Shown: positions 1 to 64,000 of the stretch, piece by piece
Layout: the number at the start of each line of letters is the position of its first letter
Position numbering within the stretch: position 1 is the first letter of the stretch
Source: an uncultured Candidatus Saccharibacteria bacterium
GTDB lineage: Bacteria > Patescibacteriota > Doudnabacteria > UBA920
Length of the DNA: 64,000 bases
Direction of reading: 5' to 3'
NCBI GenBank assembly: GCA_964597895.1
Contig: CAZQZS010000001.1
Location: forward strand, 183,178-247,177
Position numbers and translations under genes: made by a program
Notes under the pieces: model-generated
What the model saw: only the letters and a program-made list of their open reading frames with translations
Told to the model about the DNA's origin: nothing
Databases searched by the model: none

Positions 1-131
1 CCAGCGGCGAGGATACCTCCGGAAAGGGGAGGCAGACCGCGAAGCGGTCGTTGGAAAGGGTCCGGGTTAAGTCCAAACTTGGTTTGGACTGCTAACCGGT
101 GAAAACCCTTTCCGGGTTTCCCCCTCCAAGA
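1..131 (+). repeat. Family-A structured intergenic repeat, long variant, 5' end truncated by window edge; ends 6 nt before rplP ATG
   Basis: Near-identical to 4607-4756 (shares ggaaaggggaggcagaccgcgaagcggtcgttggaa plus 48-nt insert with gtccaaacttggtttggac hairpin and gaaaaccc/gggttt 3' hairpin ending cccctccaag). Confidence 0.8.
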
Positions 132-136
132 ACATT

Positions 137-541
137 ATGTTAATTCCAAAAAAGGTCAAACACCGCAAGCATCACCGCGGTCATAACAAGGGTAAAGCTA
201 CTTCCGGTAACACAATTGCTTTCGGCTCCTACGCTTTGAAGGCAATGGAAGGCCGCTTTGTTACTGCCCGCCAGATTGAAGCTGCTCGTCGCGCCATGAC
301 TCGTTCTGTACAGCGCGGTGGCAAAATCTGGATTCGTATTTTCCCAGACAAGCCGATTACCGATCACGGTAACGAATCTGTGATGGGTAGCGGTAAGGGT
401 GCGGTATCCCATTTCGTGGCTGTCGTAAAGAAAGGCCGTATTCTGTTTGAGATGGACGGTGTGAGCGAAGAAGCTGCTCGCGAAGCTATGCGCCTCGCAG
501 CGCACAAGTTGCCAGTAAAGTCCAAATTCCTAATTAAGTAA
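137..541 (+). CDS. rplP: 50S ribosomal protein L16
   Basis: 134 aa, [15 protein letters not shown]...; classic L16 N-terminus and operon position. Confidence 0.95.
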
Positions 542-542
542 T

Positions 543-725
543 ATGAAGTATTCATCATTATCCAAAAAGAAAGCCGAAGACATTCGTAAAGAATTGATTC
601 AGCTGCAAGAAAAGCGCGAGAACCTCAGAATGAAAGTGAAGCTGGGCCAGGTTAAGAATGCCCACGAACTTTCTGCGGTGCGCAAGGATATTGCTCGAAT
701 TCTAACTTACTTAAGAGCTAACTAA
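543..725 (+). CDS. rpmC: 50S ribosomal protein L29
   Basis: 60 aa, operon position between L16 and S17, K/E/R-rich helical protein. Confidence 0.85.
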   Translation: MKYSSLSKKKAEDIRKELIQLQEKRENLRMKVKLGQVKNAHELSAVRKDIARILTYLRAN

Positions 726-729
726 ACAT

Positions 730-972
730 ATGACTACAGCAACTAAGCAACAAATGACCGGCACTGTTATTTCCAACAAGATGGATAAAACAGTTGTGGT
801 AAAAGTAGATTTGGTAAAGCGTCACCCAAAGTATCACAAGAGCTATACCAAGTCCTACCGCTACAAAGCGCATGACGCAGACAACAGCTGTGAAATCGGA
901 GACAAAGTGGTAATTGAATCCATTCGTCCGATGAGCCGCGACAAGCGTTTCGCTGTTATTAAGAAAGTTTAA
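730..972 (+). CDS. rpsQ: 30S ribosomal protein S17
   Basis: 80 aa; GTVISNKMDKTVVVKV motif typical of S17. Confidence 0.9.
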   Translation: MTTATKQQMTGTVISNKMDKTVVVKVDLVKRHPKYHKSYTKSYRYKAHDADNSCEIGDKVVIESIRPMSRDKRFAVIKKV

Positions 973-984
973 TTAATTTATTCT

Positions 985-1093
985 CCGAGTCGTCTGGTCT
1001 TGCCAGCGACGAGGAAACCTCCGGAAAGGGGAGGCAGACCGCGAAGCGGTCGTTGGAAGGGGAAAACCCCTTCTGGGTTGTCCCCTCCAAAGA
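985..1093 (+). repeat. Family-A structured intergenic repeat, short variant, ends 8 nt before rplN ATG
   Basis: ccgagtcgtctggtcttgccagcgacgaggaaacctccggaaaggggaggcagaccgcgaagcggtcgttggaaggggaaaaccccttctgggttgtcccctccaaaga; three conserved hairpins. Confidence 0.8.
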
Positions 1094-1101
1094 ATACACC
1101 T

Positions 1102-1473
1102 ATGTTACAAATTCGTTCTTACATTAAAATTGCAGACAATACCGGCGCCAAGGTCGTCAACGTGTTTAGCGTGAACGGAAAGAATAACCGTCGCTTTGCT
1201 CGCGTTGGGGATGTTGTCGCGGGGTCTGTTCGCCAGGCTGCACCAAACGGTTCAGTTAAGAAAGGCGATAAGATTTACGCTGTGATTGTTCGGACCCGCA
1301 AGGAAATCCGCCGCAAGGACGGATCTTACATCCGCTTTGATGAGAACGCAGGTGTATTAGTAGATAAAGAAAAGGGCGAGCCAAAAGGCACCCGTATCTT
1401 TGGTCCAATCCCTCGCGAAGTTCGCGACGCAGGATTTACCAAGATTGCCTCTCTGGCGCCGGAAGTAATATAA
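1102..1473 (+). CDS. rplN: 50S ribosomal protein L14 (track ORF starts at 1000 inside the repeat; true start ATG at 1102)
   Basis: MLQIRSYIKIADNTGAK... canonical L14 N-terminus. Confidence 0.93.
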   Translation: MLQIRSYIKIADNTGAKVVNVFSVNGKNNRRFARVGDVVAGSVRQAAPNGSVKKGDKIYAVIVRTRKEIRRKDGSYIRFDENAGVLVDKEKGEPKGTRIFGPIPREVRDAGFTKIASLAPEVI

Positions 1474-1477
1474 ATCT

Positions 1478-1804
1478 ATGACTCAAGTAAAGCTCAAAAT
1501 TAAGAAAGGCGACACCGTAAAGGTATTGTCTGGCAAGGACAAAGGCAAGACTGGCAAAGTATTGCGCGTGCTTCCTAGTGTCCACAAGGTAGTCGTAGAG
1601 AACGTAAATGTTCACACTAAGTATGAACGTCCTCGTGGCACCCGCCAGCGCACTCCGCAGCAAATTTCCTTTGCAAGCCCAATGCCTGTTTCTAAAGTTA
1701 TGCTGGTTGATTCAAATTCCGGCAAGCCGACCCGCGTTGGATATCAGATTTTAGAAAACGGAACCAAGCAGCGCATCGCCAAGAAGAGCGGAAAAGCAGT
1801 CTAA
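1478..1804 (+). CDS. rplX: 50S ribosomal protein L24
   Basis: KIKKGDTVKVLSGKDKGKTGKV KOW motif. Confidence 0.92.
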   Translation: MTQVKLKIKKGDTVKVLSGKDKGKTGKVLRVLPSVHKVVVENVNVHTKYERPRGTRQRTPQQISFASPMPVSKVMLVDSNSGKPTRVGYQILENGTKQRIAKKSGKAV

Positions 1805-1816
1805 TAATATTTATTT

Positions 1817-2356
1817 ATGAATCGTTTACAAGAACAATATAATAAAGAGATTGCTCCAGCCTTGAAGGAAAAGTTCGGCTATACCAATGTAATGGCTGTG
1901 CCGAAAATCAAGCAGATCAATATCAATATCGGCGTTGGTAAGTACCTCAAAGACAATCGCTTTATGGAATCAATCCGCAAAGACCTGACAGCTTTGTCTG
2001 GTCAGAAGCCGGTTGAAACCAAAGCGCGCAAGTCTATCGCTGGATTCAAGATTCGTGATGGGCAGGTTGTCGGAATGACAGTCACCCTCCGCGGTCAGCG
2101 CATGTATGATTTTCTGGACAAGCTGATCAGTATCGGTCTTCCACGCGTGAAGGACTTCCGTGGTGTATCTAAGAAAGGCTTTGACCGCCGTGGTAATTAC
2201 AACCTCGGACTCAAGGAACATCTTGTTTTCCCGGAAATTTCCCAAGACGCGCTAGAACACATCTTTGGTCTGCAAATCACTATTGTTACTGACGCAGGCA
2301 AAGACGAGCCAGCTTACGAGCTGCTCAAAGCAATGAAGTTTCCATTTAAAGACTAA
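1817..2356 (+). CDS. rplE: 50S ribosomal protein L5
   Basis: 179 aa, NVMAVPKIKQININIGVG, L5 family. Confidence 0.93.
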   Translation: MNRLQEQYNKEIAPALKEKFGYTNVMAVPKIKQININIGVGKYLKDNRFMESIRKDLTALSGQKPVETKARKSIAGFKIRDGQVVGMTVTLRGQRMYDFLDKLISIGLPRVKDFRGVSKKGFDRRGNYNLGLKEHLVFPEISQDALEHIFGLQITIVTDAGKDEPAYELLKAMKFPFKD

Positions 2357-2378
2357 TCATTAAGTAACTAAATTTTCG

Positions 2379-2478
2379 CTTGGGCTAAGCCTGAGCCGAC
2401 CCGACGTAGTGTAACGAGGTGGGTCGCAGCGAAGGCGCCAGTTAAGCGAAAATTTAAGAGGAGTACTTGGCGGAGGGC
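2379..2478 (+). other. Structured element inside an unusually long (175 nt) rplE-rpsZ spacer; closed by perfect 12-bp stem aaattttcgctt/aagcgaaaattt
   Basis: Inverted repeat at 2379-2390 and 2467-2478 enclosing GC-rich inner hairpins (cgaccc...gggtcg). Confidence 0.5.
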
Positions 2479-2531
2479 GATAGGAATTAGCATTAGCTGA
2501 TACCGATAGCCCGGCAGACAAGTACGACGAT

Positions 2532-2726
2532 ATGGCTAAAAAGAGTTTAATCGCAAAAGCAAATCGCAGTTTGAAGAAACCGAAGTTCTCTTCTCGAGTA
2601 ATTCGGCGCTGTTTGAAGTGCGGCCGTAAAGCTGCTTTCATGAGAGATTTCTCTTTGTGCCGTATTTGTTTTAGAGAATTAGCTAGCCGCGGCGAAATCC
2701 CTGGCGTAGTAAAGGCCTCCTGGTAA
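2532..2726 (+). CDS. rpsZ: 30S ribosomal protein S14 type Z (zinc-binding, 4 Cys)
   Basis: 64 aa with CLKCGRK...CRICFRE. Confidence 0.9.
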
Positions 2727-2730
2727 AACT

Positions 2731-3123
2731 ATGTATACAGATCCAATTTCCGACATGTTAACAAGAATCCGCAATGGGCTTGCAGCAGGCAAGCAGGATT
2801 TGGTAATGCCTTACTCTAAGTACAAGCACAGCTTGGCTAAAGTATTGTTAGAAGAAGGCTTTCTCTCTGGCGTCAATGAGTTGCCTGGCCGCATCAAAAT
2901 GCTCCAGATCAATTTGAAGTATGATAACGGCGGTAGCCCGGTAATTTCTGGCATCAAGCGCGTTAGCACTCCAGGACAGCGCATTTACATGCCTGTCGGC
3001 AAGATTCCTCGCACTAACGGCGGCTACGGCGTGACAGTTGTTTCCACATCCAAAGGTCTAGTTACAGATAAGCGCGCCCGCAAGGATCGCATCGGCGGAG
3101 AAGTAATTTGCCAAATTTGGTAA
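2731..3123 (+). CDS. rpsH: 30S ribosomal protein S8
   Basis: DPISDMLTRIRNG N-terminus. Confidence 0.93.
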   Translation: MYTDPISDMLTRIRNGLAAGKQDLVMPYSKYKHSLAKVLLEEGFLSGVNELPGRIKMLQINLKYDNGGSPVISGIKRVSTPGQRIYMPVGKIPRTNGGYGVTVVSTSKGLVTDKRARKDRIGGEVICQIW

Positions 3124-3138
3124 AGGTTAATCAAATAT

Positions 3139-3720
3139 ATGAGTAGAGTAGGTAAAAAACCAGTCATTCTTCCAAACGGCATTACCGCCGAATTGAAAGA
3201 CAACACCCTGACCATCAAAGGTGGTAAAGGCAGTTTAACTATGACCGTTCATCCAAAAGTTACAGTTGAAATTAAGGATAACGAAGTCTCTGTTGATGTA
3301 GCAAAGAAAGAAGACAAGCGCGAAAAAGCTCTATGGGGCTTGTCCCGCGCTTTGGTTCAAAATATGGTTGATGGTCTGGAAAAAGGTTACAGCAAGCAGC
3401 TTGATGTAGTCGGTGTTGGTTTTAAAGCTGAAGTCCGCGGCAAAGATCTGGTTCTCAACTTAGGTTTCTCTCACCCAATTGAATTCCCAATTCCAGAAGG
3501 CATTGAAGTGAAGGCCGAAAAGGATCCAGCTAAAGTTACTATTCAGCAATATCAGACTACTATTACATTGACCGGTATTGATAAGCAGTTGGTTGGCCAG
3601 GTCGCAGCCAACATTCGCGAATTAAAGAAGCCAGAACCTTATAAGGGCAAGGGTATTCGTTATAGCGACGAAAACATCCTGCGCAAGGCTGGTAAAGTCG
3701 TTAAGGCGGTAGGTAAATAA
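3139..3720 (+). CDS. rplF: 50S ribosomal protein L6
   Basis: [15 protein letters not shown]... two-domain L6. Confidence 0.93.
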
Positions 3721-3721
3721 T

Positions 3722-4075
3722 ATGAACAAGATTCAGCATAAACAACTCAAGCATCAGCTCCGCAAGGGACGCGTGCGCAGCGTAGTTTCTGGGACCACTA
3801 GCCGGCCACGCCTGTCAGTGTTCCGCTCTAATGCTCACATCTCAGCCCAGATTATTGATGACGAAACCGGCAAGACCTTAGCATCCTCTTCTACTTCTAT
3901 TTTGAAAGCTTCTGGTAATAAAGTAGAGCAAGCAGTAGCAGTTGGTAAGGATATCGCTGCTAAAGCACAAGCTGCTGGCGTAAAGGCTGTCGTATTTGAC
4001 CGCGGCGGCTATAAGTATCATGGCCGCGTTAAAGCAATCGCTGATGGCGCTCGCGAAGCTGGCCTGCAATTTTAA
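3722..4075 (+). CDS. rplR: 50S ribosomal protein L18
   Basis: [20 protein letters not shown] motif. Confidence 0.92.
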
Positions 4076-4093
4076 TTCTAATTCTCAATAACT

Positions 4094-4594
4094 ATGGAAA
4101 AGAGATCTCGCAAACCGAATAATCGCACTCCGCAGCAGCCTCGTGAATTTGATCAGAAGGTTGTGGAAGTTAAGCGCGTCACCCGCGTAGTTGCTGGTGG
4201 TAAGCGCATGCGTTTCCGCGCTTTGGTGGTAATTGGTGACCACAAAGGCAAAGTTGGTATTGGTTTGAAAAAGGGGATGGACGTTACTGAGAGCGTCAAC
4301 AAAGCCGTGAATGCTGCAAAGAAGAACATGATTACTGTACCGATTGTTAACGATACGATTCCTCACGAAGTTAAAGTAAAGTACAAGTCCAGCAAACTCT
4401 TGATGATGCCTGCTCGTCCTGGTACTGGTGTAATTGCCGGTGGCGCTGTCCGTAGCGTTTTGGACATGGCTGGTATTAAGAACGTAATCAGCAAAATGGT
4501 TGGGTCTAACAATAAGACTAACAACGTTCGCGCTGCTTACGAAGCGTTCAAGATGATGCGCAGTAAAGAAGATATCTTGGCAGCCCGCAAATAA
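4094..4594 (+). CDS. rpsE: 30S ribosomal protein S5
   Basis: VTRVVAGGKRMRFRALVVIGD...; S5 dsRBD and C-terminal domain. Confidence 0.93.
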   Translation: MEKRSRKPNNRTPQQPREFDQKVVEVKRVTRVVAGGKRMRFRALVVIGDHKGKVGIGLKKGMDVTESVNKAVNAAKKNMITVPIVNDTIPHEVKVKYKSSKLLMMPARPGTGVIAGGAVRSVLDMAGIKNVISKMVGSNNKTNNVRAAYEAFKMMRSKEDILAARK

Positions 4595-4606
4595 CTAATT
4601 TAAACC

Positions 4607-4756
4607 CCGAGTCGTCTGGGTCTCCCAGCGACGAGGAAACTTAAGGAAAGGGGAGGCAGACCGCGAAGCGGTCGTTGGAAAGGGTCCGGGTTAAGTCCAA
4701 ACTTGATTTGGACTGCTAACCGGTGAAAACCCCTTCTGGGTTTTCCCCTCCAAAGA
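4607..4756 (+). repeat. Family-A structured intergenic repeat, long variant, occupying the position where rpmD (L30) normally sits; ends 5 nt before rplO ATG
   Basis: Near-identical to 1-131 over ~130 nt. Confidence 0.8.
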
Positions 4757-4761
4757 GATAT

Positions 4762-5196
4762 ATGATCAAGCTACACGATTTAAAACGTCATCCAAAATCA
4801 ACCAAGCGCCGCAAAGTTGTCGGTCGCGGTGTTGGTAGTGGACACGGTACCTATTCCACCCGCGGTGCCAAAGGTCAAAAGTCCCGCACCGGGCACTCCA
4901 AAACCCCAGCTCGCTTTGAAGGTGGCCGTCAACCGTTGATTCGCCAAGTGCCAAAGAGCCGCGGTTTTAAGAGCTTGCATGAAAGCGCGATGGCAGTGAG
5001 CGTTACTGCTCTCAATAAATTCGCCGACGGCGATGTTGTAACCATCGCAACCCTAAAGAAGGCAGGACTTATCCCAAGCACGGTTAATAGAGTCAAATTG
5101 CTCAAGGGTGATCTTAAGCGCAAGCTTACAGTCGGCGTCCCTGCGTCTGCGACAGCAAAAGAAGCTATCGAAAAAGCAGGCGGCAGCATTAAATAA
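4762..5196 (+). CDS. rplO: 50S ribosomal protein L15 (track ORF 4723 starts inside the repeat; true start 4762)
   Basis: MIKLHDLKRHPKSTKRRKVVGRGVGSGHG. Confidence 0.92.
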   Translation: MIKLHDLKRHPKSTKRRKVVGRGVGSGHGTYSTRGAKGQKSRTGHSKTPARFEGGRQPLIRQVPKSRGFKSLHESAMAVSVTALNKFADGDVVTIATLKKAGLIPSTVNRVKLLKGDLKRKLTVGVPASATAKEAIEKAGGSIK

Positions 5197-5241
5197 TAAA
5201 TTTTAAGATGCCATCTTTGCCTGTGACTAAGATGGCATCTA

Positions 5242-6534
5242 TTGTATAATACCAATATGAATAAACTCAGTTTAATTTGGAAAACTAAGGATTTGCGCTG
5301 GAAAATCACCATGGTGCTGATTCTCTTGCTGATGACCCGCGTTTTGGCGCACATCCCAATCCCTGGGGTTAGCGTAGAAGGTTTGCGGACTTTCTTTGAA
5401 AGCAACCAATTCTTGAATTTGTTGAATATTTTCTCTGGTGGTGGGCTGAGCAATTTTTCTATTGCTTTACTTGGTGTCGGTCCTTACATTACCGCATCTA
5501 TCATCATGCAACTCTTGGCCATGATCGTACCTTCACTGCAGGAATTGCAAAAGGAAAGCGGAGAAGCTGGTCGTACAAAAATCAACCAGTACACAAGATT
5601 CCTAACTATCCCATTAGCGATTTTGTCCGGATTCGGTACTATTCGCTTGCTGCAAAGCCAGGGCGGAGCAGAACTGCTCGGCGTGTTCACTCCTTTCCAG
5701 TGGTTTTTGACTTTGCTCGCGGTTACAGCCGGAACCATGCTAGTCATGTGGATCGGTGAAATTATTTCTGAGTACGGCATTGGTAATGGTATCTCTTTGG
5801 TAATTTTCGCAGGTATCGTTGCGCAGCTGCCAGCCAGCGCAGGCTCTTTGATTGAACTGTATGATCCAACTCAATTGCCGACAATTTTAGGTTTTGCTGC
5901 TGTCTCACTGCTGGTTATTGCTGGAGTGGTCTATGTAACTGAAGCTCAGCGGAATATTCCTGTATCTTATGCTAAACGCATGCAGGGTGAACGCCAGGTC
6001 GGCGGAGTCAGTTCTCATCTGCCTTTGCGTTTAAACCAAGCCGGTGTAATTCCAATCATCTTTGCCATTTCCTTGTTGCTGTTCCCAGCGATTATCGCCC
6101 AGTTCTTTGTGAACGCCAAAACTCCTTTGGTTGCAGAATGGGCGCAGAAAGCTATTGACTTCACTAATAATCAAGGGCTGTGGTACGGCGTGGCTTACTT
6201 CGTATTAGTGGTATTGTTCACCTATTTCTACACCAATATCGTGGTTAATCCTGATGATGTTTCCAAGAATATGCAGCGCAGCGGGGGCTTTATTCCTGGT
6301 ATTCGCCCGGGAAATCAGACAGCTGATTATCTTTATAAAGTGCTAAACCGCATTACCTTGCCTGGTTCGTTATTCCTTGGCACGATTGCTATTCTGCCGT
6401 TCTTGATGCAGACTTGGACAGGCACTCAAGCCTTAACATTCGGCGGTACCGGATTGCTTATTGTTGTATCGGTTGTCATTGAAAGTATCAAACAGGTTGA
6501 GGCACAACTTACAATGCACGATTACCAGAAATAA
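5242..6534 (+). CDS. secY: Preprotein translocase subunit SecY (start may be 5257)
   Basis: 430 aa, 10 TM segments, conserved plug and gate regions, operon position after L15. Confidence 0.93.
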   Translation: MYNTNMNKLSLIWKTKDLRWKITMVLILLLMTRVLAHIPIPGVSVEGLRTFFESNQFLNLLNIFSGGGLSNFSIALLGVGPYITASIIMQLLAMIVPSLQELQKESGEAGRTKINQYTRFLTIPLAILSGFGTIRLLQSQGGAELLGVFTPFQWFLTLLAVTAGTMLVMWIGEIISEYGIGNGISLVIFAGIVAQLPASAGSLIELYDPTQLPTILGFAAVSLLVIAGVVYVTEAQRNIPVSYAKRMQGERQVGGVSSHLPLRLNQAGVIPIIFAISLLLFPAIIAQFFVNAKTPLVAEWAQKAIDFTNNQGLWYGVAYFVLVVLFTYFYTNIVVNPDDVSKNMQRSGGFIPGIRPGNQTADYLYKVLNRITLPGSLFLGTIAILPFLMQTWTGTQALTFGGTGLLIVVSVVIESIKQVEAQLTMHDYQK

Positions 6535-6556
6535 AATTATTTTTGATTGCAAATTT

Positions 6557-6582
6557 AAACCCCCGCTGCGCGGGGGTTTTTG
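6557..6582 (+). terminator. Rho-independent terminator after secY
   Basis: cccccgctgcgcggggg followed by tttttg. Confidence 0.8.
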
Positions 6583-6589
6583 TATGTTC

Positions 6590-6672
6590 GACCGAGCTTG
6601 CCGCTCAAGCCGATGGGCTACGTTTCGCTTTCCGAAACTGGGCCCAGAGCCTTTCGCTTAGCAAGCTCGGTC
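6590..6672 (+). other. 83-nt structured element closed by perfect 12-bp stem gaccgagcttgc/gcaagctcggtc with nested inner hairpins
   Basis: Inverted repeats seen directly; inner gtttcg-ctttc-cgaaac and gggc/gccc pairs. Confidence 0.5.
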
Positions 6673-6705
6673 TCTAAAAGGGAGTTAGTAGATTCATGTG
6701 TTTTA

Positions 6706-6714
6706 TGGTATAAT
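6706..6714 (+). promoter_or_regulatory. Extended -10 promoter TGgTATAAT; ATG 9 nt downstream (leaderless transcript predicted)
   Basis: tggtataat at 6706-6714, ATG at 6724. Confidence 0.55.
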
Positions 6715-6723
6715 TTGGTCACT

Positions 6724-7047
6724 ATGGAACAAGAAAATAAAGAATTTCCTCAACATTTGGAACAACCCAATCATGAGTTTGCCGCACCAGAAAACTCTCC
6801 CATGCAAGAAACCGAAGGGTTCATTGTTGAGCTGCAGGTCACTGAAGCGGAAAAGCAAGAAATAGCCGAACAGCTGGCAGAACAGCAGCCGGTTGCTCCT
6901 ACCATACAGGAAGTAAAGGCAGCTGCAGTAGAACGCGCCCAGCAACAGGAAGAAATTGATAAAGCTCACGAGCATTTGCAAAAAGATAATGACATAGAAA
7001 CCAGCGGCGATGCCTATGAAATGATCAACGACTTAATGAATAACTAA
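6724..7047 (+). CDS. Small acidic hypothetical protein (108 aa; track ORF 6580 is an upstream extension)
   Basis: Start placed after the promoter; E/Q-rich, low complexity. Confidence 0.5.
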   Translation: MEQENKEFPQHLEQPNHEFAAPENSPMQETEGFIVELQVTEAEKQEIAEQLAEQQPVAPTIQEVKAAAVERAQQQEEIDKAHEHLQKDNDIETSGDAYEMINDLMNN

Positions 7048-7091
7048 GCTTCAGTCCGCAAATTACTTAAAACAAAAAGCAAAATTACCAA

Positions 7092-9650
7092 ATGTTATTT
7101 GGATTTGATATCAGCACGATACTTATAGCCACACTACTACTAGCGGTTTTAGTAGTAGTCTTTGTATTGGCGGCAATGTATTACATTCACAGATTTTGGT
7201 ATTACAAGCATGTGATTTTGCCTCGCACCAAAAATTGGGTGTTCTTGGAAATTCAAATGCCCAAAGACAATAGCGACGACAAAGAACGAACCTTGCGCGA
7301 TGAGGAAAAGAAAAAACTGATTGCTGTTGCAGAGCAGCTCTACACAACTTTGTCTGGCATAAGCCATGAGAACTGGTTTTGGCAGCCCAAGGATTACATC
7401 AGTTTTGAGATTGCCTGTTCGGCAAAAAAGATTTCCTTTTATATTAACTGTCCGAAGCATCTCCAGGATTTAATCGAAAAGCAGATACAAGCGCAGTATC
7501 CGCACGCATTTATTGAAGAGATTAAAGGCTATAACCCTTTTCCTAAAGCCGGCGAGCTGGCAGCCGCAGAGCTGCAGCTTAACAAGCCGTATGTTTACCC
7601 TTTGCGAACTTACGAAGACATGGAGTCTGATCCGCTTAATGCGCTGACTAACGCCATGTCAAAGTTATCAGAACAAGATGGCGCAGCTATTCAGATGATT
7701 TTGTATCCAGCCGGAACTCACTGGCAGCTCAAACCTCGTCACATGGCCTTGGAAATTCAGCAAGGCAAAAATCCAAATACCGTAGCGCAAAGCGCTAGCG
7801 GCCGGTTTGCGCGTGAGGTCGGCACTGGACTTAAGACCAGCGTTATGGGCAGCAGCAAGCCCAGCGCCGATCAAGCTCAGATGCGCACTGATTTAAGTGG
7901 CACTTATTCCGCTATCAACTTAACCCCGATGCAGCAGGAAATGGTAAAGCGCTTTGAAGAGAAAGCCAGCCGCCCAGGGTTCTTTACGAATATTAGAATT
8001 GTGACAGCTTCAGAAGTGCCGGGTCAGGCGCGCTTGCATCTGCAAAACATTACGGCGTCATTTTTGGAATACAATATGGCTCCGTTTAATGGTTTTCGCA
8101 TTAAGTCGCGCAAGAAGAAACGGATCGTCAAAGATTATATTTTCCGCATTTACCGCCGCTACGGGCGTAAAATGATTCTGAATACCGAAGAGTTGGCCAG
8201 TATCTGGCATTTACCAACTCCATACCTGGAAACGCCAAATATCAAATGGCTGTTGTCTAAAAAGGCTCCGGCACCAGTGAATTTAGCCGAAGAAGGCTTA
8301 CTGCTCGGCCGCAACGTTTACCGCGGGGTGGAAACGAAGATTCATATCGCCAAAGAAGATCGCCGGCGCCACATGTATATTCTGGGCCGAACCGGTGTTG
8401 GTAAAACCGAAATCATGAAGTATATGGCCGTTCAAGATATCGCCAACGGAGAAGGACTTTGTATTATTGATCCGCACGGCGATTTTATAGAAGACGTTTT
8501 GCCTCATATTCCTAAGCACCGTGCCGAGGATGTAATTTTATTTGACCCTTCAGATACGGAGCGACCACTGGGACTGAACATGCTTGAGGTGAATAGGGAA
8601 GAGCAAAAGGATTTTGCGGTTCAGGAGATGATTTCTATTTTTTACAAGCTGGTAACCGACCCGGCCATGCTTGGTCCAATGTTTGAGCATAACATGCGTA
8701 ACGCAATGCTCACGCTCATGGCCGACAAGGAGCATCCGGGCACGATTGTAGAGATTCCTAGAATCTTTACAGACATGGAATTTCAAAAGTACAAAGTTTC
8801 CAAAGTTGCCGATCCAGTCGTTCGCGCGTTTTGGGAAAAAGAAATGGCTAAAACTTCTGACTTCCATAAATCAGAAATGCTCGGTTACTTGATTTCTAAA
8901 GTTGGCAGGTTCGTAGAGAATAGCATGATGCGCAATATTGTCGGGCAGGCGAAAAGTTCGTTCAACTTCCGCGACATCATGGATAGCCAAAAAATCTTGC
9001 TCGTGAATCTGGCTAAGGGCAAGATTGGGGAGATGAATGCCAAGCTGCTAGGTTTGATTATTGTCTCTAAGATTCAAATGGCGGCATTGAGCAGAGCTGA
9101 TCAGCCCGAAGATCAGCGCCGAGATTTTTACTTGTACGTTGATGAGTTTCAGAATTTCATCACTGATGCTTTTTCGTCAATCTTAAGCGAAGCGCGCAAA
9201 TACAAACTCAACTTAATTATTGCCCATCAATTTTTGGCGCAGCTTCAGCAAGCAGCAGGCGCGCAGGGCGCGGCCAGCCAAGACTTGCGCGATGCGGTAT
9301 TCGGCAATACTGGCTCCATGTTAAGTTTTCGCATCGGTGTTGAGGATGCCGAAGTAATGGCCAAAGAGTTTGCGCCAACTTTTAACGAGTTTGATTTGCT
9401 CAACATAGAACGCTATAACGCGTTTGTGAAGCTGATGGTGAATGGTTCTGCTTCTAAGCCGTTCAATATGTCGACTTATCCTTTACCCAAAGCCATAGCC
9501 GAACAAAAGCAGACGGCTGAGGCAATCAGACAGCTTTCTAGGCTAAAATATGGACGAGCTCAAGCCGAGGTAGAAGCGGGGATTTTACGGGCTAGTCAGA
9601 TTGCAGATATGATGGCAGCCGGGACAGCCACTACCGAAAAAACCTTATAA
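7092..9650 (+). CDS. Membrane-anchored P-loop ATPase, type IV coupling protein-like (VirD4/TraG family), with unusually long 400-aa pre-Walker-A region
   Basis: N-terminal TM helix; Walker A LGRTGVGKTE; DPHGDF; Walker B YLYVDEFQNF; SEARKYKLNLIIAHQFLAQL resembles T4CP RKYG/Q..QL C-terminal motif. Confidence 0.65.
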   Translation: MLFGFDISTILIATLLLAVLVVVFVLAAMYYIHRFWYYKHVILPRTKNWVFLEIQMPKDNSDDKERTLRDEEKKKLIAVAEQLYTTLSGISHENWFWQPKDYISFEIACSAKKISFYINCPKHLQDLIEKQIQAQYPHAFIEEIKGYNPFPKAGELAAAELQLNKPYVYPLRTYEDMESDPLNALTNAMSKLSEQDGAAIQMILYPAGTHWQLKPRHMALEIQQGKNPNTVAQSASGRFAREVGTGLKTSVMGSSKPSADQAQMRTDLSGTYSAINLTPMQQEMVKRFEEKASRPGFFTNIRIVTASEVPGQARLHLQNITASFLEYNMAPFNGFRIKSRKKKRIVKDYIFRIYRRYGRKMILNTEELASIWHLPTPYLETPNIKWLLSKKAPAPVNLAEEGLLLGRNVYRGVETKIHIAKEDRRRHMYILGRTGVGKTEIMKYMAVQDIANGEGLCIIDPHGDFIEDVLPHIPKHRAEDVILFDPSDTERPLGLNMLEVNREEQKDFAVQEMISIFYKLVTDPAMLGPMFEHNMRNAMLTLMADKEHPGTIVEIPRIFTDMEFQKYKVSKVADPVVRAFWEKEMAKTSDFHKSEMLGYLISKVGRFVENSMMRNIVGQAKSSFNFRDIMDSQKILLVNLAKGKIGEMNAKLLGLIIVSKIQMAALSRADQPEDQRRDFYLYVDEFQNFITDAFSSILSEARKYKLNLIIAHQFLAQLQQAAGAQGAASQDLRDAVFGNTGSMLSFRIGVEDAEVMAKEFAPTFNEFDLLNIERYNAFVKLMVNGSASKPFNMSTYPLPKAIAEQKQTAEAIRQLSRLKYGRAQAEVEAGILRASQIADMMAAGTATTEKTL

Positions 9651-9662
9651 ATTCGCTTAATT

Positions 9663-9692
9663 AACCGGACTTTTTTAAAGCCCGGTTTTTTA
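9663..9692 (+). terminator. Putative terminator after the ATPase gene
   Basis: aaccgg...ccggtt stem with large loop then tttttt; moderate. Confidence 0.4.
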
Positions 9693-9698
9693 TTTGCA

Positions 9699-9727
9699 TT
9701 GACAAAAGCTTCAAAAAGTGCTATAAT
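9699..9727 (+). promoter_or_regulatory. Perfect sigma70 consensus promoter TTGACA-17-TATAAT followed by ~140-nt structured leader
   Basis: ttgaca 9699-9704, tataat 9722-9727. Confidence 0.7.
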
Positions 9728-9867
9728 TTGCTTTAATCTGCGCAAGTGGTATTCCTTGCGAAACTGTTATGTATTATGATGGTTTCGCTGGGAAGGCGAC
9801 TTCCCTGCAAGCTAAATGCTTGTATTAGTTCTTTTACAATACAATATCTATCTTATGGAGGTGAAAG

Positions 9868-11211
9868 ATGAAATGGTTGAAAGAGTGGTTGATTTGGCTG
9901 GGCGCGTTGTTTAAGCGTTTGTTTAGCCGAAGACAACCTGAACAGAGTTCGGTAGTGCCGCCGTACAATTCGACTGGCGACTTAACGGTGCCTAAGCAAT
10001 TAGGCGCGGGTAATCCGCCGGCATCGGAGCAACTACTTAGGGAAATGTCGGAAGATATTTCTTACAGGGAAGCTGCGCTAGATGCTAAATTGGTTGATGC
10101 AAAAATCGAGCAGATGTCCGCGGAACAAAAACTCCGCGAGCGCGAGCTTGATGCGAAGGCTGCCAATGAAAAAGCTCGTTTAGAGTTTGAACAAAAGCAG
10201 TTTGAGTTAGAAGCAGAAGAACGGCGAGCTAAGCAAGCTCGGATGGACCGAGAGCATGAGCAAAAGCTTGCTCTTGTTCAGTTCAAAACTGAACAAGAAG
10301 AATTTCGTAAGAACAACGAGCAAGCTGAAACTTCGAGGCAGAAACGCCGTGAAGAGAAGCAGCAGGATCAGGCTAAGCGAGCCGAGCGAAGAGCGCAAAG
10401 ATGGCAGGCATTCAAAACGAGTGCTAGTCATATTCTTTCCAAATTGGGGAGCGGGATTCAATTCTCGTTTCGCAAAGCTTGGGAACAGCTCAACAAGAAA
10501 TGGGTAAAACCGATTCTCGGTGCTTTGCTAATCGTCGGATTCGGCTTCTGGTTTTTCCAGACGGAAACCGGACAGCTTTGGCTGTTTGGCTTTCTGGGCT
10601 GGTTAGAACAAAATCAGCAGTATGTGATCACCACACTTGGCGTTGCCTTGCTGTTAGTGCTGGCTTACAGACTGGTTCGTTCTGATCACTGGCCTGCCGT
10701 GAAAGCCTCGCTGTCTGCTTTGGTTAAGCGCAAGTCCTTTTGGGTTAGCGTCTTAACCGTCGCTTTAATTGGCGGAGTTGTTTGGCTTTACCAATCCGGA
10801 TATTTATCAGTTTGGATTGCCAACCTATTGGTATTTTTATCAGAAGTGTGGGTCTACAAGTGGTATTTATTCGTCGCGATTGCCGTGGCTGCGGTTTTGG
10901 CTGTTAGTTTTCTGCCCAGATTTGTCGGCATCAGAAGCAGGCTTGGCGTAAGCAAAGACCATCTCGTGGAGAAGGCTAGCGCCATCGCTAGAGCTTTGTC
11001 CATTGCTACCGGTGTTACCGCGGCAGTGGTTTTGCTCTTTGTCGCGGTTATCGGCATTTTGAGCCATTCAGTGTTAATCACAGTTTCGGCTCTGGGTTTA
11101 TTGCCGCTTTGCGCAGGACTGAAACCGAGCTTCGGTTTTACCGTTCGGCTGCTGGTGGTGATTCTTTTCCAAGGTTTGGCTTTAACGCTGAGCCTGGTCA
11201 GACTGAACTGA
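9868..11211 (+). CDS. Membrane protein: N-terminal E/R/K-rich coiled-coil (single-alpha-helix-like) domain plus C-terminal polytopic TM domain; hypothetical, possibly VirB6-like
   Basis: Charge-periodic segment residues ~60-190; >=6 hydrophobic helices residues 210-447. Confidence 0.55.
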   Translation: MKWLKEWLIWLGALFKRLFSRRQPEQSSVVPPYNSTGDLTVPKQLGAGNPPASEQLLREMSEDISYREAALDAKLVDAKIEQMSAEQKLRERELDAKAANEKARLEFEQKQFELEAEERRAKQARMDREHEQKLALVQFKTEQEEFRKNNEQAETSRQKRREEKQQDQAKRAERRAQRWQAFKTSASHILSKLGSGIQFSFRKAWEQLNKKWVKPILGALLIVGFGFWFFQTETGQLWLFGFLGWLEQNQQYVITTLGVALLLVLAYRLVRSDHWPAVKASLSALVKRKSFWVSVLTVALIGGVVWLYQSGYLSVWIANLLVFLSEVWVYKWYLFVAIAVAAVLAVSFLPRFVGIRSRLGVSKDHLVEKASAIARALSIATGVTAAVVLLFVAVIGILSHSVLITVSALGLLPLCAGLKPSFGFTVRLLVVILFQGLALTLSLVRLN

Positions 11212-11222
11212 GGTGAAATAAT

Positions 11223-11873
11223 ATGGCAACACGCGTAGCAAAAAGCAAAGGGCCGTTGCCTTTTGCATTAGTTGAGCTTGCTGTAAATTCTTATGTTATT
11301 GCAGGTTCTGAGGGCACTTATGAGGTTACCGTTCAGGTAATCTCATTGGCTGATCCCGAAAAGGAATCGTTCACTGTTGTTCCGTTCGTAAATGGTGTTC
11401 AGCAGCCTGGTGCAGAAATGCTATCCGGAGACCGGCTGTATACCTTTCGAGCTGTAAAGCCGGAAGAAAACAAAGACGTGGTTCTAGGTTTGGCAGAGAT
11501 TGCAGACTTGAGCAATAGAATTGAGCTCACTATCAACGCGAGCAAATTTCAAAAGCCTGCTGTAGTAGCTGCCGTAACTGCTCTAAAAGAGCTGCTAGTT
11601 ACCGCATCTTACCGTGCTCCTGACGGCAATCATCAAGTGAGAATTCTGCTGTTAGATGAAAACGGCAAGTCCAGAAATGGGCAAGTTGAAATCCTTGCTG
11701 GGCAGAATTTTGAACTGAACGGAGCTATGTGCGACGGTTCTACTATCATTGAGGTCAACGATGACAAAGGCGTATCGGTAAAAATCAAGCCTTTGTCATT
11801 TGACGAAGGCTTCTTATTTACTGATCTGGACACAAGGCTTTTTGTAAAGAAAACCTTGTTGGCAAAAAAATAA
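11223..11873 (+). CDS. Hypothetical protein (216 aa)
   Basis: ORF with good context, follows previous gene by 11 nt. Confidence 0.5.
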   Translation: MATRVAKSKGPLPFALVELAVNSYVIAGSEGTYEVTVQVISLADPEKESFTVVPFVNGVQQPGAEMLSGDRLYTFRAVKPEENKDVVLGLAEIADLSNRIELTINASKFQKPAVVAAVTALKELLVTASYRAPDGNHQVRILLLDENGKSRNGQVEILAGQNFELNGAMCDGSTIIEVNDDKGVSVKIKPLSFDEGFLFTDLDTRLFVKKTLLAKK

Positions 11874-11888
11874 GGAGAAAAGAAAAAA

Positions 11889-13988
11889 ATGATCGTAAAA
11901 GGAACTTTGCTAAAATGGTTGATCGGAGATTTTTTGTTTGATCAGTTGATGGGGCCGGTGTTCGCCGGGCTGCGCCGAATCTTTTCGCCGCTAATCGAAG
12001 CTTTCAGTAAGAAGGCTGGCGGCAAGATTGCGGAGCGGGCAGCGCAAAAATTCGCCGACGAGTTCTTCACGTTGTTGGGTGAGACCGACATCGACGAAGA
12101 ACGGCTCGCCGATGCTTTTCTTGAGCGGGACGATTATAACGAGCTTGAAGCGTTTTCGAACAAGCTCGAGATGATTGGGAATTGGTTTGCACCACACGAT
12201 TCTAAGCGCGCCGATGAAATGCGGGAGTATTTTAGAAGGTTGGTCATTCAGAAAGATGTCGAGCAGACTGGCAGAATGATAAGTTTCTTTGCGGCTATGC
12301 CGGAAGACACTTTTAAGAAGTATCTCCGGTCGATTGACATTGAACACAAAGACTTGCGCAGCAAGTATAAGTTCTTGGTCGGTTTGCAGGAGAGCTTTAA
12401 GAAAGGCGGTAAGTATGGCTTCAAGTATTTCCGTCGAGCAACTCGTCGTTACTGGCATGGCTTGTTTATGCCGATTTGGACCATGCTCAAAGCTCGCGTC
12501 CAAAAAGTCGTAATCGCCGTGCTGGCAGTTTTCACTGTATTGATCATCATGGCAGTGGCAGCTTATGCAGCCAGATGGCCTGGCGCGTTGGTAGCCTTTT
12601 TGCTGGCGATGAGTGCGGCTTTGGCTTTTCTTGAGTCGGTTTGGCTGAAGGTTTACTGGTTTGTGATTTCACTGCCGGCGAGGCTGAGCACGCAAGAAAC
12701 TGTTGATGATCTGCCGGATTTGAACGAGCTGATGGCTCGGAACGAGTATCCGCCATTGGTGCGCGGATTTCGGTTGGTCTTTATGCTGATTGCCCATTTT
12801 TTGGTCATAGTATTACTCAGACCGGATTGGGCTTGGACGTATGTGTTCTGGGGATATCTCACACTATTTCTAGTATTAAGCTCGATGTGGATTAAGGCTT
12901 ACCCTTCTCCGCAGTTTATGGCTGCGAAGGTGATTTTTACCATGACATTTCTGTTCGTCGGTTTTGTTGGTTCGGTCAGGGTTTTCCCAGCTCAAGCTAA
13001 ATCCGCCGAGCTGAGCTATCAGCGCTACATGAGCACCTGGAACCAGCAAAATATTGTTGATGAACTCAATAATAATCCGGAGTTGGTTGCTACAGAGTCC
13101 GCTCTGGGTTGGCAGTTTGATCGCGATGAATTTGGCACCCCAGTTCTGGATGCAAGCGGTTTCGTTGCTGTTCAGCCATGCATGGTGAATATCAAGGGCG
13201 AGCAGGTGCAGTTTAGGTTGTCTAAAGGGGATCGGTTTAAGATTCTTGGCGACGGCGTTACTGTAAATGCTGGCGAGCCTTTAGTTCAGGTTTATGTTCC
13301 TAATCAGGACGGATCCTGGATCCAAGGTCCCTCTAGTCCTAAGTGCTGGGTTCCAGTAGCGAAGACTGGCCTGGCTATTCCGAAATCGCAATCGCAGAAT
13401 CCGTCGGCGCTAGTTTGGGTTAAACCAGATTCTGCGCCGCAGCCTGCTCCCACGCAAGAAACCGCGCCGACTCCCAAAACCGATGACATCAAAGCTATTC
13501 AGGCTTCGGTGGAATCTGTTACTGGCACGCAGCCGAGCGCTGCCAAGAAGCAATTCTTGGTCAACGCCACGGCTGTTTATGCCAGCGGCATTTGGGTAAC
13601 TAAAGGTCAAACCATTGTAGTCAAAGCTTCCGGGAAAGTGAACTCTTTGCCTGAAGCCAAGAACTACGACGCAACTTACCGCTGGGTCGGTCCGGATGGC
13701 TGGGGACAGAAAAGCCCTGGTTATATTACCGAGGGTGGAAAGTCCTTGGCCGGACCGCTTCCAGCTGGTTCTTCCTACTTGGCGCTTGCTGCTCGTGTTG
13801 CTACCAGTCAGCCGTCACTTGTTGATGGCAAATGGCTGATGGTGGGCAGCAGCAAGACCTTTACTGCGGAACAAGATGGGTATTTGTATTTTGTGCTCAA
13901 CGAGGTACTTCAGGAGAATGGCTATTCTCGGTTGGAATACCTCACTAACAATCAAGGAGGATTTCAGGTTGAGGTGAAAGTGCAATGA
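11889..13988 (+). CDS. Large membrane protein (699 aa): soluble N-domain, ~6 TM helices, PT-rich linker, C-terminal probable beta-sandwich extracytoplasmic domain
   Basis: Hydrophobic stretches residues ~200-370; linker PAPTQETAPTPKTDD; C-terminal GYLYFVLNE...NQGGFQVEVKV. Confidence 0.55.
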   Translation: MIVKGTLLKWLIGDFLFDQLMGPVFAGLRRIFSPLIEAFSKKAGGKIAERAAQKFADEFFTLLGETDIDEERLADAFLERDDYNELEAFSNKLEMIGNWFAPHDSKRADEMREYFRRLVIQKDVEQTGRMISFFAAMPEDTFKKYLRSIDIEHKDLRSKYKFLVGLQESFKKGGKYGFKYFRRATRRYWHGLFMPIWTMLKARVQKVVIAVLAVFTVLIIMAVAAYAARWPGALVAFLLAMSAALAFLESVWLKVYWFVISLPARLSTQETVDDLPDLNELMARNEYPPLVRGFRLVFMLIAHFLVIVLLRPDWAWTYVFWGYLTLFLVLSSMWIKAYPSPQFMAAKVIFTMTFLFVGFVGSVRVFPAQAKSAELSYQRYMSTWNQQNIVDELNNNPELVATESALGWQFDRDEFGTPVLDASGFVAVQPCMVNIKGEQVQFRLSKGDRFKILGDGVTVNAGEPLVQVYVPNQDGSWIQGPSSPKCWVPVAKTGLAIPKSQSQNPSALVWVKPDSAPQPAPTQETAPTPKTDDIKAIQASVESVTGTQPSAAKKQFLVNATAVYASGIWVTKGQTIVVKASGKVNSLPEAKNYDATYRWVGPDGWGQKSPGYITEGGKSLAGPLPAGSSYLALAARVATSQPSLVDGKWLMVGSSKTFTAEQDGYLYFVLNEVLQENGYSRLEYLTNNQGGFQVEVKVQ

Positions 13989-14023
13989 ATTATCAAAAAA
14001 TTCAGTGCAAATCACCTCCATAA

Positions 14024-14053
14024 AGAGACGTTGCAAAAACGTCTCTTTTAATT
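14024..14053 (+). terminator. Rho-independent terminator
   Basis: agagacgtt-gcaaa-aacgtctct then tttt. Confidence 0.8.
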
Positions 14054-14151
14054 TGCCAAAAAAAGGACTTGTGTTATAATAATTTAAAGTATTCTAGTTT
14101 GAAACCCAAACAAAAGTTCGCAAGAATACAAACAAAAATTCAACTAAAGTT

Positions 14152-14781
14152 ATGGATAAACACGCAAATTTGGCATTAATCGTGCAGATGATTGAAGCGG
14201 CTGAAAAAAACATTCAGTCTGCTAAGCATTTGTTGCGAGAAATGGCGGGCGGAGCACCAGTCAGAGGCAGCAGCAATATTGCCGAAAAAGTAACTGGTTT
14301 GGCGGTTTTAGATGGCGGCAAGATTATTGAAGGCGTGTTTGACGGCCAAAATATGATTGGTCCGGACAACAAGCAGTACCCAGTTCCAGCTAACTATGCT
14401 TCAAAATCTAAACTCGTAGAAGGAGACGTGCTTAAACTCACGATTGCTGATGATGGCTCCTTTATTTACAAACAAATTGGTCCGGTTGATCGCAAGAAGA
14501 TGATTGGTATGCTCCTGCAAGATGAAAACGGCGATTATAAAGTAATTGCTGATGGGAAAACTTTCCGAGTCCTTTTGGCTTCTTTAACTTATTTTAAAGC
14601 GTCAGCTGGCGATGAAGTCACGATTGTGGTTCCGCAAGAAGGCGATAGCCAATGGGCAGCCGTAGAGAATGTCATCAAGCACGGTGCAAATGCAGATTCA
14701 GAATTCAGTGCCGCTAGTGGGGAAGTTGATCCGGATGTAGAAGCGGATTCTTTAGCGCAACCAGAAACCGAAGAGTTTTAA
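14152..14781 (+). CDS. Hypothetical soluble protein (209 aa), acidic C-terminus
   Basis: ORF preceded by TTGCCA-16-TGTTATAAT promoter at 14053-14083. Confidence 0.55.
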   Translation: MDKHANLALIVQMIEAAEKNIQSAKHLLREMAGGAPVRGSSNIAEKVTGLAVLDGGKIIEGVFDGQNMIGPDNKQYPVPANYASKSKLVEGDVLKLTIADDGSFIYKQIGPVDRKKMIGMLLQDENGDYKVIADGKTFRVLLASLTYFKASAGDEVTIVVPQEGDSQWAAVENVIKHGANADSEFSAASGEVDPDVEADSLAQPETEEF

Positions 14782-14798
14782 ATTAAAATTTTTAATTC

Positions 14799-14934
14799 TT
14801 TGGCCAATTTCTTTGTCGTCAGCTCCGCTACTCGTTCACCGTAACTTTCATTACGACTCACTCGTTGCTCGCTGACTCCTGGCTCGCGATGGTCGGGCTT
14901 TGCCCGACCAAGCTCGTGTCGAACTTGACTCAAA
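14799..14934 (+). repeat. Family-C structured intergenic repeat, copy 1, with extra ggtcgggc-ttt-gcccgacc hairpin
   Basis: Shares ttggccaatttctttgtc...ctcgttcaccgtaacttNcattacgRctcactcgKtgctc...gaacttgRctcaaa with 17303-17400. Confidence 0.8.
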
Positions 14935-14975
14935 TAATTAAAAATTAAGAATTTAATTAGAAATTAAGAATTTCG

Positions 14976-15647
14976 ATGCAAAATACAGCCCAGCTCAGTT
15001 TAAATCAGAAAGTTGCCAACTTTTTGGCAGCTAAGCCAGTAATCTTGCAAATCTTGCGCTTTGGTGCCATTGGCACCCTTAACACGGCGCTGGATTTTAT
15101 TATACTTAACTACGTAACCGAAACTTTCGGAGTAGTAAGTGGTGTGCCTTTAGGACTTTTGAACGTAATTAGTTTTAGCGCGGCAGTAATTCAGAGTTAT
15201 TTATGGAACCGGGCTTGGACTTTTGCCAGCTTCAACCTTTCGCCATTCGCAAATGCGTTTAGATTGGTCGTAGTAGGCACTTTGGGTTTCGTTGCGTTTT
15301 TGCTTGTAATTTTTGGTGGTTTGCAAAATGCGGCAGAAAATTATTACTTATTTATTTTAATTGTCTTTATCGTTGTAGAAATCGTGATTTGGTATGCCTT
15401 TGGGCTTAAGTTAACTAGCAAGGACGATCGCGGCGTTGGCCAGCAGTTTGCCGTATTTATGTCTATTAGCCTAATTGGCCTGCTGATCAATAGCGGTATT
15501 GTTGCTTTAGCTTCTATTGCCTTGGCACCTTCTCTTTCCAGCCTTATCAATGAAGCTAGTATCAAGAATGCAGCCAAGATTTTGGCAACTGGTGTATCGC
15601 TCATCTGGAACTTCCTGGGCTACAAGCTTGTAGTGTTTAAGAAGTAG
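14976..15647 (+). CDS. GtrA-family membrane protein
   Basis: RFGAIGTLNTALDF ... NRAWTF motifs typical of GtrA; multiple TM helices. Confidence 0.6.
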   Translation: MQNTAQLSLNQKVANFLAAKPVILQILRFGAIGTLNTALDFIILNYVTETFGVVSGVPLGLLNVISFSAAVIQSYLWNRAWTFASFNLSPFANAFRLVVVGTLGFVAFLLVIFGGLQNAAENYYLFILIVFIVVEIVIWYAFGLKLTSKDDRGVGQQFAVFMSISLIGLLINSGIVALASIALAPSLSSLINEASIKNAAKILATGVSLIWNFLGYKLVVFKK

Positions 15648-15706
15648 AAATCCACGGCTTTAGGCGTTATTCTTCTCGCTTATCCATACTTGACTTTTTT
15701 CACCCA

Positions 15707-15735
15707 AAACCGCTCAATTAAGAGCGGTTTTGTTA
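15707..15735 (+). terminator. Terminator hairpin abutting dnaX promoter
   Basis: aaaccgctc-aatta-gagcggttt then tgtt. Confidence 0.6.
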
Positions 15736-15744
15736 TGGTATAAT
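15736..15744 (+). promoter_or_regulatory. Extended -10 promoter TGgTATAAT; dnaX ATG 8 nt downstream (leaderless)
   Basis: tggtataat 15736-15744; ATG 15753. Confidence 0.55.
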
Positions 15745-15752
15745 GATTATAT

Positions 15753-17288
15753 ATGGCAGTTTACTACCAGACTTATAGACCCCAGAATTTTAGCGAGGTT
15801 GTTGGTCAAGAACCAATCGTCAAAGCGCTTCTTTCAGCTTCAAAACTTGGCAAAATTGGCCATGCTTATTTATTTTGCGGAAGCCGGGGAGTGGGCAAGA
15901 CAACTTTGGCCAGAATTCTTGCCAAAGCTGCGAACTGCCCAAATTTAAAAGATGGTGATCCTTGCGGTGTTTGCGAAGTTTGTACTGCGATAGCGCGCGG
16001 CGCTTTTTTGGATGTTGTAGAAATTGATGCCGCCTCTCATACGGGAGTAGATAACATCCGCGAGCTTATAGAGCGCATCAATTTTGGCCCGACTCAAGGC
16101 AAAACCAAAGTTTTTATTATTGATGAAGTCCACATGCTTTCTAAGGCAGCCTTTAACGCTTTGTTAAAGACTTTAGAGGAACCGCCTTCTCATGCCTTAT
16201 TTATTTTAGCGACTACCGATTTAGACAAAGTGCCAGATACGATAGTTTCGCGCACTCAGCGGTTTGATTTTAGAAAGATTACAGCACCACAGATTTTAGA
16301 AACTTTAAAACGTATTGTAAAAAAGGAAAAATTAAAGCTGGAAGAATCAGCTTTACAAATTATCGTAGATAACAGCGAAGGCGGTTTGCGCGATGCGCTC
16401 TCGCAGTTATCCATGATTGCTGTGTTGGATAAAACTTCCAGCGAAGCGGACATTCACTTGCTGCTCGGAACTACTTCTCGGGCTACGGTAGTTTCGCTTT
16501 TGGATTTCGTTGCATCTGGTACGACCTCAGCTATGCCGGAATTTTTTGCCAAACAAACGGAATTGAATTTTGACCCGAGTAGCTTTACCAGAAAAGTCTT
16601 GCAAGTTCTTCAGGAACTCTTGGAAGACAGCTTGGCGAAAACCGGCGGCGACCATGAACTAGCCGGCAAGTTTTTGTTACCACAGCTGCTTCACGTAATG
16701 CGCCTGTATTTGCGCGCCTATAAAGAAATAGAGCGGGCTTTAAGCCCAGAACTTCCTTTATTACTGGCTAGTATAGAGGCGGCCTTATACATGTCGGGAG
16801 GTCGCGGCGCTTCCCAGAACGGCAACCAGGCAACCAAGCCCGCTGCAGAGTCTGCTGCTTCTCCAGTTAATCAAGTTCAAATTCAGCAACCTGTTGAACC
16901 TGTTGTTATTGATGCAGTTGTCGCCAGCGAGGCAACTGGCAAACCACCGGTATTAGAAACAGCCCAGGTTAAGAGCTGGTGGCCTAGCTTAGTGGATGAG
17001 ATGCGCAAAGTAAATGGACCATTGGCAACGTTGCTCCGCAATTGTCCGATTGCTTCGGTGGAGGGCAATAAGGTTGTGGTGGCAGTAAAATATTTATTTC
17101 ATAAAGAACAGCTTGAAAGCACAAAAATCCGGTCGTTTATTAATGAGCACTTAAGCAGCCAGGCCGGTGGCCCAGTTATGTTTTCGGCTACTATTGATAA
17201 GCGTTTAACCGTGACCGAGCAAATCGGCGACACCGCAACTGCAGTGTCGGATGCATTGCGGATCTTTGGCGGGGAAGTCATAGAGTAG
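15753..17288 (+). CDS. dnaX: DNA polymerase III subunit gamma/tau
   Basis: AAA+ clamp-loader motifs GSRGVGKTT, DEVHML, SRTQRFDF; zinc module CGVCEVC. Confidence 0.93.
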   Translation: MAVYYQTYRPQNFSEVVGQEPIVKALLSASKLGKIGHAYLFCGSRGVGKTTLARILAKAANCPNLKDGDPCGVCEVCTAIARGAFLDVVEIDAASHTGVDNIRELIERINFGPTQGKTKVFIIDEVHMLSKAAFNALLKTLEEPPSHALFILATTDLDKVPDTIVSRTQRFDFRKITAPQILETLKRIVKKEKLKLEESALQIIVDNSEGGLRDALSQLSMIAVLDKTSSEADIHLLLGTTSRATVVSLLDFVASGTTSAMPEFFAKQTELNFDPSSFTRKVLQVLQELLEDSLAKTGGDHELAGKFLLPQLLHVMRLYLRAYKEIERALSPELPLLLASIEAALYMSGGRGASQNGNQATKPAAESAASPVNQVQIQQPVEPVVIDAVVASEATGKPPVLETAQVKSWWPSLVDEMRKVNGPLATLLRNCPIASVEGNKVVVAVKYLFHKEQLESTKIRSFINEHLSSQAGGPVMFSATIDKRLTVTEQIGDTATAVSDALRIFGGEVIE

Positions 17289-17302
17289 ACTATGTTGTAA
17301 AT

Positions 17303-17400
17303 TTTGGCCAATTTCTTTGTCACCAGTTCCGCTCCTCGTTCACCGTAACTTTTATTACGGCTCACTCGGTGCTCACTGGTTTCGCGAACTTGGCTCAAAA
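17303..17400 (+). repeat. Family-C structured intergenic repeat, copy 2
   Basis: See 14799-14934; conserved hairpin cgtaa-cttttat-ttacg at 17344-17359. Confidence 0.8.
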
Positions 17401-17450
17401 TTTCCAACATTAATTCCAATGAATTTTAAATAAAAAATTAATTAAAACTT

Positions 17451-19094
17451 ATGGAAGACAAAAATAAAAAAATCATGTCCGCAGTGATTGGAATAGCGGT
17501 CTTGGCTTTGGTCGTTGTGACAGTTTGGGAACCGGGCTCCCTGAGTTTCCGAGACCCGACCGATTATGACGAACAGGCACGCCTAGCTCAAGAAGAGTTA
17601 GAACAATACCGGGAATTACTTGCCTCAATTGAGCCGAACGTTGCCGCTAGTCAGCAGTTCCTGCAAAAAGTTGCCACAGAAGAGCTGGTGCGCGAAGAAG
17701 TGGAAGCTGCTTTGCAAACCAACCAGCGCGTAACCATTCCACAAGTCGCTAATTCAGAAATCAACTTGGCTAGCCGGAATGACCGAGACTTCGTGGTAAA
17801 TTATCTCAACGACACGCGCTCTATGATGGCTAATTATTCAGAGTCAATCAAGGGGAGTGTGGATGACCTGTTTTCACCGACTGGTAGTGCAGCTGAATTA
17901 GCCCGCGCCGAAGCGCTTACTAATGATTTTGTAAATAATTGGAAGACAGTCAGTGTGCCGCCTTCAGCGGCAGAACTGCACAAAGCAAGTATGACTGCTT
18001 TGGATCAGTACGGTGATGTGTTTGCCGTAGCTAAGGATTATTCCGGCATTCAAACCAATGAGCCGTGGCCGACAGTGTATAACAAGTATGCGGTGATAGA
18101 CAACCGCTTAGCGAGCGTCAAAACTGAGCTAGAAAAACTTAATGCCACATTTGCTTTCGCACCAGAGGAAGTAGAATTGCCAGATTTTAGCTTAGTAAAA
18201 ACAGCTCACGCCCAATTTGGATTTGGAACTATCGTTACTATAGACTGGCAAATGATTTTATACGAAGGGATTCGCACTGGATTAGCTCGGTCTTTTGCGC
18301 AGTTTAGCATTAACATGATTGATAAGCTGGTTGGCCATATTGAAAAGAACTTTGCCATTGCCAGTCAGCTCTACTATTCTAACGAGCTTGGGCGCTTCTA
18401 TTCGGTAGAGTACATGCAAAAATTCGTGTCTGATCCATTGGACCGTGACATTATTTCTAAATTTATTCCAGAGTATTTCTGTATCAATCCGGACGGCCGG
18501 CAATTGCGAGATATTTTTGTAGCCAAGGCCAGAGAAAATGTCGGCAACGATTTGGTGATTAATCCGGCCGACCCAGACTTCTTACAAAAATTAGCGCGCC
18601 TTGGCGCAGACGAAAAGAACTATCCGCTATGGTGGGAAGGTTATTACCAGTCATTGGCTGCCCAGACTAAAGCCGAGGCCGACAAGGCCGCTACAAAAGA
18701 AGTTGTTAGCCCTGGTGTTAAGAGCGGGCGCGACATTGTAAACAGTCAAATCCAGAAAACCGTTTCTTCTATTTTGGGCGTTCAGGAATCTGCTATTAAT
18801 GGCGCTATGGAGCTTGGTTCTAATAATGCCGAGAATATAGCCAGCCAGTTAGTTGCTGGTATCGTCCAGAATTTAGTTAATAAGTTTATTTTCACTCCGC
18901 TAGCTGGCGGCTCAACATCTGGCCCTGGTGGTATCGGCATCATCGCCGAGCGCAATGTTTGTTTGGCCAGTGCTCAGATAAAACCGCTTATTCCGCTTCC
19001 AGAAGGCGGATATCAGAGTCCGCAGCAGCCCACTGTGCCGCCTCAAACAGAAAACCCGGGCAATTATCCTGGCACGGGACTGCCACCCCGTTAA
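17451..19094 (+). CDS. Hypothetical secreted/membrane-anchored protein (547 aa) with Pro-rich C-terminus
   Basis: N-terminal TM/signal anchor; no recognisable catalytic motifs. Confidence 0.5.
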   Translation: MEDKNKKIMSAVIGIAVLALVVVTVWEPGSLSFRDPTDYDEQARLAQEELEQYRELLASIEPNVAASQQFLQKVATEELVREEVEAALQTNQRVTIPQVANSEINLASRNDRDFVVNYLNDTRSMMANYSESIKGSVDDLFSPTGSAAELARAEALTNDFVNNWKTVSVPPSAAELHKASMTALDQYGDVFAVAKDYSGIQTNEPWPTVYNKYAVIDNRLASVKTELEKLNATFAFAPEEVELPDFSLVKTAHAQFGFGTIVTIDWQMILYEGIRTGLARSFAQFSINMIDKLVGHIEKNFAIASQLYYSNELGRFYSVEYMQKFVSDPLDRDIISKFIPEYFCINPDGRQLRDIFVAKARENVGNDLVINPADPDFLQKLARLGADEKNYPLWWEGYYQSLAAQTKAEADKAATKEVVSPGVKSGRDIVNSQIQKTVSSILGVQESAINGAMELGSNNAENIASQLVAGIVQNLVNKFIFTPLAGGSTSGPGGIGIIAERNVCLASAQIKPLIPLPEGGYQSPQQPTVPPQTENPGNYPGTGLPPR

Positions 19095-19100
19095 AACCCT

Positions 19101-20342
19101 ATGACTGATTTAGATAAACCAACAATTGAATCCGGCAACCACATCCCGACAGCTCCAGCCGTAGAACCATCTCCACCCCAAGCGCCTTATTGGGTTGTGG
19201 TTTTGGCTTTACTGGCCGGCATAGTTGGCGGAATGTATGGGGCGCTAGATTTATCACAGCGGCCGTTCTTTCAAAACTTGTTTGGCCAGGGACCGCAAGA
19301 CTCCAGTCTTAGTCAGACAGTTCAGGTGACAGAGGATTCTGCGGTGACGAATGTTGTCAGCGAAGCTGGCCCTGCTGTGGTATCAATTGTGATTTCTCGC
19401 GATGTTAGTCAAGATTTTATATTTGATCCGTTCGGGTTTTTTGGCAGTCAACCACAGGCTCAAAGTGAGCCCAATGTGCAAGAGGTCGGAGCAGGTAGCG
19501 GGTTCTTTGTGAGTCCCGATGGCTGGATCATGACCAACAAGCATGTAGTCTTAGATGAGACTGCTACTTATACAGTAGTGACAAAGGATGGCGAGTCATA
19601 CGAGGCAAAGGTTATGGCGCGCGACCCGAGCAATGACTTAGCCTTAATGAAGATTGAAATTAGCAATGCGCCGTACTTGCGCTTTGCCGACTCTGATAAT
19701 CTACAGCTCGGGCAAAGTGTCGTGGCTATCGGTAATTCTCTTGGCCAGTATCAAAATACTGTTACCTTTGGAATTATTTCCGGAGTCGGCCGAAGCATTC
19801 GCGCTGGCGGCGGCGGAATCTCAGAACTGTTGGAGGGTGTGATTCAGACTGATGCGGCGATTAATCAGGGCAATTCTGGTGGTCCATTGCTCAATTTAGC
19901 TGGTTCTGTGGTAGGGATTAACACGGCAGTTGATTTTAGTGGTCAATCCATCGGTTTTGCCATTCCCGCTAACGATGCCAAAATCGCTTTTGAAAGCTAT
20001 CAGAGAAACGGAAAAATTTTGCGGCCTTATCTTGGCGTACGGTATACGATGATCACTCCGGCCATGGCTGAAGCCAACGATCTACCCAAGGATTACGGCG
20101 CTTTGATTGTCCGCGGCAGTGGTTTAACCGACTTTGGCGTGTTGCCTGGTAGCCCTGGTGATCGAGCTGGCCTGCGCGAGAATGATATAATTTTAGAGTT
20201 AGGTGGACAACGATTGGATGAAGATAATTCGTTGGCAAGAGCTTTGCGCAAGTTTTCTCCGGGAGAGCGCGTGGAAGCTAAGATTTACCGCGATGGCGGC
20301 GAACAAAATATTACTATAGAAATAGGAGAGCGGACGCAATGA
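19101..20342 (+). CDS. HtrA/DegP-family serine protease (trypsin-like + PDZ), membrane-anchored
   Basis: Catalytic triad contexts TNKHVV, DLALMKI, GNSGGPL; C-terminal PDZ-like region. Confidence 0.9.
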   Translation: MTDLDKPTIESGNHIPTAPAVEPSPPQAPYWVVVLALLAGIVGGMYGALDLSQRPFFQNLFGQGPQDSSLSQTVQVTEDSAVTNVVSEAGPAVVSIVISRDVSQDFIFDPFGFFGSQPQAQSEPNVQEVGAGSGFFVSPDGWIMTNKHVVLDETATYTVVTKDGESYEAKVMARDPSNDLALMKIEISNAPYLRFADSDNLQLGQSVVAIGNSLGQYQNTVTFGIISGVGRSIRAGGGGISELLEGVIQTDAAINQGNSGGPLLNLAGSVVGINTAVDFSGQSIGFAIPANDAKIAFESYQRNGKILRPYLGVRYTMITPAMAEANDLPKDYGALIVRGSGLTDFGVLPGSPGDRAGLRENDIILELGGQRLDEDNSLARALRKFSPGERVEAKIYRDGGEQNITIEIGERTQ

Positions 20343-20716
20343 AAATTTTAGGAATTGATTTTGGTGAAAAGCGCATCGGTCTTGCTATCAGCGATGAAAC
20401 TCAAACATTAGCCCGTGAGCTAGATATTTGGTCGCCGGCAAAATTTTGGTTAGAAATTGCGGATCTGGTTTCCAAGCAGGCTGTAGAAAAGGTAGTGGTT
20501 GGCTTGCCACTGAATATGTCCGGAGAACAAACCGAAAAATCAGTCGAAGTTCAAACATTTGTTGACCAGTTGAGTAAGCTCATCAGCCAGCCAATAGAAT
20601 TAACAGATGAACGATTGTCCAGCGTGATGGCTGCCCAGGTAGCAGGACAAGACAGAAATATTGATAGTCTCGCAGCCCAAATATTCTTGCAAGAGTACTT
20701 AAATAGTAAAAAGTAA
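20339..20716 (+). CDS. ruvX: Putative pre-16S rRNA nuclease / Holliday junction resolvase-like YqgF
   Basis: ILGIDFGEKRIGLAISD N-terminus. Confidence 0.88.
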   Translation: MKILGIDFGEKRIGLAISDETQTLARELDIWSPAKFWLEIADLVSKQAVEKVVVGLPLNMSGEQTEKSVEVQTFVDQLSKLISQPIELTDERLSSVMAAQVAGQDRNIDSLAAQIFLQEYLNSKK

Positions 20717-20729
20717 AGAGTAAAATGTA

Positions 20730-21086
20730 ATGAAAGATAGTAATTATCAACATTGGCCAGTATGGCAAAAGTCTATGGAATTAGTACTCAAAGTTTATAA
20801 GTTAACTAATAATTTTCCAAAGTCTGAAATGTTTGGCCTCACTTCACAAATGCGCAGATGTGTAACCTCTATTCCTGCTAATATTGCCGAAGGTAGTAGA
20901 AGGAATTCAAAAAAAGAATTGCACAGATTTTTATCTATAGCTTTTGGTTCTGGGGCAGAGCTAGAAACTTTTTTACAGATTGCTTTATCTCTAAAATTTA
21001 TCAAATCATCTGAATTTAATGATTCATATCCGCTTTTACAGGAAGTGATGAAGATGTTAAACGTAATGACCAAAAATACCAGGTAA
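20730..21086 (+). CDS. Four-helix-bundle protein (23S rRNA intervening-sequence protein family), AT-rich gene
   Basis: W..S..L...VYKLT..FPK.E.FGLTSQMRR...SIPANIAEG family signature. Confidence 0.8.
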   Translation: MKDSNYQHWPVWQKSMELVLKVYKLTNNFPKSEMFGLTSQMRRCVTSIPANIAEGSRRNSKKELHRFLSIAFGSGAELETFLQIALSLKFIKSSEFNDSYPLLQEVMKMLNVMTKNTR

Positions 21087-21122
21087 AGCAGATTACTTCT
21101 TACTATTTACTTTTTAATTTTT

Positions 21123-22127
21123 ATGTCCCAATTTCGCCAAAATCCAGTTAATAAACAATGGGTTCTGATTGCGCCAAGCCGCAGCAAGCGCCCCGAAGAC
21201 TTCCGTACTTATAGCGTTGGTTTTGGCTTGCCAGAACTTGATCCTGCGTGCGTTTTTTGCCCTGGTAATGAACACAAAAATCCGGATCTATGCGAAGACG
21301 TCTGCCGTTTGCCGAACGATAATAATTGGCAGCTACGAGTAATCTCTAATAAATATTCTGCCCTAGAAGAAGCTCGGATTTATCGCAACCGAGATTTTTA
21401 TCATTCCCAGGCAGGATATGGAGAGCATGAAGTGATTATCACGCGCAAGCACAACGAACCGCCGGCTTTGCAATCGGCTGTCTTGGTTCAGCAGACTTTA
21501 AAGATGTTCCAGGACCGCATTAAGTTCATCCATCAAGATCCAAAGATTAATTACGTACAAATCTTTCATAACCACGGCCGCGACGCTGGCGCTTCACTGA
21601 TTCATCCCCACTATCAGATTTTGGCAACGCCAATGGTGCCACCTCATGTTCACGACGAAATCCGCGGCTGCTATCACCATTACCAGCTTACTGGCCACTG
21701 CATATATTGCGATATTATCAAAGAAGAAACCAAGCTGCGCGATCGCATTGTCTACGAAGACGATTATTTTATTGTGATGTCTGCATACGCGTCCCGCAGT
21801 CCGTTTGAAACTTGGGTTTTACCAAAGCGACACCACGCGCGTTTTGAGGCGACCTCTGACGTTGAATTGCTGCATTTATCGCATGTGCTCAAAAAGGTGC
21901 TTGGCTCTTTGTATGTAAAGCTCTCGGACCCGCCACTGAATTTTTATTTCCACTCCATGCCGAAATCAACTGACAAACACATTATTCAGGAAGAAAAGAG
22001 CTATCATTGGCACCTTACAATATTCCCACGCTTGACCATTTGGGCCGGCTTTGAGTACGGTACTGGCATTCCAGTGAACCCAATGGCCCCAGAAATGACG
22101 GCGCAATTTTTAAGAGGGGAGTTATGA
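21123..22127 (+). CDS. galT: Galactose-1-phosphate uridylyltransferase family (HIT-like)
   Basis: CVFCPGNEH zinc motif and HPHYQ active-site motif. Confidence 0.8.
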   Translation: MSQFRQNPVNKQWVLIAPSRSKRPEDFRTYSVGFGLPELDPACVFCPGNEHKNPDLCEDVCRLPNDNNWQLRVISNKYSALEEARIYRNRDFYHSQAGYGEHEVIITRKHNEPPALQSAVLVQQTLKMFQDRIKFIHQDPKINYVQIFHNHGRDAGASLIHPHYQILATPMVPPHVHDEIRGCYHHYQLTGHCIYCDIIKEETKLRDRIVYEDDYFIVMSAYASRSPFETWVLPKRHHARFEATSDVELLHLSHVLKKVLGSLYVKLSDPPLNFYFHSMPKSTDKHIIQEEKSYHWHLTIFPRLTIWAGFEYGTGIPVNPMAPEMTAQFLRGEL

Positions 22128-22810
22128 TGGGCAAGTTAATCGTCGCTAACTGGAAACTTAATCCGCTCACCGAACGTGAAGCCATCTCTTTGTCTGAGCG
22201 CATCAAGCAGGTTAGCCCGTATGAAGTTGTTCTTTGTCCGCCATTGGCTTTTTTGAATTCGGTAAAGTATCTTCATCTGGGAGCACAGGATGTCTCCCCT
22301 CAAATTAAGGGACCATATACAGGACAGGTGTCAGCGAGCCATCTTGCCAGTTTGGACGTTAAGTATTGCATCGTAGGACACAGCGAGCGCAGAGCGATGG
22401 GTGAGAGGGACGATTTGATTAACCAAAAATTGCAGGCTTTAGTTCATTACAAAATTACTCCAATCCTTTGCGTAGGCTACGGTACTACGGTTAGTCAGGA
22501 TGAGTTAGAGGTCACTGATGTGCTAGGCTCTCAATTGAACCAGGATTTGGACGGCATAGATCCAAAAAAGATAATCGTTGCTTATGAGCCGGTCTGGGCG
22601 ATCGGCAGCGGCCGGGCAGCTACACCTGAACATGCCGAGCAAATAGCTTTGTACATTCAAACTAAGTTCGGAGTCAAGAAAGTTTTGTATGGAGGTAGCG
22701 TTAACAGTACCAACAGCGAAGCATTTTTGTCGCAGCATCATATTGATGGTTTGCTGGTCGGGGGAGCCTCTCTATTGCCAGATGACTTTAATAAGATAAT
22801 AAGAGCATGA
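22124..22810 (+). CDS. tpiA: Triose-phosphate isomerase
   Basis: ANWKLN, VGHSERR, AYEPVWAIG motifs. Confidence 0.9.
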   Translation: MMGKLIVANWKLNPLTEREAISLSERIKQVSPYEVVLCPPLAFLNSVKYLHLGAQDVSPQIKGPYTGQVSASHLASLDVKYCIVGHSERRAMGERDDLINQKLQALVHYKITPILCVGYGTTVSQDELEVTDVLGSQLNQDLDGIDPKKIIVAYEPVWAIGSGRAATPEHAEQIALYIQTKFGVKKVLYGGSVNSTNSEAFLSQHHIDGLLVGGASLLPDDFNKIIRA

Positions 22811-22817
22811 ATCAATT

Positions 22818-22978
22818 TCGCTCATTTGGCTTCAGTCGGAAGTAAATTCCAACCTTCAGCCAAATATCGCCCCTTTGGGGTTTAACCAATTGCTTCGTTA
22901 TTTTCCTCGGAACCCTGTCATCGTAGCTTTACTACGACTCCAGAGTTCCTCGGAAAATGCCTCGCACTTGGCTAAACG
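22818..22978 (+). repeat. Family-B structured intergenic repeat, copy 1 (contains terminator-like gcccctttggggttt and conserved hairpin cgtag-cttta-ctacg)
   Basis: Shares ~80 nt near-identity with 33974-34040 and a core related to family C. Confidence 0.8.
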
Positions 22979-23008
22979 AAAACGATTCATGTAAAAAGTA
23001 AGCATATA

Positions 23009-23458
23009 ATGATTTATATTGCAGCCGACCACGGCGGATTTAAACTTAAACAGCATCTAGTGAAGTTTTTGCAAAAGCAAAAGCTTGAGTTTAAAGATCT
23101 CGGTCCGGCAAAATTTAAAGACGGCGATGACTATCCTGAGTACGGCTCCAAGGTCGCGAGGCAGGTTTCCAAAAATCCTGTCAGCAATCTTGGCATATTG
23201 ATTTGCCGCAGTGGGCAAGGCATGTGCATCGTTGCCAACAAGTTTATTGGCGTGAGAGCAGCTTTGGCCTGGAATACAGCTTCCGCAAAACAGAGCCGCA
23301 ATGATGATATGGCTAATGTATTGTGTTTACCTAGTGATTTTCTTAACAGCCAGCAGGCCGAAGATATACTGAAAGCATGGCTGAATACACCTTATTCTAG
23401 CGACGCTCGCCATATGAGAAGAATTAAAAAAATAAGCAAATTAGAGGAGTCCTTGTGA
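23009..23458 (+). CDS. rpiB: Ribose-5-phosphate isomerase B
   Basis: MIYIAADHGG...ICRSGQGM RpiB/LacAB signature. Confidence 0.88.
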   Translation: MIYIAADHGGFKLKQHLVKFLQKQKLEFKDLGPAKFKDGDDYPEYGSKVARQVSKNPVSNLGILICRSGQGMCIVANKFIGVRAALAWNTASAKQSRNDDMANVLCLPSDFLNSQQAEDILKAWLNTPYSSDARHMRRIKKISKLEESL

Positions 23459-24102
23459 TTATACCGGCAATTTTAGAAACGAATGCAAAACAATTTCAGG
23501 CAAAATTAAAAGAAGTTTTAGTTTTAAAGAATGGCATTAAAACCATTCAGGTTGATTTTGCGGATGGTGAGTTTGTGGCAACCAAAACCGTTGAGGTTGG
23601 GGAAATCAAACTCCCAAAAAATAAAATTGAGTTTGAAGCTCACCTCATGGTTAGGCGTCCTGATAACTTTACAGATTACAAAAAGGCCGGCTTTGATAAG
23701 ATCATTCTTCACTATGAGTCATTTGATAATGAAACAGAATTGGAAGATGCTTTGGAGGAAATTCGCAAGCTAAAGATGAAACCAGCGTTGGCAATTTCGC
23801 CGACCACGGCTGTTTCAGTATTGCGTTATTTTTCTGATAACATTTTGAATTTTACATTATTAGCCGTAGTGCCAGGCAAGCAAGGTCAGAAAATGCTTCC
23901 TGATACGCTTGAGAGGTTGATGGAACTCCGTGACCATGCCAAGGCAGGCACGGTAATTGAGGTTGACGGTGGAGTCAACGAAGCAAATATTGCCGGCTTA
24001 ATCGACGCGGGTGCGACCGATTGCGTAGTCGGCTCGGCTTTGGTCTCGGGTGATATAAAAGAAAATTATCAAACATTATTAGCAGCGATTACCAATGGCT
24101 AA
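23455..24102 (+). CDS. rpe: Ribulose-phosphate 3-epimerase
   Basis: IIPAIL N-terminus, VDGGVN, TIM-barrel Rpe pattern. Confidence 0.85.
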   Translation: MIIPAILETNAKQFQAKLKEVLVLKNGIKTIQVDFADGEFVATKTVEVGEIKLPKNKIEFEAHLMVRRPDNFTDYKKAGFDKIILHYESFDNETELEDALEEIRKLKMKPALAISPTTAVSVLRYFSDNILNFTLLAVVPGKQGQKMLPDTLERLMELRDHAKAGTVIEVDGGVNEANIAGLIDAGATDCVVGSALVSGDIKENYQTLLAAITNG

Positions 24103-24946
24103 ACTTTCTTCAGTAGAATTACAACTCACAGCGAACAGCATTCGCCAAAATATTATTGAAATGTTAGTGGAAGCGGGAAGCGGGCATAGCGCAGGACCGT
24201 TAGGCATGTCTGACGTGTTTACGGCGCTGTATTTTGAGCTGATGAACATTGATCCAAAAAAGCCAGATTGGGATGAGCGCGATTGGCTAGTACTATCCTG
24301 CGGTCACATCTGCCCGGTACTTTACGCAACTTTATCGGAGCGCGGCTTTTTTCCAAAGTCAGAGTTAAAGACTTTGCGTAAACTTGGCACTCGCTTGCAA
24401 GGTCATCCGCATAACCTGTCTCTCCCTGGAATAGAAACTACCAGCGGTCCCTTAGCGCAGGGCTCATCACAGGCTGTCGGAATTGCGCTAGCTTTTCGCA
24501 TGAATAAGCAAAGAAATCGGGTTTATTTAGTTATGAGCGATGGTGAGCAGCAGGAGGGTCAGACTTGGGAAGCGGTAATGCTTGCCGGTAAAGAAAAGCT
24601 CCACAACCTTACTGCAGTTATTGACCGCAATAATATTCAAATTGATGGTTACACCGAAGACGTAATGCCCCTTGATGATTTAAAGGCTAAGTACGAAGCC
24701 TTTAATTGGCATGTCATTGAGGTTGATGGTCATAATATTCAGGCGGTGATTAACGCCTATCGTGAAGCCGAAGCCATTTACGAAAAACCCACAGTCATTA
24801 TTGCGCATACAATTCCCGGTAAAGGCGTTGATTTTATGGAAGGTAAGTATGAGTGGCACGGCAAACCACCAAAGCCAGAGGAAGCCAAAGTTGCGTTGCA
24901 AGAACTGCGAACTCTTCAAGGAAAAATCAAGAGCGAACATGAATAA
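24095..24946 (+). CDS. Transketolase, N-terminal (TPP-binding) subunit of a split transketolase
   Basis: GSGHSAGPLGMSDV, GHPH motif regions. Confidence 0.88.
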   Translation: MAKLSSVELQLTANSIRQNIIEMLVEAGSGHSAGPLGMSDVFTALYFELMNIDPKKPDWDERDWLVLSCGHICPVLYATLSERGFFPKSELKTLRKLGTRLQGHPHNLSLPGIETTSGPLAQGSSQAVGIALAFRMNKQRNRVYLVMSDGEQQEGQTWEAVMLAGKEKLHNLTAVIDRNNIQIDGYTEDVMPLDDLKAKYEAFNWHVIEVDGHNIQAVINAYREAEAIYEKPTVIIAHTIPGKGVDFMEGKYEWHGKPPKPEEAKVALQELRTLQGKIKSEHE

Positions 24947-25051
24947 AGGATATAATCGTGGTTATGCACTTGTCACTAGTCCTCGACCAGCAACTGGTCT
25001 GCGGAATAGTTCCAAGCGCATAACCACCATTTAGAAGGTTGTAATAAAAGT

Positions 25052-26041
25052 ATGTTAAATCCAAAACAAAAATTAAATCCTGATTTAGGAAAAAGTACCA
25101 TTGAGCAAAAGGCCACTCGCGACGGTTTTGGCGACGCTCTTTTGGAACTGGGTGAAAAAGATGACCGCATTGTGGCGCTCACGGGAGACTTGGCAGAATC
25201 CACGCGCGTGCTGCCTTTTGCAGAAAAATTTCCAGAGCGGTTTATTGAATGCGGTGTGGCTGAGCAAAACATGATGGGCGTGGCGGCGGGTTTGGCTCTG
25301 GCGGGTAAGATTCCTTTCGCGGCAAGTTATGCAACGTTCAGTCCAGGTCGGAATTGGGATCAGTTGCGCGTGTCGGTTTGTTATAGCCAAGCCAACGTAA
25401 AAATTATCGGAGCGCATACAGGTGTTTCGGTCGGTCCGGATGGCGCAACTCACCAAGCTTTAGAGGATATTGCGATTACCAGAGTCTTACCGAATCTTAC
25501 AGTGATTCAGCCATGTGATGCACATGAGGCGCTCAAGGCAACTTCTGCAATAGCTCATGCCACTGGTCCGCATTATCTTCGTCTTACTCGCGAAAAAACC
25601 CCGCTGATTACTACTGAGGATTCGCCGTTTCAAATCGGCAAAGCCAATATCATCAAAGAAGGAAAGGATGTTGCCTTAATCGGCTGTGGCCCTGTCCTGT
25701 ATAATGGTATTAAGGCCGCCCTAGAGCTAGAGCCGGGAAATATTAATGTTTTAGTGATGAATTTGCACACTATCAAACCGTTAGATGATTCAGCTTTAAT
25801 TTGGGCTGCGAAATTAACTGGTGCGGTAGTAACTTTAGAAGAACATCAGGTTAACGGCGGGATGGGAAGTGCAGTAGCAGAATTTTATGCAAAGAATTAT
25901 CCGATTCCAATTGAAATGGTTGGTATGCAAGATAGTTTTGGAGAAAGCGGCAGACCAGAAGAATTGTGGGAAAAGTATGGCATGGGGGTTGAAGCAATTA
26001 AACAAGCAATACACAAAGTCATTAAGAGAAAGGTTAAATAA
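25052..26041 (+). CDS. Transketolase, C-terminal (pyrimidine-binding) subunit
   Basis: Tkt central and C-terminal domain similarity. Confidence 0.88.
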   Translation: MLNPKQKLNPDLGKSTIEQKATRDGFGDALLELGEKDDRIVALTGDLAESTRVLPFAEKFPERFIECGVAEQNMMGVAAGLALAGKIPFAASYATFSPGRNWDQLRVSVCYSQANVKIIGAHTGVSVGPDGATHQALEDIAITRVLPNLTVIQPCDAHEALKATSAIAHATGPHYLRLTREKTPLITTEDSPFQIGKANIIKEGKDVALIGCGPVLYNGIKAALELEPGNINVLVMNLHTIKPLDDSALIWAAKLTGAVVTLEEHQVNGGMGSAVAEFYAKNYPIPIEMVGMQDSFGESGRPEELWEKYGMGVEAIKQAIHKVIKRKVK

Positions 26042-26048
26042 TTTAGTC

Positions 26049-27074
26049 ATGCCAAAACCAAAATACGACATGATTGCCATCGGTGATCCAACTATAGATA
26101 CGTTCTTGTTTGTTGACGACATAGAAGTAAAGAAAATTAACGGCCAGCTCAAAGCTATTATCAGCTGGGGCGACAAGCTTCCAGTCAAAAAATTTGCGCG
26201 CACAGTTGCCGGAAACGCTGCTAATGCCGCGGTTGGTTCACGCCGTCTCGGATTAAGGACAGCTTTCTACACCGTACTTGCGCATGATACTGGCGGCCGC
26301 GAAATCGTGCACAAGATGCGCAAAGAAAAAGTTGCTACTGATTACATTGTGATAGATGAGAAGCACCCGACCAATGCTTCAACCGTCTTGAGCCATGACG
26401 GCGAGCGGACGATTTTTGTTTACCACGAGCACCGGCAATATAAACTGCCAAAATTAGCGACTACTTCTTGGGTTTACTTAACGAGTATGGGAGTTGGCTT
26501 TGAAAGAATTTATAAAGATTTAGCCAAGTATTTAGACAAGACGGGAGCCAAACTAGCATTCAATCCAGGAACTTTCCAACTCCGCAAAGGACCAAAGTTT
26601 AACAAGCAGATTTTGGAGCGCACAACTGTACTGTCTATTAATAAAGAAGAAGCCCAGAGCTGGGTGGGGAACAGTGAAGACTTTGAAGTTCTGGCAAAGA
26701 AACTTCTTCAATTAGGTCCGGAAAATGTTGTAATTACCGATGGCCGCAAAGGAGCGTATAGCTACGGCCCAGAAGGCTACTATTATATTCCAGAATTCCC
26801 AGGGCCACGCATTGAAGCAACTGGTGCGGGTGATAGTTTCACTACGGCGTATGTCGGCGCTTTAGCTTCTGGACTCTCACATGCGGAAGCGTTGCGCTGG
26901 GGTCCGGTTAATGCCGGCAGTGTAGTTATGGCTATTGGCCCCCAAGAAGGTTTGCTGACCAAGAAGCAGATTCTATCCAAGCTCTCCCGCCGTAAGAGTT
27001 ATAAACCCGTGGCCATGAAGGACGAAAAAACCAAATCAAAAATTGCCGCGATGGTTGGCAAGATGAAAGATTAG
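26049..27074 (+). CDS. PfkB-family carbohydrate kinase (track ORF 25887 is an upstream extension overlapping tkt)
   Basis: GAGDSFTTAY PfkB signature 2; start chosen at MPKPKYDMIAIGD. Confidence 0.75.
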   Translation: MPKPKYDMIAIGDPTIDTFLFVDDIEVKKINGQLKAIISWGDKLPVKKFARTVAGNAANAAVGSRRLGLRTAFYTVLAHDTGGREIVHKMRKEKVATDYIVIDEKHPTNASTVLSHDGERTIFVYHEHRQYKLPKLATTSWVYLTSMGVGFERIYKDLAKYLDKTGAKLAFNPGTFQLRKGPKFNKQILERTTVLSINKEEAQSWVGNSEDFEVLAKKLLQLGPENVVITDGRKGAYSYGPEGYYYIPEFPGPRIEATGAGDSFTTAYVGALASGLSHAEALRWGPVNAGSVVMAIGPQEGLLTKKQILSKLSRRKSYKPVAMKDEKTKSKIAAMVGKMKD

Positions 27075-27075
27075 C

Positions 27076-27942
27076 ATGCTTGTTCACATCAAAGAACTAT
27101 TCGAAAAACCAGTCCGGGGTAAGTTCGCTTATCCGGCCTTTAATACTATCAACTTTGAGACCACTCGGGGCATTATTGATGCTGCCGAAGAAATGGGAAC
27201 TCCGGTAATAATTGAAACGACTGAATCCACTGTGAAGTATGCAGGCTTAGAAACCATTTTTGAAACTGTGGCTAGTTTGGCTATCAAGTCAACGGTGCCG
27301 ATTGTACTTCATTATGATCACGGTAAAGAGGCGGATCATCTAAAGAGGGCTATCCAATTAGGATACTCGTCAGTTATGATTGACCATTCTGCCCTGGATC
27401 TCGATCAGAATATCAAAGATACTAAAGAAATGGTTGAGTTCGCTCATAAGGAGGGTGCTTGGGTTCAAGGCGAGGTTGGTAAGATTCGAGGTAATGAAGA
27501 TTGGGTTTCCGTGTCCGAAACGGAAGCGTTACTGACCGAACCAGAGGAGGCGGAGAAGTTTTGGCAAGCTACTGGAGTCGACACCTTGGCTAGTGCAGTC
27601 GGGACTATTCACGGTATAATAAAAATGACCGGAAACGCTAAAGCCCATGTTGATATTGAAAGGATAGAGCAGATTGCAAGCCGGGTTCCTGTACCTTTGG
27701 TCCTTCATGGAGCAAGTGGGGTTCCAGATGATATAATATTGAAAGCGATAAGTGCTGGTATATCGATAATCAATATTGATACGGAAATTAGAATCGGATT
27801 TTCTTCTGAACTTCGCAAAGCTTTAGCAGACCATCCCGATGAGATTGATCCGCGCAAATATCTCACCCCAGCGATTGAAGGCGTGAAAAACGCCGCTATA
27901 AGGAAGTTAAAAGCTTTTAAAACTATTAATCAAGTATTTTAA
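27076..27942 (+). CDS. fba: Class II fructose-bisphosphate aldolase
   Basis: Class II aldolase fold motifs (HYDHG, GEVG). Confidence 0.85.
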   Translation: MLVHIKELFEKPVRGKFAYPAFNTINFETTRGIIDAAEEMGTPVIIETTESTVKYAGLETIFETVASLAIKSTVPIVLHYDHGKEADHLKRAIQLGYSSVMIDHSALDLDQNIKDTKEMVEFAHKEGAWVQGEVGKIRGNEDWVSVSETEALLTEPEEAEKFWQATGVDTLASAVGTIHGIIKMTGNAKAHVDIERIEQIASRVPVPLVLHGASGVPDDIILKAISAGISIINIDTEIRIGFSSELRKALADHPDEIDPRKYLTPAIEGVKNAAIRKLKAFKTINQVF

Positions 27943-27946
27943 ATTT

Positions 27947-28183
27947 ATGATTCAAGGAAGTGGCTTGCAGGATAAAAATGTGAGATTGCGCTTTTTGATG
28001 TATATTTTCTTGGGCGTGATCGCATTTGGCTCTTTACTCTATTGGAGGACAGCTGCCTTAGATTCAGCTGAGTATGTTGAATTTGCGACTCCCCAAAAAA
28101 GCAAAGCTGATAGATTAGAGAATAATTTGCGCTCTAACCGCTACCAGATTGAAACCTTCGATAGTTCGCCGACTATCAATTAA
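27947..28183 (+). CDS. Small hypothetical membrane protein (78 aa)
   Basis: One TM helix; tight spacing in operon. Confidence 0.4.
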   Translation: MIQGSGLQDKNVRLRFLMYIFLGVIAFGSLLYWRTAALDSAEYVEFATPQKSKADRLENNLRSNRYQIETFDSSPTIN

Positions 28184-28198
28184 TTTGTAGGAAACAAA

Positions 28199-29230
28199 AT
28201 GTTAAAAACCAAACTCGCGATAAATGGCTTCGGCCGCATTGGTCGCCAAGCTTTTAAAATCGCCTTAGAAAAACCAGAATTGGAAATTGTCGCGATAAAT
28301 GATTTAACCAGCCCCGAAGCTTTGGCTGGTTTATTGAAATATGATTCCAATTACGGCAAGTATGCAGAAAGCGTGGATTTTGACGAGAAACATGTCATTG
28401 TCGGAGGTAAAAAATTCCCAGTGTATGCCGAAAAGGATCCTAGTCTTTTGCCTTGGAAAGATTTGGAAGTTGATGTGGTGATAGAGAGCACAGGCCGCTT
28501 TACGGATAGCGAAAAAGCCGGTGCGCATCTGACTGCTGGTGCAAAACGGGTAATTATTTCTGCTCCAGCCAAAGACGAAGGTATGACCAAGACTTTTGTG
28601 CTGGGCGTAAACGATGACAAGTATTCTGACGAGGCGATTATCAGCAATGCCTCATGCACCACCAACTGTATTGCGCCAGTGGCGCATGTTTTGCACACCA
28701 AGTTCGGGATTCAAAAGGCAATGATGACAACCATTCATAGCTACACTGCAGAGCAGAATTTGGTGGATGGACCGCCTCCTGGCGGGCATGCTAATGATAT
28801 GCGCCGCGCCCGCGCTGCCGCCGTGAATATTGTACCGACTACCACAGGGGCTGCTATTTCGGCCACCGAAACCATCCCTGCTCTTAAAGGTTTGTTTGAC
28901 GGCATGGCTATCCGCGTACCGACCCCTGTCGGCAGCTTGTCTGACTTTACAGTGCTTCTGTCTAAAGATGTGACAGCCGAAGAAGTGAATAAAGCTTTCG
29001 AAGAAGCTGCGAACCATCCATTATATAAAGATCGCATTTCGGTAACTTATGATCCTATCGTATCTACCGATATCGTCGGCAACCCTTCTTCCGCTATTGT
29101 TGATTTGGCTCTGACTAAAGTTGTAGGCGGCAACATGGTTAAAGTTATTGCTTGGTATGACAATGAATTTGGTTACTCTAATCGTTTAGTAGAGCAGTGT
29201 GTGTTGGTTGGCCAGACTTTGCACAAATAG
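28199..29230 (+). CDS. gap: Glyceraldehyde-3-phosphate dehydrogenase
   Basis: INGFGRIGR, SNASCTTNC active site. Confidence 0.95.
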   Translation: MLKTKLAINGFGRIGRQAFKIALEKPELEIVAINDLTSPEALAGLLKYDSNYGKYAESVDFDEKHVIVGGKKFPVYAEKDPSLLPWKDLEVDVVIESTGRFTDSEKAGAHLTAGAKRVIISAPAKDEGMTKTFVLGVNDDKYSDEAIISNASCTTNCIAPVAHVLHTKFGIQKAMMTTIHSYTAEQNLVDGPPPGGHANDMRRARAAAVNIVPTTTGAAISATETIPALKGLFDGMAIRVPTPVGSLSDFTVLLSKDVTAEEVNKAFEEAANHPLYKDRISVTYDPIVSTDIVGNPSSAIVDLALTKVVGGNMVKVIAWYDNEFGYSNRLVEQCVLVGQTLHK

Positions 29231-29349
29231 AAAACCGACCTCTTTACAAGGCCGGTTGGTTGGTTACATCAACACGTAGAAGATGTAAACTATGATCAGC
29301 GCGCCAACAACATTGAAGGCGACTAAAAATCTGAGAGGAGATATGCGTG

Positions 29350-29469
29350 CTAACCGTTCCATATCAACACAATACCTCCTATGATGAGCATCACAATGAT
29401 GATAGTCACCGTTACGCTGTCGGGAATTTGCAGCTTATCTTCGTCCGCGATTTTAGGATTCAGATTCAT
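29350..29469 (-). CDS. Candidate small membrane protein (39 aa) antisense to the gap-pgk spacer
   Basis: GAGGAGG 11 nt upstream of ATG; one TM helix; followed on minus strand by hairpin aaccggcct/aggtcggtt plus tttt at 29231-29262. Confidence 0.35.
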   Translation of the reverse strand: MNLNPKIADEDKLQIPDSVTVTIIIVMLIIGGIVLIWNG

Positions 29470-29532
29470 TTCATGTTAGTCCTCCTCAGGCATGGGAATT
29501 CAGCATCAATATTAAACCATAATTTAATATAA

Positions 29533-30765
29533 TTGTCAATTAAGCAAATTTCAGCCGAAAAAAACCTCAGAGATAAGCGTATAATATTACGTTTAGATTT
29601 AAACGAGCCTATTGATGATGCAGGTAAACTCCTGGATGATTTTAGGATTTTAGCCGCTCTACCAACCATCAAAGAGTTCTGGAAGAATGGCAATAAGCTG
29701 ATTTTAGTTTCTCATTTGGGCAGGCCTGAAGGCCGAGCTGTCGGTAAGCTTTCGCTTCGTCCAGTTGCTATGCGTTTAGCAGAATTACTACAAGCTAAAT
29801 TTGTGGAAACCAGTAACCAACTGCCGGATTACGCTGTGCGGCACTTGATATTTTATACGGGTAATGTGGCTGATAATCAGACTCGAGATATTTTATCTAA
29901 GCAGTTACCTAAAGATATTGTTTTACTAGAAAATATTCGCTTTGATTACGGTGAGGAGTCTTCTGATGAGAGTTTTGCAAAACACTTGGCCGCGTTAGGG
30001 GACGTGTTCGTTAATGAGGCGTTTAGCGTATCCCATCGCAATGCAGCTTCAATTACGGCTTTACCAGAATTGTTGCCTGGCTACGCCGGTCCATTGCTTG
30101 CCAAAGAAACCTCAGCACTAGATGTTTTATTGTCAGGCCGATATAAAAAACCGTTTATCTTGATGATGGGCGGTATCAAAATCACCGATAAGTCCCAAAC
30201 TTTGATGAATTTAGGAAAGTTCGCGGATAAAATTTTGATCGGCGGGGGGTTGGCCAATTTATTTTTGGCGGCGCAGGGTTACGATGTGGATGTGCAGGAT
30301 GACAAAGCCAGCATCTCCATTGCCAAACAAATTCTGTTGAACTACAAGTCTAAAATTGTATTACCGGTTGATGCGACTTGTTATTCTGCCAACAAGCGAA
30401 CTGGCAGCAAGGTGGTTGTAAAGAAGATTCCTGATATTACCAAATTAGATAAAGTTTATGATATTGGTCCAGCCACGATACTGGAATTTACCAAAATCTT
30501 GCAAACTGCCGGGACGATTTGCTGGAACGGACCAATGGGCTACTTTGAAGAAAAGCCTTATCGGGCCGGGACTTTAAGCATGGCTAAAGTGGTCGGCGGA
30601 CTTGGCAAGCGCAAAGCTTATGTTGTTGCTGGCGGCGGCGAAACTGTGGCGGCGATTAGGCAATCTGGACAACTTGATCATCTGGACCATGTTTCTACTG
30701 GCGGCGGCGCCATGCTAGAATATTTAGCCGGCAGTAAACTTCCAGGCATAGAAGTATTAAAATAA
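29533..30765 (+). CDS. pgk: Phosphoglycerate kinase (TTG start per track)
   Basis: RLDLNEP, GGGA...; PGK fold. Confidence 0.9.
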   Translation: MSIKQISAEKNLRDKRIILRLDLNEPIDDAGKLLDDFRILAALPTIKEFWKNGNKLILVSHLGRPEGRAVGKLSLRPVAMRLAELLQAKFVETSNQLPDYAVRHLIFYTGNVADNQTRDILSKQLPKDIVLLENIRFDYGEESSDESFAKHLAALGDVFVNEAFSVSHRNAASITALPELLPGYAGPLLAKETSALDVLLSGRYKKPFILMMGGIKITDKSQTLMNLGKFADKILIGGGLANLFLAAQGYDVDVQDDKASISIAKQILLNYKSKIVLPVDATCYSANKRTGSKVVVKKIPDITKLDKVYDIGPATILEFTKILQTAGTICWNGPMGYFEEKPYRAGTLSMAKVVGGLGKRKAYVVAGGGETVAAIRQSGQLDHLDHVSTGGGAMLEYLAGSKLPGIEVLK

Positions 30766-30787
30766 CGCCTCGGGCGTTTTTTTATTT
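30764..30787 (+). terminator. Rho-independent terminator after pgk
   Basis: aacgcc-tcg-ggcgtt then ttttttattt. Confidence 0.75.
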
Positions 30788-30797
30788 CGCGCAAAAA

Positions 30798-30806
30798 TGG
30801 TATAAT
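30798..30806 (+). promoter_or_regulatory. Extended -10 promoter TGgTATAAT upstream of eno
   Basis: tggtataat motif. Confidence 0.5.
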
Positions 30807-30853
30807 TAATTTGAAACCCGACTTAAGAAATAAAAACTGCAAAAAGAAAATTC

Positions 30854-32101
30854 ATGCCTAAGCTCACAAAATTAACAGCTCGACAGATTTTGGATAGCCG
30901 TGGAAATCCTACCGTTGAGGTAAGGGCTTTTTCTGGGAAGGATTTTGCAGTCGCCAGCGTGCCGAGCGGTGCTTCTACTGGCAGTCATGAGGCTATTGAG
31001 CTGCGCGATCACGGTAAAACTTTTTCTGGAGCCAGCGTGGCAAAGGCAGTCCGAAACATTGAGACTAAAATTGCCAGGAAGCTAAAAGGTTTGGATGTTT
31101 ATGATCAGGAAGTTATTGATTTAGCTATGGTTGAACTAGACGGCTCCGAGCAAAAAGGGCGCTTGGGCGGCAATAGTATTTTGGGAGTTTCATTGGCCAT
31201 TGCCAGACTGAGCAGTCAATTAAGCGGTCAGCCGCTGTATTTATATTTGGCTAAAACTTACGGATATCGCAAACCCAGTAAATTGCCAACTCCATTGTTT
31301 AATGTGATTAACGGTGGGCTACATGCAGACAGTGGTACTGATGTGCAGGAGTTTTTTCTAATTCCCAAAAAGGGCAATTATTGGAACCGGCTTGATGCTG
31401 CGCACAAAGTTATCTCTGCTCTTAAGCTGGAGCTTGCCAAAAAGAAACTGTCTGTTGGAGTCGGCGATGAGGGTGGCTTTGCGCCCAAATTAAATTCTAA
31501 TGAAAAGGCTTTGCGCTTGCTTCATTCGGCTGTACATCATGCAGGATTAAGACTCGGCCGTGACATAGCTTTAGGAATAGACGCAGCGGCTACGGTATTC
31601 TTTGATTCTGACAAAGAAATTTATCGTTTCAAAGCCGATAAGCGAAATTTTAAGCCCGCTAGCGTTTATCAGTTATACGCGCGGTGGATTAAAAAGTATC
31701 ATTTGGAAGTAATAGAGGATGGCTGTAGCGAGGATGACCTTTTAGGTTGGCAAAAGCTTACTGTTCAGCTTGGAAAAAAGATTTGCCTAGTTGGCGATGA
31801 TTTGTTCGTCACGAATCCTTATCGTCTGCAAGCAGGGATTATCGCGGGCGTTGCCAACGCGGTTCTGATTAAACCTAATCAAATAGGCACTCTGACCGAA
31901 ACCATGGCCACAATCTCTTTGGCCCAGCGGTACGGTTATAAGGTCGTAGTTTCTCATCGGAGCGGTGAAACCGTTGATGATTTTATTGCTGACTTGGCTG
32001 TGGCAGTCGGCGCCGATTACATCAAGGCTGGCAGCTTGGCTCGCGGTGAGCGCGTCGCCAAGTATAATCGGCTGTTAGCGATAGAAGAGGAGCTTTCTTA
32101 G
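30854..32101 (+). CDS. eno: Enolase
   Basis: ARQILDSRGNPTVEV N-terminus. Confidence 0.95.
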   Translation: MPKLTKLTARQILDSRGNPTVEVRAFSGKDFAVASVPSGASTGSHEAIELRDHGKTFSGASVAKAVRNIETKIARKLKGLDVYDQEVIDLAMVELDGSEQKGRLGGNSILGVSLAIARLSSQLSGQPLYLYLAKTYGYRKPSKLPTPLFNVINGGLHADSGTDVQEFFLIPKKGNYWNRLDAAHKVISALKLELAKKKLSVGVGDEGGFAPKLNSNEKALRLLHSAVHHAGLRLGRDIALGIDAAATVFFDSDKEIYRFKADKRNFKPASVYQLYARWIKKYHLEVIEDGCSEDDLLGWQKLTVQLGKKICLVGDDLFVTNPYRLQAGIIAGVANAVLIKPNQIGTLTETMATISLAQRYGYKVVVSHRSGETVDDFIADLAVAVGADYIKAGSLARGERVAKYNRLLAIEEELS

Positions 32102-32102
32102 C

Positions 32103-32333
32103 ATGGTCCAACCCGGTATTTGGGAGCATTATAAAGGTGGTCGCTACGAAGTTGTTTTGAATGCGCTACTGGAAAATGATGAACGGCCTGCTGTAGTATA
32201 CCGAGCTTTGTATAGCAACGATAAATCGGAATATTGGATACGCACCGAACAGGATTTTTTGGCAGAGGTTGAAGTAAATGGACAGAGTATGCCTAGATTT
32301 AAATTAGTGGAGGCGCATGATCAAGACTTATAA
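32103..32333 (+). CDS. DUF1653-like small protein
   Basis: G.WEHYKGGRYEV...VVYRALY pattern. Confidence 0.6.
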   Translation: MVQPGIWEHYKGGRYEVVLNALLENDERPAVVYRALYSNDKSEYWIRTEQDFLAEVEVNGQSMPRFKLVEAHDQDL

Positions 32334-33933
32334 AAAAATTGTACTAATAGTATTGGATGGTTTTGGGGTCGCAACTTACAGTCATGGGAATGCGATTGCT
32401 ATGGCAAATCCGGAAGCTTTGAACGACATGATCGCTAACTATCCATCCCTCACATTACTAGCTTCAGGTCCAGTGGTTGGTTTGCCTTGGGGGGAAATGG
32501 GCAACTCCGAAGTTGGTCACTTAAACATGGGAGCGGGCCGTATAGTGGGCCAGGATTTACCTCGTATAAACACGGCGATTTCTAACCGCTCATTTTTTAG
32601 CAACCAGATTTTGCTGGACTCTATTGAGCATGTTAAAAAGAATAGCTCTAAGCTGCATTTGATCGGTCTTGTTAGCGAGGGTGGCGTGCACGGCAGCAGC
32701 GAGCATCTATATGCGTTACTGGCATTGGCTGCTGAGCAGGGTATTAAAGATGTCTTTATTCATATGATTACTGATGGGCGCGACACTGGTCCGAAAGTTG
32801 CCTTAGATGCTTTGCGCAAATTGCGAACTAAAATTGAAGAAATTGGCGTAGGGAAAGTCGCAACCATAACTGGAAGATTTTATGCCATGGACCGTGGTGG
32901 CCATTGGGAACAAACTATGGCAGCTTACCGGGCAATGGTTTTTGGAAGTGGTTCAGCTGCGGAGACTGCCGAAGATGCTGTGCTTAACAATTACAATCAG
33001 AATGTTTTTGATGAAATGATCCCTCCAACCGTTATCGTAGACCGGTCTGATAGTAGCCAAATAAAGCCAACAGCAGTAATCGGTTCAAATGACTCAGTTA
33101 TTTTTTATAATTTTCGCTCTGACCGAGCCTTACAGTTAACTGAAGCATTTATGAAGCCAGAAGCGGTGCCAGCAGAACCTGGTCCGGCGCATCTGGATAA
33201 TTTGTTTTTCGTGACCATGACCGAGTATTTTGAAGATTTGCCCGTACACGTAGCCTTTCCGCCAACGAATTTGCAGAACAATCTGGCAGAAGTTTTGGCT
33301 GCTAACGGTCTTAAACAGTATCATATTGCAGAAACAGAAAAGTACGCCCATGTTACTTCATTCTTTAACGGCGGCGCCAGCGAGTCTTTGATTGGAGAAC
33401 AGCGGACAATTGTGCAAAGCCCGGTGAATGATAAGAATTACGTTGACCGTCCGGAGATGTCTGGGTTGGAAATCACCACTAAGCTGATAGAAAAGATTAC
33501 TAACGAAGACTTTTCCTTTTATTTAGCCAACTTTGCCAACGCCGATATGGTTGGCCATACAGGTAGTATTGATTCTGCCACCAAGGCTATTCAGTATTTG
33601 GACAGATTTTTGGAGCAAATTCGCCGAGCTGCTTTGGATGCCGGTGCTTTACTCCTGATCACTGCTGATCATGGCAACGCAGAGTATATGATTGAATCTA
33701 AAACCGGTGATATCAATAAAGAGCACACTACCAGCCCAGTGCCATTTGTAGTTGTGGCTAAAGAGCTGGCCTTTCACAAGCCCAAGCAGCGCAATTATTT
33801 ATCCCTTTCCGGGATGGTTCCTTCGGGGGTAATTTCGGATATTGCGCCTACTATTTTAGAATTTTTTGGCATAGACAAGCCAAAAGAAATGACTGCCGTG
33901 AGTTTGGTGGAGCAGATTGAATCGCAATTGTGA
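32317..33933 (+). CDS. gpmI: 2,3-bisphosphoglycerate-independent phosphoglycerate mutase
   Basis: LIVLDGFG, SEVGHLNMGAGR metal-site motifs. Confidence 0.93.
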   Translation: MIKTYKKIVLIVLDGFGVATYSHGNAIAMANPEALNDMIANYPSLTLLASGPVVGLPWGEMGNSEVGHLNMGAGRIVGQDLPRINTAISNRSFFSNQILLDSIEHVKKNSSKLHLIGLVSEGGVHGSSEHLYALLALAAEQGIKDVFIHMITDGRDTGPKVALDALRKLRTKIEEIGVGKVATITGRFYAMDRGGHWEQTMAAYRAMVFGSGSAAETAEDAVLNNYNQNVFDEMIPPTVIVDRSDSSQIKPTAVIGSNDSVIFYNFRSDRALQLTEAFMKPEAVPAEPGPAHLDNLFFVTMTEYFEDLPVHVAFPPTNLQNNLAEVLAANGLKQYHIAETEKYAHVTSFFNGGASESLIGEQRTIVQSPVNDKNYVDRPEMSGLEITTKLIEKITNEDFSFYLANFANADMVGHTGSIDSATKAIQYLDRFLEQIRRAALDAGALLLITADHGNAEYMIESKTGDINKEHTTSPVPFVVVAKELAFHKPKQRNYLSLSGMVPSGVISDIAPTILEFFGIDKPKEMTAVSLVEQIESQL

Positions 33934-33973
33934 TCAGATTTGGTTATGCTATGATGGAAAGGTTAGAACTCTG

Positions 33974-34136
33974 TCGCTCATTTGGCTTAAGTTGTAAGTA
34001 AATTCCAACTTTCAGCCAAATATCGCCCCTTCGGGGTTTAGTCAATTTCATTGTCATCGGCTTCCGTTACTCATTCATCGTACTATTAAGTACGACTCAT
34101 TCGTTACTCAGCCGATTCCTCGAGCTTGACTAAACG
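33974..34136 (+). repeat. Family-B structured intergenic repeat, copy 2 (gccccttcggggttt; hairpin cgtac-tattaa-gtacg)
   Basis: See 22818-22978. Confidence 0.8.
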
Positions 34137-34163
34137 CCAGTGTTCTAGGTATTTAAGTAGATT

Positions 34164-35966
34164 ATGGCGAAACACTGGCAGCTCAAAAATTCAGTTCCTG
34201 CAAATATTGTGGAGCAATTCCCCGAATTATCTAGTTTGCAGGTCCAATTACTCTATAATTTAGGTTTGTCCGATCCTGATCGGGTAGACTGGTTTTTAAA
34301 TCCGGATTACCACAATTTGTATGATCCGTTTTTATTTAGCCAAATGCAGGCAGCCGTTGACCGCACCTGGGAAGCAATCGCTAAAAACCAAAAAATTCTT
34401 ATTTATGGCGACTATGATGCTGATGCTGTGACTGCGAATGCTCTCTTGACGCAAACATTCCGGTATTTAGGCGTTCAGGTGGAAAGCTATATTCCAGACC
34501 GATTTAGTGAAGGATACGGACTCAATTTAGAGGCCTTTCAAAAAATCAAAGACCAGGGCGTTGAGGTGGTAATTACGGTTGATTGCGGTACTAACTCGGT
34601 TGCCGAAGCTGAATTCTGCAAGCAGAACGGCATTGATTTGATTATTACGGACCACCATGAAATAACCGGTAGTATCCCCGATGCATTTGCTTTGGTTAAT
34701 CCAAAAAATCCCGAGGAGCTTTATCCGGACAAGCAGATTACGGGAGTCGGGGTAGCTTACAAGTTTGCCAAAGCTTTACTGAGCGATCATGATAAGGTTA
34801 TCACCCAGCGCGGCATAGACCCTGCTGAGCATATCCCAGAATGGGATAAGTGGCTACTAGATTTAGTTGCCATTGGTACCGTAGCTGACTGCCATTCCTT
34901 ACTGGGCGAAAACCGTATCTTAGTAAAATTTGGTTTAAAAGTATTACAGAAAACTAAGTGGCTTGGTTTGCGGTTGCTTATGGAAAACGCAGGTATTGAT
35001 GTGAATAAGAAAGTTCCCGATACAGTTACTCTTGGGTTCACTATTGCGCCTCGGATTAATGCTGCCGGACGCTTGGAGCATGCCAATGTCGCCTTGGATT
35101 TATTGACTACATCCGATTATGCCCAGGCAATTGATTTGGCAAATCGTATTGAGGAAATCAATCGTCGCCGGCAAGATATCACGGCGCGCATGGTTTCGGA
35201 AGCCAAAGAAAAAGCCGAGAACATTGCCGACCGAAAGATTTTAGTCTTGTCGGACTCTGCTTGGCCAAAGGGCGTGGTTGGTATAGTTGCTGGAAAGCTG
35301 GCTGATTTTTATCAAAAACCGGTGATTGTTTTGGAGCGAGGCGAAACCGAGAGTACCGGCAGCGCCCGCAGCGCCCGCGGTTTTGATATCGTGGCAGCGC
35401 TTAAAGCTGTCAGTGAACACTTATCCCGTTTTGGCGGTCATAAGGAAGCTGCTGGCTTAACTTTGGCCAATGAGAAGTTTGATGAATTTTACCTTAGCTT
35501 ATTGAAGTATGCCGAGACGCATTGGCCCGAAGAATTGCCCGAAGCGGTGTTGGAGGTTGACGCTGAGCTGGGGGAGGCCGATTTATCCTTTGACCGCTAC
35601 GAGGAGATTGAATCGCTTGAACCTCACGGCGCGGGCAACCCTAAGCCCAAGTTTTTGATTTCCGAATTAACCTTAGCCGGTTTTCGCACTGTTGGCGCCA
35701 CGCAAAGCCATTTGCAGATGCAGCTGATGTGCGGCGAAAAATTGGTGGAGACCATAGGGTTTGGCCTGGGCTTTTGGGCTGGTCAGCTAGAAGTTGGGCA
35801 AAATTTAAACTTAGTGGCCGAACTGATAGTGGATTCATGGAATGGCACCAAAAAATTGAAATTAAGAATTATTGATTTAAAAATCCTCCCCGTAGTAGCG
35901 GCGAGCGAAGAAAGTACGATAGAAGATGAATCAACCAAACAAGTCGAGCAGACGCCTGTTTCTTAG
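34164..35966 (+). CDS. recJ: Single-stranded-DNA-specific exonuclease RecJ
   Basis: DHH motifs (GDYDADAV, DHH) and DHHA1. Confidence 0.9.
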   Translation: MAKHWQLKNSVPANIVEQFPELSSLQVQLLYNLGLSDPDRVDWFLNPDYHNLYDPFLFSQMQAAVDRTWEAIAKNQKILIYGDYDADAVTANALLTQTFRYLGVQVESYIPDRFSEGYGLNLEAFQKIKDQGVEVVITVDCGTNSVAEAEFCKQNGIDLIITDHHEITGSIPDAFALVNPKNPEELYPDKQITGVGVAYKFAKALLSDHDKVITQRGIDPAEHIPEWDKWLLDLVAIGTVADCHSLLGENRILVKFGLKVLQKTKWLGLRLLMENAGIDVNKKVPDTVTLGFTIAPRINAAGRLEHANVALDLLTTSDYAQAIDLANRIEEINRRRQDITARMVSEAKEKAENIADRKILVLSDSAWPKGVVGIVAGKLADFYQKPVIVLERGETESTGSARSARGFDIVAALKAVSEHLSRFGGHKEAAGLTLANEKFDEFYLSLLKYAETHWPEELPEAVLEVDAELGEADLSFDRYEEIESLEPHGAGNPKPKFLISELTLAGFRTVGATQSHLQMQLMCGEKLVETIGFGLGFWAGQLEVGQNLNLVAELIVDSWNGTKKLKLRIIDLKILPVVAASEESTIEDESTKQVEQTPVS

Positions 35967-36360
35967 CACCGACGGCGGCGCGCGTGGAAATCCCGGACCA
36001 TCAGCAGCAGGTTATGTGCTGTATAACGAAGCTGGTGAGATTCAGTTTGCCGCAGGAAAGTACCTAGGCGAAAACACGAATAATTTTGCAGAGTATTCAG
36101 CCTTAATTTTGGGTTTAGAAAAAGCGCTTGAGTTAGGGGCAGATGAAGTGGTTATTAAGATGGATTCGGAATTAATTGTTAAGCAAATGAGCGGGGAGTA
36201 TAAAATTAAACAGCCGCACTTGCAGGAGCTGGCGGCTGAAGTTCAAGCTTTACTGGCAAAGTTCAGTCATTATGAATTCAATCATGTCCTAAGGCATTTA
36301 AACAAAGCTGCAGACGAGCAGGTAAACAAAGCCATAGACCAAGCGCTGGGCTTCAAATAA
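35926..36360 (+). CDS. rnhA: Ribonuclease HI (overlaps recJ 3' end by 41 nt)
   Basis: TDGGARGNPGPSAAG and NNFAEYSAL RNase H motifs. Confidence 0.85.
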   Translation: MNQPNKSSRRLFLSTDGGARGNPGPSAAGYVLYNEAGEIQFAAGKYLGENTNNFAEYSALILGLEKALELGADEVVIKMDSELIVKQMSGEYKIKQPHLQELAAEVQALLAKFSHYEFNHVLRHLNKAADEQVNKAIDQALGFK

Positions 36361-36380
36361 ATCACGCTAAGCGTGATTTA

Positions 36381-37721
36381 TTATTTTTGAATCAGAACTG
36401 AGTAGAGATTGTTTTCTGATCTAATCACCACTGCTTTTTGATTTGCAGTGATGAATATTTGCTGGCTGGGATTAGAAAATAAGTTGTAGCGATTTTGATT
36501 ACCACGGGAGTCAATTTCTACAGCTTCGGTTCCGCTTGGTCCGGCGAGAAAGCCATAACCAAATGACGGGATAACACTGGCGGAGCTGAGGCCTTCAGTG
36601 CTGCGTGCCAACAGTTCGCTGCGGTTTGAACTAAAGTTGTAAAAGTAAATTTCTGTTGGTGTGACATAGCTTAAGCGCTGATTAGCAGGGTCAAAGTCAA
36701 CATACCTGGTAAAGCTATTAAGCAGCTCTAAATTTTGATTGACCCGATAGAAATTTTCTCCAGCCAGCATGAATAACTCTTTTTGGTTAGTGAGATAGAA
36801 TTTGACTGACTGGTTTAATGGTATCCCCTCAGAGATGATGACAAGTTGTTGATTGAGCGCTGTACCAGTCCAATTGTATGTGGCAATTTGTGATACTGTT
36901 TGGTTTTGCGATGCGATATAGAAAAGACCATCCTTGATTGTGTAACCCAAAACTCCAGTGAGTAAAGTTTCTGTTTGAGTATTGCCAAATTTGCCAATAA
37001 TCAGGTTATTGTTCACCAACCCAGACACGGTATTGTTATCTACCAAGGAGAGTTCGGTAGCATCATTAAAAGCACTTGGCAGTAGGGAAGTTTCCCAATT
37101 GGAGGAGTTTAGCAAGTAGCGCTGGTTTGTGTCAGTGTTGACAAACCATAAATTTTTATTGTTTGTCTCTTCAAGTCGGGTGATTGTGAAGGGTAGTGTA
37201 GTCTGCCTGGAAGTTGTATTATCAATTACGTCGTAGAGTAAGATTTGACGACCTTTAGTGTATAGAATCTGATTGTCTACAATGGTGAAAGTTTCGACTC
37301 CGGAGTCTATGGCCATCGGCTCCGTTTCTGGCAGTAACCTAATCGCATCGTTAATGTTGCCTGCATATGTAACTTCACCTGCTTCAATAAACAGCTGTTT
37401 TTGCCAAGGCCGAAAGCCTTCCAGACGAACTTGCACCTGATGCCAACCTTGTTTTACAAATCTGACTGTGGCTGGAGTAGAGCCAATTTCTTCGCCATCT
37501 AACAGCACAGTGGCTCCGTTTGGTTCCGACTGGACGTCAATAATCCCGGTATTAGTTGGTAGGGGATCAAAAAAAGGCAGTGTTCGGCCGGTGACGTACA
37601 TCAAAATCAGGGGTGATAAAATCACAAACACGGCGACTAATAACGCAATGATTAAATATCTGGTAGTTGAATCCAAGTTGAAAAGGGTTAATAGTTGAAA
37701 TGAAGCTCCACAGAGCTCCAA
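36381..37721 (-). CDS. Membrane-anchored PEGA-domain protein with beta-rich C-terminal region (TTG start)
   Basis: TM helix then IDVQSEPNGATVLLDGEEIGSTP (PEGA). Confidence 0.65.
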   Translation of the reverse strand: MELCGASFQLLTLFNLDSTTRYLIIALLVAVFVILSPLILMYVTGRTLPFFDPLPTNTGIIDVQSEPNGATVLLDGEEIGSTPATVRFVKQGWHQVQVRLEGFRPWQKQLFIEAGEVTYAGNINDAIRLLPETEPMAIDSGVETFTIVDNQILYTKGRQILLYDVIDNTTSRQTTLPFTITRLEETNNKNLWFVNTDTNQRYLLNSSNWETSLLPSAFNDATELSLVDNNTVSGLVNNNLIIGKFGNTQTETLLTGVLGYTIKDGLFYIASQNQTVSQIATYNWTGTALNQQLVIISEGIPLNQSVKFYLTNQKELFMLAGENFYRVNQNLELLNSFTRYVDFDPANQRLSYVTPTEIYFYNFSSNRSELLARSTEGLSSASVIPSFGYGFLAGPSGTEAVEIDSRGNQNRYNLFSNPSQQIFITANQKAVVIRSENNLYSVLIQK

Positions 37722-37800
37722 ACATATACATTATATCAGAATTTGTCGAGTGTCGAGACCTAGACTGCAGTCTTAAGAATGGCTACAATTGGGAGGTCAT

Positions 37801-39078
37801 ATGCACTCCAAAGAAGATAAATTTTTAATAACTGGCAACCAGCCTCTGGGTGGTGAAATCAAGGTGGTGGGGGCAAAAAATGCGAGCCTTAAAGCTTTGG
37901 CTGCCAGCTTGATATTGGACGGCCCAAGCGTCATTAAAAATGTTCCTCACATTGAAGACATCCAAAGGCTTTTGGATATTATTGTTGATCTGGGTGTGCA
38001 AATTCGGCAAGAAGGTCATCAGATTACTATCACCAATCCAATTATTGCCAAATCCACGCTAGATCCGACTTTGCACCAGCGAACACGTTCTTCCATTCTT
38101 CTGGCTGTGCCAACCTTGCTCCAGCATGGCGAAGTAGAGTTTGCCTATCCAGGCGGCTGTGTGATTGGTAAGCGCCCGATTGATTTTTTTCTAAATGGCT
38201 ACAGGCAATTTGGGATCAACATAGAAGAACGGGGTGATGGCTTTTTGCTGCGAGCCAACAAACTCAATCCTGCCCGAGTGGTGTTTACACGCGTAAGCGT
38301 TACTGGTACCGAAGCCATGATGATGCTGGCTGCCAGAGTGCCAGGCCAGAGCGTAATTGTTAACGCAGCAATGGAGCCCGAAGTAGTGGCGTTAGGGGAA
38401 TTTCTAAATAACTGCGGCGCCAACATTTCTGGCCTCGGTACACCCCGTATCATTATTGAAGGAGTAGACCGGCTTGAGGGCGGAATTTTTATCACCCCGC
38501 CGGATAGAATCGAGGCTGGCACGTTTAGCATTCTCGCTGCTGCGGCCAATGCGGAACTGCTGGTAAGTAATATTGAACCCAATCATTTAGAAGTGTTTTG
38601 GCAGCTGCTGCGGCAGGCTGGTGTTGAGTTTGAACTAGGCGCTAATAATGTTAAGATAAGTCCATCGCGCCATCGGCTTAAAGCCATTCCTAAAGACATA
38701 ATCACGCATGAATATCCAGGTTTTCCTACAGATTTACAGGCGCCGATGGCGGTATTGATGACTCAGGCGAAAGGTCAGTCTTTAATTTTTGAGACGATTT
38801 ATGAAGGTCGGTTGTTTTATGTTGATTTGCTTAATAGTATGGGCGCAAACATCTTTATGGCCGACCCCCATCGAGTGATGATTAATGGTCCAAGTCAATT
38901 GACTGGCGCAAAACTTACTTCGCCAGACATACGCGCTGGTATTGCGATGGTTATCGCCGGACTTATTGCCGAAGGTCAGACTGAGATTGATAATATCTAC
39001 CAAATCGATCGTGGTTATGAAAACATTGAAAATCGCTTGAAAGCTATTGGCGCCCAGATAGAACGCATAAAAAATTAA
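37801..39078 (+). CDS. murA: UDP-N-acetylglucosamine 1-carboxyvinyltransferase (alt. TTG start 37789)
   Basis: EPT fold; GGGAGG SD before ATG at 37801. Confidence 0.9.
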   Translation: MHSKEDKFLITGNQPLGGEIKVVGAKNASLKALAASLILDGPSVIKNVPHIEDIQRLLDIIVDLGVQIRQEGHQITITNPIIAKSTLDPTLHQRTRSSILLAVPTLLQHGEVEFAYPGGCVIGKRPIDFFLNGYRQFGINIEERGDGFLLRANKLNPARVVFTRVSVTGTEAMMMLAARVPGQSVIVNAAMEPEVVALGEFLNNCGANISGLGTPRIIIEGVDRLEGGIFITPPDRIEAGTFSILAAAANAELLVSNIEPNHLEVFWQLLRQAGVEFELGANNVKISPSRHRLKAIPKDIITHEYPGFPTDLQAPMAVLMTQAKGQSLIFETIYEGRLFYVDLLNSMGANIFMADPHRVMINGPSQLTGAKLTSPDIRAGIAMVIAGLIAEGQTEIDNIYQIDRGYENIENRLKAIGAQIERIKN

Positions 39079-39099
39079 ATGATCGTATTCCATTTACCA

Positions 39100-39200
39100 C
39101 TACCCACTTCGGAGGTAGTAAGCTAGCGCCAGACCGCCAAAGCCTAACGTGAGTTAGGCGAAAGGCGGGCGAGAGCGCTGCCGAAGAAGTGGGTGGCTAA
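39100..39200 (+). other. ~100-nt rod-like structured leader ending ~8 nt before the mreB ATG
   Basis: cccacttcgg/ccgaag(aag)tggg outer stem; gcgc/gcgc, ccgcc/ggcgg inner stems; apical gcctaac-GTGA-gttaggc. Confidence 0.5.
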
Positions 39201-39207
39201 AAGAATT

Positions 39208-40215
39208 ATGTTACAGAACAAAATTGGAATTGATTTAGGAACAGCTAATGTATTAGTGCACGTGCCCAAGCGCGGCATTATTATCAACGAACCAACAGTG
39301 GTGGCCATCTCGGTAGATGACAACCGCGTTTTGGCCGTTGGTCAGGAAGCCAAAGAAATGCTGGGGCGCACCCCCGAAACTATTGTGGCGCACCGGCCTA
39401 TGAAGGACGGGGTGATCGCTGATTACAGGGTCACCGAAGCTATGATTCGCTACTTTATTAATAAAGCCTTGGGGAAAGTCCGCTTTTTTCGTCCGGAAGT
39501 CATGATTAGCGTGCCGGGAGGAATTACTTCTACCGAGCGTCGCGCTGTGATTGACGCCGCGCAAAGTGCTGGTGCTAAAACCGCTTTTGTTATTAAAGAA
39601 ACCGTTGCGGCTGCTATTGGTGCTGGGATTCCGATTTCTTCGGCCAGCGGGAATTTGATTATAGACATGGGCGGGGGCACTACTGATGTAGCCGTGCTGT
39701 CGCTCGGTGGCATAGTAAATTCAACTTCTGTGCGCGTGGCTGGTAACCGTATCGACCAAGCCATCATTGAATATGTTCGCAAAAAGCACGGTCTGGCAAT
39801 CGGAGATCGCACGGCAGAAGAAATTAAAATTTCCATTGGTAGCGCTATGGCTTTACCGGAAGAAGAAGTCGCGGAAATCAAAGGACGCGACAATATTACT
39901 GGTCTTCCTAAAACCGTGACGATTTCTACTAACGAAGTTGTAGAAGCCATTCAGGAAGAATTAAAAGCTATTGTTCGTGCTGTGAAAACTGTACTTCAGG
40001 AAACGCCGCCGGAACTCGCCAGCGATATTATCGATAAAGGTATGATTATGACCGGTGGTACTGCCCAGCTTCGCAACTTGGATCAGTACATTGCAAAAGC
40101 CATTGGCGTGCCATGTTACGTGGCCGAAGAGCCGCTGCTTTGCGTAGCTAAAGGTACAGCGATTGCGCTGGATCACTTGGACAGTTATAAGAAGAGCATA
40201 CTTAGTATCAAATAA
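39208..40215 (+). CDS. mreB: Rod-shape-determining protein MreB (track GTG 39193 start lies inside the structured leader)
   Basis: IGIDLGTANVLV actin-fold phosphate-1 motif. Confidence 0.9.
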   Translation: MLQNKIGIDLGTANVLVHVPKRGIIINEPTVVAISVDDNRVLAVGQEAKEMLGRTPETIVAHRPMKDGVIADYRVTEAMIRYFINKALGKVRFFRPEVMISVPGGITSTERRAVIDAAQSAGAKTAFVIKETVAAAIGAGIPISSASGNLIIDMGGGTTDVAVLSLGGIVNSTSVRVAGNRIDQAIIEYVRKKHGLAIGDRTAEEIKISIGSAMALPEEEVAEIKGRDNITGLPKTVTISTNEVVEAIQEELKAIVRAVKTVLQETPPELASDIIDKGMIMTGGTAQLRNLDQYIAKAIGVPCYVAEEPLLCVAKGTAIALDHLDSYKKSILSIK

Positions 40216-40218
40216 AAA

Positions 40219-40245
40219 CAGACGACCCGAGGGTCGTCTTTTGAT
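40219..40245 (+). terminator. Bidirectional rho-independent terminator between convergent mreB and minus-strand gene
   Basis: agacgaccc-ga-gggtcgtct then tttt. Confidence 0.8.
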
Positions 40246-40716
40246 TCAGAAACAGCCTTGTCGCTGGGACAGCAGTTCTGTGGCTAGTGTGTCGTAGATT
40301 TTGCTGAACAACTGTTCTGGCTCACTGAGTAAAGTCTCGTCGATTGCGCCTAGACCCCGATCGCTGGAATGAACAAATTGCTGTTTAGCTTTTTTGATTT
40401 GGGCGTGGTACGCGCCGATACGATCAGAGAATCCTTTCTGGTAGATTTCGAATGGTTTGAACCAGTCAAGTTCGACCATCGCTTTCTGACAAAGCTCAAG
40501 CTGTGATCGGGTATCTCGGTCGGAAACCAAGTACTGCTTGGTCGCTTGGTGAACTTTACCGAGAAAGTCTAGGGCATTATCCAACGCGTCTAGATTGCGC
40601 TGGAACCGTTCTTTGTCGTCCCAGGCTTTTCGGGAGAAGGCAAAGTTAACACTAGCGATCAGGGCTTGTTGCGCGGAATTGCGCAAGTTATCAACTCCAC
40701 CACTGCAACTAATCAT
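40246..40716 (-). CDS. Hypothetical protein (156 aa)
   Basis: ORF ending at terminator. Confidence 0.5.
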   Translation of the reverse strand: MISCSGGVDNLRNSAQQALIASVNFAFSRKAWDDKERFQRNLDALDNALDFLGKVHQATKQYLVSDRDTRSQLELCQKAMVELDWFKPFEIYQKGFSDRIGAYHAQIKKAKQQFVHSSDRGLGAIDETLLSEPEQLFSKIYDTLATELLSQRQGCF

Positions 40717-40841
40717 TGAATTGTTCCTCCTATATTAGGCTCAGTTTAACACTTAGCTTTCTGGTGTACAAATTTGGTGGTTTGGCCGAAATAGGGTATA
40801 ATGTATTTAATATAAGTCAGTTAGAAATAAACACCAAATCA

Positions 40842-41408
40842 ATGGAGATTACGCGCAGAAAAGCGCTTTACTTATTCTTGAGTTCATTGCTCGGAATGAT
40901 CCTGGTGCTGATGTTTCATCGCTCGGTTTTTGTGATTTACGAGATTCTTGGCGACTTCTTTCCACGGCAGCAATGGCTCAATTTGCCCTATTACCACATT
41001 GCTGTTGCAGATTTTTTGACTATGCTGTTAGCCATGTTTATCGGTGGCTGGTATGGAATTTGGTTGGGACTTCACTGGTATAAGTTGGTGTACGAAGATC
41101 GGCGGGTTCGGTCTTGGTTTCATGGTTTTGTGCCTCATACTTGGCGTTCTCATAAAGTAAAGGATAATCCTAGCCAAACCGCTGCGACTGGCATGCCACG
41201 CAAGATTGTGGCCACTTCTAATTCTGATTCAGATGATGTGTTTCAAACTATGCGCGCGACTGGCATTAAACCTGTGTGGAGTTTTGAAGATTTCAAAAAG
41301 GTTGAAACAAACGAGACTCCCAAAAAGCGCGTAGCGAGAAAGCGTACTGTCAAAAAGCGTGTAGTTAAAAAGACTGCTAAGAAAACCGCTGAGCCAGAAG
41401 CTGAGTAA
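40842..41408 (+). CDS. Membrane protein with K/R-rich DNA-binding-like tail (KKRVARKRTVKKRVVKKTAKK)
   Basis: Start after TATAAT at 40799; track ORF 40716 is an extension. Confidence 0.5.
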   Translation: MEITRRKALYLFLSSLLGMILVLMFHRSVFVIYEILGDFFPRQQWLNLPYYHIAVADFLTMLLAMFIGGWYGIWLGLHWYKLVYEDRRVRSWFHGFVPHTWRSHKVKDNPSQTAATGMPRKIVATSNSDSDDVFQTMRATGIKPVWSFEDFKKVETNETPKKRVARKRTVKKRVVKKTAKKTAEPEAE

Positions 41409-41511
41409 TTATGATCTATTCGCGGATCTGGTTTTCCCAGGCCGAGAATCTCCAAGGAAGGGTGAGCTGTTGAGAGAAACACTTTTCAGGTCTCTTTCTT
41501 AATATTTTTTT

Positions 41512-41883
41512 ATGACTCCTGGTCAACTCATTTCCAAAACAGTACTCATGCAGCTATTTTTGGTGATCATCAAGATCATCTTTTTTGGTTTCTTAAACAT
41601 TGAGTTGTTATCAATTCTTATAGTCTATTATCTGCTTTTGGCAGCTTGTGCCATCGCTTTGGTTCGTCGCTTCGGCCCGCTTAATTACTTTGAGGCATTT
41701 CTGGCCATGGGGTTATGGTTAATACTCAGTTTAGTAATGGATTACTTAATTACAGCTTCCATTATCGGCAGGGAAGTGTTCAGTGATTATCATTTTTGGA
41801 TTTCATACGCCGTAGTACTCTTGGCTATACTGATCTTTCACAAAAAACAGCATGTGGAAATGCGCAAAGCTTTAAAGAAGTGA
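41512..41883 (+). CDS. Hypothetical polytopic membrane protein (123 aa)
   Basis: 4 hydrophobic helices. Confidence 0.5.
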   Translation: MTPGQLISKTVLMQLFLVIIKIIFFGFLNIELLSILIVYYLLLAACAIALVRRFGPLNYFEAFLAMGLWLILSLVMDYLITASIIGREVFSDYHFWISYAVVLLAILIFHKKQHVEMRKALKK

Positions 41884-41890
41884 TTAGATA

Positions 41891-41917
41891 AAACCGCTGA
41901 CTAAAGCGGTTTTTTTA
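41891..41917 (+). terminator. Rho-independent terminator
   Basis: aaaccgct-gactaa-agcggttt then ttttt. Confidence 0.85.
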
Positions 41918-41957
41918 AATAATTGCATTTAGGTGAACAATCGTATACCATAATGGT

Positions 41958-43292
41958 ATGCAACCTATAATTGCGCATATAGATATGAATTCGTATTTTG
42001 CCACGTGCGAACAGCAGGATAATCCGTCGTGGCGTGGCAAGCCGATCGGGGTGTGTGAACATCTTGGCGGGATTATTATTGCAGCCAGTATAGAGGCAAA
42101 ACGTTGGGGAATTAAGACCGGCACGCCGGTTTGGGAAGCGCGCAAGTTGTATCCGCAGGTTATTCTGACTAAAACTAATCCAGACCGTTATCGGTTCTAT
42201 ACTGCGCGGTTTTTAAAAGTGTTCGCAGATTATACCGACCGTATAGAAAAGTACAGCATAGACGAGGCGTTTTTGGATTTAAGCAAGGCTTGCAATATTC
42301 GTGTACCTGTTTATAGAAATTCCTCCCCCTCAAGAGGGGGAGGAGTCACTTATGAATATGTAGATCCGTGGGAAGAAGCACGGCGCATAATTTTAGAGAT
42401 CAAGCAGCGCATGATTACCGAGGTCGGGGATTGGATTACCTGCAGTGCCGGTATATCTTACAGCAAGCTGGTGGCTAAGATTGCTTCAGATTTGCAAAAA
42501 CCAAACGGGCTGGTGATTGTCAGGCCCGAAGACAAAGATGTGTTATATGGTCGGCTGTCGTTAATAGACATTCCTGGAATCGGCAAGCGTCAAGAACGCA
42601 ATTTAAACAAGCTCGGTATCTTTACTCTAAAGGAGCTGCGCGATTATCCGCTCAGCAAGTTAGTGACGCATTTCGGCATTGGCGGTTATCATTTGTATAG
42701 CATGGGCCAGTTGGAAGGAAGCTGGAAGGAAAGTTTTGACGAAGAGGTGGTGGCGTCGCCCGTGAAGTCTATGGGACACATGTACACAGTGCCAATTGAG
42801 TATCGCAAAAAGAATGTGATGCGGCCTGTGCTGTATAAGCTGTCGGAGATGGTGGCTGCGCGTTTGCGCGTGAATGGTTTGATGGGTAATCAAATTTATG
42901 CGCATGCTTACAATGGTAATGAGGTTCATGTTGGTCGTGGTGCTAAGATTGGCTATTATGTACAGGACGGCCGTGATATTTATCTGGAAGCGCTGACTTT
43001 ACTACGTAGTACCGCGAGTTTGCAAGAGTTAGAGACCAATACTTATTTTGTTGGGGTAACAGTGGGCGGGTTGATGCCGTACTCCCCGCAAGCCAGCTTG
43101 TTTGAAGATAAGCCTCGGCGTGAACGCTTGGCGGCAGCTTTGGACAAGATTAATCAAAAGTATACTGACTTTACCATCGCACGGGTCCCGGCGTTTTTGG
43201 CTCGCGATATTATTCGCGATAGCGTGGGCTTTGGTCGGATGAAGGAATTCAAAACAACTTTCATGCGTGGTGGTCGGGGGCGGTTTCAGTAA
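41958..43292 (+). CDS. dinB: DNA polymerase IV (Y-family)
   Basis: IAHIDMNSYFATCEQ, SIDEAFLD motifs. Confidence 0.88.
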   Translation: MQPIIAHIDMNSYFATCEQQDNPSWRGKPIGVCEHLGGIIIAASIEAKRWGIKTGTPVWEARKLYPQVILTKTNPDRYRFYTARFLKVFADYTDRIEKYSIDEAFLDLSKACNIRVPVYRNSSPSRGGGVTYEYVDPWEEARRIILEIKQRMITEVGDWITCSAGISYSKLVAKIASDLQKPNGLVIVRPEDKDVLYGRLSLIDIPGIGKRQERNLNKLGIFTLKELRDYPLSKLVTHFGIGGYHLYSMGQLEGSWKESFDEEVVASPVKSMGHMYTVPIEYRKKNVMRPVLYKLSEMVAARLRVNGLMGNQIYAHAYNGNEVHVGRGAKIGYYVQDGRDIYLEALTLLRSTASLQELETNTYFVGVTVGGLMPYSPQASLFEDKPRRERLAAALDKINQKYTDFTIARVPAFLARDIIRDSVGFGRMKEFKTTFMRGGRGRFQ

Positions 43293-43326
43293 ATATGGTA
43301 TGATTAAGCCAAAGGGGGAAAATAAT

Positions 43327-43524
43327 ATGGAGGTCAGACCAAAATTTAGTTTAGAAGAGTTGGATGGAATGATGCACGATGCTCAGAAGATGAGCATAGA
43401 CGAATTCAGAGAAAAGTATCAGGATAAGATAGAGTTAATTCCAGACGACACATTGGCAACTATTGATCTAAAAGTAAAGAAAGGGTCTAAAAAGGTTGCA
43501 TTGAATTTAGTGGGTCAAAGCTAA
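43327..43524 (+). CDS. Small protein, paralogue 1 of cassette (65 aa)
   Basis: SD aaggggg; LEELDGMMHDAQKMSIDEFREKY paralogous to next ORF. Confidence 0.6.
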   Translation: MEVRPKFSLEELDGMMHDAQKMSIDEFREKYQDKIELIPDDTLATIDLKVKKGSKKVALNLVGQS

Positions 43525-43536
43525 AAGGAGGCTATT

Positions 43537-43854
43537 ATGTTGTTTAAAGAAGATGGTTCTACAGTGAATCTTTCAAGTCTCAAATCGAAAGTGACTCGTG
43601 AAGAGCTAAAGCAATTGTTTGCTGACGCTGATGTTATGAGCAGGGAAGAGTTTGCGGCAAAGTATAACTCGTGGATTGAATCGGGTAAGTTGGATCTGGG
43701 AGAAGCAGTTCGAATAATGATGGGTGAATTAAGTGATAATTACTTATTTTCAACCCCCGATAGTGAATTAACACCTTTTCAACAGCGAATCAAGCAAATC
43801 AGGTCAACCGAAAGACTGACTAGCAAAGATTTAAATTTGACTATCAATTGTTAG
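43537..43854 (+). CDS. Small protein, paralogue 2 of cassette (105 aa)
   Basis: SD aaaggagg; REELKQLFADADVMSREEFAAKY. Confidence 0.6.
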   Translation: MLFKEDGSTVNLSSLKSKVTREELKQLFADADVMSREEFAAKYNSWIESGKLDLGEAVRIMMGELSDNYLFSTPDSELTPFQQRIKQIRSTERLTSKDLNLTINC

Positions 43855-43934
43855 TTTAGGCAATTTAGAGTTCATTGGAGGTTTTCTAAAAAGTCTATCG
43901 TGCTTTTGCGAAGTGGTGAACAAAGGAGGATGTA

Positions 43935-44129
43935 ATGAGAGAAGAACAGAAGTCCGAACGCAAGTCTATTCAAGTTAATGGCGACTTAACACCAGAAGCG
44001 GCAGCAATCGCCAATCCGCAATTCGCGGCCGCTCAAAAAGCAGCACAACCGATGTATAAACGCATCGAAGAATCTCGTCGTCTCAGCGGAGAAGACATGG
44101 CTTGGACCGCGAATACTTTGCCGGATTAG
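43935..44129 (+). CDS. Small hypothetical protein (64 aa)
   Basis: SD aaaggagg. Confidence 0.5.
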   Translation: MREEQKSERKSIQVNGDLTPEAAAIANPQFAAAQKAAQPMYKRIEESRRLSGEDMAWTANTLPD

Positions 44130-44146
44130 AAAATTAGGGGGGTAGC

Positions 44147-44389
44147 ATGCAAGAAAAAGAACCTGCAGAAATCATTTGCGAAATGATTCGCAAAGGAGAA
44201 TTGTCTTGTACAATCAATCCTGACGGAACATTTACAAAAGCTGCTGAAGAACGAATAAGCCGGAAAATTGATGCATCTGAAAATGTTTTTAGTAGTAATA
44301 TAAAAACATTAAAAGATATGCGGACATTCTCAGCAGAAGATTTGAATTCTTACATCGGTCCTACGAAAGAAAATTCCTATGACCGATAG
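44147..44389 (+). CDS. Small hypothetical protein (80 aa)
   Basis: SD gggggg. Confidence 0.5.
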   Translation: MQEKEPAEIICEMIRKGELSCTINPDGTFTKAAEERISRKIDASENVFSSNIKTLKDMRTFSAEDLNSYIGPTKENSYDR

Positions 44390-44395
44390 TCACAA

Positions 44396-44431
44396 AAGAC
44401 GCATCACCCATGGCGCGTCTTTTTTATTTTT
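44396..44431 (+). terminator. Rho-independent terminator after small-protein cassette
   Basis: aagacgc...gcgtctt then ttttttatttt. Confidence 0.8.
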
Positions 44432-44476
44432 GTGGTATAATTAATGTAAGTTTTTAGCAGTACGAAACCAAAACCA

Positions 44477-44809
44477 ATGGCGAATTTGCCAAAATACAAA
44501 CAATTTATCAGCGAGTTTGTTCGCCAACAGATTAACGTGCTTGGGCCGCAAATTGCTGTCAGTACCGCCAATCGCACAGCGGGCCTGCAGGTAGATTATA
44601 AAGGGTCCGTAATTGTGATTGAAGGGGATGCAACTTTGGTTCTGAAAGGGTTACTCTCAGAATTTAGCAAACTGATCCCGCAATTGACTTCATATTTTGT
44701 TGAAGGCTTTTTTGCTAAATACCCTGATATTGCAGAGGAGTACGGTGAGTCACCGGCAAAAAGCAATTTTCATTGTGCCTTGAAGCAATCCAAAAATTCT
44801 GCCAAATAA
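44477..44809 (+). CDS. Hypothetical protein (110 aa)
   Basis: Follows TGTGGTATAAT promoter at 44431-44441. Confidence 0.5.
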   Translation: MANLPKYKQFISEFVRQQINVLGPQIAVSTANRTAGLQVDYKGSVIVIEGDATLVLKGLLSEFSKLIPQLTSYFVEGFFAKYPDIAEEYGESPAKSNFHCALKQSKNSAK

Positions 44810-46476
44810 TGACCGTTGTAGTTTTATTACTCATAGATTTTTTCCTGCTTTCTCTTGTGTTGGCGTTTTATTTGCGCAAGATTTATAAAGAGCGCCAAGA
44901 GTTGCTTGGGCACGCGAACGAATCTTACCAGCTACAGCAGCAGATGTATCAAGTGGAAGTGCTGCAAGAAATTAGTGAGCGCTTGGGGTATTCGCTAGAG
45001 GGAAGTAAGGTTATTGAAATCATTACGAATAGTATCGGTAACTTATTAGAGTATGAGACCGTATCATTCATGCTTTATAACCAGCCAGAAAAAGTCGTCT
45101 TTAAGTGTCACGTTCACCAAAGCGTTAACCATAGATTTATCACTGAAGTTAAAGAGCATATGATTACTGCTACAGAGTTGCTCTGCGGTGGTTTGGATAA
45201 AAATATTAAATTTGATGATACAATTGGCGGCTCTTTGCTTCAAGACCACTTGGACGTTGATGTAAAATCTTATGTTAATATCCCTGTTATCATTGGTAAC
45301 GAGCTGTTAGGATTAATTAATATTTCTTCCTCAAAGCCTAATCTGTTTAAGTACGATCAGGCGGCTATTTTGTTTAACATTACTAATCAGGCTGCCAAGG
45401 CTGTGAGTCAGCTACAGACTTTACTAGAAAGCGAAAAGGGTAAGTTGATCGGCATTATCGCTGCTATGACCGATGGTGTAATGATGGTTGATTTGGATAA
45501 TAAATTGGAAATTTATAATCCTGCAGTGGTTGATTTGCTGGAGTTACCAGTAGGCCGCGAAATTACTATGTTTGATATTGTTGACTCCCTTGCCGGTAAA
45601 GTGGATTTGCGAACGAAGATTGACGAAGCCTTGGCCAAGAGCGCACCGGTGACGATTAATGATTTGGTGTTGCGTGATAAAGCTTTTGAAATCACTATTA
45701 CGCCAGTGCGCGACCATGCCGGTAATCAGCGAGGTGCGGCAGTGATTTTGCATGATGTCACTTCAGAAAAATCTTTAGAGAAGCTGCGTCAAGAATTTAC
45801 CGCTATGATGGTGCACGAGCTGCGCGCGCCGCTTACAGCAGTGCGTTGGAGCGCGGAAAGCTTGCTCAAAAATTTAACAGACGCCAAAGCGCAACTAGAA
45901 GCTGCCAAACTTAAAGAAAGCATTTCTAATATTGATATCTCTGCCACTAACATGCTTGATTTGGTTAATGATTTGCTGGATGTAGCTAAAATTGAAGCTG
46001 GTAAGTTTGATTTGAATATCCAAGAGTACGATTTGTCTGGAATTATCAGCGATGAAGTTTCTACATTCAAGGCTTTGGCCGAGAGCAAGCATTTAACTTT
46101 GAACTTTATAACGCCTGGAGTGATCAAGGTTAAGTGTGACAAGATTCGTATTGGCCAGGTCATCAGTAATTTATTGAGCAATGCCATCAAGTATACCGAT
46201 AGCGGTCAAGTAGACATTCACTTATCTACAGATCCCGCCAAGCAGCAAGTTGTGGTGGCAGTTAAAGATAGCGGCCTAGGGGTAAGCCGGGAAGATTTGG
46301 CTGTACTGTTCTCCAAGTTTAAGCAGCTGAAGAGTTTTGATCGCACTAAAAAAGGCACTGGTTTGGGTTTGGTGGTTAGCAGAGGGATTATAGAGGCCCA
46401 CCAAGGTAAAATCTGGGCGGAAAGCGCTGGGGAAAACCTGGGTTCTACTTTCTCTTTCAGTTTGCCCCTAAATTAA
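44808..46476 (+). CDS. Sensor histidine kinase (TM, GAF/PAS-like sensor, HisKA, HATPase_c)
   Basis: H-box MMVHELRAPLTAV; G2 box GTGLGLVVSRGIIEAHQGKIWAES. Confidence 0.85.
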
Positions 46477-46517
46477 CAGAATAGTATAATTAAGTCACTT
46501 AATTAAGGAGTTAAAAA

Positions 46518-46898
46518 ATGCCCAAAATTGTGTGTGCTGAAGATGACCAGATGATTGCCGCCTCGTTAGTAGAGGGTTTTAAAGGTGCTGGTTTTGAGGT
46601 TATTTCTGCATATGATGGCGAGGAGGCTTTGACCAAAATCAAAGACACTAAGCCGGATGTGGTTTTATTGGATATCATGATGCCTAAACTAGATGGCATT
46701 GGTGTTGTGTGGGAGCTAAAAGCCGATGCTGATCTGGCTAAGACCCCGGTCGTAATGTTAACTAATCTGAGCGACCCAGCTACTGTTAGCAAGATTTTGG
46801 AAGCAGGTGTTACTGATTATCTGCTTAAAAGCGAACAGACGATTGATGAAATCGTCCACAAAGTAACCGAAGTAATGAACCGTGGTAAAGGCGCCTAA
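46518..46898 (+). CDS. Stand-alone response-regulator receiver domain (CheY-like)
   Basis: DD...D(LLDIMMP)...K pattern, no output domain. Confidence 0.85.
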   Translation: MPKIVCAEDDQMIAASLVEGFKGAGFEVISAYDGEEALTKIKDTKPDVVLLDIMMPKLDGIGVVWELKADADLAKTPVVMLTNLSDPATVSKILEAGVTDYLLKSEQTIDEIVHKVTEVMNRGKGA

Positions 46899-47364
46899 TT
46901 CTCAGCAACTTTACTTAATAGCACACAATATTCGCTCCTTACATAACGTGGGAGCGATTTTTCGCACTGCTGATAGTTTTGGCGTAGACAAGATTTATCT
47001 GACTGGTTATACTGGCACGCCAATTGGTAAGAACGCTGATAAAATTTCTAAAGTTGCTTTAGGCGCGGAACAGTTTGTTCCTTGGGAGAAAGTAAAAAAC
47101 TTGGGACCGCTCTTAAAAAAGTTGAAAGCCAGTGGTGTTCGCATTGCGGTTTTGGAGAATAATGTGAAATATAAAACCACGCCTTTGCCAAAGTTTAAGG
47201 CGAAGTTTCCCATTGCTTTGGTGCTTGGCGAAGAAACTAAAGGCAATACCAAGAAAATTCTGGACCTAGCTGATGATATTTTAGAAATTCCTATGCATGG
47301 CCAAAAAGAAAGCTTGAACGTTTCCGTGGCTTGCGGCGTTGCCCTGTATCAGATTGCAAAATAA
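46882..47364 (+). CDS. SpoU/TrmH-family RNA 2'-O-methyltransferase
   Basis: HNVGAIFRTA, LGEETKG, IPMHGQKESLNVSVACGVALY SPOUT motifs. Confidence 0.8.
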   Translation: MVKAPNSQQLYLIAHNIRSLHNVGAIFRTADSFGVDKIYLTGYTGTPIGKNADKISKVALGAEQFVPWEKVKNLGPLLKKLKASGVRIAVLENNVKYKTTPLPKFKAKFPIALVLGEETKGNTKKILDLADDILEIPMHGQKESLNVSVACGVALYQIAK

Positions 47365-47365
47365 A

Positions 47366-47388
47366 AAGGAACCCGAAGGTTCCATAAG
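47366..47388 (+). terminator. Bidirectional terminator hairpin between convergent genes
   Basis: ggaacc-cgaa-ggttcc. Confidence 0.55.
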
Positions 47389-47389
47389 T

Positions 47390-48169
47390 TTAGGCCATGG
47401 CCGGAGCAAGATGTCTCTTGTAGGCCGTAATTAAATTGCGGGATTTTTCCGAGTCCAGCTGGTCTCGTTCATCCCGAATATTAGTTTCCGCATCAACGCA
47501 GAGCGGATAGTATTTGCGAAGCAGCGGTGCTACATATGGGACTGCTTCTGCATATAGCCCGCCGGCTATGCCGAATCTCAGAGAATTTTGTAGTCCTCTG
47601 GCGTAGAGTTCAGTCAAGTAGCCATCCATCACATCAACTTTGATGCCTTTGCCTGTTCCGCCCGAAGGATCGAGCAGTACATAGTCCACCAAGTCAGCGT
47701 ATTCTTTCTGGACTTTATCGGCAAGAATTTTTGGGTTCTTGTCGATTCTCTCGTAGGCGCCTGGCCCGATTTGCAGGACAATCAGGTGAGGGTAGTACAG
47801 ATTGCGAAATCTTTCGATTTCTTTCGGGTTAGGCCAAACCATGTTTAGCTGAAAACCGTGAAGGTTATGCCAGCCTTTGTCTCCAAGTCGCTGCAGTTCT
47901 GTGGTGAAATTATCGCTGCTGCTGTTATAGTGAATCATATTCAGCAGCCGTGGTGCTTCTAGCAGCAGAGAGGGGACTTCGCTGAGTTTAGGGTAGCGAT
48001 TGGGGTTACTAGCTGGCTCGCCGTTCAAAGTTTTGCGGCTGACCAGAATTCCTAACATCAGATAATAATCGGGGTTAGGGAGAATGGATGTATCGAACAT
48101 ATCCGAGCCAATCACATCGTATGCTTGTTCAGCGGTCGTTATTCCCGTAATTCCATAATAGGGATACAT
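47390..48169 (-). CDS. TIM-barrel protein with phosphoribosylanthranilate-isomerase-like (TrpF-family) motifs
   Basis: VLLDPSGGTGKGIKVD and GIAGGL resemble PRAI phosphate-binding motifs; low-confidence family assignment. Confidence 0.4.
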   Translation of the reverse strand: MYPYYGITGITTAEQAYDVIGSDMFDTSILPNPDYYLMLGILVSRKTLNGEPASNPNRYPKLSEVPSLLLEAPRLLNMIHYNSSSDNFTTELQRLGDKGWHNLHGFQLNMVWPNPKEIERFRNLYYPHLIVLQIGPGAYERIDKNPKILADKVQKEYADLVDYVLLDPSGGTGKGIKVDVMDGYLTELYARGLQNSLRFGIAGGLYAEAVPYVAPLLRKYYPLCVDAETNIRDERDQLDSEKSRNLITAYKRHLAPAMA

Positions 48170-48191
48170 AATCAGCCTCCTGTGGCAGTGT

Positions 48192-48437
48192 TTATTCGGC
48201 AGTTGCGTATTCGAATTTGAATTCGCTGGGGTAGCCTTCGCTCATCCATTTGTTAAGTGATTCTTCGGTTGGCGTACGTTGGCATTCACATGAACACTTG
48301 GCTGTTGGTCGGCCTGGGATTTCGATGTCCCTAAAACATTTATGTTCATGAACGCCTAATGCGCGGCACTCTGGGCAAGTCAACTTGCCATCCTCCTCTA
48401 GGATGGGGTTTCCCGCCCTGTCTTCAATTAGTCCCAT
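48192..48437 (-). CDS. Small Cys-rich (putative Zn-binding) protein; start moved to internal ATG preceded by AAGGAGG
   Basis: CPEC...C..C.C pattern; strong SD 8 nt upstream of internal ATG. Confidence 0.5.
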   Translation of the reverse strand: MGLIEDRAGNPILEEDGKLTCPECRALGVHEHKCFRDIEIPGRPTAKCSCECQRTPTEESLNKWMSEGYPSEFKFEYATAE

Positions 48438-48579
48438 TATTAGTTCCTCCTTTGCGGTAAATTGTGCCATAAAGGGTTAAAAAAAGCTACCCCAGCGGTT
48501 AAGCCCGACTATTCCCTCACAGCAAGTAGGCGCGGGAAATCCTGTTGATAAACCCCTCACTGGAAAGGGGGTGGTTTAG

Positions 48580-49089
48580 ATGTATACTCACCAATCTAAA
48601 AGGAGTAAAATAAGAGATATGTGGAAAAGAAGAAGACTTTTACTTTTATTGAAACATCTTGAAGGGTATATTGGTTCTGTTGCTCACAATCAGGGTGTTG
48701 GAATTTGGACTGACGAGGTTGGGGTGGATTCTATTCGTTTCCAAATATTTTATGAGTATCACAATAAGTTGAGATATTTTATTCAATTTGCCTTTAGGGT
48801 AAATAGAGAGTTTTCTCAAGATGAGGAAATACCTAAACCCAAAAAGAAAAGGTTTAATTTAGCTGAGTTTAATGAACTACTTAATGTTTTAGAAAAAGAA
48901 GGGTTAGTTAAAATAACTAAACTAGCTGTCCACGAAAATATAAGAATTACCCTTGAGGGCGAAGAATATATCAAGCCGGCTTATTTTTACACAGCCATCT
49001 TGGAGAAGTTTAAAATTTGGTATGTATTCTTCGCAGGCTTGCCAATAGGGTTTGTTATAGGAGTAATATACGAATATATTGGTAAATAG
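48580..49089 (+). CDS. Hypothetical protein in AT-rich islet (169 aa), C-terminal TM helix
   Basis: Markedly lower GC than surroundings. Confidence 0.45.
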   Translation: MYTHQSKRSKIRDMWKRRRLLLLLKHLEGYIGSVAHNQGVGIWTDEVGVDSIRFQIFYEYHNKLRYFIQFAFRVNREFSQDEEIPKPKKKRFNLAEFNELLNVLEKEGLVKITKLAVHENIRITLEGEEYIKPAYFYTAILEKFKIWYVFFAGLPIGFVIGVIYEYIGK

Positions 49090-49326
49090 GTGTGGATAAG
49101 ATACATACCAAAATGTATTTAATTGATATACAATAGATATATCAGAACTGTTCTTTCAAAATGAAAGAAAAATATAAGGAAAACATATAAAAGAAAAACC
49201 CGCTTGTTTAGAACAAACAGGTTGACTTTTATTGATTTCTAGTTATAATAAGGTTTCTTCGACTTTATTGCCTAGACGCGGGGCATATACTTGGGAGCAA
49301 CTATATCTGAATTTCAGGTAGTGCTG

Positions 49327-49431
49327 TGGAGAGGGCGCCGGGATTTGAACCCGGACCTTGGCCTAAGTTGGCCTGCCTCTGGGGAGGTACAGTTTTCAAG
49401 ACTGTTGCTTTTTCCATTAAGCTACGCCCCC
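49327..49431 (-). tRNA. tRNA-Ser(UGA)-like, 105 nt, with abnormal 34-nt variable region
   Basis: Acceptor GGGGGCG/CGCCCTC, D arm GCTT-AATGGAAA-AAGC, anticodon arm ACAGT-CTTGAAA-ACTGT, T arm CCGGG-TTCAAAT-CCCGG, encoded CCA. Confidence 0.7.
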
Positions 49432-49534
49432 AAGAGTATACACCCCGCGTCTGAGCAATAATAAAAACGCTCAGTAAATTATTCTCTCAGAAATATTTTC
49501 GAAGGGGATGATTAAGAACTAAGTTTCTAGAAAG

Positions 49535-49681
49535 CTACGTTTTCACTGACGTAGTTTTCTGCTTTTTAGGGCGAGCGGGAAACTTATACCACTTGCCTTT
49601 TGCAAGACGAAGCTTGCCTTTGATGTAGATTCCGTTGCAGAATATATAACCATCTTTTTCAAAGCATTGTTGACTAACCAT
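49535..49681 (-). CDS. Candidate small Lys-rich protein (48 aa, CxxxxxxxC)
   Basis: AGGAGG 11 nt upstream of ATG; not in track (short). Confidence 0.3.
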   Translation of the reverse strand: MVSQQCFEKDGYIFCNGIYIKGKLRLAKGKWYKFPARPKKQKTTSVKT

Positions 49682-49743
49682 AGATAGAAGAGCCTCCTTT
49701 CTCTTCAAAAGCACATCTGAAAGAACAATAGGTAGGTATCAAA

Positions 49744-49854
49744 AAAACTTGTACCCGATTCATAATGCAAGGCGCAGAACCCTTTCGGGAATACGCTTTG
49801 TAGCGCATGGACTTTTTAGTTTCCTTGCACTATGAATCCGACACAAGTTTAGTG
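49744..49854. repeat. Palindromic element: ~28-nt near-perfect inverted repeat (aaacttgtacccgattcataatgcaagg / ccttgcactatgaatccgacacaagttt) flanking 50-nt core with two small hairpins
   Basis: Seen directly; adjacent to IS1595 transposase 3' side. Confidence 0.55.
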
Positions 49855-50012
49855 TCATGGCTCTGCCTATCTTGAGGGGGTCCAACCCTGTTTGTAAAAG
49901 TACTGAAATAAATATAGCATATTCAAAAAGCCAAGCAAATAGCTTGGCTGTGGAAAACTGATTATGAATCAAGAACCAGAAAAACAAGACTTCTTTGACC
50001 TCCTCGACGAAG

Positions 50013-50855
50013 CTATTGGTGAACCAGCCGATTTAAAAGCACCAAGAAAATCGGAACAGGAGAGCGAGAGTGAGTCAGACGAAAGCTAAACTCGTTTAAG
50101 TAGTCCTGCAAATATTTGGGCGAGACTCTATGATACGTGCCATCGATAGACCGCTTGATTTGGCTAAAGAAGCCCTCAACGCTGTTGGTGTGAGTCCAGC
50201 CATTAACATACTGCTTACTAGAGTGGTTCACAGAGCTATGACCATAACCCTTTAGGCTCTTGCGGTTATACACCGAAGCACCGTCAGTCATAATCGCACT
50301 GCCGGCCTCAACCTCGTTATGGATTAACGGAATGGTATTGAACTGCTTTATTTTCTGCATTACCACAGCTTTAGCACTACCGCCACGCTGAACCAAACCT
50401 AAAACCTTTGGAACACCCGCCCTAGAGCGTGGTGTTTTCATTTTCTCCAAGTAGGCTTCATCCACCTCAACCACTCCGCTTAGTTTTAAGTCGCTCAAAT
50501 CCATAAGGGAGCGGATTTGTTTAGCGATACGCCAAGCAGTTTTGTAGGTTACACCCAAGTCTCTTTCCAACTCTTTGCCGGAAACTCCATTACGAGAGTT
50601 GGCGAACTTGTAAATGGCGAAGAACCACAAGACTAAATCTGTTTCTGATTTATGGAAGATAGTCCCAGCAGTGGGGTGAATTTGATAAGCACAGCTAGCG
50701 CAAGCCCACGCTTTGCGTTTCTTAATCCTGTGCCAACTAGACTTCCCACAGTTAGGGCAAGGGAACTGATAGCCATAACGATACTTAAAGATATACTCCA
50801 AGCAAGCGTCATTATCTGGGAAGTCTTTTTTGAAGTCTTTTATTGTGTATTTCAT
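50013..50855 (-). mobile_element. IS1595-family (ISXO2-like) transposase gene; IS boundaries not determined
   Basis: N-terminal Zn-ribbon CPNCG...CASC; DDE region with DEAY, TDGASVY, HSSVNHS..YVNG.HTNSVEGFFSQIKR. Confidence 0.85.
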
Positions 50856-51148
50856 ACATTAAAGTTAATTATATTTTGAGAGTAACTCCATACTTACTTG
50901 TTGTCAAGGGATAGTCGGGCGGTTAAGTGTGCATAACTAGGGAGCTATTTCGGAGAATCATCAAAACCTTTTTAATTAAGAGGGTTTTTTTAGTTTTGAG
51001 GTGAGGTATATAAATTGAAAAATGGGTCAGAGTGGGGTATACTGACTTCAAGTGGAATGGAGTGGGGAAAAGTGGGGATAAGTGGGTGGATAAGTGGACA
51101 ACTCAAATCATTCAGATTTCTGAAACTAACAGTAATAGACGCGAAGAC

Positions 51149-51246
51149 ATCTGGCTTTGCCAGGGTCTGAGCACCCAAGGAAAGGGGAGGCAGGAGCGAA
51201 GCGACGTTGGAAGGAGAAAACCCTTCCCGGGTTTTCTCCTCCAAAC
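51149..51246 (+). repeat. Family-A structured repeat, divergent copy, ending at the mraZ ATG
   Basis: tctggctttgccag...ggaaaggggaggcag...ttggaaggagaaaaccc...gggttttctcctccaaa; compensatory changes in hairpins. Confidence 0.7.
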
Positions 51247-51684
51247 TGTCTTATGTTTATCGGTGAATTTCAAGCATCAATTGATGATAAGGCCCGCGTG
51301 GCAATCCCAGCCAAGTTCCGCAGTTCTTTGAAATCAAAGGTCGTAGTAACCAGAGGGTTGGATAACTCCTTGGTTCTGTACACATTAGACGAATGGAAGA
51401 AGCTTGCCGAGAAGGTGGCTAGTCTCCCAATTTCTACTGCCAACACGCGCGCTTTTTCTCGTCTGATGCTTGCAGGAGCAATGGATTGCGATATTGATAA
51501 GCAGGGTCGCATTGTCATTCCAGGCTACCTCAAGGAATTTGCCAAGATTTCCAAAAAGCTTGTTTTCGCCGGTCTTTATAACCGCGTGGAAATTTGGAGC
51601 GACGAAGCTTGGCAAAAATACAAAACACAAACAGAAAAACAAAGCAATCAAATTGCCGAACAATTGGGTGATCTAGGAGTATAA
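51247..51684 (+). CDS. mraZ: Transcriptional regulator MraZ (track ORF 51157 starts inside repeat)
   Basis: MFIGEFQASIDDKARVAIPAKFR and second SpoVT/AbrB-like repeat. Confidence 0.9.
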   Translation, partial: CLMFIGEFQASIDDKARVAIPAKFRSSLKSKVVVTRGLDNSLVLYTLDEWKKLAEKVASLPISTANTRAFSRLMLAGAMDCDIDKQGRIVIPGYLKEFAKISKKLVFAGLYNRVEIWSDEAWQKYKTQTEKQSNQIAEQLGDLGV

Positions 51685-51685
51685 A

Positions 51686-52615
51686 ATGTTTGCTCATACT
51701 CCCGTATTACTCAAGGAAGTTTTGGAACTGCTGGGGCCCGAGGCGAACACGAATTTTGTGGATGCAACCTTGGGCGGCGGTGGTTACACCAAAGCATTAC
51801 TCTCGCGCACTGCACCGAACGGAAAAGTCTTGGCTATTGATTTGGACCACAAAGCGCTAGACAATGCCCGTCAGAATTTGCCAAAAGACCGACTCATTTT
51901 GGTCCATGGCAACTTTCGAGAGATCGGCCATCATGTCACTGCTCACGACTTTACCGATATTGCCGGAATTGTTGCCGACATCGGCCTATCCAGTTTCCAG
52001 CTGGATCAATCCGGCAGGGGAATCAGCTTTCAGAAAGATGAGCCTCTGGATATGCGCTTTGATGAAAGTTCGGATCAGCCTGACGCTCGATTCATTCTCA
52101 ATCATCATGACACTGCTCAGATTGCCGCCATCTTCCAGGATTACGGCGAAGAGAAGTACAGCCATAAGATTGCTGACCGGATTACAAAGAGTCGTGAACA
52201 GCAGCCAATCAAGACTACTTTCCAGCTTAACGAGTTGATTAAGGACGCCCTGCCAAAGCCTGTGCAGCATAAATGGCAGGATACTGCGCGCCGGATATAC
52301 CAAGCGCTGCGCATCGCGGTCAATCATGAACTGGCAAATCTAGAACGTTTTCTTCCTGAAGCTTTTAACATCCTGGCGCCGGGCGGCACGTTGGTGCTGG
52401 TAACCTTTCACTCTCTTGAAGACCGCATCGTAAAAAACTATTTTAAGTCGCTGGCTGCTGGCTGTATCTGTCCTCCAGAATTCCCGGTCTGCCGCTGCGG
52501 CCGCAGTCCGCAAGCAGAAATCCTCACCAAAAAAGCAGTCATGGCCTCCGAAGAAGAACTAGAGCAAAATTCGCGCGCCAAACCAGCCAAACTGCGCGCC
52601 GTAAAAAAATTATAA
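51686..52615 (+). CDS. rsmH: 16S rRNA (cytosine1402-N4)-methyltransferase RsmH
   Basis: HTPVLLKEVLELL, DATLGGGGY SAM motif. Confidence 0.92.
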   Translation: MFAHTPVLLKEVLELLGPEANTNFVDATLGGGGYTKALLSRTAPNGKVLAIDLDHKALDNARQNLPKDRLILVHGNFREIGHHVTAHDFTDIAGIVADIGLSSFQLDQSGRGISFQKDEPLDMRFDESSDQPDARFILNHHDTAQIAAIFQDYGEEKYSHKIADRITKSREQQPIKTTFQLNELIKDALPKPVQHKWQDTARRIYQALRIAVNHELANLERFLPEAFNILAPGGTLVLVTFHSLEDRIVKNYFKSLAAGCICPPEFPVCRCGRSPQAEILTKKAVMASEEELEQNSRAKPAKLRAVKKL

Positions 52616-52621
52616 ATCTCA

Positions 52622-53023
52622 ATGACAAAAACCAATTCACTCAAATTTTTATCACCTTTTGTAAGTTCCCAGACTAATGGCCGTGGCCAGTCCGCGGTTT
52701 CATGGAGCGGGCGCAATGAATCTCCTGCGCGCGTGGCAATGAACAGTAATTTTGTTGCCAAAGCGTCTTTGCTTGGCGTGGTTGCTATCGCAGCCATGCT
52801 GGCACTGCATTTATACTGGGTCAACACGTATTCCGATAAAGGCTTTGCTTTGAGTGAGGTTCAAGATTCCATCAAAGAACAAACAGAACTTCAGAAAAAA
52901 CTCTTAGTTCAACAGTCGCTATTAAATGCAACCACTGGTTTAACTGAGTCTGCCCAAACTGGGTTAGTAGCCATTACCGACCAGGAGTACTTAGTCAACA
53001 ATAATTTTGCAGCTGCAGAATAA
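52622..53023 (+). CDS. ftsL: FtsL-like cell-division protein (single TM + coiled coil)
   Basis: Position between rsmH and ftsI; TM helix VVAIAAMLALHLYWV. Confidence 0.55.
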   Translation: MTKTNSLKFLSPFVSSQTNGRGQSAVSWSGRNESPARVAMNSNFVAKASLLGVVAIAAMLALHLYWVNTYSDKGFALSEVQDSIKEQTELQKKLLVQQSLLNATTGLTESAQTGLVAITDQEYLVNNNFAAAE

Positions 53024-53032
53024 TCTCTCGTT

Positions 53033-54763
53033 ATGGTGAGTCGTCCTTCATTTGAACACACCTTCAAGCAAAGAATAGTCGTTTTGACTGTTCTTTTCGT
53101 ATTGTGCATGTTAATAATCATACTGCGCTTGGCCAGTATGCAGATTTGGAATAGCGATAAATATAAAGTCTTGGCCGAAAACCAGCGTACAGGCCAGCAG
53201 CAGTTGGAACCTGAGCGTGGCGAGATTCAGATTTGGGACAGTTTTAATAATTTGCCCTACACAGTGGCGACTTCAAACGAAAAAGTGATGGTTTATGTTA
53301 ATCCTAGCCAAGTTCAAAATATCGAAGAGGTTGCTGCTAAGTTGTCCGAAATTACCAGTGTGGATCCGAAAGAGATTATAGCCAAGATTTCCGATAACAC
53401 CAAAAAATATGTAGTGATCAAAAAGGACCTTTCGGAAGATGAGCAGAGCAGAATCAAGGAAGCGGCCATTACTGGGGTTAGTTTTGATCGCGAGACATCT
53501 AGACTTTATCCAGAAAAATCCATGCTGGCGCAGCTGCTCGGTTTTGTGGGCTATGTCGGCGACGTTAAGCAGGGCGCTTATGGCTTAGAATTAGCATATA
53601 ATAACGAGTTGTCCGGTACTCCGGGATTACTACTGGAAGAAACTGATAACGCCGGACGGTGGATTTTTGGCGGGAAGCGCGACCGTGTTCCGGCGAAAGA
53701 CGGCGATTCAATCATGCTGACGATAGATAAAACCGTGCAGCTTAAAGTGGAAGCAGTGCTTAAGGAAACAGTTGAGAAGCACAGCGCTGATAGCGGCAGC
53801 GTAGTCGTGATGGATCCGAAGACTGGAGCTATCATTGCTATGGCAACGTATCCGACTTTTGACTTAAACAACTATTCTAAAGTAGAAGACCCGGAGATTT
53901 ATCTCAACCAGGTGACTGTCGGCGCTTATGAGCCAGGATCAATTTTTAAACCGCTCACTATGGCAGCGGCAATTAATGAGGGGAAGATTACACCCACTAC
54001 ACCTTTCAATGACATTGGTGAAGTCAAGGTGGACGAATACACGATTAAAAATTCTGATGACAAGGCCTATGGGATGCAGTCTATGACGCAAGTTCTGGAA
54101 CAGTCGCTCAATACCGGAACTATCTTCGCCAAGGATTCCATTGGCAACGCAAAATTTTTGGAGTATGTGAACCGATTTGGCTTTGGTCAAAAAACCGGCT
54201 TTGAAGTGGTGGAGAGCGCCGGCAATCTAGCAAACTTAAAAGGCAATATTAAAGTCAATTATCATACGGCTAGTTTCGGTCAGGGGATTAGCGTTACGCC
54301 ATTACAGATGGTGCAGGCGTTTTCGGCAATTGCTAACGAAGGCAAAATGCGCGCCCCGTATGTAGTCAATAAAATCATCCGCTCGTCAGGGGAGTTAGAA
54401 GAAATCGCTCCACCTGAGGCGAGGCAAGTGATCTCCAGTAAAACAGCTACCGAGGTCGCGGCGATGATGGTGAATGTGGTAGAGAACGGTCACGGCACCA
54501 AAGCTGCTGTACCAGGTTATTACATTGCAGGCAAAACCGGAACTGCGCAGGTGCCGCGCAAGGACGGCCGCGGCTATGAAGAAAACAACAATATAGGTTC
54601 GTTCATTGGCTTTGGACCGGTGGAAGATCCTAAGTTTGTGATGCTGGTGAGGGTTAACCATCCTCGCACCGTCAAATTTGCCGAAAGCACAGCAGCCCCA
54701 GCCTTTGGAGAAATAGCTCGTTTTTTGGTTCAGCACTATAATATTCCTCCTAGCCGCAAGTGA
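53033..54763 (+). CDS. ftsI: Penicillin-binding protein 2/3 class (FtsI-like transpeptidase)
   Basis: SxxK-containing transpeptidase (KTGTAQ) and dimerisation domain. Confidence 0.88.
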   Translation: MVSRPSFEHTFKQRIVVLTVLFVLCMLIIILRLASMQIWNSDKYKVLAENQRTGQQQLEPERGEIQIWDSFNNLPYTVATSNEKVMVYVNPSQVQNIEEVAAKLSEITSVDPKEIIAKISDNTKKYVVIKKDLSEDEQSRIKEAAITGVSFDRETSRLYPEKSMLAQLLGFVGYVGDVKQGAYGLELAYNNELSGTPGLLLEETDNAGRWIFGGKRDRVPAKDGDSIMLTIDKTVQLKVEAVLKETVEKHSADSGSVVVMDPKTGAIIAMATYPTFDLNNYSKVEDPEIYLNQVTVGAYEPGSIFKPLTMAAAINEGKITPTTPFNDIGEVKVDEYTIKNSDDKAYGMQSMTQVLEQSLNTGTIFAKDSIGNAKFLEYVNRFGFGQKTGFEVVESAGNLANLKGNIKVNYHTASFGQGISVTPLQMVQAFSAIANEGKMRAPYVVNKIIRSSGELEEIAPPEARQVISSKTATEVAAMMVNVVENGHGTKAAVPGYYIAGKTGTAQVPRKDGRGYEENNNIGSFIGFGPVEDPKFVMLVRVNHPRTVKFAESTAAPAFGEIARFLVQHYNIPPSRK

Positions 54764-54846
54764 TTTTCCAGCTTGACATTTTGGAATGATAGGCTATGCT
54801 TAGCTCACATAGCCAGTTTAAATTTGGCTTAACTAAGGAGGTAATT

Positions 54847-55185
54847 ATGGGTAGTAGCCATAAACGCAGATCAGGCCGCGAGATCAGGCGAGCTCGTCCA
54901 TTATTTGGGGAGTCGCTAATTCGCCACCGTCCGCTCATGATGGAAGTTAAAGAGAATCTACCCATGGCAAGAGAAATTACAGCTAAGGGGTTAGAGATCT
55001 CGGTCCTTCCAAAGGGGCATTACGAAGTGAGAATTCAATCTCACCCCAGGCCCGAGATGAGAGGCCGTCAAACCAAATGGGTTGTTGCAGATTGCAACGG
55101 CCATCAGGTAGGATTGGCTAAAAACTTCATTCGGAAAAATTTGGAGCCACATGGCTTAGTAAGATTTTATCTCTTGGGTTCATAG
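54847..55185 (+). CDS. Basic hypothetical protein (113 aa; start after AAGGAGG)
   Basis: TTGACA-16-TATGCT promoter 54770-54797; SD ctaaggagg. Confidence 0.5.
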   Translation: MGSSHKRRSGREIRRARPLFGESLIRHRPLMMEVKENLPMAREITAKGLEISVLPKGHYEVRIQSHPRPEMRGRQTKWVVADCNGHQVGLAKNFIRKNLEPHGLVRFYLLGS

Positions 55186-55270
55186 CGCGAGCACGTCAAC
55201 GACATGCTCGCCATTTTATTTACAAAAAACTATTCCCACAGAAAATTATTTACTCTATAATGAAGACAAC

Positions 55271-57577
55271 ATGATCATCGTTCGCGCTATAAATTTTGTT
55301 GCCAAGTCACTTGGCTTGCTGATCGTCACTGCAGCAACAGGTTTCATGTTCGTGTTTTTTGTTCTCGGAGTAAGCTCGCTGGTTTATTTGTACATGGTTA
55401 ACCAGTCGTTGCCAAGCTATGAGGAGTTAGTGGATCGTGATGTGCCGGAATCCAGCAAGCTGTATGCCCGTGATGGCACTTTAATTTATGAATTCTACGG
55501 TGAATATAAGCGTTCGCGAATTCCTCTTGAGCGGGTTTCTCCTTATCTAGTCAATGCCACCCTGGCTATTGAAGATAAAGACTTTTATAACCATGGCGCG
55601 ATTTCATTGCCCGCAATTGCGCGTGCTGTAATTGCCAACTATGAAACTGGCGCGCCGGTACAGGGGGGCAGCACTATTACGCAGCAGTTCGTTAAAAATG
55701 CTCTACTGGACCGTAAAAAACTGTACAGCCGCAAGGTGCGCGAAATTTTGCTGGCCTATAAGGTTGAGTCGCACTTCACCAAACAAGAAATTTTAGAACT
55801 CTACTTAAACGAAATTCCTTACGGCCGCAACAGTTACGGAGCCGAAGCCGCGGCAAAAATTTATTTTGGCAAGTCTGCCTCAGAGCTTAACTTGGCTGAA
55901 AGCGCTTATTTGGCAGCTTTGCCTCAAGCCCCAAGCTATTACAGTCCGACTGGCAAAAATCGCCAAGCTTTAGATGCACGCAAGGATTTAGTGTTGCAGA
56001 ACATGCTAGAGCAGGGGTATATCACCGAGAATGAGATGTATCAGGCACGTACCGTGCCTGTGGCATTCTTAAACAATACCAATAAGTTAGTGGCGCCATA
56101 TTTTGTGGCTTATGTTCAGACTTATCTCACCGAAAAATACGGCGAAGCTTTTCTTAAGGAAGGCGGTTTAAAAGTTTACAGCGCGCTGGATATGAACTTG
56201 CAAACTTTAGCAGAACAAGTTGTTAAAGAGGGTGCGGAAGAAAATCGCATCAAGAATCGCGCTCATAACGCCGCTTTAGTCGCAGTTGACCCATCTAATA
56301 ATAAAGTTGTCGCTATGGCCGGAGGTAAGGATTTTTGGGCCGAGCCTGAACCGGCAGGGTGTATCGTAGGCAAGAACTGCAAGTTTGAGCCAAACGTGAA
56401 TGTTGCTACTAGCTTGCGCCAGCCTGGCAGCAGCTTTAAACCATATGCTTATTTGACGGCGTTTAAGCCTGAACATGGCTATACACCGCTATCGCGCGTG
56501 CTGGATGCGCCGATCACTTTCGGTGTTGTCGGTAGTAGACCATACTCCCCACAAAATTATGACGGCAGTTTCCGGGGTTCAATGACGATCCGCAAAGCCT
56601 TGGCTGGCAGCTTGAATGTGCCTGCTGTGCGCACCCTAAATGCTGTAGGCGTAGAAAACGTGGTTCAAACCGCTAAGGATTTAGGGATAACTTCTCCGAT
56701 GAAGAACTGCGGTTTGTCTTTGGTGCTCGGTGGCTGCGAAGTTAGGCTAATGGATCACACTATTGCCATGTCGGTAATCGCTAATGGCGGCAAGGCCAAT
56801 TTGAGCAGTCCGTTTATTCGTATAGAAGATAAGCATGGAGAAATTTTAGAAGATTCTACGGCGCCACCCGAGCAAGTCGTTAACCCCGAAGCTATCTATT
56901 CTCTTATCAGCATTATGAGCGACGACCAATCGCGGCAATATATTTTTGGTCCCAAGAATCCGCTGACTTTGCCGGATGGCCGGCCGGTAGCAGCCAAGAC
57001 TGGCACCACTCAAAACTGGAAGGACGGATGGACTATGGGCTTTACACCACAGTTGGCCGTGGGCGTTTGGACCGGCAACAACGACAGCACTGTCATGCGT
57101 GCCGGTGCTGACGGCGTGTTTACGGCCGCGCCGATTTGGCAAAAGTTTATGATTGAAGCGCACAAGAATTTGCCGGCCAAAGATTTTGAGGTTCCCGAAG
57201 GCATTATTCAAGTTGCTTACGACATTTACTCAAACAGGCCGGTAACCCGTGATTCCAAAAACGTACGCATGGAGCCAATCGCTTGGTATGCATTGCCGAA
57301 AGACATTCAAGTGAGCGCCGCGCCGCGCAATATGCCAAAGTCGCTGATTGGTCCGATTGATAACCAACCAATTTCCACGGACGGGCAGGGAACAGTGGGT
57401 GGGATTTCTACCGAAATTCCTTCTACCGAGCCTGAGCCTGTTCCAGTCGTTCCTTACGAACAAGCTTTCCCGCAGGGTTTTAGTCCGTATTTTGACTCGG
57501 GAGGAGTACCCGATACTGAGCAAGAATCTTTGACGGATATTCCTGCTTTGCGCCGACCCGGTTTATGGGCAAATTAA
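55271..57577 (+). CDS. Class A penicillin-binding protein (glycosyltransferase GT51 + transpeptidase)
   Basis: GT51 motifs EDKDFYNHGAIS, GGSTITQQ; TP SxxK/KTG. Confidence 0.9.
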   Translation: MIIVRAINFVAKSLGLLIVTAATGFMFVFFVLGVSSLVYLYMVNQSLPSYEELVDRDVPESSKLYARDGTLIYEFYGEYKRSRIPLERVSPYLVNATLAIEDKDFYNHGAISLPAIARAVIANYETGAPVQGGSTITQQFVKNALLDRKKLYSRKVREILLAYKVESHFTKQEILELYLNEIPYGRNSYGAEAAAKIYFGKSASELNLAESAYLAALPQAPSYYSPTGKNRQALDARKDLVLQNMLEQGYITENEMYQARTVPVAFLNNTNKLVAPYFVAYVQTYLTEKYGEAFLKEGGLKVYSALDMNLQTLAEQVVKEGAEENRIKNRAHNAALVAVDPSNNKVVAMAGGKDFWAEPEPAGCIVGKNCKFEPNVNVATSLRQPGSSFKPYAYLTAFKPEHGYTPLSRVLDAPITFGVVGSRPYSPQNYDGSFRGSMTIRKALAGSLNVPAVRTLNAVGVENVVQTAKDLGITSPMKNCGLSLVLGGCEVRLMDHTIAMSVIANGGKANLSSPFIRIEDKHGEILEDSTAPPEQVVNPEAIYSLISIMSDDQSRQYIFGPKNPLTLPDGRPVAAKTGTTQNWKDGWTMGFTPQLAVGVWTGNNDSTVMRAGADGVFTAAPIWQKFMIEAHKNLPAKDFEVPEGIIQVAYDIYSNRPVTRDSKNVRMEPIAWYALPKDIQVSAAPRNMPKSLIGPIDNQPISTDGQGTVGGISTEIPSTEPEPVPVVPYEQAFPQGFSPYFDSGGVPDTEQESLTDIPALRRPGLWAN

Positions 57578-57602
57578 AACAGCACTGTCCGTGCTGTTTT
57601 TT
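57578..57602 (+). terminator. Bidirectional rho-independent terminator
   Basis: aacagcac-tgtcc-gtgctgtt then tttt. Confidence 0.8.
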
Positions 57603-57825
57603 AGTTGGTGATGATCTCAAAAACCTTCTGTTTGCTTTTCTGTCCAGAGATGAATTGAATTTTGCTTTTGGCTACACTGAAATGTTCAGCCAAAGCTTTG
57701 ATTACAGCTAGATTCGCTTTGCTTTCTAAAGGTGGCTCAGATACATAAATATGTAAGCCGCCAAACAAATCAGTTTCGATTCTCGGTTTGCGAGAGTTGG
57801 GGTGAGCTGTGACAGTTATTCTCAC
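57601..57825 (-). CDS. DUF167 (YggU-like) protein
   Basis: 74 aa; pattern ...VSEPPLESKANLAVIKALAEHF.V.KS...SGQKSKQKV. Confidence 0.6.
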   Translation of the reverse strand: MRITVTAHPNSRKPRIETDLFGGLHIYVSEPPLESKANLAVIKALAEHFSVAKSKIQFISGQKSKQKVFEIITN

Positions 57826-57835
57826 AAAATTAAAC

Positions 57836-58483
57836 CTATTGTTTAATACTGCTCAAGCACTGACTTTTGGCAGGTTCAGAAAGTGAGTTACAAATTGCGG
57901 CTGGATCAAGCTGCATTTGGGTTTGCCCGCTGGTGCTGGAGGAAGCAGCTGGTAAAGCTGGGATATTAAATTCCTGGAAGTCGATGTTGCTTGGCGGTTC
58001 AAAGAATGAACTGTCTGCGTCCCATGATTTGCAGGAGTAATCATAGTTCTCATTTGGATCCATGCCTTGCGAGCTGCTGGTCTCGGCTTCGGTGGTGTTC
58101 TCAAATGACATTTTGAAACCTTTGTCTTCACCGTCCATCCAGACATAACTGGTGTTGATGCTACCAGCCATAAAGATCATATGACCAGTGCGGGTTTGAC
58201 CTTCGTCTGTGGAGGTAAAGTTAGCGCGGCCTTTATCTTTGGTTACGTAGATCGTGCCAGAGCTTTGGTTGTTGGCGTCGGTGCTGTTCCAGGAGCACTC
58301 AATGTCTCGGCCCCGAGTCATCAACTCTTTTAGGGAAGTGCTCTCCATGGCGAGCTCTGATTCTGTCTCTGTGGTGGTAGAATCATTTTGCACTTCGCTA
58401 GGGTTTTGGTTTTGAGTGAAGTACCACACTCCAGCTCCAACCACGACGATAGCGGCAATTATGCCAATAATTTTCGCGTTCAT
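57836..58483 (-). CDS. Secreted/membrane-anchored S/T-rich hypothetical protein
   Basis: N-terminal signal anchor, low-complexity acidic S/T region. Confidence 0.5.
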   Translation of the reverse strand: MNAKIIGIIAAIVVVGAGVWYFTQNQNPSEVQNDSTTTETESELAMESTSLKELMTRGRDIECSWNSTDANNQSSGTIYVTKDKGRANFTSTDEGQTRTGHMIFMAGSINTSYVWMDGEDKGFKMSFENTTEAETSSSQGMDPNENYDYSCKSWDADSSFFEPPSNIDFQEFNIPALPAASSSTSGQTQMQLDPAAICNSLSEPAKSQCLSSIKQ

Positions 58484-58545
58484 ATTGTTTAGTTAATAAT
58501 CTTGGCTCCAGTATAACAAAAAATCGCCCCAAGGGCGATTTGTTT

Positions 58546-58620
58546 TGGCTGGGGTACCAGGATTCGAACCTGGGAATGAGCGGACCAAAACCGCTTGCCT
58601 TACCACTTGGCTATACCCCA
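58546..58620 (-). tRNA. tRNA-Gln(UUG)
   Basis: Cloverleaf: acceptor TGGGGTA/TACCCCA, anticodon arm AGCGG-TTTTGGT-CCGCT, T arm CCAGG-TTCGAAT-CCTGG, G73+CCA. Confidence 0.85.
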
Positions 58621-58696
58621 ATATATAATTTTCTGATTCGTTTGCCTGTGTCCGCTCTGAGCGGACCTCTATAATATAACGGCTACTGGCGTAAGC

Positions 58697-58731
58697 CTAT
58701 GGCGCTTGCCTTACCACTTGGCTATACCCCA
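58697..58731 (-). pseudogene. Duplicated 5' half of tRNA-Gln (~30 nt identical to 58593-58620)
   Basis: gcttgccttaccacttggctatacccca repeated 104 nt downstream. Confidence 0.6.
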
Positions 58732-58832
58732 ATAATTTTCAATTAGCCTTGATATGATACCGAAAATAGTGGTTTTTGGCAAGAATGCGCGCGTTTTTGT
58801 ATGGTATAATTTACCTATATTTAACAAGATTT

Positions 58833-59693
58833 ATGCCTATCTCAACCCCAAAACGGAGTAGTAACTGGAACTACGGCGGTAATAATTGGAAATTGTCGCG
58901 CTCAAAAATTGAATTATTCCAGCAGTGCCCGCGCTGTTTTTATTTAGACAATAAACTCGGTATTCGTCGGCCATCCATGCCTGCTTTTTTGCTTAACTCA
59001 GCGGTAGACTCACAGCTCAAAAAAGAATTTGATGTTCATCGTGCCCAAGGTACCAAGCATCCCTTTCAGGACGAGTACGGTATAGATGCTATCCCAGCGC
59101 AGCACGACAAAATTAATACCTGGCGAGAAAACTTTGAAGGCGTGCAGTATTTTCATGCGCCAACCGGTTTGCTCGTCAGTGGCGCTATAGATGACCTCTG
59201 GCTTAACAGCCAGGGCGAATATATAGTGGTGGATTACAAAGCCACTGCCAAAGATGCGCCTGTAAAAGAACTTAGTGGCGTCTGGCATGAAGGCTATAAG
59301 CGGCAGATGGAAATCTATCAATGGCTGCTCAGGCGAAACGATCTGAAAGTTTCCGATACAGGCTACTTTGTTTACTGTACTGGCAAGGCCGATCAAGAAG
59401 CTTTTGATAAAACCATTGAGTTTGATGTCGTGCTGATTCCTTACACCGGTAAAGACGACTGGGTTGAGGGCGTGCTGTATAAAATTAAAGATTGTTTGGA
59501 AGGTTCCAGCATCCCCGAAGCCGGAGAGGGCTGCGAGTACTGCGGCTGGTATTACGCACGTGCTTCAGAAGAGGGAGGCGTGCCAGCTTCATCGCCACCT
59601 GCTAAAAAAAAGCCTGAATTGCGCACCCACATCGCTCGCAGAACCTCAAAACCAAAACCGCTAGCCAAAGATGACTCGGCAACGCTATTTTGA
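58833..59693 (+). CDS. PD-(D/E)XK nuclease, Cas4/RecB-like with 4-Cys cluster (track ORF 58776 extension excluded)
   Basis: N-terminal CPRC, core D..IVVDYK, C-terminal CEYCGWY; TGGTATAAT promoter at 58802-58810. Confidence 0.6.
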   Translation: MPISTPKRSSNWNYGGNNWKLSRSKIELFQQCPRCFYLDNKLGIRRPSMPAFLLNSAVDSQLKKEFDVHRAQGTKHPFQDEYGIDAIPAQHDKINTWRENFEGVQYFHAPTGLLVSGAIDDLWLNSQGEYIVVDYKATAKDAPVKELSGVWHEGYKRQMEIYQWLLRRNDLKVSDTGYFVYCTGKADQEAFDKTIEFDVVLIPYTGKDDWVEGVLYKIKDCLEGSSIPEAGEGCEYCGWYYARASEEGGVPASSPPAKKKPELRTHIARRTSKPKPLAKDDSATLF

Positions 59694-59747
59694 TTGAGTT
59701 TGCCTAAAGATAGGAATATAATATAGAAGAGCATTAAGAAAGCAATT

Positions 59748-60944
59748 ATGAAAAAATATGCACGCATTTTAGGGGGCATTGGTGCGGGGATCGTGGCTTT
59801 GACCATGGTTTTGGCGCCAGGTGCGCAAGTTTCAGCGGCAGAGTTTTTGGTGCCAGACGAGAGTGGTAACATCACTATTTCTGCTGACAGCGTGCACCGA
59901 AATCTTTATACCGCTGGCGGCACGGTTCTGCTCAACAACGCCACTTTGGGTGATGCAGTAGTCGTGGGCGGCAATGTGACCATTGAGGGCAACGTTGAAA
60001 GCGACTTAACCGTAGCTGGCGGCAATGTTTATATTAACGGAACTGTCGGCGGTGACGTGCGCGTGGCAGGCGGTGACGTAACCATTAATAACGCGGTAAG
60101 CGGCGATGTGGTCGGTGTTGGCGGCAGCATCCGTTTGACCGATCGTGCGGCGGTTGCTGGCGATGTTATGATTGCCGGCGGACAGATTGAATTACTCGGG
60201 CCAGTAACAGGAAAGCTCACTGCTCACGCCGATCTGATAACTATTAACAGTGCCGTTACAGGGGCAGTAGTCATTACAGCTGGTCAAAAGTTGAGTCTTG
60301 GGGCAAAAACTAATTTTGCTGGCGAAGCAAAATACAAGTCGTGGCAGGAAGCCGAGATTGCAGACGGTGCCCAGACGGGTAATTTGCAGTACGAACAAAT
60401 TCCTCGTAAACAGAACGAAGGCGGTAAAGCATTGGCCGGTGTTTTGACTTTAGGGTTTGTATTCAAGCTCTTGGCCATGATTTTGGCAAGCTTGGTACTG
60501 CTCAAGCTGTTCCCAAAGACCAGCACCGAGCTGGTTACTCATCTTAAAGAAAACGTATGGGCTAATTTGGGTATCGGCTTCGTTGCATTTATTGCCATGC
60601 CAATTATGGCGCTACTGTTGCTGTTCACCTTTGTTGGGTTTTACGCGGCTTTGATTGTGTTCGTTCTCTGGCTGCTATGGTGCATGGTCGGCGCATTGGT
60701 GGGTATGGTCTTTGTCGGAGCTTGGATTAATCAGAAGTTTATCAAGAAGGAACAACTGACTATTGATTGGCAAGCAGTCGTGCTGGGTGTTGTTATTGTT
60801 TCTATCTTGGCGTTGATCCCAGCCATCGGCTGGCTAATCAGCTTATTGATTGTTTGGGTAGGTTTTGGTACAATCATTCGGCATATTACTGCGATCAGTC
60901 GCGGTCAACAAGCAACACCAACAATTAATAACGAAACTGTCTAA
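59748..60944 (+). CDS. Membrane protein with signal peptide, beta-helical G-x-V repeat domain (bactofilin/LiaF-like) and C-terminal polytopic TM domain
   Basis: Repeats VGGNVTIEGNV...VAGGNVYINGTVGGDVRVAGGDVTINNAVSGDV. Confidence 0.55.
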   Translation: MKKYARILGGIGAGIVALTMVLAPGAQVSAAEFLVPDESGNITISADSVHRNLYTAGGTVLLNNATLGDAVVVGGNVTIEGNVESDLTVAGGNVYINGTVGGDVRVAGGDVTINNAVSGDVVGVGGSIRLTDRAAVAGDVMIAGGQIELLGPVTGKLTAHADLITINSAVTGAVVITAGQKLSLGAKTNFAGEAKYKSWQEAEIADGAQTGNLQYEQIPRKQNEGGKALAGVLTLGFVFKLLAMILASLVLLKLFPKTSTELVTHLKENVWANLGIGFVAFIAMPIMALLLLFTFVGFYAALIVFVLWLLWCMVGALVGMVFVGAWINQKFIKKEQLTIDWQAVVLGVVIVSILALIPAIGWLISLLIVWVGFGTIIRHITAISRGQQATPTINNETV

Positions 60945-61222
60945 TGGGATTATTTGATAAGCTTAAAGATGTAAACGAAATGCGTAAGCAGGCTAAGCAG
61001 ATTGAAATGATGCTTGGCCAAGAAGAAGTTACCGGCAAATCTTCTGGCTCCAAAATTGAAATTACTATTGATGGCAATCAAACTGTAAAGAGTGTAAAAG
61101 TAGATGATTCAATAGTTGGGGATAGGGGAGATATTGCGCGCAACATTCGCGAGGCAATGGAAGACCTTAACAAGAAGCATAAAAAAATGCTGCAGCAAAA
61201 ATTTGGCAGCATGATGCAATAA
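60944..61222 (+). CDS. ybaB: Nucleoid-associated protein YbaB/EbfC family
   Basis: 92 aa; ...KIEITIDGNQTVKSVKVDDSIV... Confidence 0.7.
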   Translation: MGLFDKLKDVNEMRKQAKQIEMMLGQEEVTGKSSGSKIEITIDGNQTVKSVKVDDSIVGDRGDIARNIREAMEDLNKKHKKMLQQKFGSMMQ

Positions 61223-61320
61223 GTTTATATTCGAACATACTCACTCTTCACTAGGCTTCGCCGCTACGTGGCTGCAGAATTGTTCAGAGTAAGTATGTTC
61301 TCCTGAAGGGGAGTGGGAAA

Positions 61321-61364
61321 ATAAAAAAAGAAGCGGTGAGAGGAATAAATTCCTTCTCACCGCT
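61321..61364 (-). terminator. Rho-independent terminator for minus-strand membrane protein gene
   Basis: agcggtgagaagga...tcctctcaccgct 12-bp stem followed on minus strand by cttctttttttat. Confidence 0.75.
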
Positions 61365-61368
61365 TTCG

Positions 61369-61779
61369 CTAGTCTTCGTCTGTGATGATTCCCGGTCGTT
61401 TTCGGACCGGAGGTAAACACTCAGGAGCAAGCAGGCAGATGCTGATTAACAGCATCGTGGCATAAGTAGCCACGATGGCGGTCCATGTTTCACTAGGTTT
61501 CAACAACGCAGAGGCTATGATAAAGATAGCAAATGTGAAGTTGAAGCCGATAGTTGCCGCAATCCATCCCGCGTTGCGATCTTGTCGCAATTTTCGGACC
61601 GCCGCCGCAGCCAAACCTGGCGCCGCCACAGCCAAGACAAAGAGAAAGATGAACGCCTTGGCAGGGTCGGTGGGTGTGTGAGACTCTGCCGTGATCAGGA
61701 TGACTCCTACTGGGAGTATCACTCCCATGGCCATCCCAATGATCATCGTTAGTATGCTACTAATGATTTCGTTTACCAT
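61369..61779 (-). CDS. Hypothetical polytopic membrane protein (start at MVNEI..., 137 aa)
   Basis: Start placed after consensus promoter and GGGGGA SD. Confidence 0.55.
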   Translation of the reverse strand: MVNEIISSILTMIIGMAMGVILPVGVILITAESHTPTDPAKAFIFLFVLAVAAPGLAAAAVRKLRQDRNAGWIAATIGFNFTFAIFIIASALLKPSETWTAIVATYATMLLISICLLAPECLPPVRKRPGIITDED

Positions 61780-61819
61780 ACATAGATCCCCCAAAAAATT
61801 TTGTATTTCTAAATTACAT

Positions 61820-61848
61820 ATTATAGCATAAATTCGTATATTTGTCAA
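61820..61848 (-). promoter_or_regulatory. Perfect consensus promoter TTGACA-17-TATAAT on minus strand
   Basis: tgtcaa 61843-61848 and attata 61820-61825 on plus strand. Confidence 0.7.
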
Positions 61849-61851
61849 TAA

Positions 61852-62946
61852 ATGAAACAGGGAAGTAAGACAACTAAAAAGCGCGTACTTATGGCACTTT
61901 CTGGCGGAATTGATTCTGCTGTTTCGGCGTATTTGCTACAAAAAGCCGGTTACCAAGTTGAAGCCGCATTTATGAAAAACTGGTCTTCAACTGCTGGTTT
62001 AAAATATTCAGATTGTCCTTGGCTGATTGATCGCCAAGATGCGTTGCGCGTGGCTGCTCATTTGGGTATCCCTATGCACACAGTGAACTACGAAAAAGAA
62101 TATAAAAAGAACGTCATGGATTATTTCTTTAAGGAATATAAAGCTGGCCGCACCCCAAACCCTGATGTAATGTGTAACAAAGAAATCAAATTCAAAGTTT
62201 TATACAACTGGGCTATGAAGAATGGTTTTGATTATGTCGCTACCGGCCATTACGCACAAGTCAAAAAAATAAAAAATAAGGCAGGGGAGAACTACCAGCT
62301 TGTTCGCAGCAAGGATGAATTCAAGGACCAGACTTACTTCATTTACAATATTAAGCAATTACAACTCCCCCATTTGCTCTTCCCTATCGGCTCAAAGAAA
62401 AAATCCGAAGTTCGGGCTATGGCCAAGAAGCTTAAACTGCCGAATGCAGATAAAAAAGAAAGCATGGGGCTCTGTTTTGTAGGTCAGATTCGCTTAAAGG
62501 ATTTTTTGTCGCAAAAAATTAAACCAAAAATCGGGCCGGTTGTTACCCAAGATGGACAAAAAATTGGCGAGCACCAAGGTTTGCCGTATTACACTATTGG
62601 CCAGCGCCAGGGAATTAACATTGGCAAGGGTGGTCCATGGTATGTTGTCAGTAAGAATCTTAAGACCAACACTTTGGTTGTCACTAATGATGCAAATGAC
62701 AAGGCTTTACTAACCCAAGAAGTTGAAATTCACAGTGTGAATTGGATTACCAAACCAAAAAGTTTTCCAGCTAAGCTGGAGGGACGTTATCGTCATCAAG
62801 GAAAACTCGAAAAGCTCACAATTCAACTCAAAAGCCGCGATCATTATCTGGTTAAGTTCGCCAAGCCGCAATCAGCCGTCGCTAGCGGTCAAAGTTTGGT
62901 ACTATACGACAAAAAAGTCTGCGTGGGCGGCGGAGTAATTGCCTAA
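61852..62946 (+). CDS. mnmA: tRNA-specific 2-thiouridylase MnmA
   Basis: PP-loop ALSGGIDSAV. Confidence 0.92.
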   Translation: MKQGSKTTKKRVLMALSGGIDSAVSAYLLQKAGYQVEAAFMKNWSSTAGLKYSDCPWLIDRQDALRVAAHLGIPMHTVNYEKEYKKNVMDYFFKEYKAGRTPNPDVMCNKEIKFKVLYNWAMKNGFDYVATGHYAQVKKIKNKAGENYQLVRSKDEFKDQTYFIYNIKQLQLPHLLFPIGSKKKSEVRAMAKKLKLPNADKKESMGLCFVGQIRLKDFLSQKIKPKIGPVVTQDGQKIGEHQGLPYYTIGQRQGINIGKGGPWYVVSKNLKTNTLVVTNDANDKALLTQEVEIHSVNWITKPKSFPAKLEGRYRHQGKLEKLTIQLKSRDHYLVKFAKPQSAVASGQSLVLYDKKVCVGGGVIA

Positions 62947-62949
62947 ATA

Positions 62950-62976
62950 TAAACGCCAGCTTATAGGCTGGCGTTG
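62950..62976 (+). terminator. Bidirectional terminator hairpin
   Basis: aacgccagc-ttatag-gctggcgtt. Confidence 0.65.
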
Positions 62977-63094
62977 GTAGTACTATACTCGGGATCGTTC
63001 GCAGTTGGTTAAGCTTGCATATGTTATTCCTCCTCAATAGATTTGTTTGTAGGTATGGGATATTAATAGCCTAGATTTTTTTAGTAATTTTAGT

Positions 63095-63646
63095 TTAATC
63101 CAATCGCACAGAATTTACCAGTCCTGCGAGTTCTGGTAAATATTCGCCAGCATCGGTGCCATCAAAGACGTAATAATACTCACCCACTTTGGTTTGGTAG
63201 ATAAGGTTATTAAAATTTGTGGTTAGGTAACCGTTGGCAGTAGTATAATTGGCTTGGGATAATGTTTGCGGTGCAGCTGGGGCGATTTTGCTTAGATAGA
63301 TTTTGATTTGCGCTCTAGGATTGGAGCGGGTCACGGACACAACGTATAGATCAGGGACATCGTCGTTCCAGGTAACGTTCCATCCTTGAGGTCGCAAGAA
63401 AGTCAGTGGGTAGTCTTGGTCTTTAAATTCGTTCCATCTCGTAGTATCTGCAGCTTCTACCTGCCTAAAACTTGTTTGGGTTGGTTGATTGTCAGGTTGT
63501 GCTTGGATGGGTTGAGTGGCCGCCGGAGCTTCTACATATAAGCGGTTGATGCGGCTCAATACCAAAGCGGCATACACTGTGCAGAGTACGATAATGGTCA
63601 GAAGCACAAAGCTTCTACTGGGGGTTGAGTGATGAGTCAACTTCAT
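63095..63646 (-). CDS. Hypothetical membrane-anchored protein (183 aa)
   Basis: N-terminal TM anchor. Confidence 0.5.
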   Translation of the reverse strand: MKLTHHSTPSRSFVLLTIIVLCTVYAALVLSRINRLYVEAPAATQPIQAQPDNQPTQTSFRQVEAADTTRWNEFKDQDYPLTFLRPQGWNVTWNDDVPDLYVVSVTRSNPRAQIKIYLSKIAPAAPQTLSQANYTTANGYLTTNFNNLIYQTKVGEYYYVFDGTDAGEYLPELAGLVNSVRLD

Positions 63647-63878
63647 CGTAAGTTTGTTTGGCTTGTTCTAGTTTTTCTTTGGCATCTATGGTGTTGCCGT
63701 AAACATCTGCTATATTGCTTTCGTTGCCGCAGTAGTAAAGATTATTGGTTAAGGCAACGCAGTAGCCAGGATTCTTTTGGACGTAAGAGTATTTAGGTAA
63801 AAACCAAACCAAAAATATTACTAATGCAATTACAACTAGGTAAAATACGTATTTGGCAATATGGAACATGTGCGGCAT
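63615..63878 (-). CDS. Hypothetical membrane-anchored small protein (87 aa)
   Basis: N-terminal TM helix; overlaps downstream gene by 32 nt. Confidence 0.45.
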   Translation of the reverse strand: MPHMFHIAKYVFYLVVIALVIFLVWFLPKYSYVQKNPGYCVALTNNLYYCGNESNIADVYGNTIDAKEKLEQAKQTYDEVDSSLNPQ

Positions 63879-63983
63879 TGGTTTGGTTTCAGGTGTCGGA
63901 CTTTTATTTATTATAGCACAAACAAGGGCTAGGTTGAAAATTGTCAGGATTTGAATTATAATATTGTGGAATTTTGAAATCGA

Positions 63984-64000
63984 TGGGGTATAGCCAAGTG
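63984..64000 (+). tRNA. 5' start of a second tRNA-Gln-like gene, truncated by window end
   Basis: tggggtatagccaagtg identical to the 5' end of the 58546-58620 tRNA. Confidence 0.5.

Follow-up and report, generated by a model that had tools for sequence, protein, structure and literature searches.

What does an ATPase of the coupling-protein type do on a chromosome where no secretion genes surround it, and do the membrane proteins encoded beside it belong to the same machine? Patescibacteria rely on other cells, and a type IV secretion system (T4SS) is essential in the sole genetically tractable species. That T4SS lacks a recognisable coupling protein, as described for the Southlakia cluster (PMC10633639), yet thousands of orphan homologues of type IV coupling proteins (T4CPs) occur elsewhere in Patescibacteria genomes. 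According to PMC12102498 (Quinonero-Coronel et al. 2025), 2,918 Patescibacteria genomes encode 5,713 VirD4-type T4CP homologues, just 148 of them near virB4, and the T4SS of these bacteria is related to the MPF-FATA (monoderm) class; the same paper reports that the T4SS genes of S. epibionticum are essential and its T4CP homologue, possibly not of the DUF8128 type, dispensable for epibiotic growth. Orphan T4CPs in Patescibacteria are thus already published. The ATPase described here almost certainly belongs to that population, whose members are likewise chromosomal, distant from virB4 and not accompanied by a relaxase. One such orphan is now characterised: it is conserved at the level of SecY, carries a predicted VirB4-like N-domain and has full-length relatives in genuine conjugation clusters.

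The window is the whole stretch of 64,000 nucleotides that was analysed. Every open reading frame (ORF) of the original prediction was present at its position on the + strand, and the features of the locus are as follows.

5242-6534: secY, 5' of the acidic ORF
6557..6579, + strand: intrinsic-terminator-like hairpin after secY (10-bp stem, 7 GC pairs, then TTTTTG)
6685..6714, + strand: candidate promoter TTAGTA-18-TATAAT, TG-extended, identified by inspection of the sequence
ATG 6724 to 7047, + strand: acidic ORF of 107 aa, net charge -20, stopping 44 nt 5' of the ATPase start
7092-9650, + strand: ATPase, 852 aa, membrane-anchored, T4CP class, DUF8128 type
7233..8291, + strand: N-terminal cytoplasmic domain of the ATPase (residues ~48-400), DUF8128, VirB4-N-terminal-domain-like by predicted fold
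8298..9491, + strand: RecA-like ATPase domain with helical insert (residues ~503-631)
8385-8408 and 9135-9149, + strand: Walker A and Walker B, inside the RecA-like domain
9699..9727, + strand: perfect consensus promoter TTGACA-17-TATAAT with TG (12/12 positions), left edge of the slot
9729..14066, + strand: hypervariable slot, here containing p447, p216 and p699
9868-11211, + strand: p447, inside the slot
11223-11873, + strand: p216, inside the slot
11889-13988, + strand: p699, inside the slot
14053..14080, + strand: promoter-like site TTGCCA-16-TATAAT with TG (11/12 positions), right edge of the slot, before p209
14152-14781, + strand: p209, 209 aa, conserved protein 3' of the slot
14976-15647, + strand: GtrA-like membrane protein, part of the conserved right-hand context
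15753-17288, + strand: DnaX, part of the conserved right-hand context

The motifs on which a T4CP-like ATPase had been proposed were all recovered: GRTGVGKT (residues 432-439), DPHGD (460-464), VDEFQNF (683-689) and the C-terminal ARKYKLNLIIAHQFLAQL (701-718), with G432, G437, K438, D460, G463, D684, E685, K703, Q713 and Q717 invariant in 38 relatives of 33-50% identity. The proposed membrane anchor was also found, as a single predicted N-terminal TM-like segment (a hydrophobic helix within residues 1-30), and the AF2 model has a long helix at 7-47. In the same model eight helices (503-631) lie between the strand-plus-P-loop at 427-438 and a strand at 679-683, and the longest invariant runs among 61 relatives fall in this helical insert, at 506-545 and 581-619. 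Canonical T4CPs usually have two N-terminal TM segments. The insert does not discriminate between T4CP and VirB4, since VirB4 has a helical insert similar to the all-alpha insert of T4CPs.

Four T4CP-related Pfam models exceeded their gathering cut-offs on the ATPase, among them TrwB_AAD_bind (40.0 bits, cut-off 20.5), T4SS-DNA_transf (27.8, cut-off 20.1) and TraG-D_C (23.7, cut-off 22). The protein scored far under the cut-off of every NCBIfam T4CP equivalog (best SXT_TraD, 59.9 against 366 bits) and reached 38.2 against a cut-off of 250 for the CD1115 family, and among the VirB4 families CagE_TrbE_VirB, AAA_10 and TraC_F_IV no Pfam match was obtained at E <= 0.1. Structurally, the ATPase half matched TrwB best, with near-equal scores against VirB4 and HerA. 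A replacement of FtsK was also considered and ranked low: the structural scores prefer the VirD4/VirB4/HerA branch to FtsK, and an FtsK-type motor domain was not the best match. The ATPase is a member of the type IV coupling-protein lineage, within a DUF8128 subclass, as indicated by the Pfam T4CP models, the fold match to TrwB and a homologue that occupies the T4CP position of a conjugation cluster (below).

The region between anchor and P-loop, originally thought to have no obvious counterpart, turned out to be widespread. It corresponds to Pfam PF26449 (DUF8128). This assignment comes from precomputed annotation of the identical protein P0001 and of all relatives listed; the local Pfam scan of the ATPase gave no DUF8128 report. 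Using residues 1-400 as a query, phmmer retrieved 2,117 representative clusters at E <= 1e-3, and the predicted fold is of the VirB4 N-terminal domain type. The literature search term 'DUF8128' returned no papers. As modelled, the architecture is a VirB4-N-domain-like module joined to a RecA ATPase of the TrwB/VirB4/HerA type with a helical insert. The window protein thereby differs from TrwB, VirD4, TraD and DotL in an extra cytoplasmic domain of ~350 aa between anchor and P-loop; we know of no canonical T4CP in which such a domain separates the two.

Because of the near-equal scores against VirB4 and HerA and the VirB4-like N-domain, the exact role could be that of a coupling or of an assembly ATPase. 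A full-length homologue (WP_331738717.1; 26% identity over residues 83-821, E 7e-76) is encoded on a plasmid of Embleya sp. NBC_00896. It shares the full-length architecture and the Pfam matches T4SS-DNA_transf, TrwB_AAD_bind, DUF87 and TraG-D_C, and its gene neighbours include a weak (sub-threshold) TrbL/VirB6-like match, PrgI (VirB3), a VirB4-type ATPase, a Replic_Relax relaxase and an SLT+NlpC/P60 hydrolase. Lying between the VirB4-type ATPase and the relaxase, it fills the T4CP slot of a complete monoderm conjugation cluster, whereas the window ATPase is chromosomal, has no such neighbours and shows housekeeping-like conservation. Furthermore, phrog_5156 (PHROG 5156) gave a whole-length profile match (6.5e-92), and tblastn found gp156 of Bacillus phage G and gp48 of Geobacillus phage TP-84 at 21-23% identity over up to 89% of the query. 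Unlike the window gene, these are phage-borne; gp156 follows a VirB4-type ATPase (gp155), and gp48 is preceded by gp47, which has a weak TrbC/VirB2 pilin match (5.8e-5, below cut-off). The VirB4-type neighbours in Embleya and phage G match P-loop_TraG/AAA_10/TraC.

Another reading starts from the layout of the protein, two domains as in VirB4 plus a fused membrane anchor, and takes it for a VirB4-type assembly ATPase acting in pilin or channel assembly in place of a substrate-coupling protein. The N-domain is VirB4-like by predicted fold, the overall length and domain order resemble VirB3-VirB4 fusions, and the pilin-like gp47 stands 5' of the TP-84 homologue. We nevertheless regard this reading as unlikely: at the sequence level it differs from VirB4 (TrwK of R388) in that the profiles match T4CP models and not CagE_TrbE_VirB or AAA_10, the Embleya and phage G homologues directly adjoin a separate VirB4-type ATPase, and that of Embleya adjoins the relaxase, which is the T4CP position.

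The Pfam scan of the window, which covered most ORFs of at least ~180 aa other than 14 ORFs of the r-protein region 5' of secY and about ten of 110-175 aa, gave no match to a relaxase, VirB4, VirB6 or pilin family, in agreement with the earlier remark that relaxase, VirB4 and pilin were not visible. VirB3, VirB6 and VirB8 partners were not found beside the window ATPase with Pfam and NCBIfam, nor did the 7-10 kb around the ATPase show a T4SS component, be it in the window or in six distant Patescibacteria loci. Thus the link to a T4SS is by family homology only.

The three membrane-gene neighbours had been grouped with the ATPase and the two flanking genes into a minimal T4SS-like, or other ATP-driven, envelope machine. 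Residues 55-190 of p447 contain 17.6% E, 22.8% K+R and 11.8% Q and are followed by 7 TM-like segments, and p699 has 4 TM-like segments within 199-360; p216, also taken for a membrane protein, has no TM-like segment. The genes are adjacent and on one strand, p447 and p699 are polytopic, and in monoderm T4SSs hydrolases and VirB6-like polytopic proteins accompany a T4CP. In addition, the slots of some other loci hold a membrane-anchored SLT lytic transglycosylase (a VirB1-like function), polytopic proteins and giant charged proteins. The synteny across 80 loci is against this machine. Slot length runs from 102 to 9,918 bp, the contents being unrelated, and in 11 loci p209 lies 102-453 bp 3' of the ATPase with no intervening ORF of at least 70 aa. 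The closest relative, L001, has an ATPase 93% identical, yet lacks p447, p216 and p699; its slot is not alignable to that of the window, nucleotide similarity stopping at 9728 and restarting at 14067 between flanks of 81-90% identity. All three proteins occur in a single further locus, L002, at 34-43% identity between flanks of 90-96%; weak p216/p699 fragments (27-38%) were seen in L003, L011, L014 and L016, and the remaining 75 of the 80 loci gave no match. Moreover, the island opens with the perfect consensus promoter at 9699..9727, and the three proteins gave no Pfam, NCBIfam, PHROG or PADLOC match and no T4SS family in Pfam or NCBIfam even at E 0.1, VirB4 being likewise not found in the scanned ORFs. 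The synteny result largely refutes the five-gene machine, which we consider very improbable.

The proteins p447, p216 and p699 are therefore a strain-variable insert, placed behind a predicted promoter of its own, and not conserved partners of the ATPase, which removes a false lead: they are strain-variable cargo, not motor parts. As possible surface or host-interface proteins they could nonetheless merit attention. Some slots hold cell-wall hydrolases as well as polytopic proteins, and the ATPase may therefore have a loose functional connection with its slot. PDB sequence searches with p699 and p216 gave nothing usable, tblastn of p699 against plasmids gave no match, and Pfam gave no match for the upstream proteins or the small slot proteins at other loci. 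A mobile-element origin of the island was considered and rejected, as the borders carry no integrase, tRNA or transposase and the GC content of 45-50% is like that of the surroundings. The slot resembles hypervariable envelope islands in its conserved core flanks (78-90% nucleotide identity), its content, swapped or highly diverged from one close relative to another, and its richness in membrane and large charged proteins, but differs from them in having two strong predicted promoters at its borders instead of an integrase, tRNA or repeats.

The ATPase itself behaves differently from its slot. Relatives are encoded at 437 genome loci, with housekeeping genes as the context in all loci examined. 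Over 80 Doudnabacteria-like loci the median identity was 69.7% for the ATPase, 70.5% for SecY, 57% for HtrA and 41.7% for DnaX; the ATPase, a chromosomal gene product, is thus conserved about as tightly as SecY. What recurs beside it are the acidic ORF and p209, which had been treated as mere flanks; the emphasis is now reversed. Across distant lineages the ATPase keeps two small neighbours by position, p209 in 4/6. An upstream small ORF was present in 74/74 Doudnabacteria-type loci with enough upstream DNA, encoding 81-186 aa (one 212), with a net charge of 0 to -28, net acidic in all but one, and ending within ~180 bp of the ATPase, mostly <60 bp. Its sequence is poorly conserved save for a loose C-terminal helix motif, and the acidic ORF of the window gave no Pfam, NCBIfam, PHROG or PADLOC match. 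Other Patescibacteria have a charged protein of 166-184 aa at the same upstream position; hhalign of the Doudnabacteria acidic proteins against this family gave a probability of 0.1% and no homology, and position alone is common to both groups.

On the other side, p209 (median identity 70.6% in 53 loci) has a helix at its N-terminus, two beta-rich subdomains with GD motifs and an acidic tail whose last residues are EEF. The search with p209 gave at least 8,000 matches at E <= 0.001 (8,000 of the 8,000 scored candidates). In L083, L086, L087 and L088 a homologue of 45-59% identity is encoded 0-2 genes 3' of the ATPase gene, and in three of these loci DnaX comes next; p209 is missing beside the ATPase in L081 and L082. 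Its GD motifs are AbrB/MazE-like (Pfam MazE 0.08, below cut-off), some homologues carry JGI names of antitoxin or DNA-binding regulator, and PDB sequence searches with p209 and its profile found no relatives. A term search of PMC12102498 found no mention of DUF8128, a VirB4-like N-domain, SecY-level conservation, the upstream small protein, the p209-DnaX linkage or the variable slot.

SecY-level conservation and the p209/DnaX linkage suit a T4SS-independent housekeeping role just as well as a T4SS-linked one. The ATPase, the upstream charged protein and p209 could form an exapted translocase that handles DNA or protein at the membrane throughout Patescibacteria, perhaps in replication-linked chromosome or DNA transactions, and no longer serves a T4SS. 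The order small protein-ATPase-p209-DnaX recurs in Doudnabacteria and, at 47-52% identity, in four of six distant lineages, T4SS genes were not found nearby, p209 combines its AbrB/MazE-like motifs with an SSB-like tail, and exaptation of orphan T4CPs is raised by the authors of PMC12102498. However, the ATPase and p209 have separate promoters here and lie up to 9.9 kb apart, p209 is not adjacent in L081 and L082, its DNA binding is putative, and it has no PDB relatives by sequence. Gene order can also persist in small streamlined genomes without a functional link, so that synteny need not mean a functional tie. We hold this reading to be possible but doubtful. A more speculative version, which we would put forward only tentatively and as rather improbable, takes the DUF8128 ATPase, charged protein and p209 as a housekeeping module derived from a conjugative coupling protein and independent of any T4SS, with the promoter-bounded slot as a dedicated landing site for diversifying surface proteins of these epibionts; the task of such a module might, for instance, be to transport DNA or one particular protein at the membrane, timed to replication or division.

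The reading we prefer, with a probability of roughly 55%, is that the locus comprises two separate things, a vertically inherited ATPase core (a T4CP of DUF8128 type) and a strain-variable envelope island. The core consists of the small charged protein and then the 852-aa ATPase anchored by one helix. By homology, the ATPase would be expected to assemble into a ring on the cytoplasmic side of the membrane and to draw on ATP for recruiting a macromolecular substrate, protein or DNA, and passing it into a membrane channel. Our best guess for this channel would be the monoderm-type T4SS encoded elsewhere on the Patescibacteria chromosome, which has no coupling protein of its own. Between the ATPase and the conserved p209-GtrA-DnaX block lies a recombination-prone slot, filled here by three genes for fast-evolving envelope proteins that probably make up an operon with its own transcription. 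The ATPase, the upstream charged protein and p209 make a concrete set of targets.

The 5' border of the locus is also defined. The hairpin at 6557..6579 splits the r-protein/secY operon from the downstream genes; the original prediction had pointed out that the usual adk and infA do not follow secY, and indeed secY is closed by this strong terminator and tblastn with E. coli Adk and InfA queries gave no match in the window or fetched loci. The acidic ORF had been called leaderless, which is plausible: the extended -10 element TGgTATAAT of the candidate promoter at 6685..6714 ends 9 nt 5' of the ATG at 6724, so that the mRNA would be leaderless or near-leaderless. This promoter is absent from the consensus-scan list because its -35 box matches at 3/6 positions.

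The six ORFs of the original prediction were all confirmed at their positions on the forward strand. They are listed here together with two predicted promoters, which coincide with the borders of nucleotide similarity between the window and L001, the relative locus closest by ATPase.

6724-7047 (+), acidic ORF, 107 aa, net charge -20
7092-9650 (+), ATPase, 852 aa
9699-9727, perfect promoter TTGACA-17-TGnTATAAT, at the left similarity border
9868-11211 (+), p447
11223-11873 (+), p216
11889-13988 (+), p699
14053-14080, promoter, 11/12 positions, at the right similarity border
14152-14781 (+), p209, 209 aa, net charge -13

The motifs proposed for the ATPase were also borne out, with the key residues invariant in 38 relatives at only 33-50% identity. 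Four Pfam matches related to type IV coupling proteins (T4CPs) scored above the gathering cut-off (TrwB_AAD_bind, DUF87, T4SS-DNA_transf and TraG-D_C), every NCBIfam equivalog fell far under its cut-off, and the sequence match to the PDB was confined to the P-loop region (TrwB, DotL). The N-terminal region had been considered novel, yet the Pfam family PF26449 (DUF8128) is precomputed for every relative, and a phmmer search of residues 1-400 against 1.84 billion representatives yielded 2,117 clusters at E <= 1e-3, whose full-length members measure about 800-870 aa. The most conserved part of the ATPase is the helical insert, with invariant runs at 506-545 and 581-619. The ATPase is shown in this way to belong to the T4CP lineage, as a membrane protein with one anchor, intact catalytic motifs and a predicted VirB4-like N-domain.

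The ATPase family extends beyond Patescibacteria. The family phrog_5156 matched residues 69-836 (6.5e-92), phage matches were found by tblastn in Bacillus phage G (gp156) and in the Geobacillus phages TP-84, D6E and PK2.1, and 315 records of a plasmid collection matched the ATPase (Streptomyces, Bacillus, Clostridium, haloarchaea, Sulfolobus). The clearest plasmid case is Embleya. Its homologue is full-length (E 7e-76 over residues 83-821) and stands in a gene order that starts with a TrbL/VirB6-like match, weak and sub-threshold, and continues with PrgI (VirB3), a VirB4-type ATPase, the homologue itself, a Replic_Relax relaxase and an SLT+NlpC/P60 hydrolase. This homologue occupies the coupling-protein slot of a monoderm conjugation system. 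Because of these contexts of its relatives, on the Embleya plasmid and in phages, the window ATPase can be assigned with high confidence to the DUF8128 subclass of the T4CP lineage. A VirB4-like role in assembly, to which the modelled N-domain may point, is improbable; in Embleya the VirB4-type ATPase is a separate gene, carrying P-loop_TraG, AAA_10 and TraC_F_IV. In phage G (L085 2324-6466) a 549-aa VirB4-type ATPase is followed by the homologue, and in TP-84 (L084 4495-7034) the protein that precedes the homologue has 126 aa and a TrbC/VirB2 pilin match, weak and sub-threshold; a T4CP/VirB4-like pair is carried here by tailed phages of Firmicutes.

The search for related loci found 437 genome loci, the best 80 of which, labelled Doudnabacteria, Patescibacteria or generic "Saccharibacteria", were kept. 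When 13 window proteins were compared by tblastn with the 80 loci, a conserved frame emerged, made up of rplO, secY, a short variable stretch, the ATPase, a variable slot, p209, GtrA, DnaX, p547, HtrA and ruvX. Median identity was 69.7% for the ATPase, 70.5% for SecY, 70.6% for p209, 57% for HtrA and 41.7% for DnaX. In the window secY ends at 6534, ahead of a strong terminator-like hairpin (6557-6579), and neither InfA nor Adk could be detected, whether in the window or in the fetched loci. The acidic ORF at 6724 was reasonably labelled leaderless, since its ATG lies 9 nt past the end of an extended -10 box (TGgTATAAT). In 74/74 Doudnabacteria-type loci whose upstream DNA suffices, the ATPase is directly preceded by a small ORF, 81-186 aa long (212 aa in one locus), whose net charge of 0 to -28 is acidic in all but one; its sequence evolves fast and has only a loose C-terminal helix motif in common. 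The same position in six distant Patescibacteria loci (ATPase 47-52% identical) holds a charged protein of 166-184 aa, and five of the six form a clear family with the conserved C-terminus ...WLKIIPGVNKFFLEQEAKIKTD.... By hhalign this family showed no homology to the upstream proteins of Doudnabacteria; the two groups are therefore alike in position and character only.

On the other side of the slot, 4/6 distant loci encode a p209 homologue of 45-59% identity, 0-2 genes downstream of the ATPase, and DnaX comes next in three of these four. In p209 itself an N-terminal helix is joined by two beta-rich subdomains that contain GD motifs, and all scored candidates, at least 8,000, matched it at E <= 0.001. 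Its match to Pfam MazE is weak and below the cut-off, and solved relatives were not found by sequence. In Doudnabacteria p209 carries an acidic tail of variable length whose terminal EEF or EEL is conserved, resembling the interaction tips of SSB-type tails; the tail is absent from more distant homologues.

The original prediction saw in the ATPase and its neighbours, with their five-gene synteny, a possible minimal T4SS-like translocation apparatus or a different ATP-driven envelope machine. Membrane proteins do follow the ATPase: p447 has an E/R/K/Q-rich segment (residues 55-190) and then seven TM-like segments, p699 has four and p216 none. Across the 80 loci, however, the tblastn comparison showed that synteny of p447, p216 and p699 with the ATPase is not conserved, an outcome that the original prediction itself had named as refuting it, and such a machine is now very unlikely. 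All three were found only in L002 (40%, 34% and 43% identity, respectively), where the flanking proteins are 90-96% identical to those of the window, and weak fragments occur in four further loci. In L001, whose ATPase is 93% identical, the slot holds four unrelated ORFs instead, and nucleotide similarity to the window ends at 9728 and restarts at 14067. The distance from the ATPase to p209 varies from 102 bp to 9,918 bp, and in closer relatives the slot is filled by other polytopic proteins, by a membrane-anchored SLT transglycosylase or by giant charged proteins (1,100-1,500 aa). Since slot contents differ and the borders coincide with promoters, we are strongly confident that p447, p216 and p699 form a strain-variable island, with predicted transcription of its own. 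The ATPase start (7060-7092) has no visible Shine-Dalgarno sequence, whereas p447 (9845-9868) has a strong GGAGGTG 5 nt upstream; initiation signals therefore differ between the core gene and the island genes. Giant slot proteins of 1,163-1,516 aa (L004 14313-18635, L006 12915-17465, L055 12644-16135) gave zero Pfam matches, and that of L004 repeats the motif NWTDSDFKRLLEKLE four times. In more distant Doudnabacteria (L026-L079, e.g. L072 12636-13596) the slot recurrently encodes a pair of related, entirely helical proteins (about 77 and 147 aa), at times joined by a Gly/His-rich one of about 93 aa; these, too, gave zero Pfam matches.

By analogy with its family, the ATPase would form a ring at the inner membrane face, recruit a macromolecule and drive it into a channel. 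In PMC12102498, Patescibacteria T4SSs are described as akin to the monoderm MPF-FATA class, most of them without relaxase, and T4CP homologues away from virB4 number thousands in Patescibacteria; the S. epibionticum T4SS has no recognisable coupling protein (PMC10633639). The most economical reading is that the ATPase is a remote coupling ATPase of a Patescibacteria T4SS. The best explanation overall, with a probability of about 0.55, is a core ATPase of the T4CP lineage, presumably coupling to a T4SS, together with a variable island. A genomic link of the ATPase to a relaxase or T4SS channel, one of the T4CP criteria, was not found in this genome. Pfam analysis, which covered most of the window ORFs that measure at least about 180 aa, gave no VirB4, relaxase, VirB6 or pilin, identifying only housekeeping functions (glycolysis, pentose-phosphate enzymes, RecJ, MreB, PBPs, DnaX) and one transposase. 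Furthermore, no T4SS gene lies near the ATPase in any locus examined, and PMC12102498 reports the S. epibionticum T4CP homologue as non-essential. Both count against coupling and favour exaptation to a T4SS-independent role, as do the housekeeping-grade conservation of the ATPase and its linkage to p209 and DnaX; we consider this role possible, though rather unlikely. Orphan T4CPs in Patescibacteria are already published, DUF8128 is a catalogued DUF and core-flanked variable islands are common. The predicted VirB4-like fold of DUF8128, the SecY-level conservation of the ATPase, its recurring small neighbours and the promoter-bounded variable slot may be new, as useful leads rather than surprises.

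Further elements were observed in the window:

21-130, 1023-1092 and 4645-4753 (+), three copies of an intergenic element, dispersed and about 70-110 nt long, in the r-protein operon
20730-21086 (+), stand-alone gene of the "23S rRNA intervening sequence protein"/bAvd-like type, flanked by ruvX and a GalT-like gene
49330-49431 (-), tRNA, 102 nt
50013-50855 (-), IS1595-family transposase (DDE_Tnp_IS1595, 1.1e-33)

The transposase, the sole mobile-element gene seen in the window, is far from the ATPase locus. The dispersed element matched no Rfam family at gathering score; further copies (L002 14394-14502, L001 12452-12520, L003 1750-1831) lie before DnaX or within the r-protein cluster. Copies are 80-89% identical with an optional internal hairpin, the predicted RNA fold has -46.5 kcal/mol (z = -2.8), and L001 and L002 show a compensatory change of the stem, from GACCGC/GCGGTC to GGCCGC/GCGGCC. 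The tRNA, called by Rfam and missed by default ARAGORN, was identified with introns allowed as tRNA-Phe (GAA) with a 15-nt intron.

What the first reader, a model, noticed from the sequence alone, without database searches (positions are those of the whole stretch)
14799..14934. Family-C intergenic repeat (two copies, after the 14152 gene and after dnaX) with closing outer stem
14799-14934 and 17303-17400 share ttggccaatttctttgtc(N)cag(N)tccgct(N)ctcgttcaccgtaactt(NN)attacg(R)ctcactcg(K)tgctc ... gaacttg(R)ctcaaa. The 5' tttggccaa and 3' ttggctcaaa/ttgactcaaa ends can pair, so the whole element closes into one domain. Copy 1 carries an extra perfect hairpin ggtcgggc-ttt-gcccgacc. Both copies lie between co-directional genes in the same orientation.
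Basis: seen in the sequence. Interest (0 to 1): 0.7.

Follow-up and report, generated by a model that had tools for sequence, protein, structure and literature searches.

The report
Mobile hairpin repeat of CPR bacteria
The two look-alike intergenic stretches belong to a family of about 100-base hairpin-forming repeats, undescribed as far as I could find, that has recently inserted between genes here and, in other ultra-small (CPR/Patescibacteria) bacteria, sits in frame inside essential genes, much like the palindromic elements of Rickettsia.

Summary
The window holds four copies, not two: 14799-14934, 17303-17400, 22881-22976 and 34038-34135. All fold into one long hairpin with strong covariation (93% of cells paired, 29 of 32 pairs with compensatory changes across 88 distinct sequences).

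The better-folding strand is the minus strand, antisense to the genes. There the internal loops are conserved tandem G·A mismatches and the wobble pairs are G·U.

No Rfam family matches. An exact 29-nt core pattern recovers at least 117 loci, nearly all labelled CPR/Patescibacteria, and none in viral contigs.

All four window sites are empty in syntenic DNA of relatives (DnaX 74-86% identical, RecJ 82-91%), so these are lineage-specific insertions. Elsewhere the element lies in frame inside IleRS, DNA polymerase I and aminopeptidase N; it also lies within the methyltransferase ORF of L092. No transposase or other gene travels with it.

Best reading: a non-autonomous, mobile palindromic repeat (MITE-like, closest to Rickettsia RPEs). 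It is not a dedicated sRNA gene or terminator. How it moves is unknown. I found no prior description.

The parts
14799..14934 (-). Copy c1 of the hairpin repeat, between a 209-aa hypothetical gene and a GtrA-like gene. With its copy-specific closing stem (AATTTTTAATT / AATTAAAAATT) it spans about 14787-14946.
   Evidence: (97.1 bits, minus strand). The site is empty in L119 and L120; L118 keeps only an 11-nt 3' remnant, CTTGACTCAAA.
14891..14909 (.). Extra perfect hairpin GGTCGGGC-TTT-GCCCGACC nested inside c1, between the outer and second stems. It is absent from the other copies.
   Evidence: single occurrence in the window. A comparable nested palindrome, TCCGCCAGCTGGCGGA, sits in the loop of copy L072b.
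17303..17400 (-). Copy c2, between dnaX and a 547-aa hypothetical gene. With the closing stem ATGTTGTAAAT / ATTTCCAACAT it spans about 17292-17410.
   Evidence: (113 bits). The site is empty in L118, L119 and L120, which have spacers of 43, 39 and 37 nt.
22881..22976 (-). Copy c3, between tpiA and rpiB. Its central tandem G·A and A·A mismatches are replaced by Watson-Crick pairs, with helix length preserved.
   Evidence: -51.6 kcal/mol, z -11; 102 bits. In L119 and L120 tpiA and rpiB overlap (GCATGATTTAT) with no spacer. The window has ATGA on both sides of a 202-nt insert.
22818..22880 (-). Accessory module of c3: the hairpin ATTTGGCT...AGCCAAAT plus the mini-hairpin CCCCTTTGGGG (22870-22880). 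Together with c3 and the flanks CATGAATC / GATTCATG it forms a closed three-hairpin domain, about 22806-22991.
   Evidence: (family D5, 87% identical to 33974-34057). The same three-part layout occurs upstream of rpiB in L058.
34038..34135 (-). Copy c4, between gpmI (iPGM) and recJ.
   Evidence: 107.9 bits. The site is empty in L124, L125 and L126, which have spacers of 52-54 nt.
33974..34037 (-). Accessory module of c4: a D5 hairpin plus the mini-hairpin CCCCTTCGGGG (34026-34036). The composite is closed by the flanks TAGAACTCTG / CAGTGTTCTA, about 33961-34150.

Best explanation
This is a family of short (about 100-200 nt), non-coding, hairpin-forming interspersed repeats that are or recently were mobile in CPR/Patescibacteria genomes. 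It is a non-autonomous palindromic element of the MITE kind, and behaves most like the Rickettsia palindromic elements.

Shown:
- Each copy is one long imperfect hairpin.
- Only the central 45 nt or so is conserved in sequence: ...GAG-N-A-N-CG-AGUGAG-YCGUA-loop-UACGRU-GAAYGAG-N-AGCGG... on the G-rich strand.
- All other stems vary by compensatory changes.
- The internal loops are conserved purines that can form tandem G·A pairs on the G-rich strand.
- Copies land in unrelated places: right after stop codons, between formerly overlapping genes, and in frame inside essential genes.
- Copies are present or absent between close relatives.
- No gene travels with them.

Inferred:
- A trans-acting enzyme recognises the conserved core as a folded single strand (DNA or RNA) of the G-rich polarity. 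This would explain why the centre is conserved rather than the termini, and why G·U/G·T outnumbers A·C.
- Surviving copies are those the host tolerates. Between genes, these are the copies whose mRNA carries the weaker-folding C/U-rich strand. Within genes, these are copies that are in frame and free of stop codons, mostly in the G-rich sense, which encodes a hydrophilic E/R/S-rich loop.
- Side effects on the host mRNA, such as 3' end protection, RNase III sensitivity, or a TTGRCT -35-like box facing the downstream gene, are possible but untested.
For: Structure
- RNAalifold on the 4 window copies gives 33 pairs, 15 of them compensatory.
- On 88 distinct sequences, 93.2% of cells are paired and 29 of 32 pairs show double changes. 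The covariation score is 0.683, against 0.18 for shuffles and 0.07-0.10 for slid controls.

Strand
- The minus strand folds 10-30 kcal/mol better.
- G·U to A·C is 145:40 outside the pattern-forced core, and the unpaired columns are conserved G/A.

Mobility
- All 4 sites are empty in syntenic loci of relatives.
- The covariance models find 0 copies in about 124 kb of that DNA.
- The same MAG (CAZQMO01) has two copies on another contig (L072).
- A deletion remnant remains at site 1 in L118.

In-frame genic copies
- IleRS: a 33-aa insert relative to solved IleRS structures.
- Pol I: a 49-aa insert just before motif C, relative to Taq.
- Aminopeptidase N: the core at residue 143 of a continuous 906-aa ORF whose Peptidase_M1_N match is reported as two stretches.
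- A methyltransferase (L092): the core at residue 441 of a continuous 527-aa ORF, C-terminal to the Pfam matches. This case is weaker.

Distribution
- At least 117 loci, nearly all labelled Saccharibacteria, Paceibacterota, Gracilibacteria, Peribacteria, Kerfeld-, Zambryskii- or Yanofskybacteria.
- No hits in viral contigs.

Non-autonomy
- No neighbour protein is enriched: at most 5 of 75 loci share one.
- The gene between two inverted copies in L057 reads, by eye, as a C-terminal processing peptidase and not a transposase; it was not run against Pfam.

Prior description
- No Rfam family matches.
- No paper was found.
Against: - No unambiguous target-site duplication and no autonomous partner were found, so the mobility mechanism is unproven.
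- Copies within one genome differ by compensatory changes (c1 vs c3 about 60% identical). This means either long-lived subfamilies or selection on each copy's structure, and the second would argue for a host function.
- The 29-nt core is identical across very distant CPR lineages, which is unusual for selfish repeats and also fits a conserved host function.
- Orientation is strongly non-random (30 vs 4).
- Each copy is closed by flanking inverted repeats that are specific to that copy. Ordinary cut-and-paste transposition does not predict this.
- Retrieval by an exact core pattern inflates the apparent conservation of the core, and the alignment used for pair counts was fitted to the model.
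Confidence: 0.72

Rival explanations
1. A host cis-acting RNA element in mRNAs: a 3'-end stabiliser, an unconventional terminator or insulator, or an intercistronic RNase III processing site. On this view it has been recruited repeatedly and kept by selection. It would work either as the C/U-rich hairpin in the sense transcript or as a block to antisense transcription, where the very stable G-rich hairpin forms.
For: - Copies start 2-40 nt after stop codons.
- Orientation relative to flanking genes is strongly biased, 30 vs 4.
- Structure is maintained by covariation even among copies in one genome.
- The + strand RNA still folds well, with z-scores of -5 to -7.
- REP, ERIC and Correia elements are known to affect mRNA stability and RNase III/E cleavage (PMC10969869).
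Against: - There is no U tract after the stem.
- The element inserted between tpiA and rpiB, which overlap and are presumably translationally coupled in relatives. A terminator there would be harmful.
- Close relatives manage without it at all four sites.
- In-frame copies inside IleRS, Pol I and PepN cannot be terminators.
- The G·U excess points to the strand that is usually not the mRNA.
Confidence: 0.12
2. A multi-copy family of small antisense or trans-acting RNA genes transcribed from the G-rich (minus) strand. The RNA would be a rod-like hairpin with tandem G·A pairs that binds a conserved CPR protein.
For: - The G-rich strand is the strongly folding one, with z-scores of -5.5 to -11.
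- The purine loops and G·U pairs are conserved.
- The core is conserved across CPR lineages.
Against: - No promoter-like or terminator-like signals bracket the copies on the minus strand.
- Copies are inserted in frame inside coding genes in both orientations.
- Presence and absence vary between close relatives.
- Nothing in Rfam matches.
- Accessory hairpins and nested palindromes vary from copy to copy.
Confidence: 0.07
3. A rival on mechanism only: a classical DDE-transposase MITE, with terminal inverted repeats plus a direct target-site duplication. It would be mobilised in trans by an IS such as the IS1595-family element in this window, rather than a hairpin recognised in single-stranded form.
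For: - An IS1595-family transposase gene lies at 50013-50855 on the minus strand.
- ATGA is present on both sides of the tpiA|rpiB insert.
- AT-rich direct similarities flank c1, and TAACAATTA flanks the L118 remnant.
Against: - The conserved part is the centre of the hairpin, while the termini vary by compensatory change. A transposase that binds termini predicts the opposite.
- By eye, the IS flanks show no similarity to the element's ends.
- No transposase is enriched next to copies in 75 loci.
- No consistent duplication length was seen across the four sites.
Confidence: 0.15

Closest known systems
Rickettsia palindromic elements (RPE; Ogata et al. 2000, as summarised in PMC10969869)
   Same: - About 100-150 nt palindromic, non-coding repeats found in a group of bacteria with small genomes.
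- Found both between genes and in frame inside unrelated housekeeping genes, where they add a peptide loop without destroying the protein.
- No associated transposase, and the mobilisation mechanism is unknown.
   Different: - A different phylum-level group (CPR, not Rickettsia).
- No sequence relationship was tested or is expected.
- Here most copies seen are intergenic.
- The element has a deeply conserved core with tandem G·A mismatches and clear strand asymmetry.
- It has modular accessory hairpins and copy-specific closing stems.
ERIC / IRU elements of Enterobacteriaceae and Vibrionaceae
   Same: - An imperfect palindrome of about 127 bp with a conserved central inverted repeat.
- Located in transcribed intergenic regions, with occasional intragenic copies.
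- Copy number varies between relatives.
- Variants carry internal insertions.
- The means of spread is unknown.
- Conserved across a wide host range (PMC10969869).
   Different: - A different sequence and a different host group.
- ERIC is not characterised by tandem G·A loops (my own knowledge).
- The orientation bias and in-frame genic copies are much more prominent here.
REP / REPIN elements with RAYT (HUH Y1) transposases, and IS200/IS605-type single-strand transposition
   Same: - Hairpin-forming repeats thought to be recognised as folded single-stranded DNA.
- A REPIN is a hairpin of about 100 nt.
- Strand-biased distribution relative to replication.
   Different: - No terminal GTAG/CGTC tag.
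- No Y1 transposase among the 60 window ORFs scanned, and none near the 75 loci.
- REPs are extragenic, whereas this element also sits in genes.
- The better-folding strand lies on the negative-GC-skew strand. By my reasoning this is not the lagging-strand template favoured by IS608-type elements.
Correia (NEMIS/CREE) elements of Neisseria and similar bacterial MITEs
   Same: - Inverted-repeat elements of about 100-150 bp, co-transcribed with neighbouring genes.
- They form long RNA hairpins that RNase III can cut.
- They can supply promoter boxes (PMC10969869).
   Different: - Correia elements have defined terminal inverted repeats and a TA duplication.
- Here the termini are variable and no consistent duplication was found.

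Membership tests
Any Rfam 15 RNA family | Score at or above the family's gathering threshold | tested here: not met
   only two tRNAs reach threshold in the whole window; best E-values at copies c1 and c3 are 1.5-9, from unrelated miRNA, snoRNA and NsiR8 models.
MITE (generic prokaryotic) | Short (<300 bp), non-coding, multi-copy | tested here: met
   Copies are 96-136 nt, or about 185-190 nt with the accessory module. There are four copies in 64 kb and at least 117 loci elsewhere.
MITE (generic prokaryotic) | Insertion polymorphism between related genomes | tested here: met
   All four sites are empty in syntenic relatives.
MITE (generic prokaryotic) | Conserved terminal inverted repeats matching those of an autonomous IS | tested here: not met
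   The whole element is an inverted repeat, but the termini vary by compensatory change and the centre is what is conserved. No IS with matching ends was found. The flanks of the window's IS1595 copy look unrelated by eye.
MITE (generic prokaryotic) | Direct target-site duplication of fixed length | tested here: inconclusive
   ATGA is duplicated at the tpiA|rpiB site, and AT-rich similarities flank c1. No consistent length emerged across the four filled/empty comparisons.
Rickettsia palindromic elements (RPE) | Palindromic repeat inserted in frame in unrelated protein-coding genes, compatible with the protein | tested here: met
   IleRS carries a 33-aa insert and Pol I a 49-aa insert before motif C. 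Aminopeptidase N has the core in a continuous 906-aa ORF whose Peptidase_M1_N match is reported as two stretches. A methyltransferase (L092) has the core C-terminal to its Pfam matches in a continuous 527-aa ORF, which is weaker evidence.
Rickettsia palindromic elements (RPE) | Sequence membership in one of the RPE families; host genus Rickettsia | not tested
   No RPE sequences were available in the tools. All hosts here are labelled CPR/Patescibacteria, so family membership is not claimed, only the same behaviour.
REP / REPIN-RAYT | Terminal GTAG or CGTC tag on a 20-40 bp palindrome; strictly extragenic | tested here: not met
   The core has an internal CGTA...TACG, not a terminal tag. The element is about 100 nt and also occurs inside genes.
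REP / REPIN-RAYT | A RAYT (Y1 HUH transposase) gene in the genome, flanked by the repeats | tested here: inconclusive
   There is no Y1_Tnp hit among the 60 window ORFs scanned with Pfam, and no enriched neighbour gene near the 75 loci. Whole genomes could not be searched.
Intrinsic (Rho-independent) terminator | G+C-rich stem-loop followed directly by a U tract | tested here: not met
   The terminator scan of 14000-24000 reports nothing at c1, c2 or c3. The sequences after the stems are A-rich or mixed.
Integron attC site | R''/R' boxes (RYYYAAC / GTTRRRY) at the ends; follows cassette ORFs next to an integrase | tested here: not met
   The ends read TTTRRYCAA / TTGRCTMAAA. The neighbours are housekeeping genes, and some copies lie inside genes.
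Group II intron domain V (superficial AGCCGUA...UACGGU resemblance) | Match to the Rfam group II D5/D6 model; intron context | tested here: not met
   There is no hit with E<10, and no intron-encoded protein nearby.

The most novel reading that the evidence does not exclude
The element could be a new class of hairpin-based mobile or processed nucleic-acid element specific to CPR bacteria. Its deeply conserved core, with tandem G·A pairs, would be the recognition site of a conserved but unidentified CPR enzyme acting on single-stranded DNA or RNA. Insertion would create an inverted copy of the adjacent target sequence, producing the copy-specific closing stems seen at all four window copies. 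Alternatively, the closed hairpin would be cut out of, or processed within, host transcripts. That would explain how it is tolerated between translationally coupled genes and inside IleRS and Pol I.
Probability: 0.12. Interest if true: 0.85.

Novelty: new member of a known kind. Interest (0 to 1): 0.58.

Why it matters
CPR/Patescibacteria have tiny, streamlined genomes and are usually described as poor in repeats. This family changes that picture in three ways:
- It is widespread, still polymorphic, and able to split overlapping genes.
- It adds 33-49-residue loops to essential enzymes, which makes it an overlooked source of genome and protein variation in these organisms.
- It probably also breaks assemblies and misleads gene calling. 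For example, ORFs were extended through neighbouring repeats in this window.

It is also a second, independent case of the Rickettsia phenomenon of selfish DNA inside protein-coding genes, and it again occurs in reduced genomes.

The core is conserved across distant CPR lineages, contains tandem G·A pairs and shows strand asymmetry. That points to a conserved trans-acting partner, which could be identified by phylogenetic profiling. The covariance model built here can be used directly to mask or census the element.

Tried and rejected
Approaches that led nowhere, or ideas I set aside:
1. Rfam, both at gathering thresholds over the whole window and with permissive E-values on two copies, gave nothing relevant.
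2. I considered a hammerhead or other self-cleaving ribozyme because of GAGUGAG...UGAAC around a hairpin. The core motifs do not match and there is no Rfam hit.
3. The resemblance to group II intron domain V (AGCCGUA/UACGGU) is too short, and there is no model hit.
4. I considered a K-turn or C/D-box-like motif. The tandem G·A pairs are present, but there is no 3-nt bulge and no box consensus. This is a reading of the sequence only.
5. An integron attC site does not fit: the end boxes are wrong, the neighbours are housekeeping genes, and some copies are genic.
6. An intrinsic terminator does not fit: there is no U tract.
7. I looked for a composite transposon in L057, where two inverted copies lie 1.47 kb apart. 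The gene between them reads as a Ctp-type peptidase (by eye, not run against Pfam).
8. I looked for a helper gene near the copies by all-vs-all clustering of 533 ORFs from 75 loci. Nothing was enriched.
9. I tested for phage carriage. There were no hits in viral contigs.
10. I compared the ends of the window's IS1595 element with the element's termini and saw no resemblance by eye.
11. I tried to define a target-site duplication from four filled/empty site pairs. The result was ambiguous.
12. The D5 accessory-module pattern was not found verbatim in the other loci, although L058 has the same layout with a different sequence.
13. The orthologous IleRS copies were too similar to each other to test structure against coding constraint.
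14. Six literature searches were run. The five aimed at CPR or palindromic repeats found no description of this element; the sixth supplied the RPE/MITE background.

Full report
**1. What is in the sequence**

They are 89% identical over their first 76 nt. Repeat finding and direct reading show two further, more diverged copies at 22881-22976 and 34038-34135.

I built a covariance model from the four copies and ran it over the whole window without filters. It scores exactly these four at 97-113 bits, and nothing else above 18 bits. A second model built from 101 homologues again finds only these four.

The four copies lie in these gaps:
- c1: a 209-aa hypothetical gene | a GtrA-like gene
- c2: dnaX | a 547-aa hypothetical gene
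- c3: tpiA | rpiB
- c4: gpmI | recJ

Nearly all genes in the window are on the + strand, and GC skew is positive throughout. So 'co-oriented with the genes' is the local background rather than a distinguishing feature.

**2. Structure and strand**

All copies fold into one long hairpin with three sets of stems:
- an outer stem (TTTRRYCAA / TTGRCTMAAA);
- a second stem that differs completely between copies but always pairs (GTCAGC/GCTGAC, ACCAGT/ACTGGT, TTTTCC/GGAAAA, ATCGGCT/AGCCGAT);
- an apical stem (CGTAA/TTACG, CGTAG/CTACG, CGTAC/GTACG).

With only four sequences, RNAalifold finds 33 pairs, 15 of them with compensatory changes.

On 88 distinct sequences from other genomes, 93.2% of cells are paired and 29 of 32 pairs show double changes. 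The covariation score is 0.683, against 0.18 in shuffles and 0.07-0.10 when partners are slid. That alignment was fitted to the model, which favours the structure, but the margin is very large.

The minus strand is the better folder:
- -40.3 vs -30.4, -51.6 vs -33.0 and -38.5 vs -27.4 kcal/mol, with z-scores down to -11;
- with the flanks included, -52.7 to -95.8 on the minus strand against -41 to -66 on the plus strand.

On the minus strand, the C·A mismatches of the + strand become G·U pairs. Outside the region fixed by my search pattern, G·U/U·G outnumber A·C/C·A by 145 to 40. The unpaired columns are conserved G and A, arranged as 5'-GA/3'-AG tandem mismatches every few base pairs.

In copy c3 the central mismatches are replaced by Watson-Crick pairs with the helix length unchanged.

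The extra hairpin in c1 (14891-14909) is real and unique in the window. A different nested palindrome sits in the loop of a copy in L072.

**3. It is not a described RNA family**

Rfam 15 gives nothing at gathering thresholds. Permissive E-values return only chance-level hits. Five literature searches aimed at CPR or palindromic repeats found no description of such an element in CPR/Patescibacteria; a sixth supplied the RPE/MITE background.

**4. Distribution**

I scanned one genome per species for the exact core TGAGYCGTA-N7-8-TACGRTGAAYGAG.

Nearly all are labelled Saccharibacteria, Paceibacterota, Gracilibacteria, Peribacteria, Kerfeldbacteria, Zambryskiibacteriota, Yanofskybacteria or 'Patescibacteria group'. 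They include a complete oral Saccharibacteria genome. A few MAGs are labelled Gammaproteobacteria, and I did not verify those labels.

The model recovers full-length hairpins at these loci: 101 hits in the first 100 loci and 18 more in a second search of 21 sources (L101-L117 plus four syntenic loci). No viral contig carries the core.

The window itself is from a Patescibacteria genome. Its DnaX and RecJ have 100% matches on a 286-kb NCBI contig, and named relatives at 68-69% identity are 'Candidatus Doudnabacteria'.

**5. Evidence for mobility**

I fetched syntenic loci from relatives (DnaX 86, 84 and 74% identical; RecJ 91, 90 and 82% identical). Gene order is the same, but all four sites are empty.

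| Site | Flanking genes | Gap in window | Gap in relatives |
|---|---|---|---|
| 1 | 209-aa hyp \| GtrA-like | 194 nt | 60, 16 and 8 nt |
| 2 | dnaX \| 547-aa hyp | 162 nt | 43, 39 and 37 nt |
| 3 | tpiA \| rpiB | 198 nt | 81 nt in one; genes overlap (GCATGATTTAT) in the other two |
| 4 | gpmI \| recJ | 230 nt | 52-54 nt |

Both models find no copy in about 124 kb of this syntenic DNA. Yet the MAG that supplies L118 and L124 carries two copies on another contig, L072.

At site 1, L118 retains only the last 11 nt of the element, CTTGACTCAAA. This points to an older insertion that was later mostly deleted.

At site 3 the insert separates two genes that formerly overlapped, and ATGA is present on both sides.

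**6. Copies inside genes**

About 40 of the 117 loci place the core inside the isoleucyl-tRNA synthetase gene of oral Saccharibacteria. There the mRNA carries the C/U-rich strand. Against solved IleRS structures, the element corresponds to a 33-residue insert, query residues 261-293. I treat these loci as one ancient event inherited vertically: the copies are nearly identical and their outer stems have decayed.

Independent genic copies, all with the G-rich strand as sense, are:
- DNA polymerase I (L088): a 49-residue insert immediately before motif C relative to Taq polymerase.
- Aminopeptidase N (L094): the core at residue 143 of a continuous 906-aa ORF whose Peptidase_M1_N match is reported as two stretches.
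- A methyltransferase (L092): the core at residue 441 of a continuous 527-aa ORF, C-terminal to the Pfam matches. This case is weaker.
- The N-terminal region of a G6PD open frame (L087), where the core lies upstream of the Pfam domains and may precede the true start.

The G-sense frame encodes a hydrophilic peptide such as EERVSRTNGTMNER. By my own reading of c2, two of three frames are open on the C/U-rich strand and one of three on the G-rich strand.

This is the behaviour described for Rickettsia palindromic elements (PMC10969869).

**7. No helper gene**

Among 533 ORFs from the 75 non-IleRS loci, no protein cluster occurs in more than five loci.

The gene between two inverted copies in L057 reads as a C-terminal processing peptidase (by eye, not run against Pfam).

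I ran Pfam on 60 window ORFs. The only transposase is an IS1595-family gene at 50013-50855 on the minus strand, whose flanks do not resemble the element's ends. No Y1/HUH transposase was found.

**8. Orientation**

I excluded the IleRS copies and used crude ORF calls. Intergenic copies flanked by co-directional genes have the G-rich strand antisense to those genes in 30 cases and sense in 4. By my own arithmetic this is a two-sided binomial p of about 6e-6, although some sites may not be independent.

The G-rich strand lies on the locus strand with negative GC skew in 44 of 52 informative loci.

Gene direction and replication direction are confounded in these genomes, so I cannot say which of the two matters.

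My preferred inference is selection. The G-rich RNA hairpin is far more stable and nearly continuous, which makes it a likely RNase III substrate or ribosome block, so sense insertions in that orientation are lost. The G·U excess, however, shows that the G-rich strand is the one under structural constraint. That is most simply explained if this strand is what the mobilising machinery recognises.

**9. Unexplained features**

- Every window copy is closed by an additional outer stem built from its own flanks: AATTTTTAATT/AATTAAAAATT, ATGTTGTAAAT/ATTTCCAACAT, CATGAATC/GATTCATG and TAGAACTCTG/CAGTGTTCTA. In at least sites 3 and 4, one arm looks like ancestral host sequence. The insertion process might copy the adjacent target in inverted orientation, or these outer stems may be variable parts of the transposed unit. 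I could not decide between these.
- Copies c3 and c4 carry a second hairpin and a CCCCTTYGGGG mini-hairpin. The same three-part layout, with different sequence, is upstream of rpiB in L058. The genic copies carry a second hairpin, TTTCCGGCT-C-AGCCGGAAA. The family is therefore modular.
- No consistent target-site duplication emerged.

**10. Verdict**

It is best classed as a new family of mobile palindromic repeats of CPR bacteria.

By behaviour it is closest to RPEs, and it also resembles ERIC, REPIN and Correia elements. It fails the defining tests for each of those families, and for terminators, attC sites and every Rfam family.

Its mechanism of spread and any host function remain inferred.

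**Caveats**

- Retrieval by an exact core pattern exaggerates the conservation of the core.
- Gene calls in the loci are simple longest-ORF calls.
- Taxon labels are those of the database records.

Noticed in passing
window 1-132, 970-1093, 4592-4756, 51160-51247: A different repeat family, G-rich on the + strand. It sits immediately upstream of rplP (L16), rplN (L14), rplO (L15) and mraZ, and ends in the hairpin GGAAGGAGAAAACCC-UUCCC-GGGUUUUCUCCUCC. It makes naive ORF calls for L14 and MraZ start about 33 codons too early.
   Followed up: partly
window 20697-21126: A gene for a 23S_rRNA_IVP / bAvd-like four-helix protein (20730-21086) is bracketed by 35-nt inverted repeats (20697-20731 / 21092-21126). 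The gene is present in relative L118 but absent between ruvX and galT in L119 and L120, so it looks like a small mobile cassette.
   Followed up: partly
window 50013-50855 (-): An IS1595-family (ISXO2-like DDE plus zinc ribbon) transposase gene. It is the only transposase found among the 60 window ORFs scanned with Pfam.
   Followed up: partly
window 49330-49431 (-): A 102-nt match to the Rfam tRNA model (62 bits, full length) that ARAGORN does not call, which suggests a tRNA gene with an intervening sequence. A 2026 paper reports group I introns in Patescibacteria tRNA genes (PMC13011429), but this insert is far too short for that.
   Followed up: no
L075:2386-7671 (-) and other oral Saccharibacteria loci: The open frames containing IleRS are 1200-1760 aa long and give Pfam hits to LMW phosphotyrosine phosphatase, NUDIX and alpha/beta-hydrolase domains inside the span of the tRNA-synt_1 match. 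This means either very large domain insertions in IleRS or fused neighbouring genes.
   Followed up: no
window 39096-39199 (+): A G+C-rich (0.60) structured-looking stretch in the gap upstream of mreB gave a weak chance-level hit to the model (E 0.05). The two close relatives have no such spacer, because murA and mreB are adjacent there.
   Followed up: no
window 58592-58623 and 58703-58734: An exact 32-nt direct repeat, 111 nt apart, overlapping the 5' part of tRNA-Gln (58546-58620, minus strand). This may be a duplicated tRNA fragment such as an integration scar.
   Followed up: no
window 14925-14952 and the 3' (+ strand) end of every copy: The outer-stem arm of the element reads TTGACT or TTGGCT and faces the downstream gene. 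At c1 the promoter scan pairs it with AAGAAT at a 16-nt spacing (9 of 12 matches). The element might therefore donate a -35-like box.
   Followed up: no
window 4594-4723: rpsE (S5) is followed directly by rplO (L15), with no rpmD (L30) between them. From my own knowledge, this fits the reported absence of L30 in CPR bacteria.
   Followed up: no

Follow-up and report, generated by a model that had tools for sequence, protein, structure and literature searches.

The repeats at the tpiA|rpiB and gpmI|recJ junctions (B1 and B2) and two related repeats (C1 and C2), all located in the 64-kb stretch of DNA analysed here (the window), are probably copies of a Patescibacteria-wide family of fold-back MITEs, i.e. 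non-autonomous transposon derivatives. They do not serve tpiA or gpmI as dedicated terminators or regulators.

Hairpin copies in the window and their insertion sites

The four window copies represent one imperfect, unbranched hairpin of ~95-105 nt. An nhmmer search of the 64-kb window with a profile built from the four copies returned exactly these four sites with E values of 1e-22 to 3e-25, followed by a next match at E 0.76. In a repeat search, an 84-nt direct repeat with 87% identity was found between 22818-22901 and 33974-34057, and the segment 34038-34113 was grouped with 14799-14874 and 17303-17378, which belong to the two C copies. The B segments at 22818-22978 and 33974-34136, as described in an earlier sequence-only reading, are confirmed, and the proposal made there that the B and C repeats form one superfamily of structured elements is borne out, as both share one homologous hairpin with massively covarying stems. 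The segments are thus real, but the true size of the B elements is larger than given there, as they are ~185-nt composites with an outer stem. All four copies share one orientation and are located in spacers between genes of the plus strand. Their parts are as follows.

22806-22991, plus strand: composite element B1, with the outer arms CATGAATCAATTTCG (22806-22820) and CGAAAACGATTCATG (22977-22991)
22824-22865, minus strand: accessory hairpin of B1, ATTTGGCT...AGCCAAAT with the loop GAAGTAAATTC
22870-22880, no strand assigned: small GC hairpin of B1, CCCC-TTT-GGGG, the motif previously regarded as terminator-like
22881-22976, minus strand: core long hairpin of B1 (cmsearch 90.3 bits, E 2e-19), with the apical stem-loop at 22918-22940
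33964-34147, plus strand: composite element B2, with the outer arms TAGAACTCTGTCG (33964-33976) and CGCCAGTGTTCTA (34135-34147)
33980-34021, minus strand: accessory hairpin of B2
34026-34036, no strand assigned: small GC hairpin of B2, CCCC-TTC-GGGG
34037-34134, minus strand: core long hairpin of B2 (cmsearch 81.4 bits), with the apical stem-loop at 34075-34098
14799-14934, minus strand: core long hairpin of C1, with an extra GC hairpin (14891-14909) within the basal internal loop
17294-17409, minus strand: long hairpin of C2, consisting of the core (17303-17399) and the outer stem TGTTGTAAATTT.../...AAATTTCCAACA

Inside the B composites, the outer stem is followed by the accessory hairpin, the 4-pair GC hairpin and then the core, and the stop codon of tpiA (TGA, 22808-22810) lies inside the left outer arm of B1. 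The accessory hairpin, termed the B module, occurs in eight copies from four genomes, always directly adjoins the core and has covarying stems. The hairpin of C1 is lengthened on both sides by a copy-specific AT-rich outer stem, and its GC-hairpin variant is also present in the loci L048, L057 and L064 from other genomes. The outer inverted arms of B1, C1 and C2 are specific for the respective copy. Overall, the cores measure 95-105 nt and the composites 130-185 nt, and no ORF is contained in the element.

The window comes from an organism resembling Doudnabacteria. A view on the corresponding gene junctions in relatives shows large differences in spacer length. Relatives that share the gene order and whose TIM is 90% or 86% identical have no spacer between tpiA and rpiB, the two genes overlapping by 4 nt (ATGA), compared with a spacer of 198 nt in the window. 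At gpmI|recJ, the window spacer harbouring B2 measures 230 nt, and those of relatives (GpmI 84-94% identical) measure 52-54 nt. The respective values are 194 nt versus 16 or 8 nt for the spacer of C1, and 162 nt versus 39 or 37 nt for that of C2. A search of 52 kb from the relatives of the window with the covariance model R1 gave no match. As judged at the sequence level, all four window copies are lineage-specific insertions, the sites of which are empty in relatives. Since the presence of a copy varies between close relatives, none of the copies is essential by itself. The window region 392-7353 is syntenic with locus L064 (UBA926), which carries elements at the S8|L6, L6|L18 and L18|S5 junctions of the spc ribosomal-protein operon, where the window spacers measure ~12-20 nt. 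One of these spc-operon elements is 84% identical to B1 over 141 nt, and the elements at S8|L6 of L064 and L057 are ~93% identical to each other, which is too alike to show selection in situ.

Some other spacers of the window also show features of their own. A different repeat, termed family A, contains the hairpin GGAGAAAACCC...GGGTTTTCTCC and occurs at 1-129, 970-1093, 4592-4756 and 51206-51247; it occupies spacers within the ribosomal-protein cluster and probably represents a further family of mobile hairpins. Two GC-rich, apparently structured spacers of the ribosomal cluster (2358-2527 and 6540-6690) lie at or near the sites of the core elements in L064, and the latter includes a terminator-like AAACCCCCGC...GCGGGGGTTTTTG. 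The ~300-nt gap|pgk spacer (29231-29532) has kept its length in two relatives (303 and 297 nt) and is conserved in sequence only at its ends, with a hairpin behind gap and an AT-rich block in front of pgk. Just upstream of B2, a promoter-like TTGTGA-16-TATGAT is found at 33928-33955. The TATGAT and the following sequence are conserved before recJ in relatives, and B2 is inserted between this motif and the start codon of recJ.

Consensus structure, covariation and strand asymmetry

On the folding strand, the core reads 5'-GCCAAG-UUC-GAGGC-[variable stem]-GA-[variable stem]-GA-GCCGUA-N-loop-N'-UACGGU-GA-[variable stem]-AACAAA-GAA-A-UUGGC-3', which includes tandem G·A mismatches and an asymmetric basal loop. 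Hairpins of three kinds may be attached: the B module, a GC hairpin and one reading CCGGA-GCAAG-UCCGG. The MAFFT alignment, which comprises 43 sequences taken from other genomes, contains 25 consensus pairs, 17 of which show double changes. Over the whole hairpin, 93.8% of the cells are paired, compared with 69% after shuffling and 31-40% with slid partners, and the 282 double-change cells observed (versus 95 in shuffles) were reached by none of 500 shuffles. The apical pair covaries between the window copies as the sequence-only reading had stated (G-C at 22926/22932, C-G at 34083/34090, A-T in C1 and C2), and the same column contains GC in 16, CG in 13, UA in 8 and AU in 5 cases when further genomic copies are aligned (43 sequences). 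Note that 22 of the 81 matches of the covariance model fall outside the sequence pattern used for searching, yet keep the same loops and apical stem, and the conservation of these parts is therefore no artefact of the pattern. These pattern-independent copies include a compensatory exchange to CCUUAC/GUAAGG in the otherwise constant CGUA/UACG.

The covariation had originally been taken to indicate selection on base pairing. It is indeed massive, but this interpretation needs the caveat that the elements are fold-back transposable elements, in which templated correction at the DNA level is possible. Palindromes can stay complementary by quasipalindrome-templated correction, which is an established DNA-level process and could yield some of the compensatory changes without selection. 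Templated correction would also erase the conserved asymmetric loops, yet these persist. Assignments of the conserved loops to known RNA motifs were not successful. As read from the alignment, a K-turn or box C/D-like interpretation of the GA motifs was not adopted, because GA/GA at the apex forms a symmetric 2x2 loop, and a 3-nt bulge beside a tandem GA is missing from the basal loop GAGGC/AACAAA. A T-loop interpretation of GUUCGA was rejected because its middle U covaries with a partner (UA 30, GC 5, AU 5).

The earlier reading was silent on the strand. In the window, the best-folding strand is the minus strand, i.e. the one antisense to the genes, as indicated by MFE values for the minus and plus strands of -86.5/-56.6 (B1, 22811-22990), -74.4/-60.8, -59.6/-46.0 and -45.5/-33.9 kcal/mol for the four copies. 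The antisense strand is also the more stable one in 71 of 73 copies in total (mean MFE of -40.3 vs -31.7 kcal/mol). After deduplication of the copies at 90% identity (62 rows), the non-apical pairs comprise 61 G·U versus 14 A·C (p 4e-8) and the mismatches 54 purine-purine versus 13 pyrimidine-pyrimidine combinations, while the unpaired columns on the model strand consist of 41% A and 31% G, i.e. 72% purine. The pair beside the apical GA follows as C-G in C2, U·G on the antisense strand in C1, and T-A in B1 and B2. As judged from crude ORF calls for 70 scored copies, the folding strand runs antisense to the genes on either side in 44 cases and sense to them in 8, with 17 mixed cases, and the young copies of the MAG JBAZQK01 already show this bias (8 to 2). 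A contrary sign comes from the small GC hairpin of the B module, which in 6 of 8 copies has a UUCG or UCCG loop when read on the sense strand.

The gene strand of the window has a positive GC skew. Since C-to-T pressure on the gene strand would put G·T on the sense strand and the opposite is seen, we infer selection on the asymmetry. A DDE transposase acting on double-stranded ends requires terminal repeats only, and the conservation of the internal loops and the apical stem across classes, as well as the strand asymmetry, are therefore left unexplained by transposition of this type. The strong strand may serve either the element or its host as single-stranded RNA or DNA. Alternatively, the only insertions tolerated may be those which place the weak, pyrimidine-mismatched strand in the mRNA and the lagging-strand template, and stable hairpins on the latter would provoke deletion.

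Distribution and association with an IS701-type transposon

An exact-pattern scan covering 185,579 species, each represented by one genome, yielded 66 loci, 53 of which come from ~30 MAGs of Patescibacteria, many of them containing multiple copies. The hosts are affiliated with Saccharibacteria, Paceibacteria (Kaiser-, Yanofsky- and Zambryskibacteria), Doudna- and Kerfeldbacteria, UBA926 and others. The 13 scan matches outside of Patescibacteria were discarded as chance hits, as they scored at most 17 bits with the covariance model, compared with ~25-99 bits (most >45) for the accepted copies. With the covariance model R1, 81 matches were found in 464 kb, and scan and model together gave ~80 copies in ~30 Patescibacteria genomes and none elsewhere. 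A phage as vector was also dismissed, since a collection of viral contigs gave two chance matches to the pattern and none to the model.

At the gathering score, no Rfam family falls on the element in the 64-kb window, with only two tRNAs passing, and when matches with E values up to 10 were admitted for 22780-23010, the best ones reached 14-15 bits with miRNA or snoRNA models that have thresholds of 85-104 bits. The element is therefore not among the RNA motifs of Rfam, including those from candidate phyla. A literature search on MITEs, REPs and RNA motifs of Patescibacteria, CPR or Saccharibacteria found no description of the element. The family is real and well-defined, is apparently undescribed so far, and probably consists of fold-back MITEs specific to Patescibacteria.

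Two observations on tRNA genes of the window are added here. A tRNA match to Rfam at 49330-49431 (minus strand, 62 bits) with a 31-nt extra arm is not reported by ARAGORN; its anticodon loop CUUGAAA leads to the anticodon UGA, which would make it a tRNA of the Ser type, with a long variable arm. The 5' half of the tRNA-Gln gene (58546-58620, minus strand) is duplicated exactly over 32 nt (58592-58623 and 58703-58734, 111 nt apart), with a small GC hairpin between the duplicates, which looks like a tRNA-adjoining insertion duplicating the tRNA end.

The young copies of the family reveal its termini. The MAG JBAZQK01 contains 14 near-identical copies of ~165 nt, two of them in the JACRFM01 assembly. 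They are bounded by TAGGACTTACG(G/C)G...C(C/G)CGTAAGTCCTA, representing the terminal inverted repeat TAGGACTTACGCG, and most copies compensate the G/C variant on the opposite arm. Perfect 5-bp direct duplications are found just outside of 9 of these 14 copies (attat, actaa, tttag twice, tagcc, aaata, cataa, ttatt and ctagt), and 5-bp duplications also occur at the loci L008 (aattc), L087 and L101 (tatat) and L114 (tttaa). The terminal repeat flanks the core in JBAZQK01, L044, L051, L061 and L035, which include MAGs of Saccharibacteria. In a metagenome scan, it was recovered from more than 120 contigs around many different fold-back cargos, several of them with 5-bp duplications. Among the metagenome loci carrying the terminal repeat, no more than 12 out of 80 also contain the core, indicating that core and terminal repeat are separable modules; the core is one cargo or module of an IS701-type transposon system.

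In the metagenome contigs, the same terminal repeat also bounds an IS of 1,072 bp (locus L134, 1190-2261) which encodes a DDE transposase of 325 amino acids with matches to the Pfam families DDE_Tnp_1 (2e-10), DDE_Tnp_2 (5e-10) and DDE_5 (3e-7). The transposase is found in six more loci (L072, L127, L084, L174, L171 and L071), but neither in the window nor in the loci L001-L066 was a transposase gene detected. A search for its homologues gave 3,278 sequences at E <= 1e-20, among them entries called 'IS701 family transposase' and 'transposase [Patescibacteria group bacterium]'. A second MITE of ~140 nt in JBAZQK01, which shares the terminal repeat, is derived from the IS by internal deletion. 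As additional observations, the transposase homologues are mostly located on contigs of ~1.1 kb, which suggests that the IS is very abundant in Patescibacteria of groundwater and sediment, and other fold-backs of 100-150 nt with the same terminal repeat and unrelated palindromic interiors are seen in L005 (3568-3710), L008 (3094-3235), L083, L101, L113, L114, L117 and L123.

Among the window copies, the outer arms TAGAACTCTGTCG...CGCCAGTGTTCTA of B2 represent a diverged copy of the terminal repeat TAGGACTTACGCG. Since no clean target duplication is visible at any of the four and the terminal repeat is recognisable in B2 only, their assignment as MITEs is based on homology and on the empty sites. 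In the proposed scheme, the IS701-family DDE transposase would cut and paste the subfamilies with TAGGACTTACGCG ends in trans; the terminal repeats, the duplications and the IS are observed as such, and we infer the mobilisation in trans. The preferred targets would be AT-rich spacers close behind stop codons, of which 5 bp are duplicated, and the outer inverted repeat would close the whole element. The window copies may be regarded as old insertions which have lost the duplications and whose outer repeats have either diverged (B2) or become unrecognisable (B1, C1, C2), and they would now be part of the gene transcripts, as hairpins between cistrons or in the 3'-UTR, in the orientation that folds weakly.

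Comparison with known elements and alternative interpretations

The elements resemble the ERIC/IRU MITEs of Enterobacteriaceae and Vibrio and the Correia elements of Neisseria, which are also intergenic, multi-copy imperfect palindromes of 100-160 nt with terminal inverted repeats, short target duplications and long RNA hairpins, are present or absent between related genomes, and are known to be co-transcribed with neighbouring genes (PMC3184786, PMC2229807). However, the elements described here show no sequence similarity to either of these, occur in Patescibacteria only but in several classes thereof, and produce a 5-bp duplication instead of TA. Further differences are the IS701-family partner, the combination of a core with exchangeable accessory hairpins, and the strand-asymmetric, purine-looped core with its antisense bias. 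As to the IS701-family IS, the 1.07-kb IS ends in exactly the 13-17-nt terminal repeat TAGGACTTACGCG(T)TTG that bounds the young copies, whereas the hairpin core shares only ~17-20 terminal bases with it, and the window copies have lost or diverged the repeat. The unbranched hairpin with conserved internal loops and covarying stems is also reminiscent of the candidate RNA motifs in Rfam, although no family matches. The TIGR-Tas arrays, consisting of tandem 36-nt arrays, are unrelated (PMC12045711).

REP and BIME sequences are likewise extragenic palindromes after genes and have been proposed to stabilise mRNA; REPs measure 20-40 nt, carry a terminal GTAG or CGTC tag, are not flanked by target duplications and are associated with a Y1 transposase (PMC3733652, PMC12306157). 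The elements described here were not assigned to the REP/RAYT type, as they measure 100-185 nt, have target duplications and lack a fixed GTAG tag, the base after the apical CGTA being G, C, A or T. An interpretation as single-strand DNA hairpins of the REP/RAYT, IS200/IS605-PATE or integron attC type, moved by an HUH or tyrosine recombinase, would account for a strand-specific hairpin with G·T and G·A mismatches, the biased orientation and the sites just downstream of genes. In integrons, the bottom strand, which is antisense to the cassette gene, is in fact the folding strand. Nevertheless, we consider this interpretation highly unlikely, because such mechanisms do not give 5-bp duplications or terminal inverted repeats in common with a DDE IS, and the size of 100-185 nt is out of the range of REPs. 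As read from the sequence, the stem base consists of GCCAAG.../...UUGGC rather than the attC core sites RYYYAAC/GTTRRRY, and the flanking genes are housekeeping genes in conserved synteny. Moreover, as judged from the positive GC skew, the folding strand of leading-strand genes is the leading-strand template, not the exposed lagging-strand template.

Even less credible is the suggestion of the sequence-only reading that the B elements are intrinsic terminators ending the tpiA and gpmI transcripts. In its favour, the elements lie a few bases to ~30 nt past stop codons and contain GC hairpins. A consensus terminator scan found no site in either B region (22700-23100 and 33850-34250), and the gcccc-ttNg-gggg motif, which had been called intrinsic-terminator-like, forms a stem of four pairs followed by only three T, compared with the GC-rich stem of at least five pairs with a directly following U-tract expected for a simple terminator. 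Runs of at least four U after the full hairpin are not found on the folding strand, and occur in 8% of the copies on the gene-sense strand. The same composite is also present between cistrons of the spc ribosomal-protein operon in L064, and relatives do without any element at these junctions, with tpiA and rpiB even overlapping there.

A more serious alternative is that the core acts first and foremost as a structured RNA with a function of its own (an antisense small RNA or a protein-binding RNA module), with the transposon features being a mere vehicle; the antisense-strand RNA would then bind a conserved protein of Patescibacteria or act on antisense transcripts. This would be consistent with the massive covariation, with the non-Watson-Crick loops being conserved even in copies outside the search pattern, and with the excess of G·U over A·C (61 vs 14) and of unpaired purines (72%), which runs opposite to the C-to-T pressure on a G-rich sense strand. 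The orientation bias of 44 to 8 points in the same direction, as does the occurrence of the core with different outer repeats and accessory modules, which identifies the core as the conserved unit. However, no conserved promoter or terminator flanks the core, and inspection of its conserved parts by eye gave no convincing internal promoter. Most copies are antisense inside operons, including those for ribosomal proteins, where antisense transcription would be rare; in addition, copies are present or absent among close relatives and have no match in Rfam. G·T and tandem G·A pairs are also the most stable mismatches in DNA, and the asymmetry therefore does not prove an RNA. On balance, a primary RNA function appears unlikely, and the MITE interpretation is preferred. 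An intermediate version, in which the core is a genuine structured antisense-strand RNA that is spread by the IS701-type MITE vehicle and kept for a function, is somewhat less doubtful but still not what we would expect. The features of the core to be named here are its G·U pairs, the tandem G·A (sheared when read as RNA) and internal loops rich in A, to which some subfamilies add a GNRA apical loop. Possible roles of such an RNA would be the recruitment of a conserved protein or RNase to antisense transcripts or the marking of gene ends in regulator-poor genomes.

Genomes of Patescibacteria are minimal and tightly packed and are usually described as poor in mobile DNA. The family of fold-back MITEs described here shows that they do carry a widespread hairpin MITE together with an IS701-family partner. 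The elements separate genes that otherwise overlap and are translationally coupled, tpiA and rpiB being an example, and occur even in ribosomal-protein operons. In genome annotation, repeats of this type should not be labelled as terminators, riboswitches or gene-specific regulators. With a core that is conserved across classes, has an RNA-like strand asymmetry and is consistently antisense to genes, the family also offers a tractable case for asking whether selection on a mobile hairpin acts via RNA, via single-stranded DNA or via host tolerance. If the RNA reading were true, it would represent a phylum-wide mobile RNA module, and not merely junk DNA.
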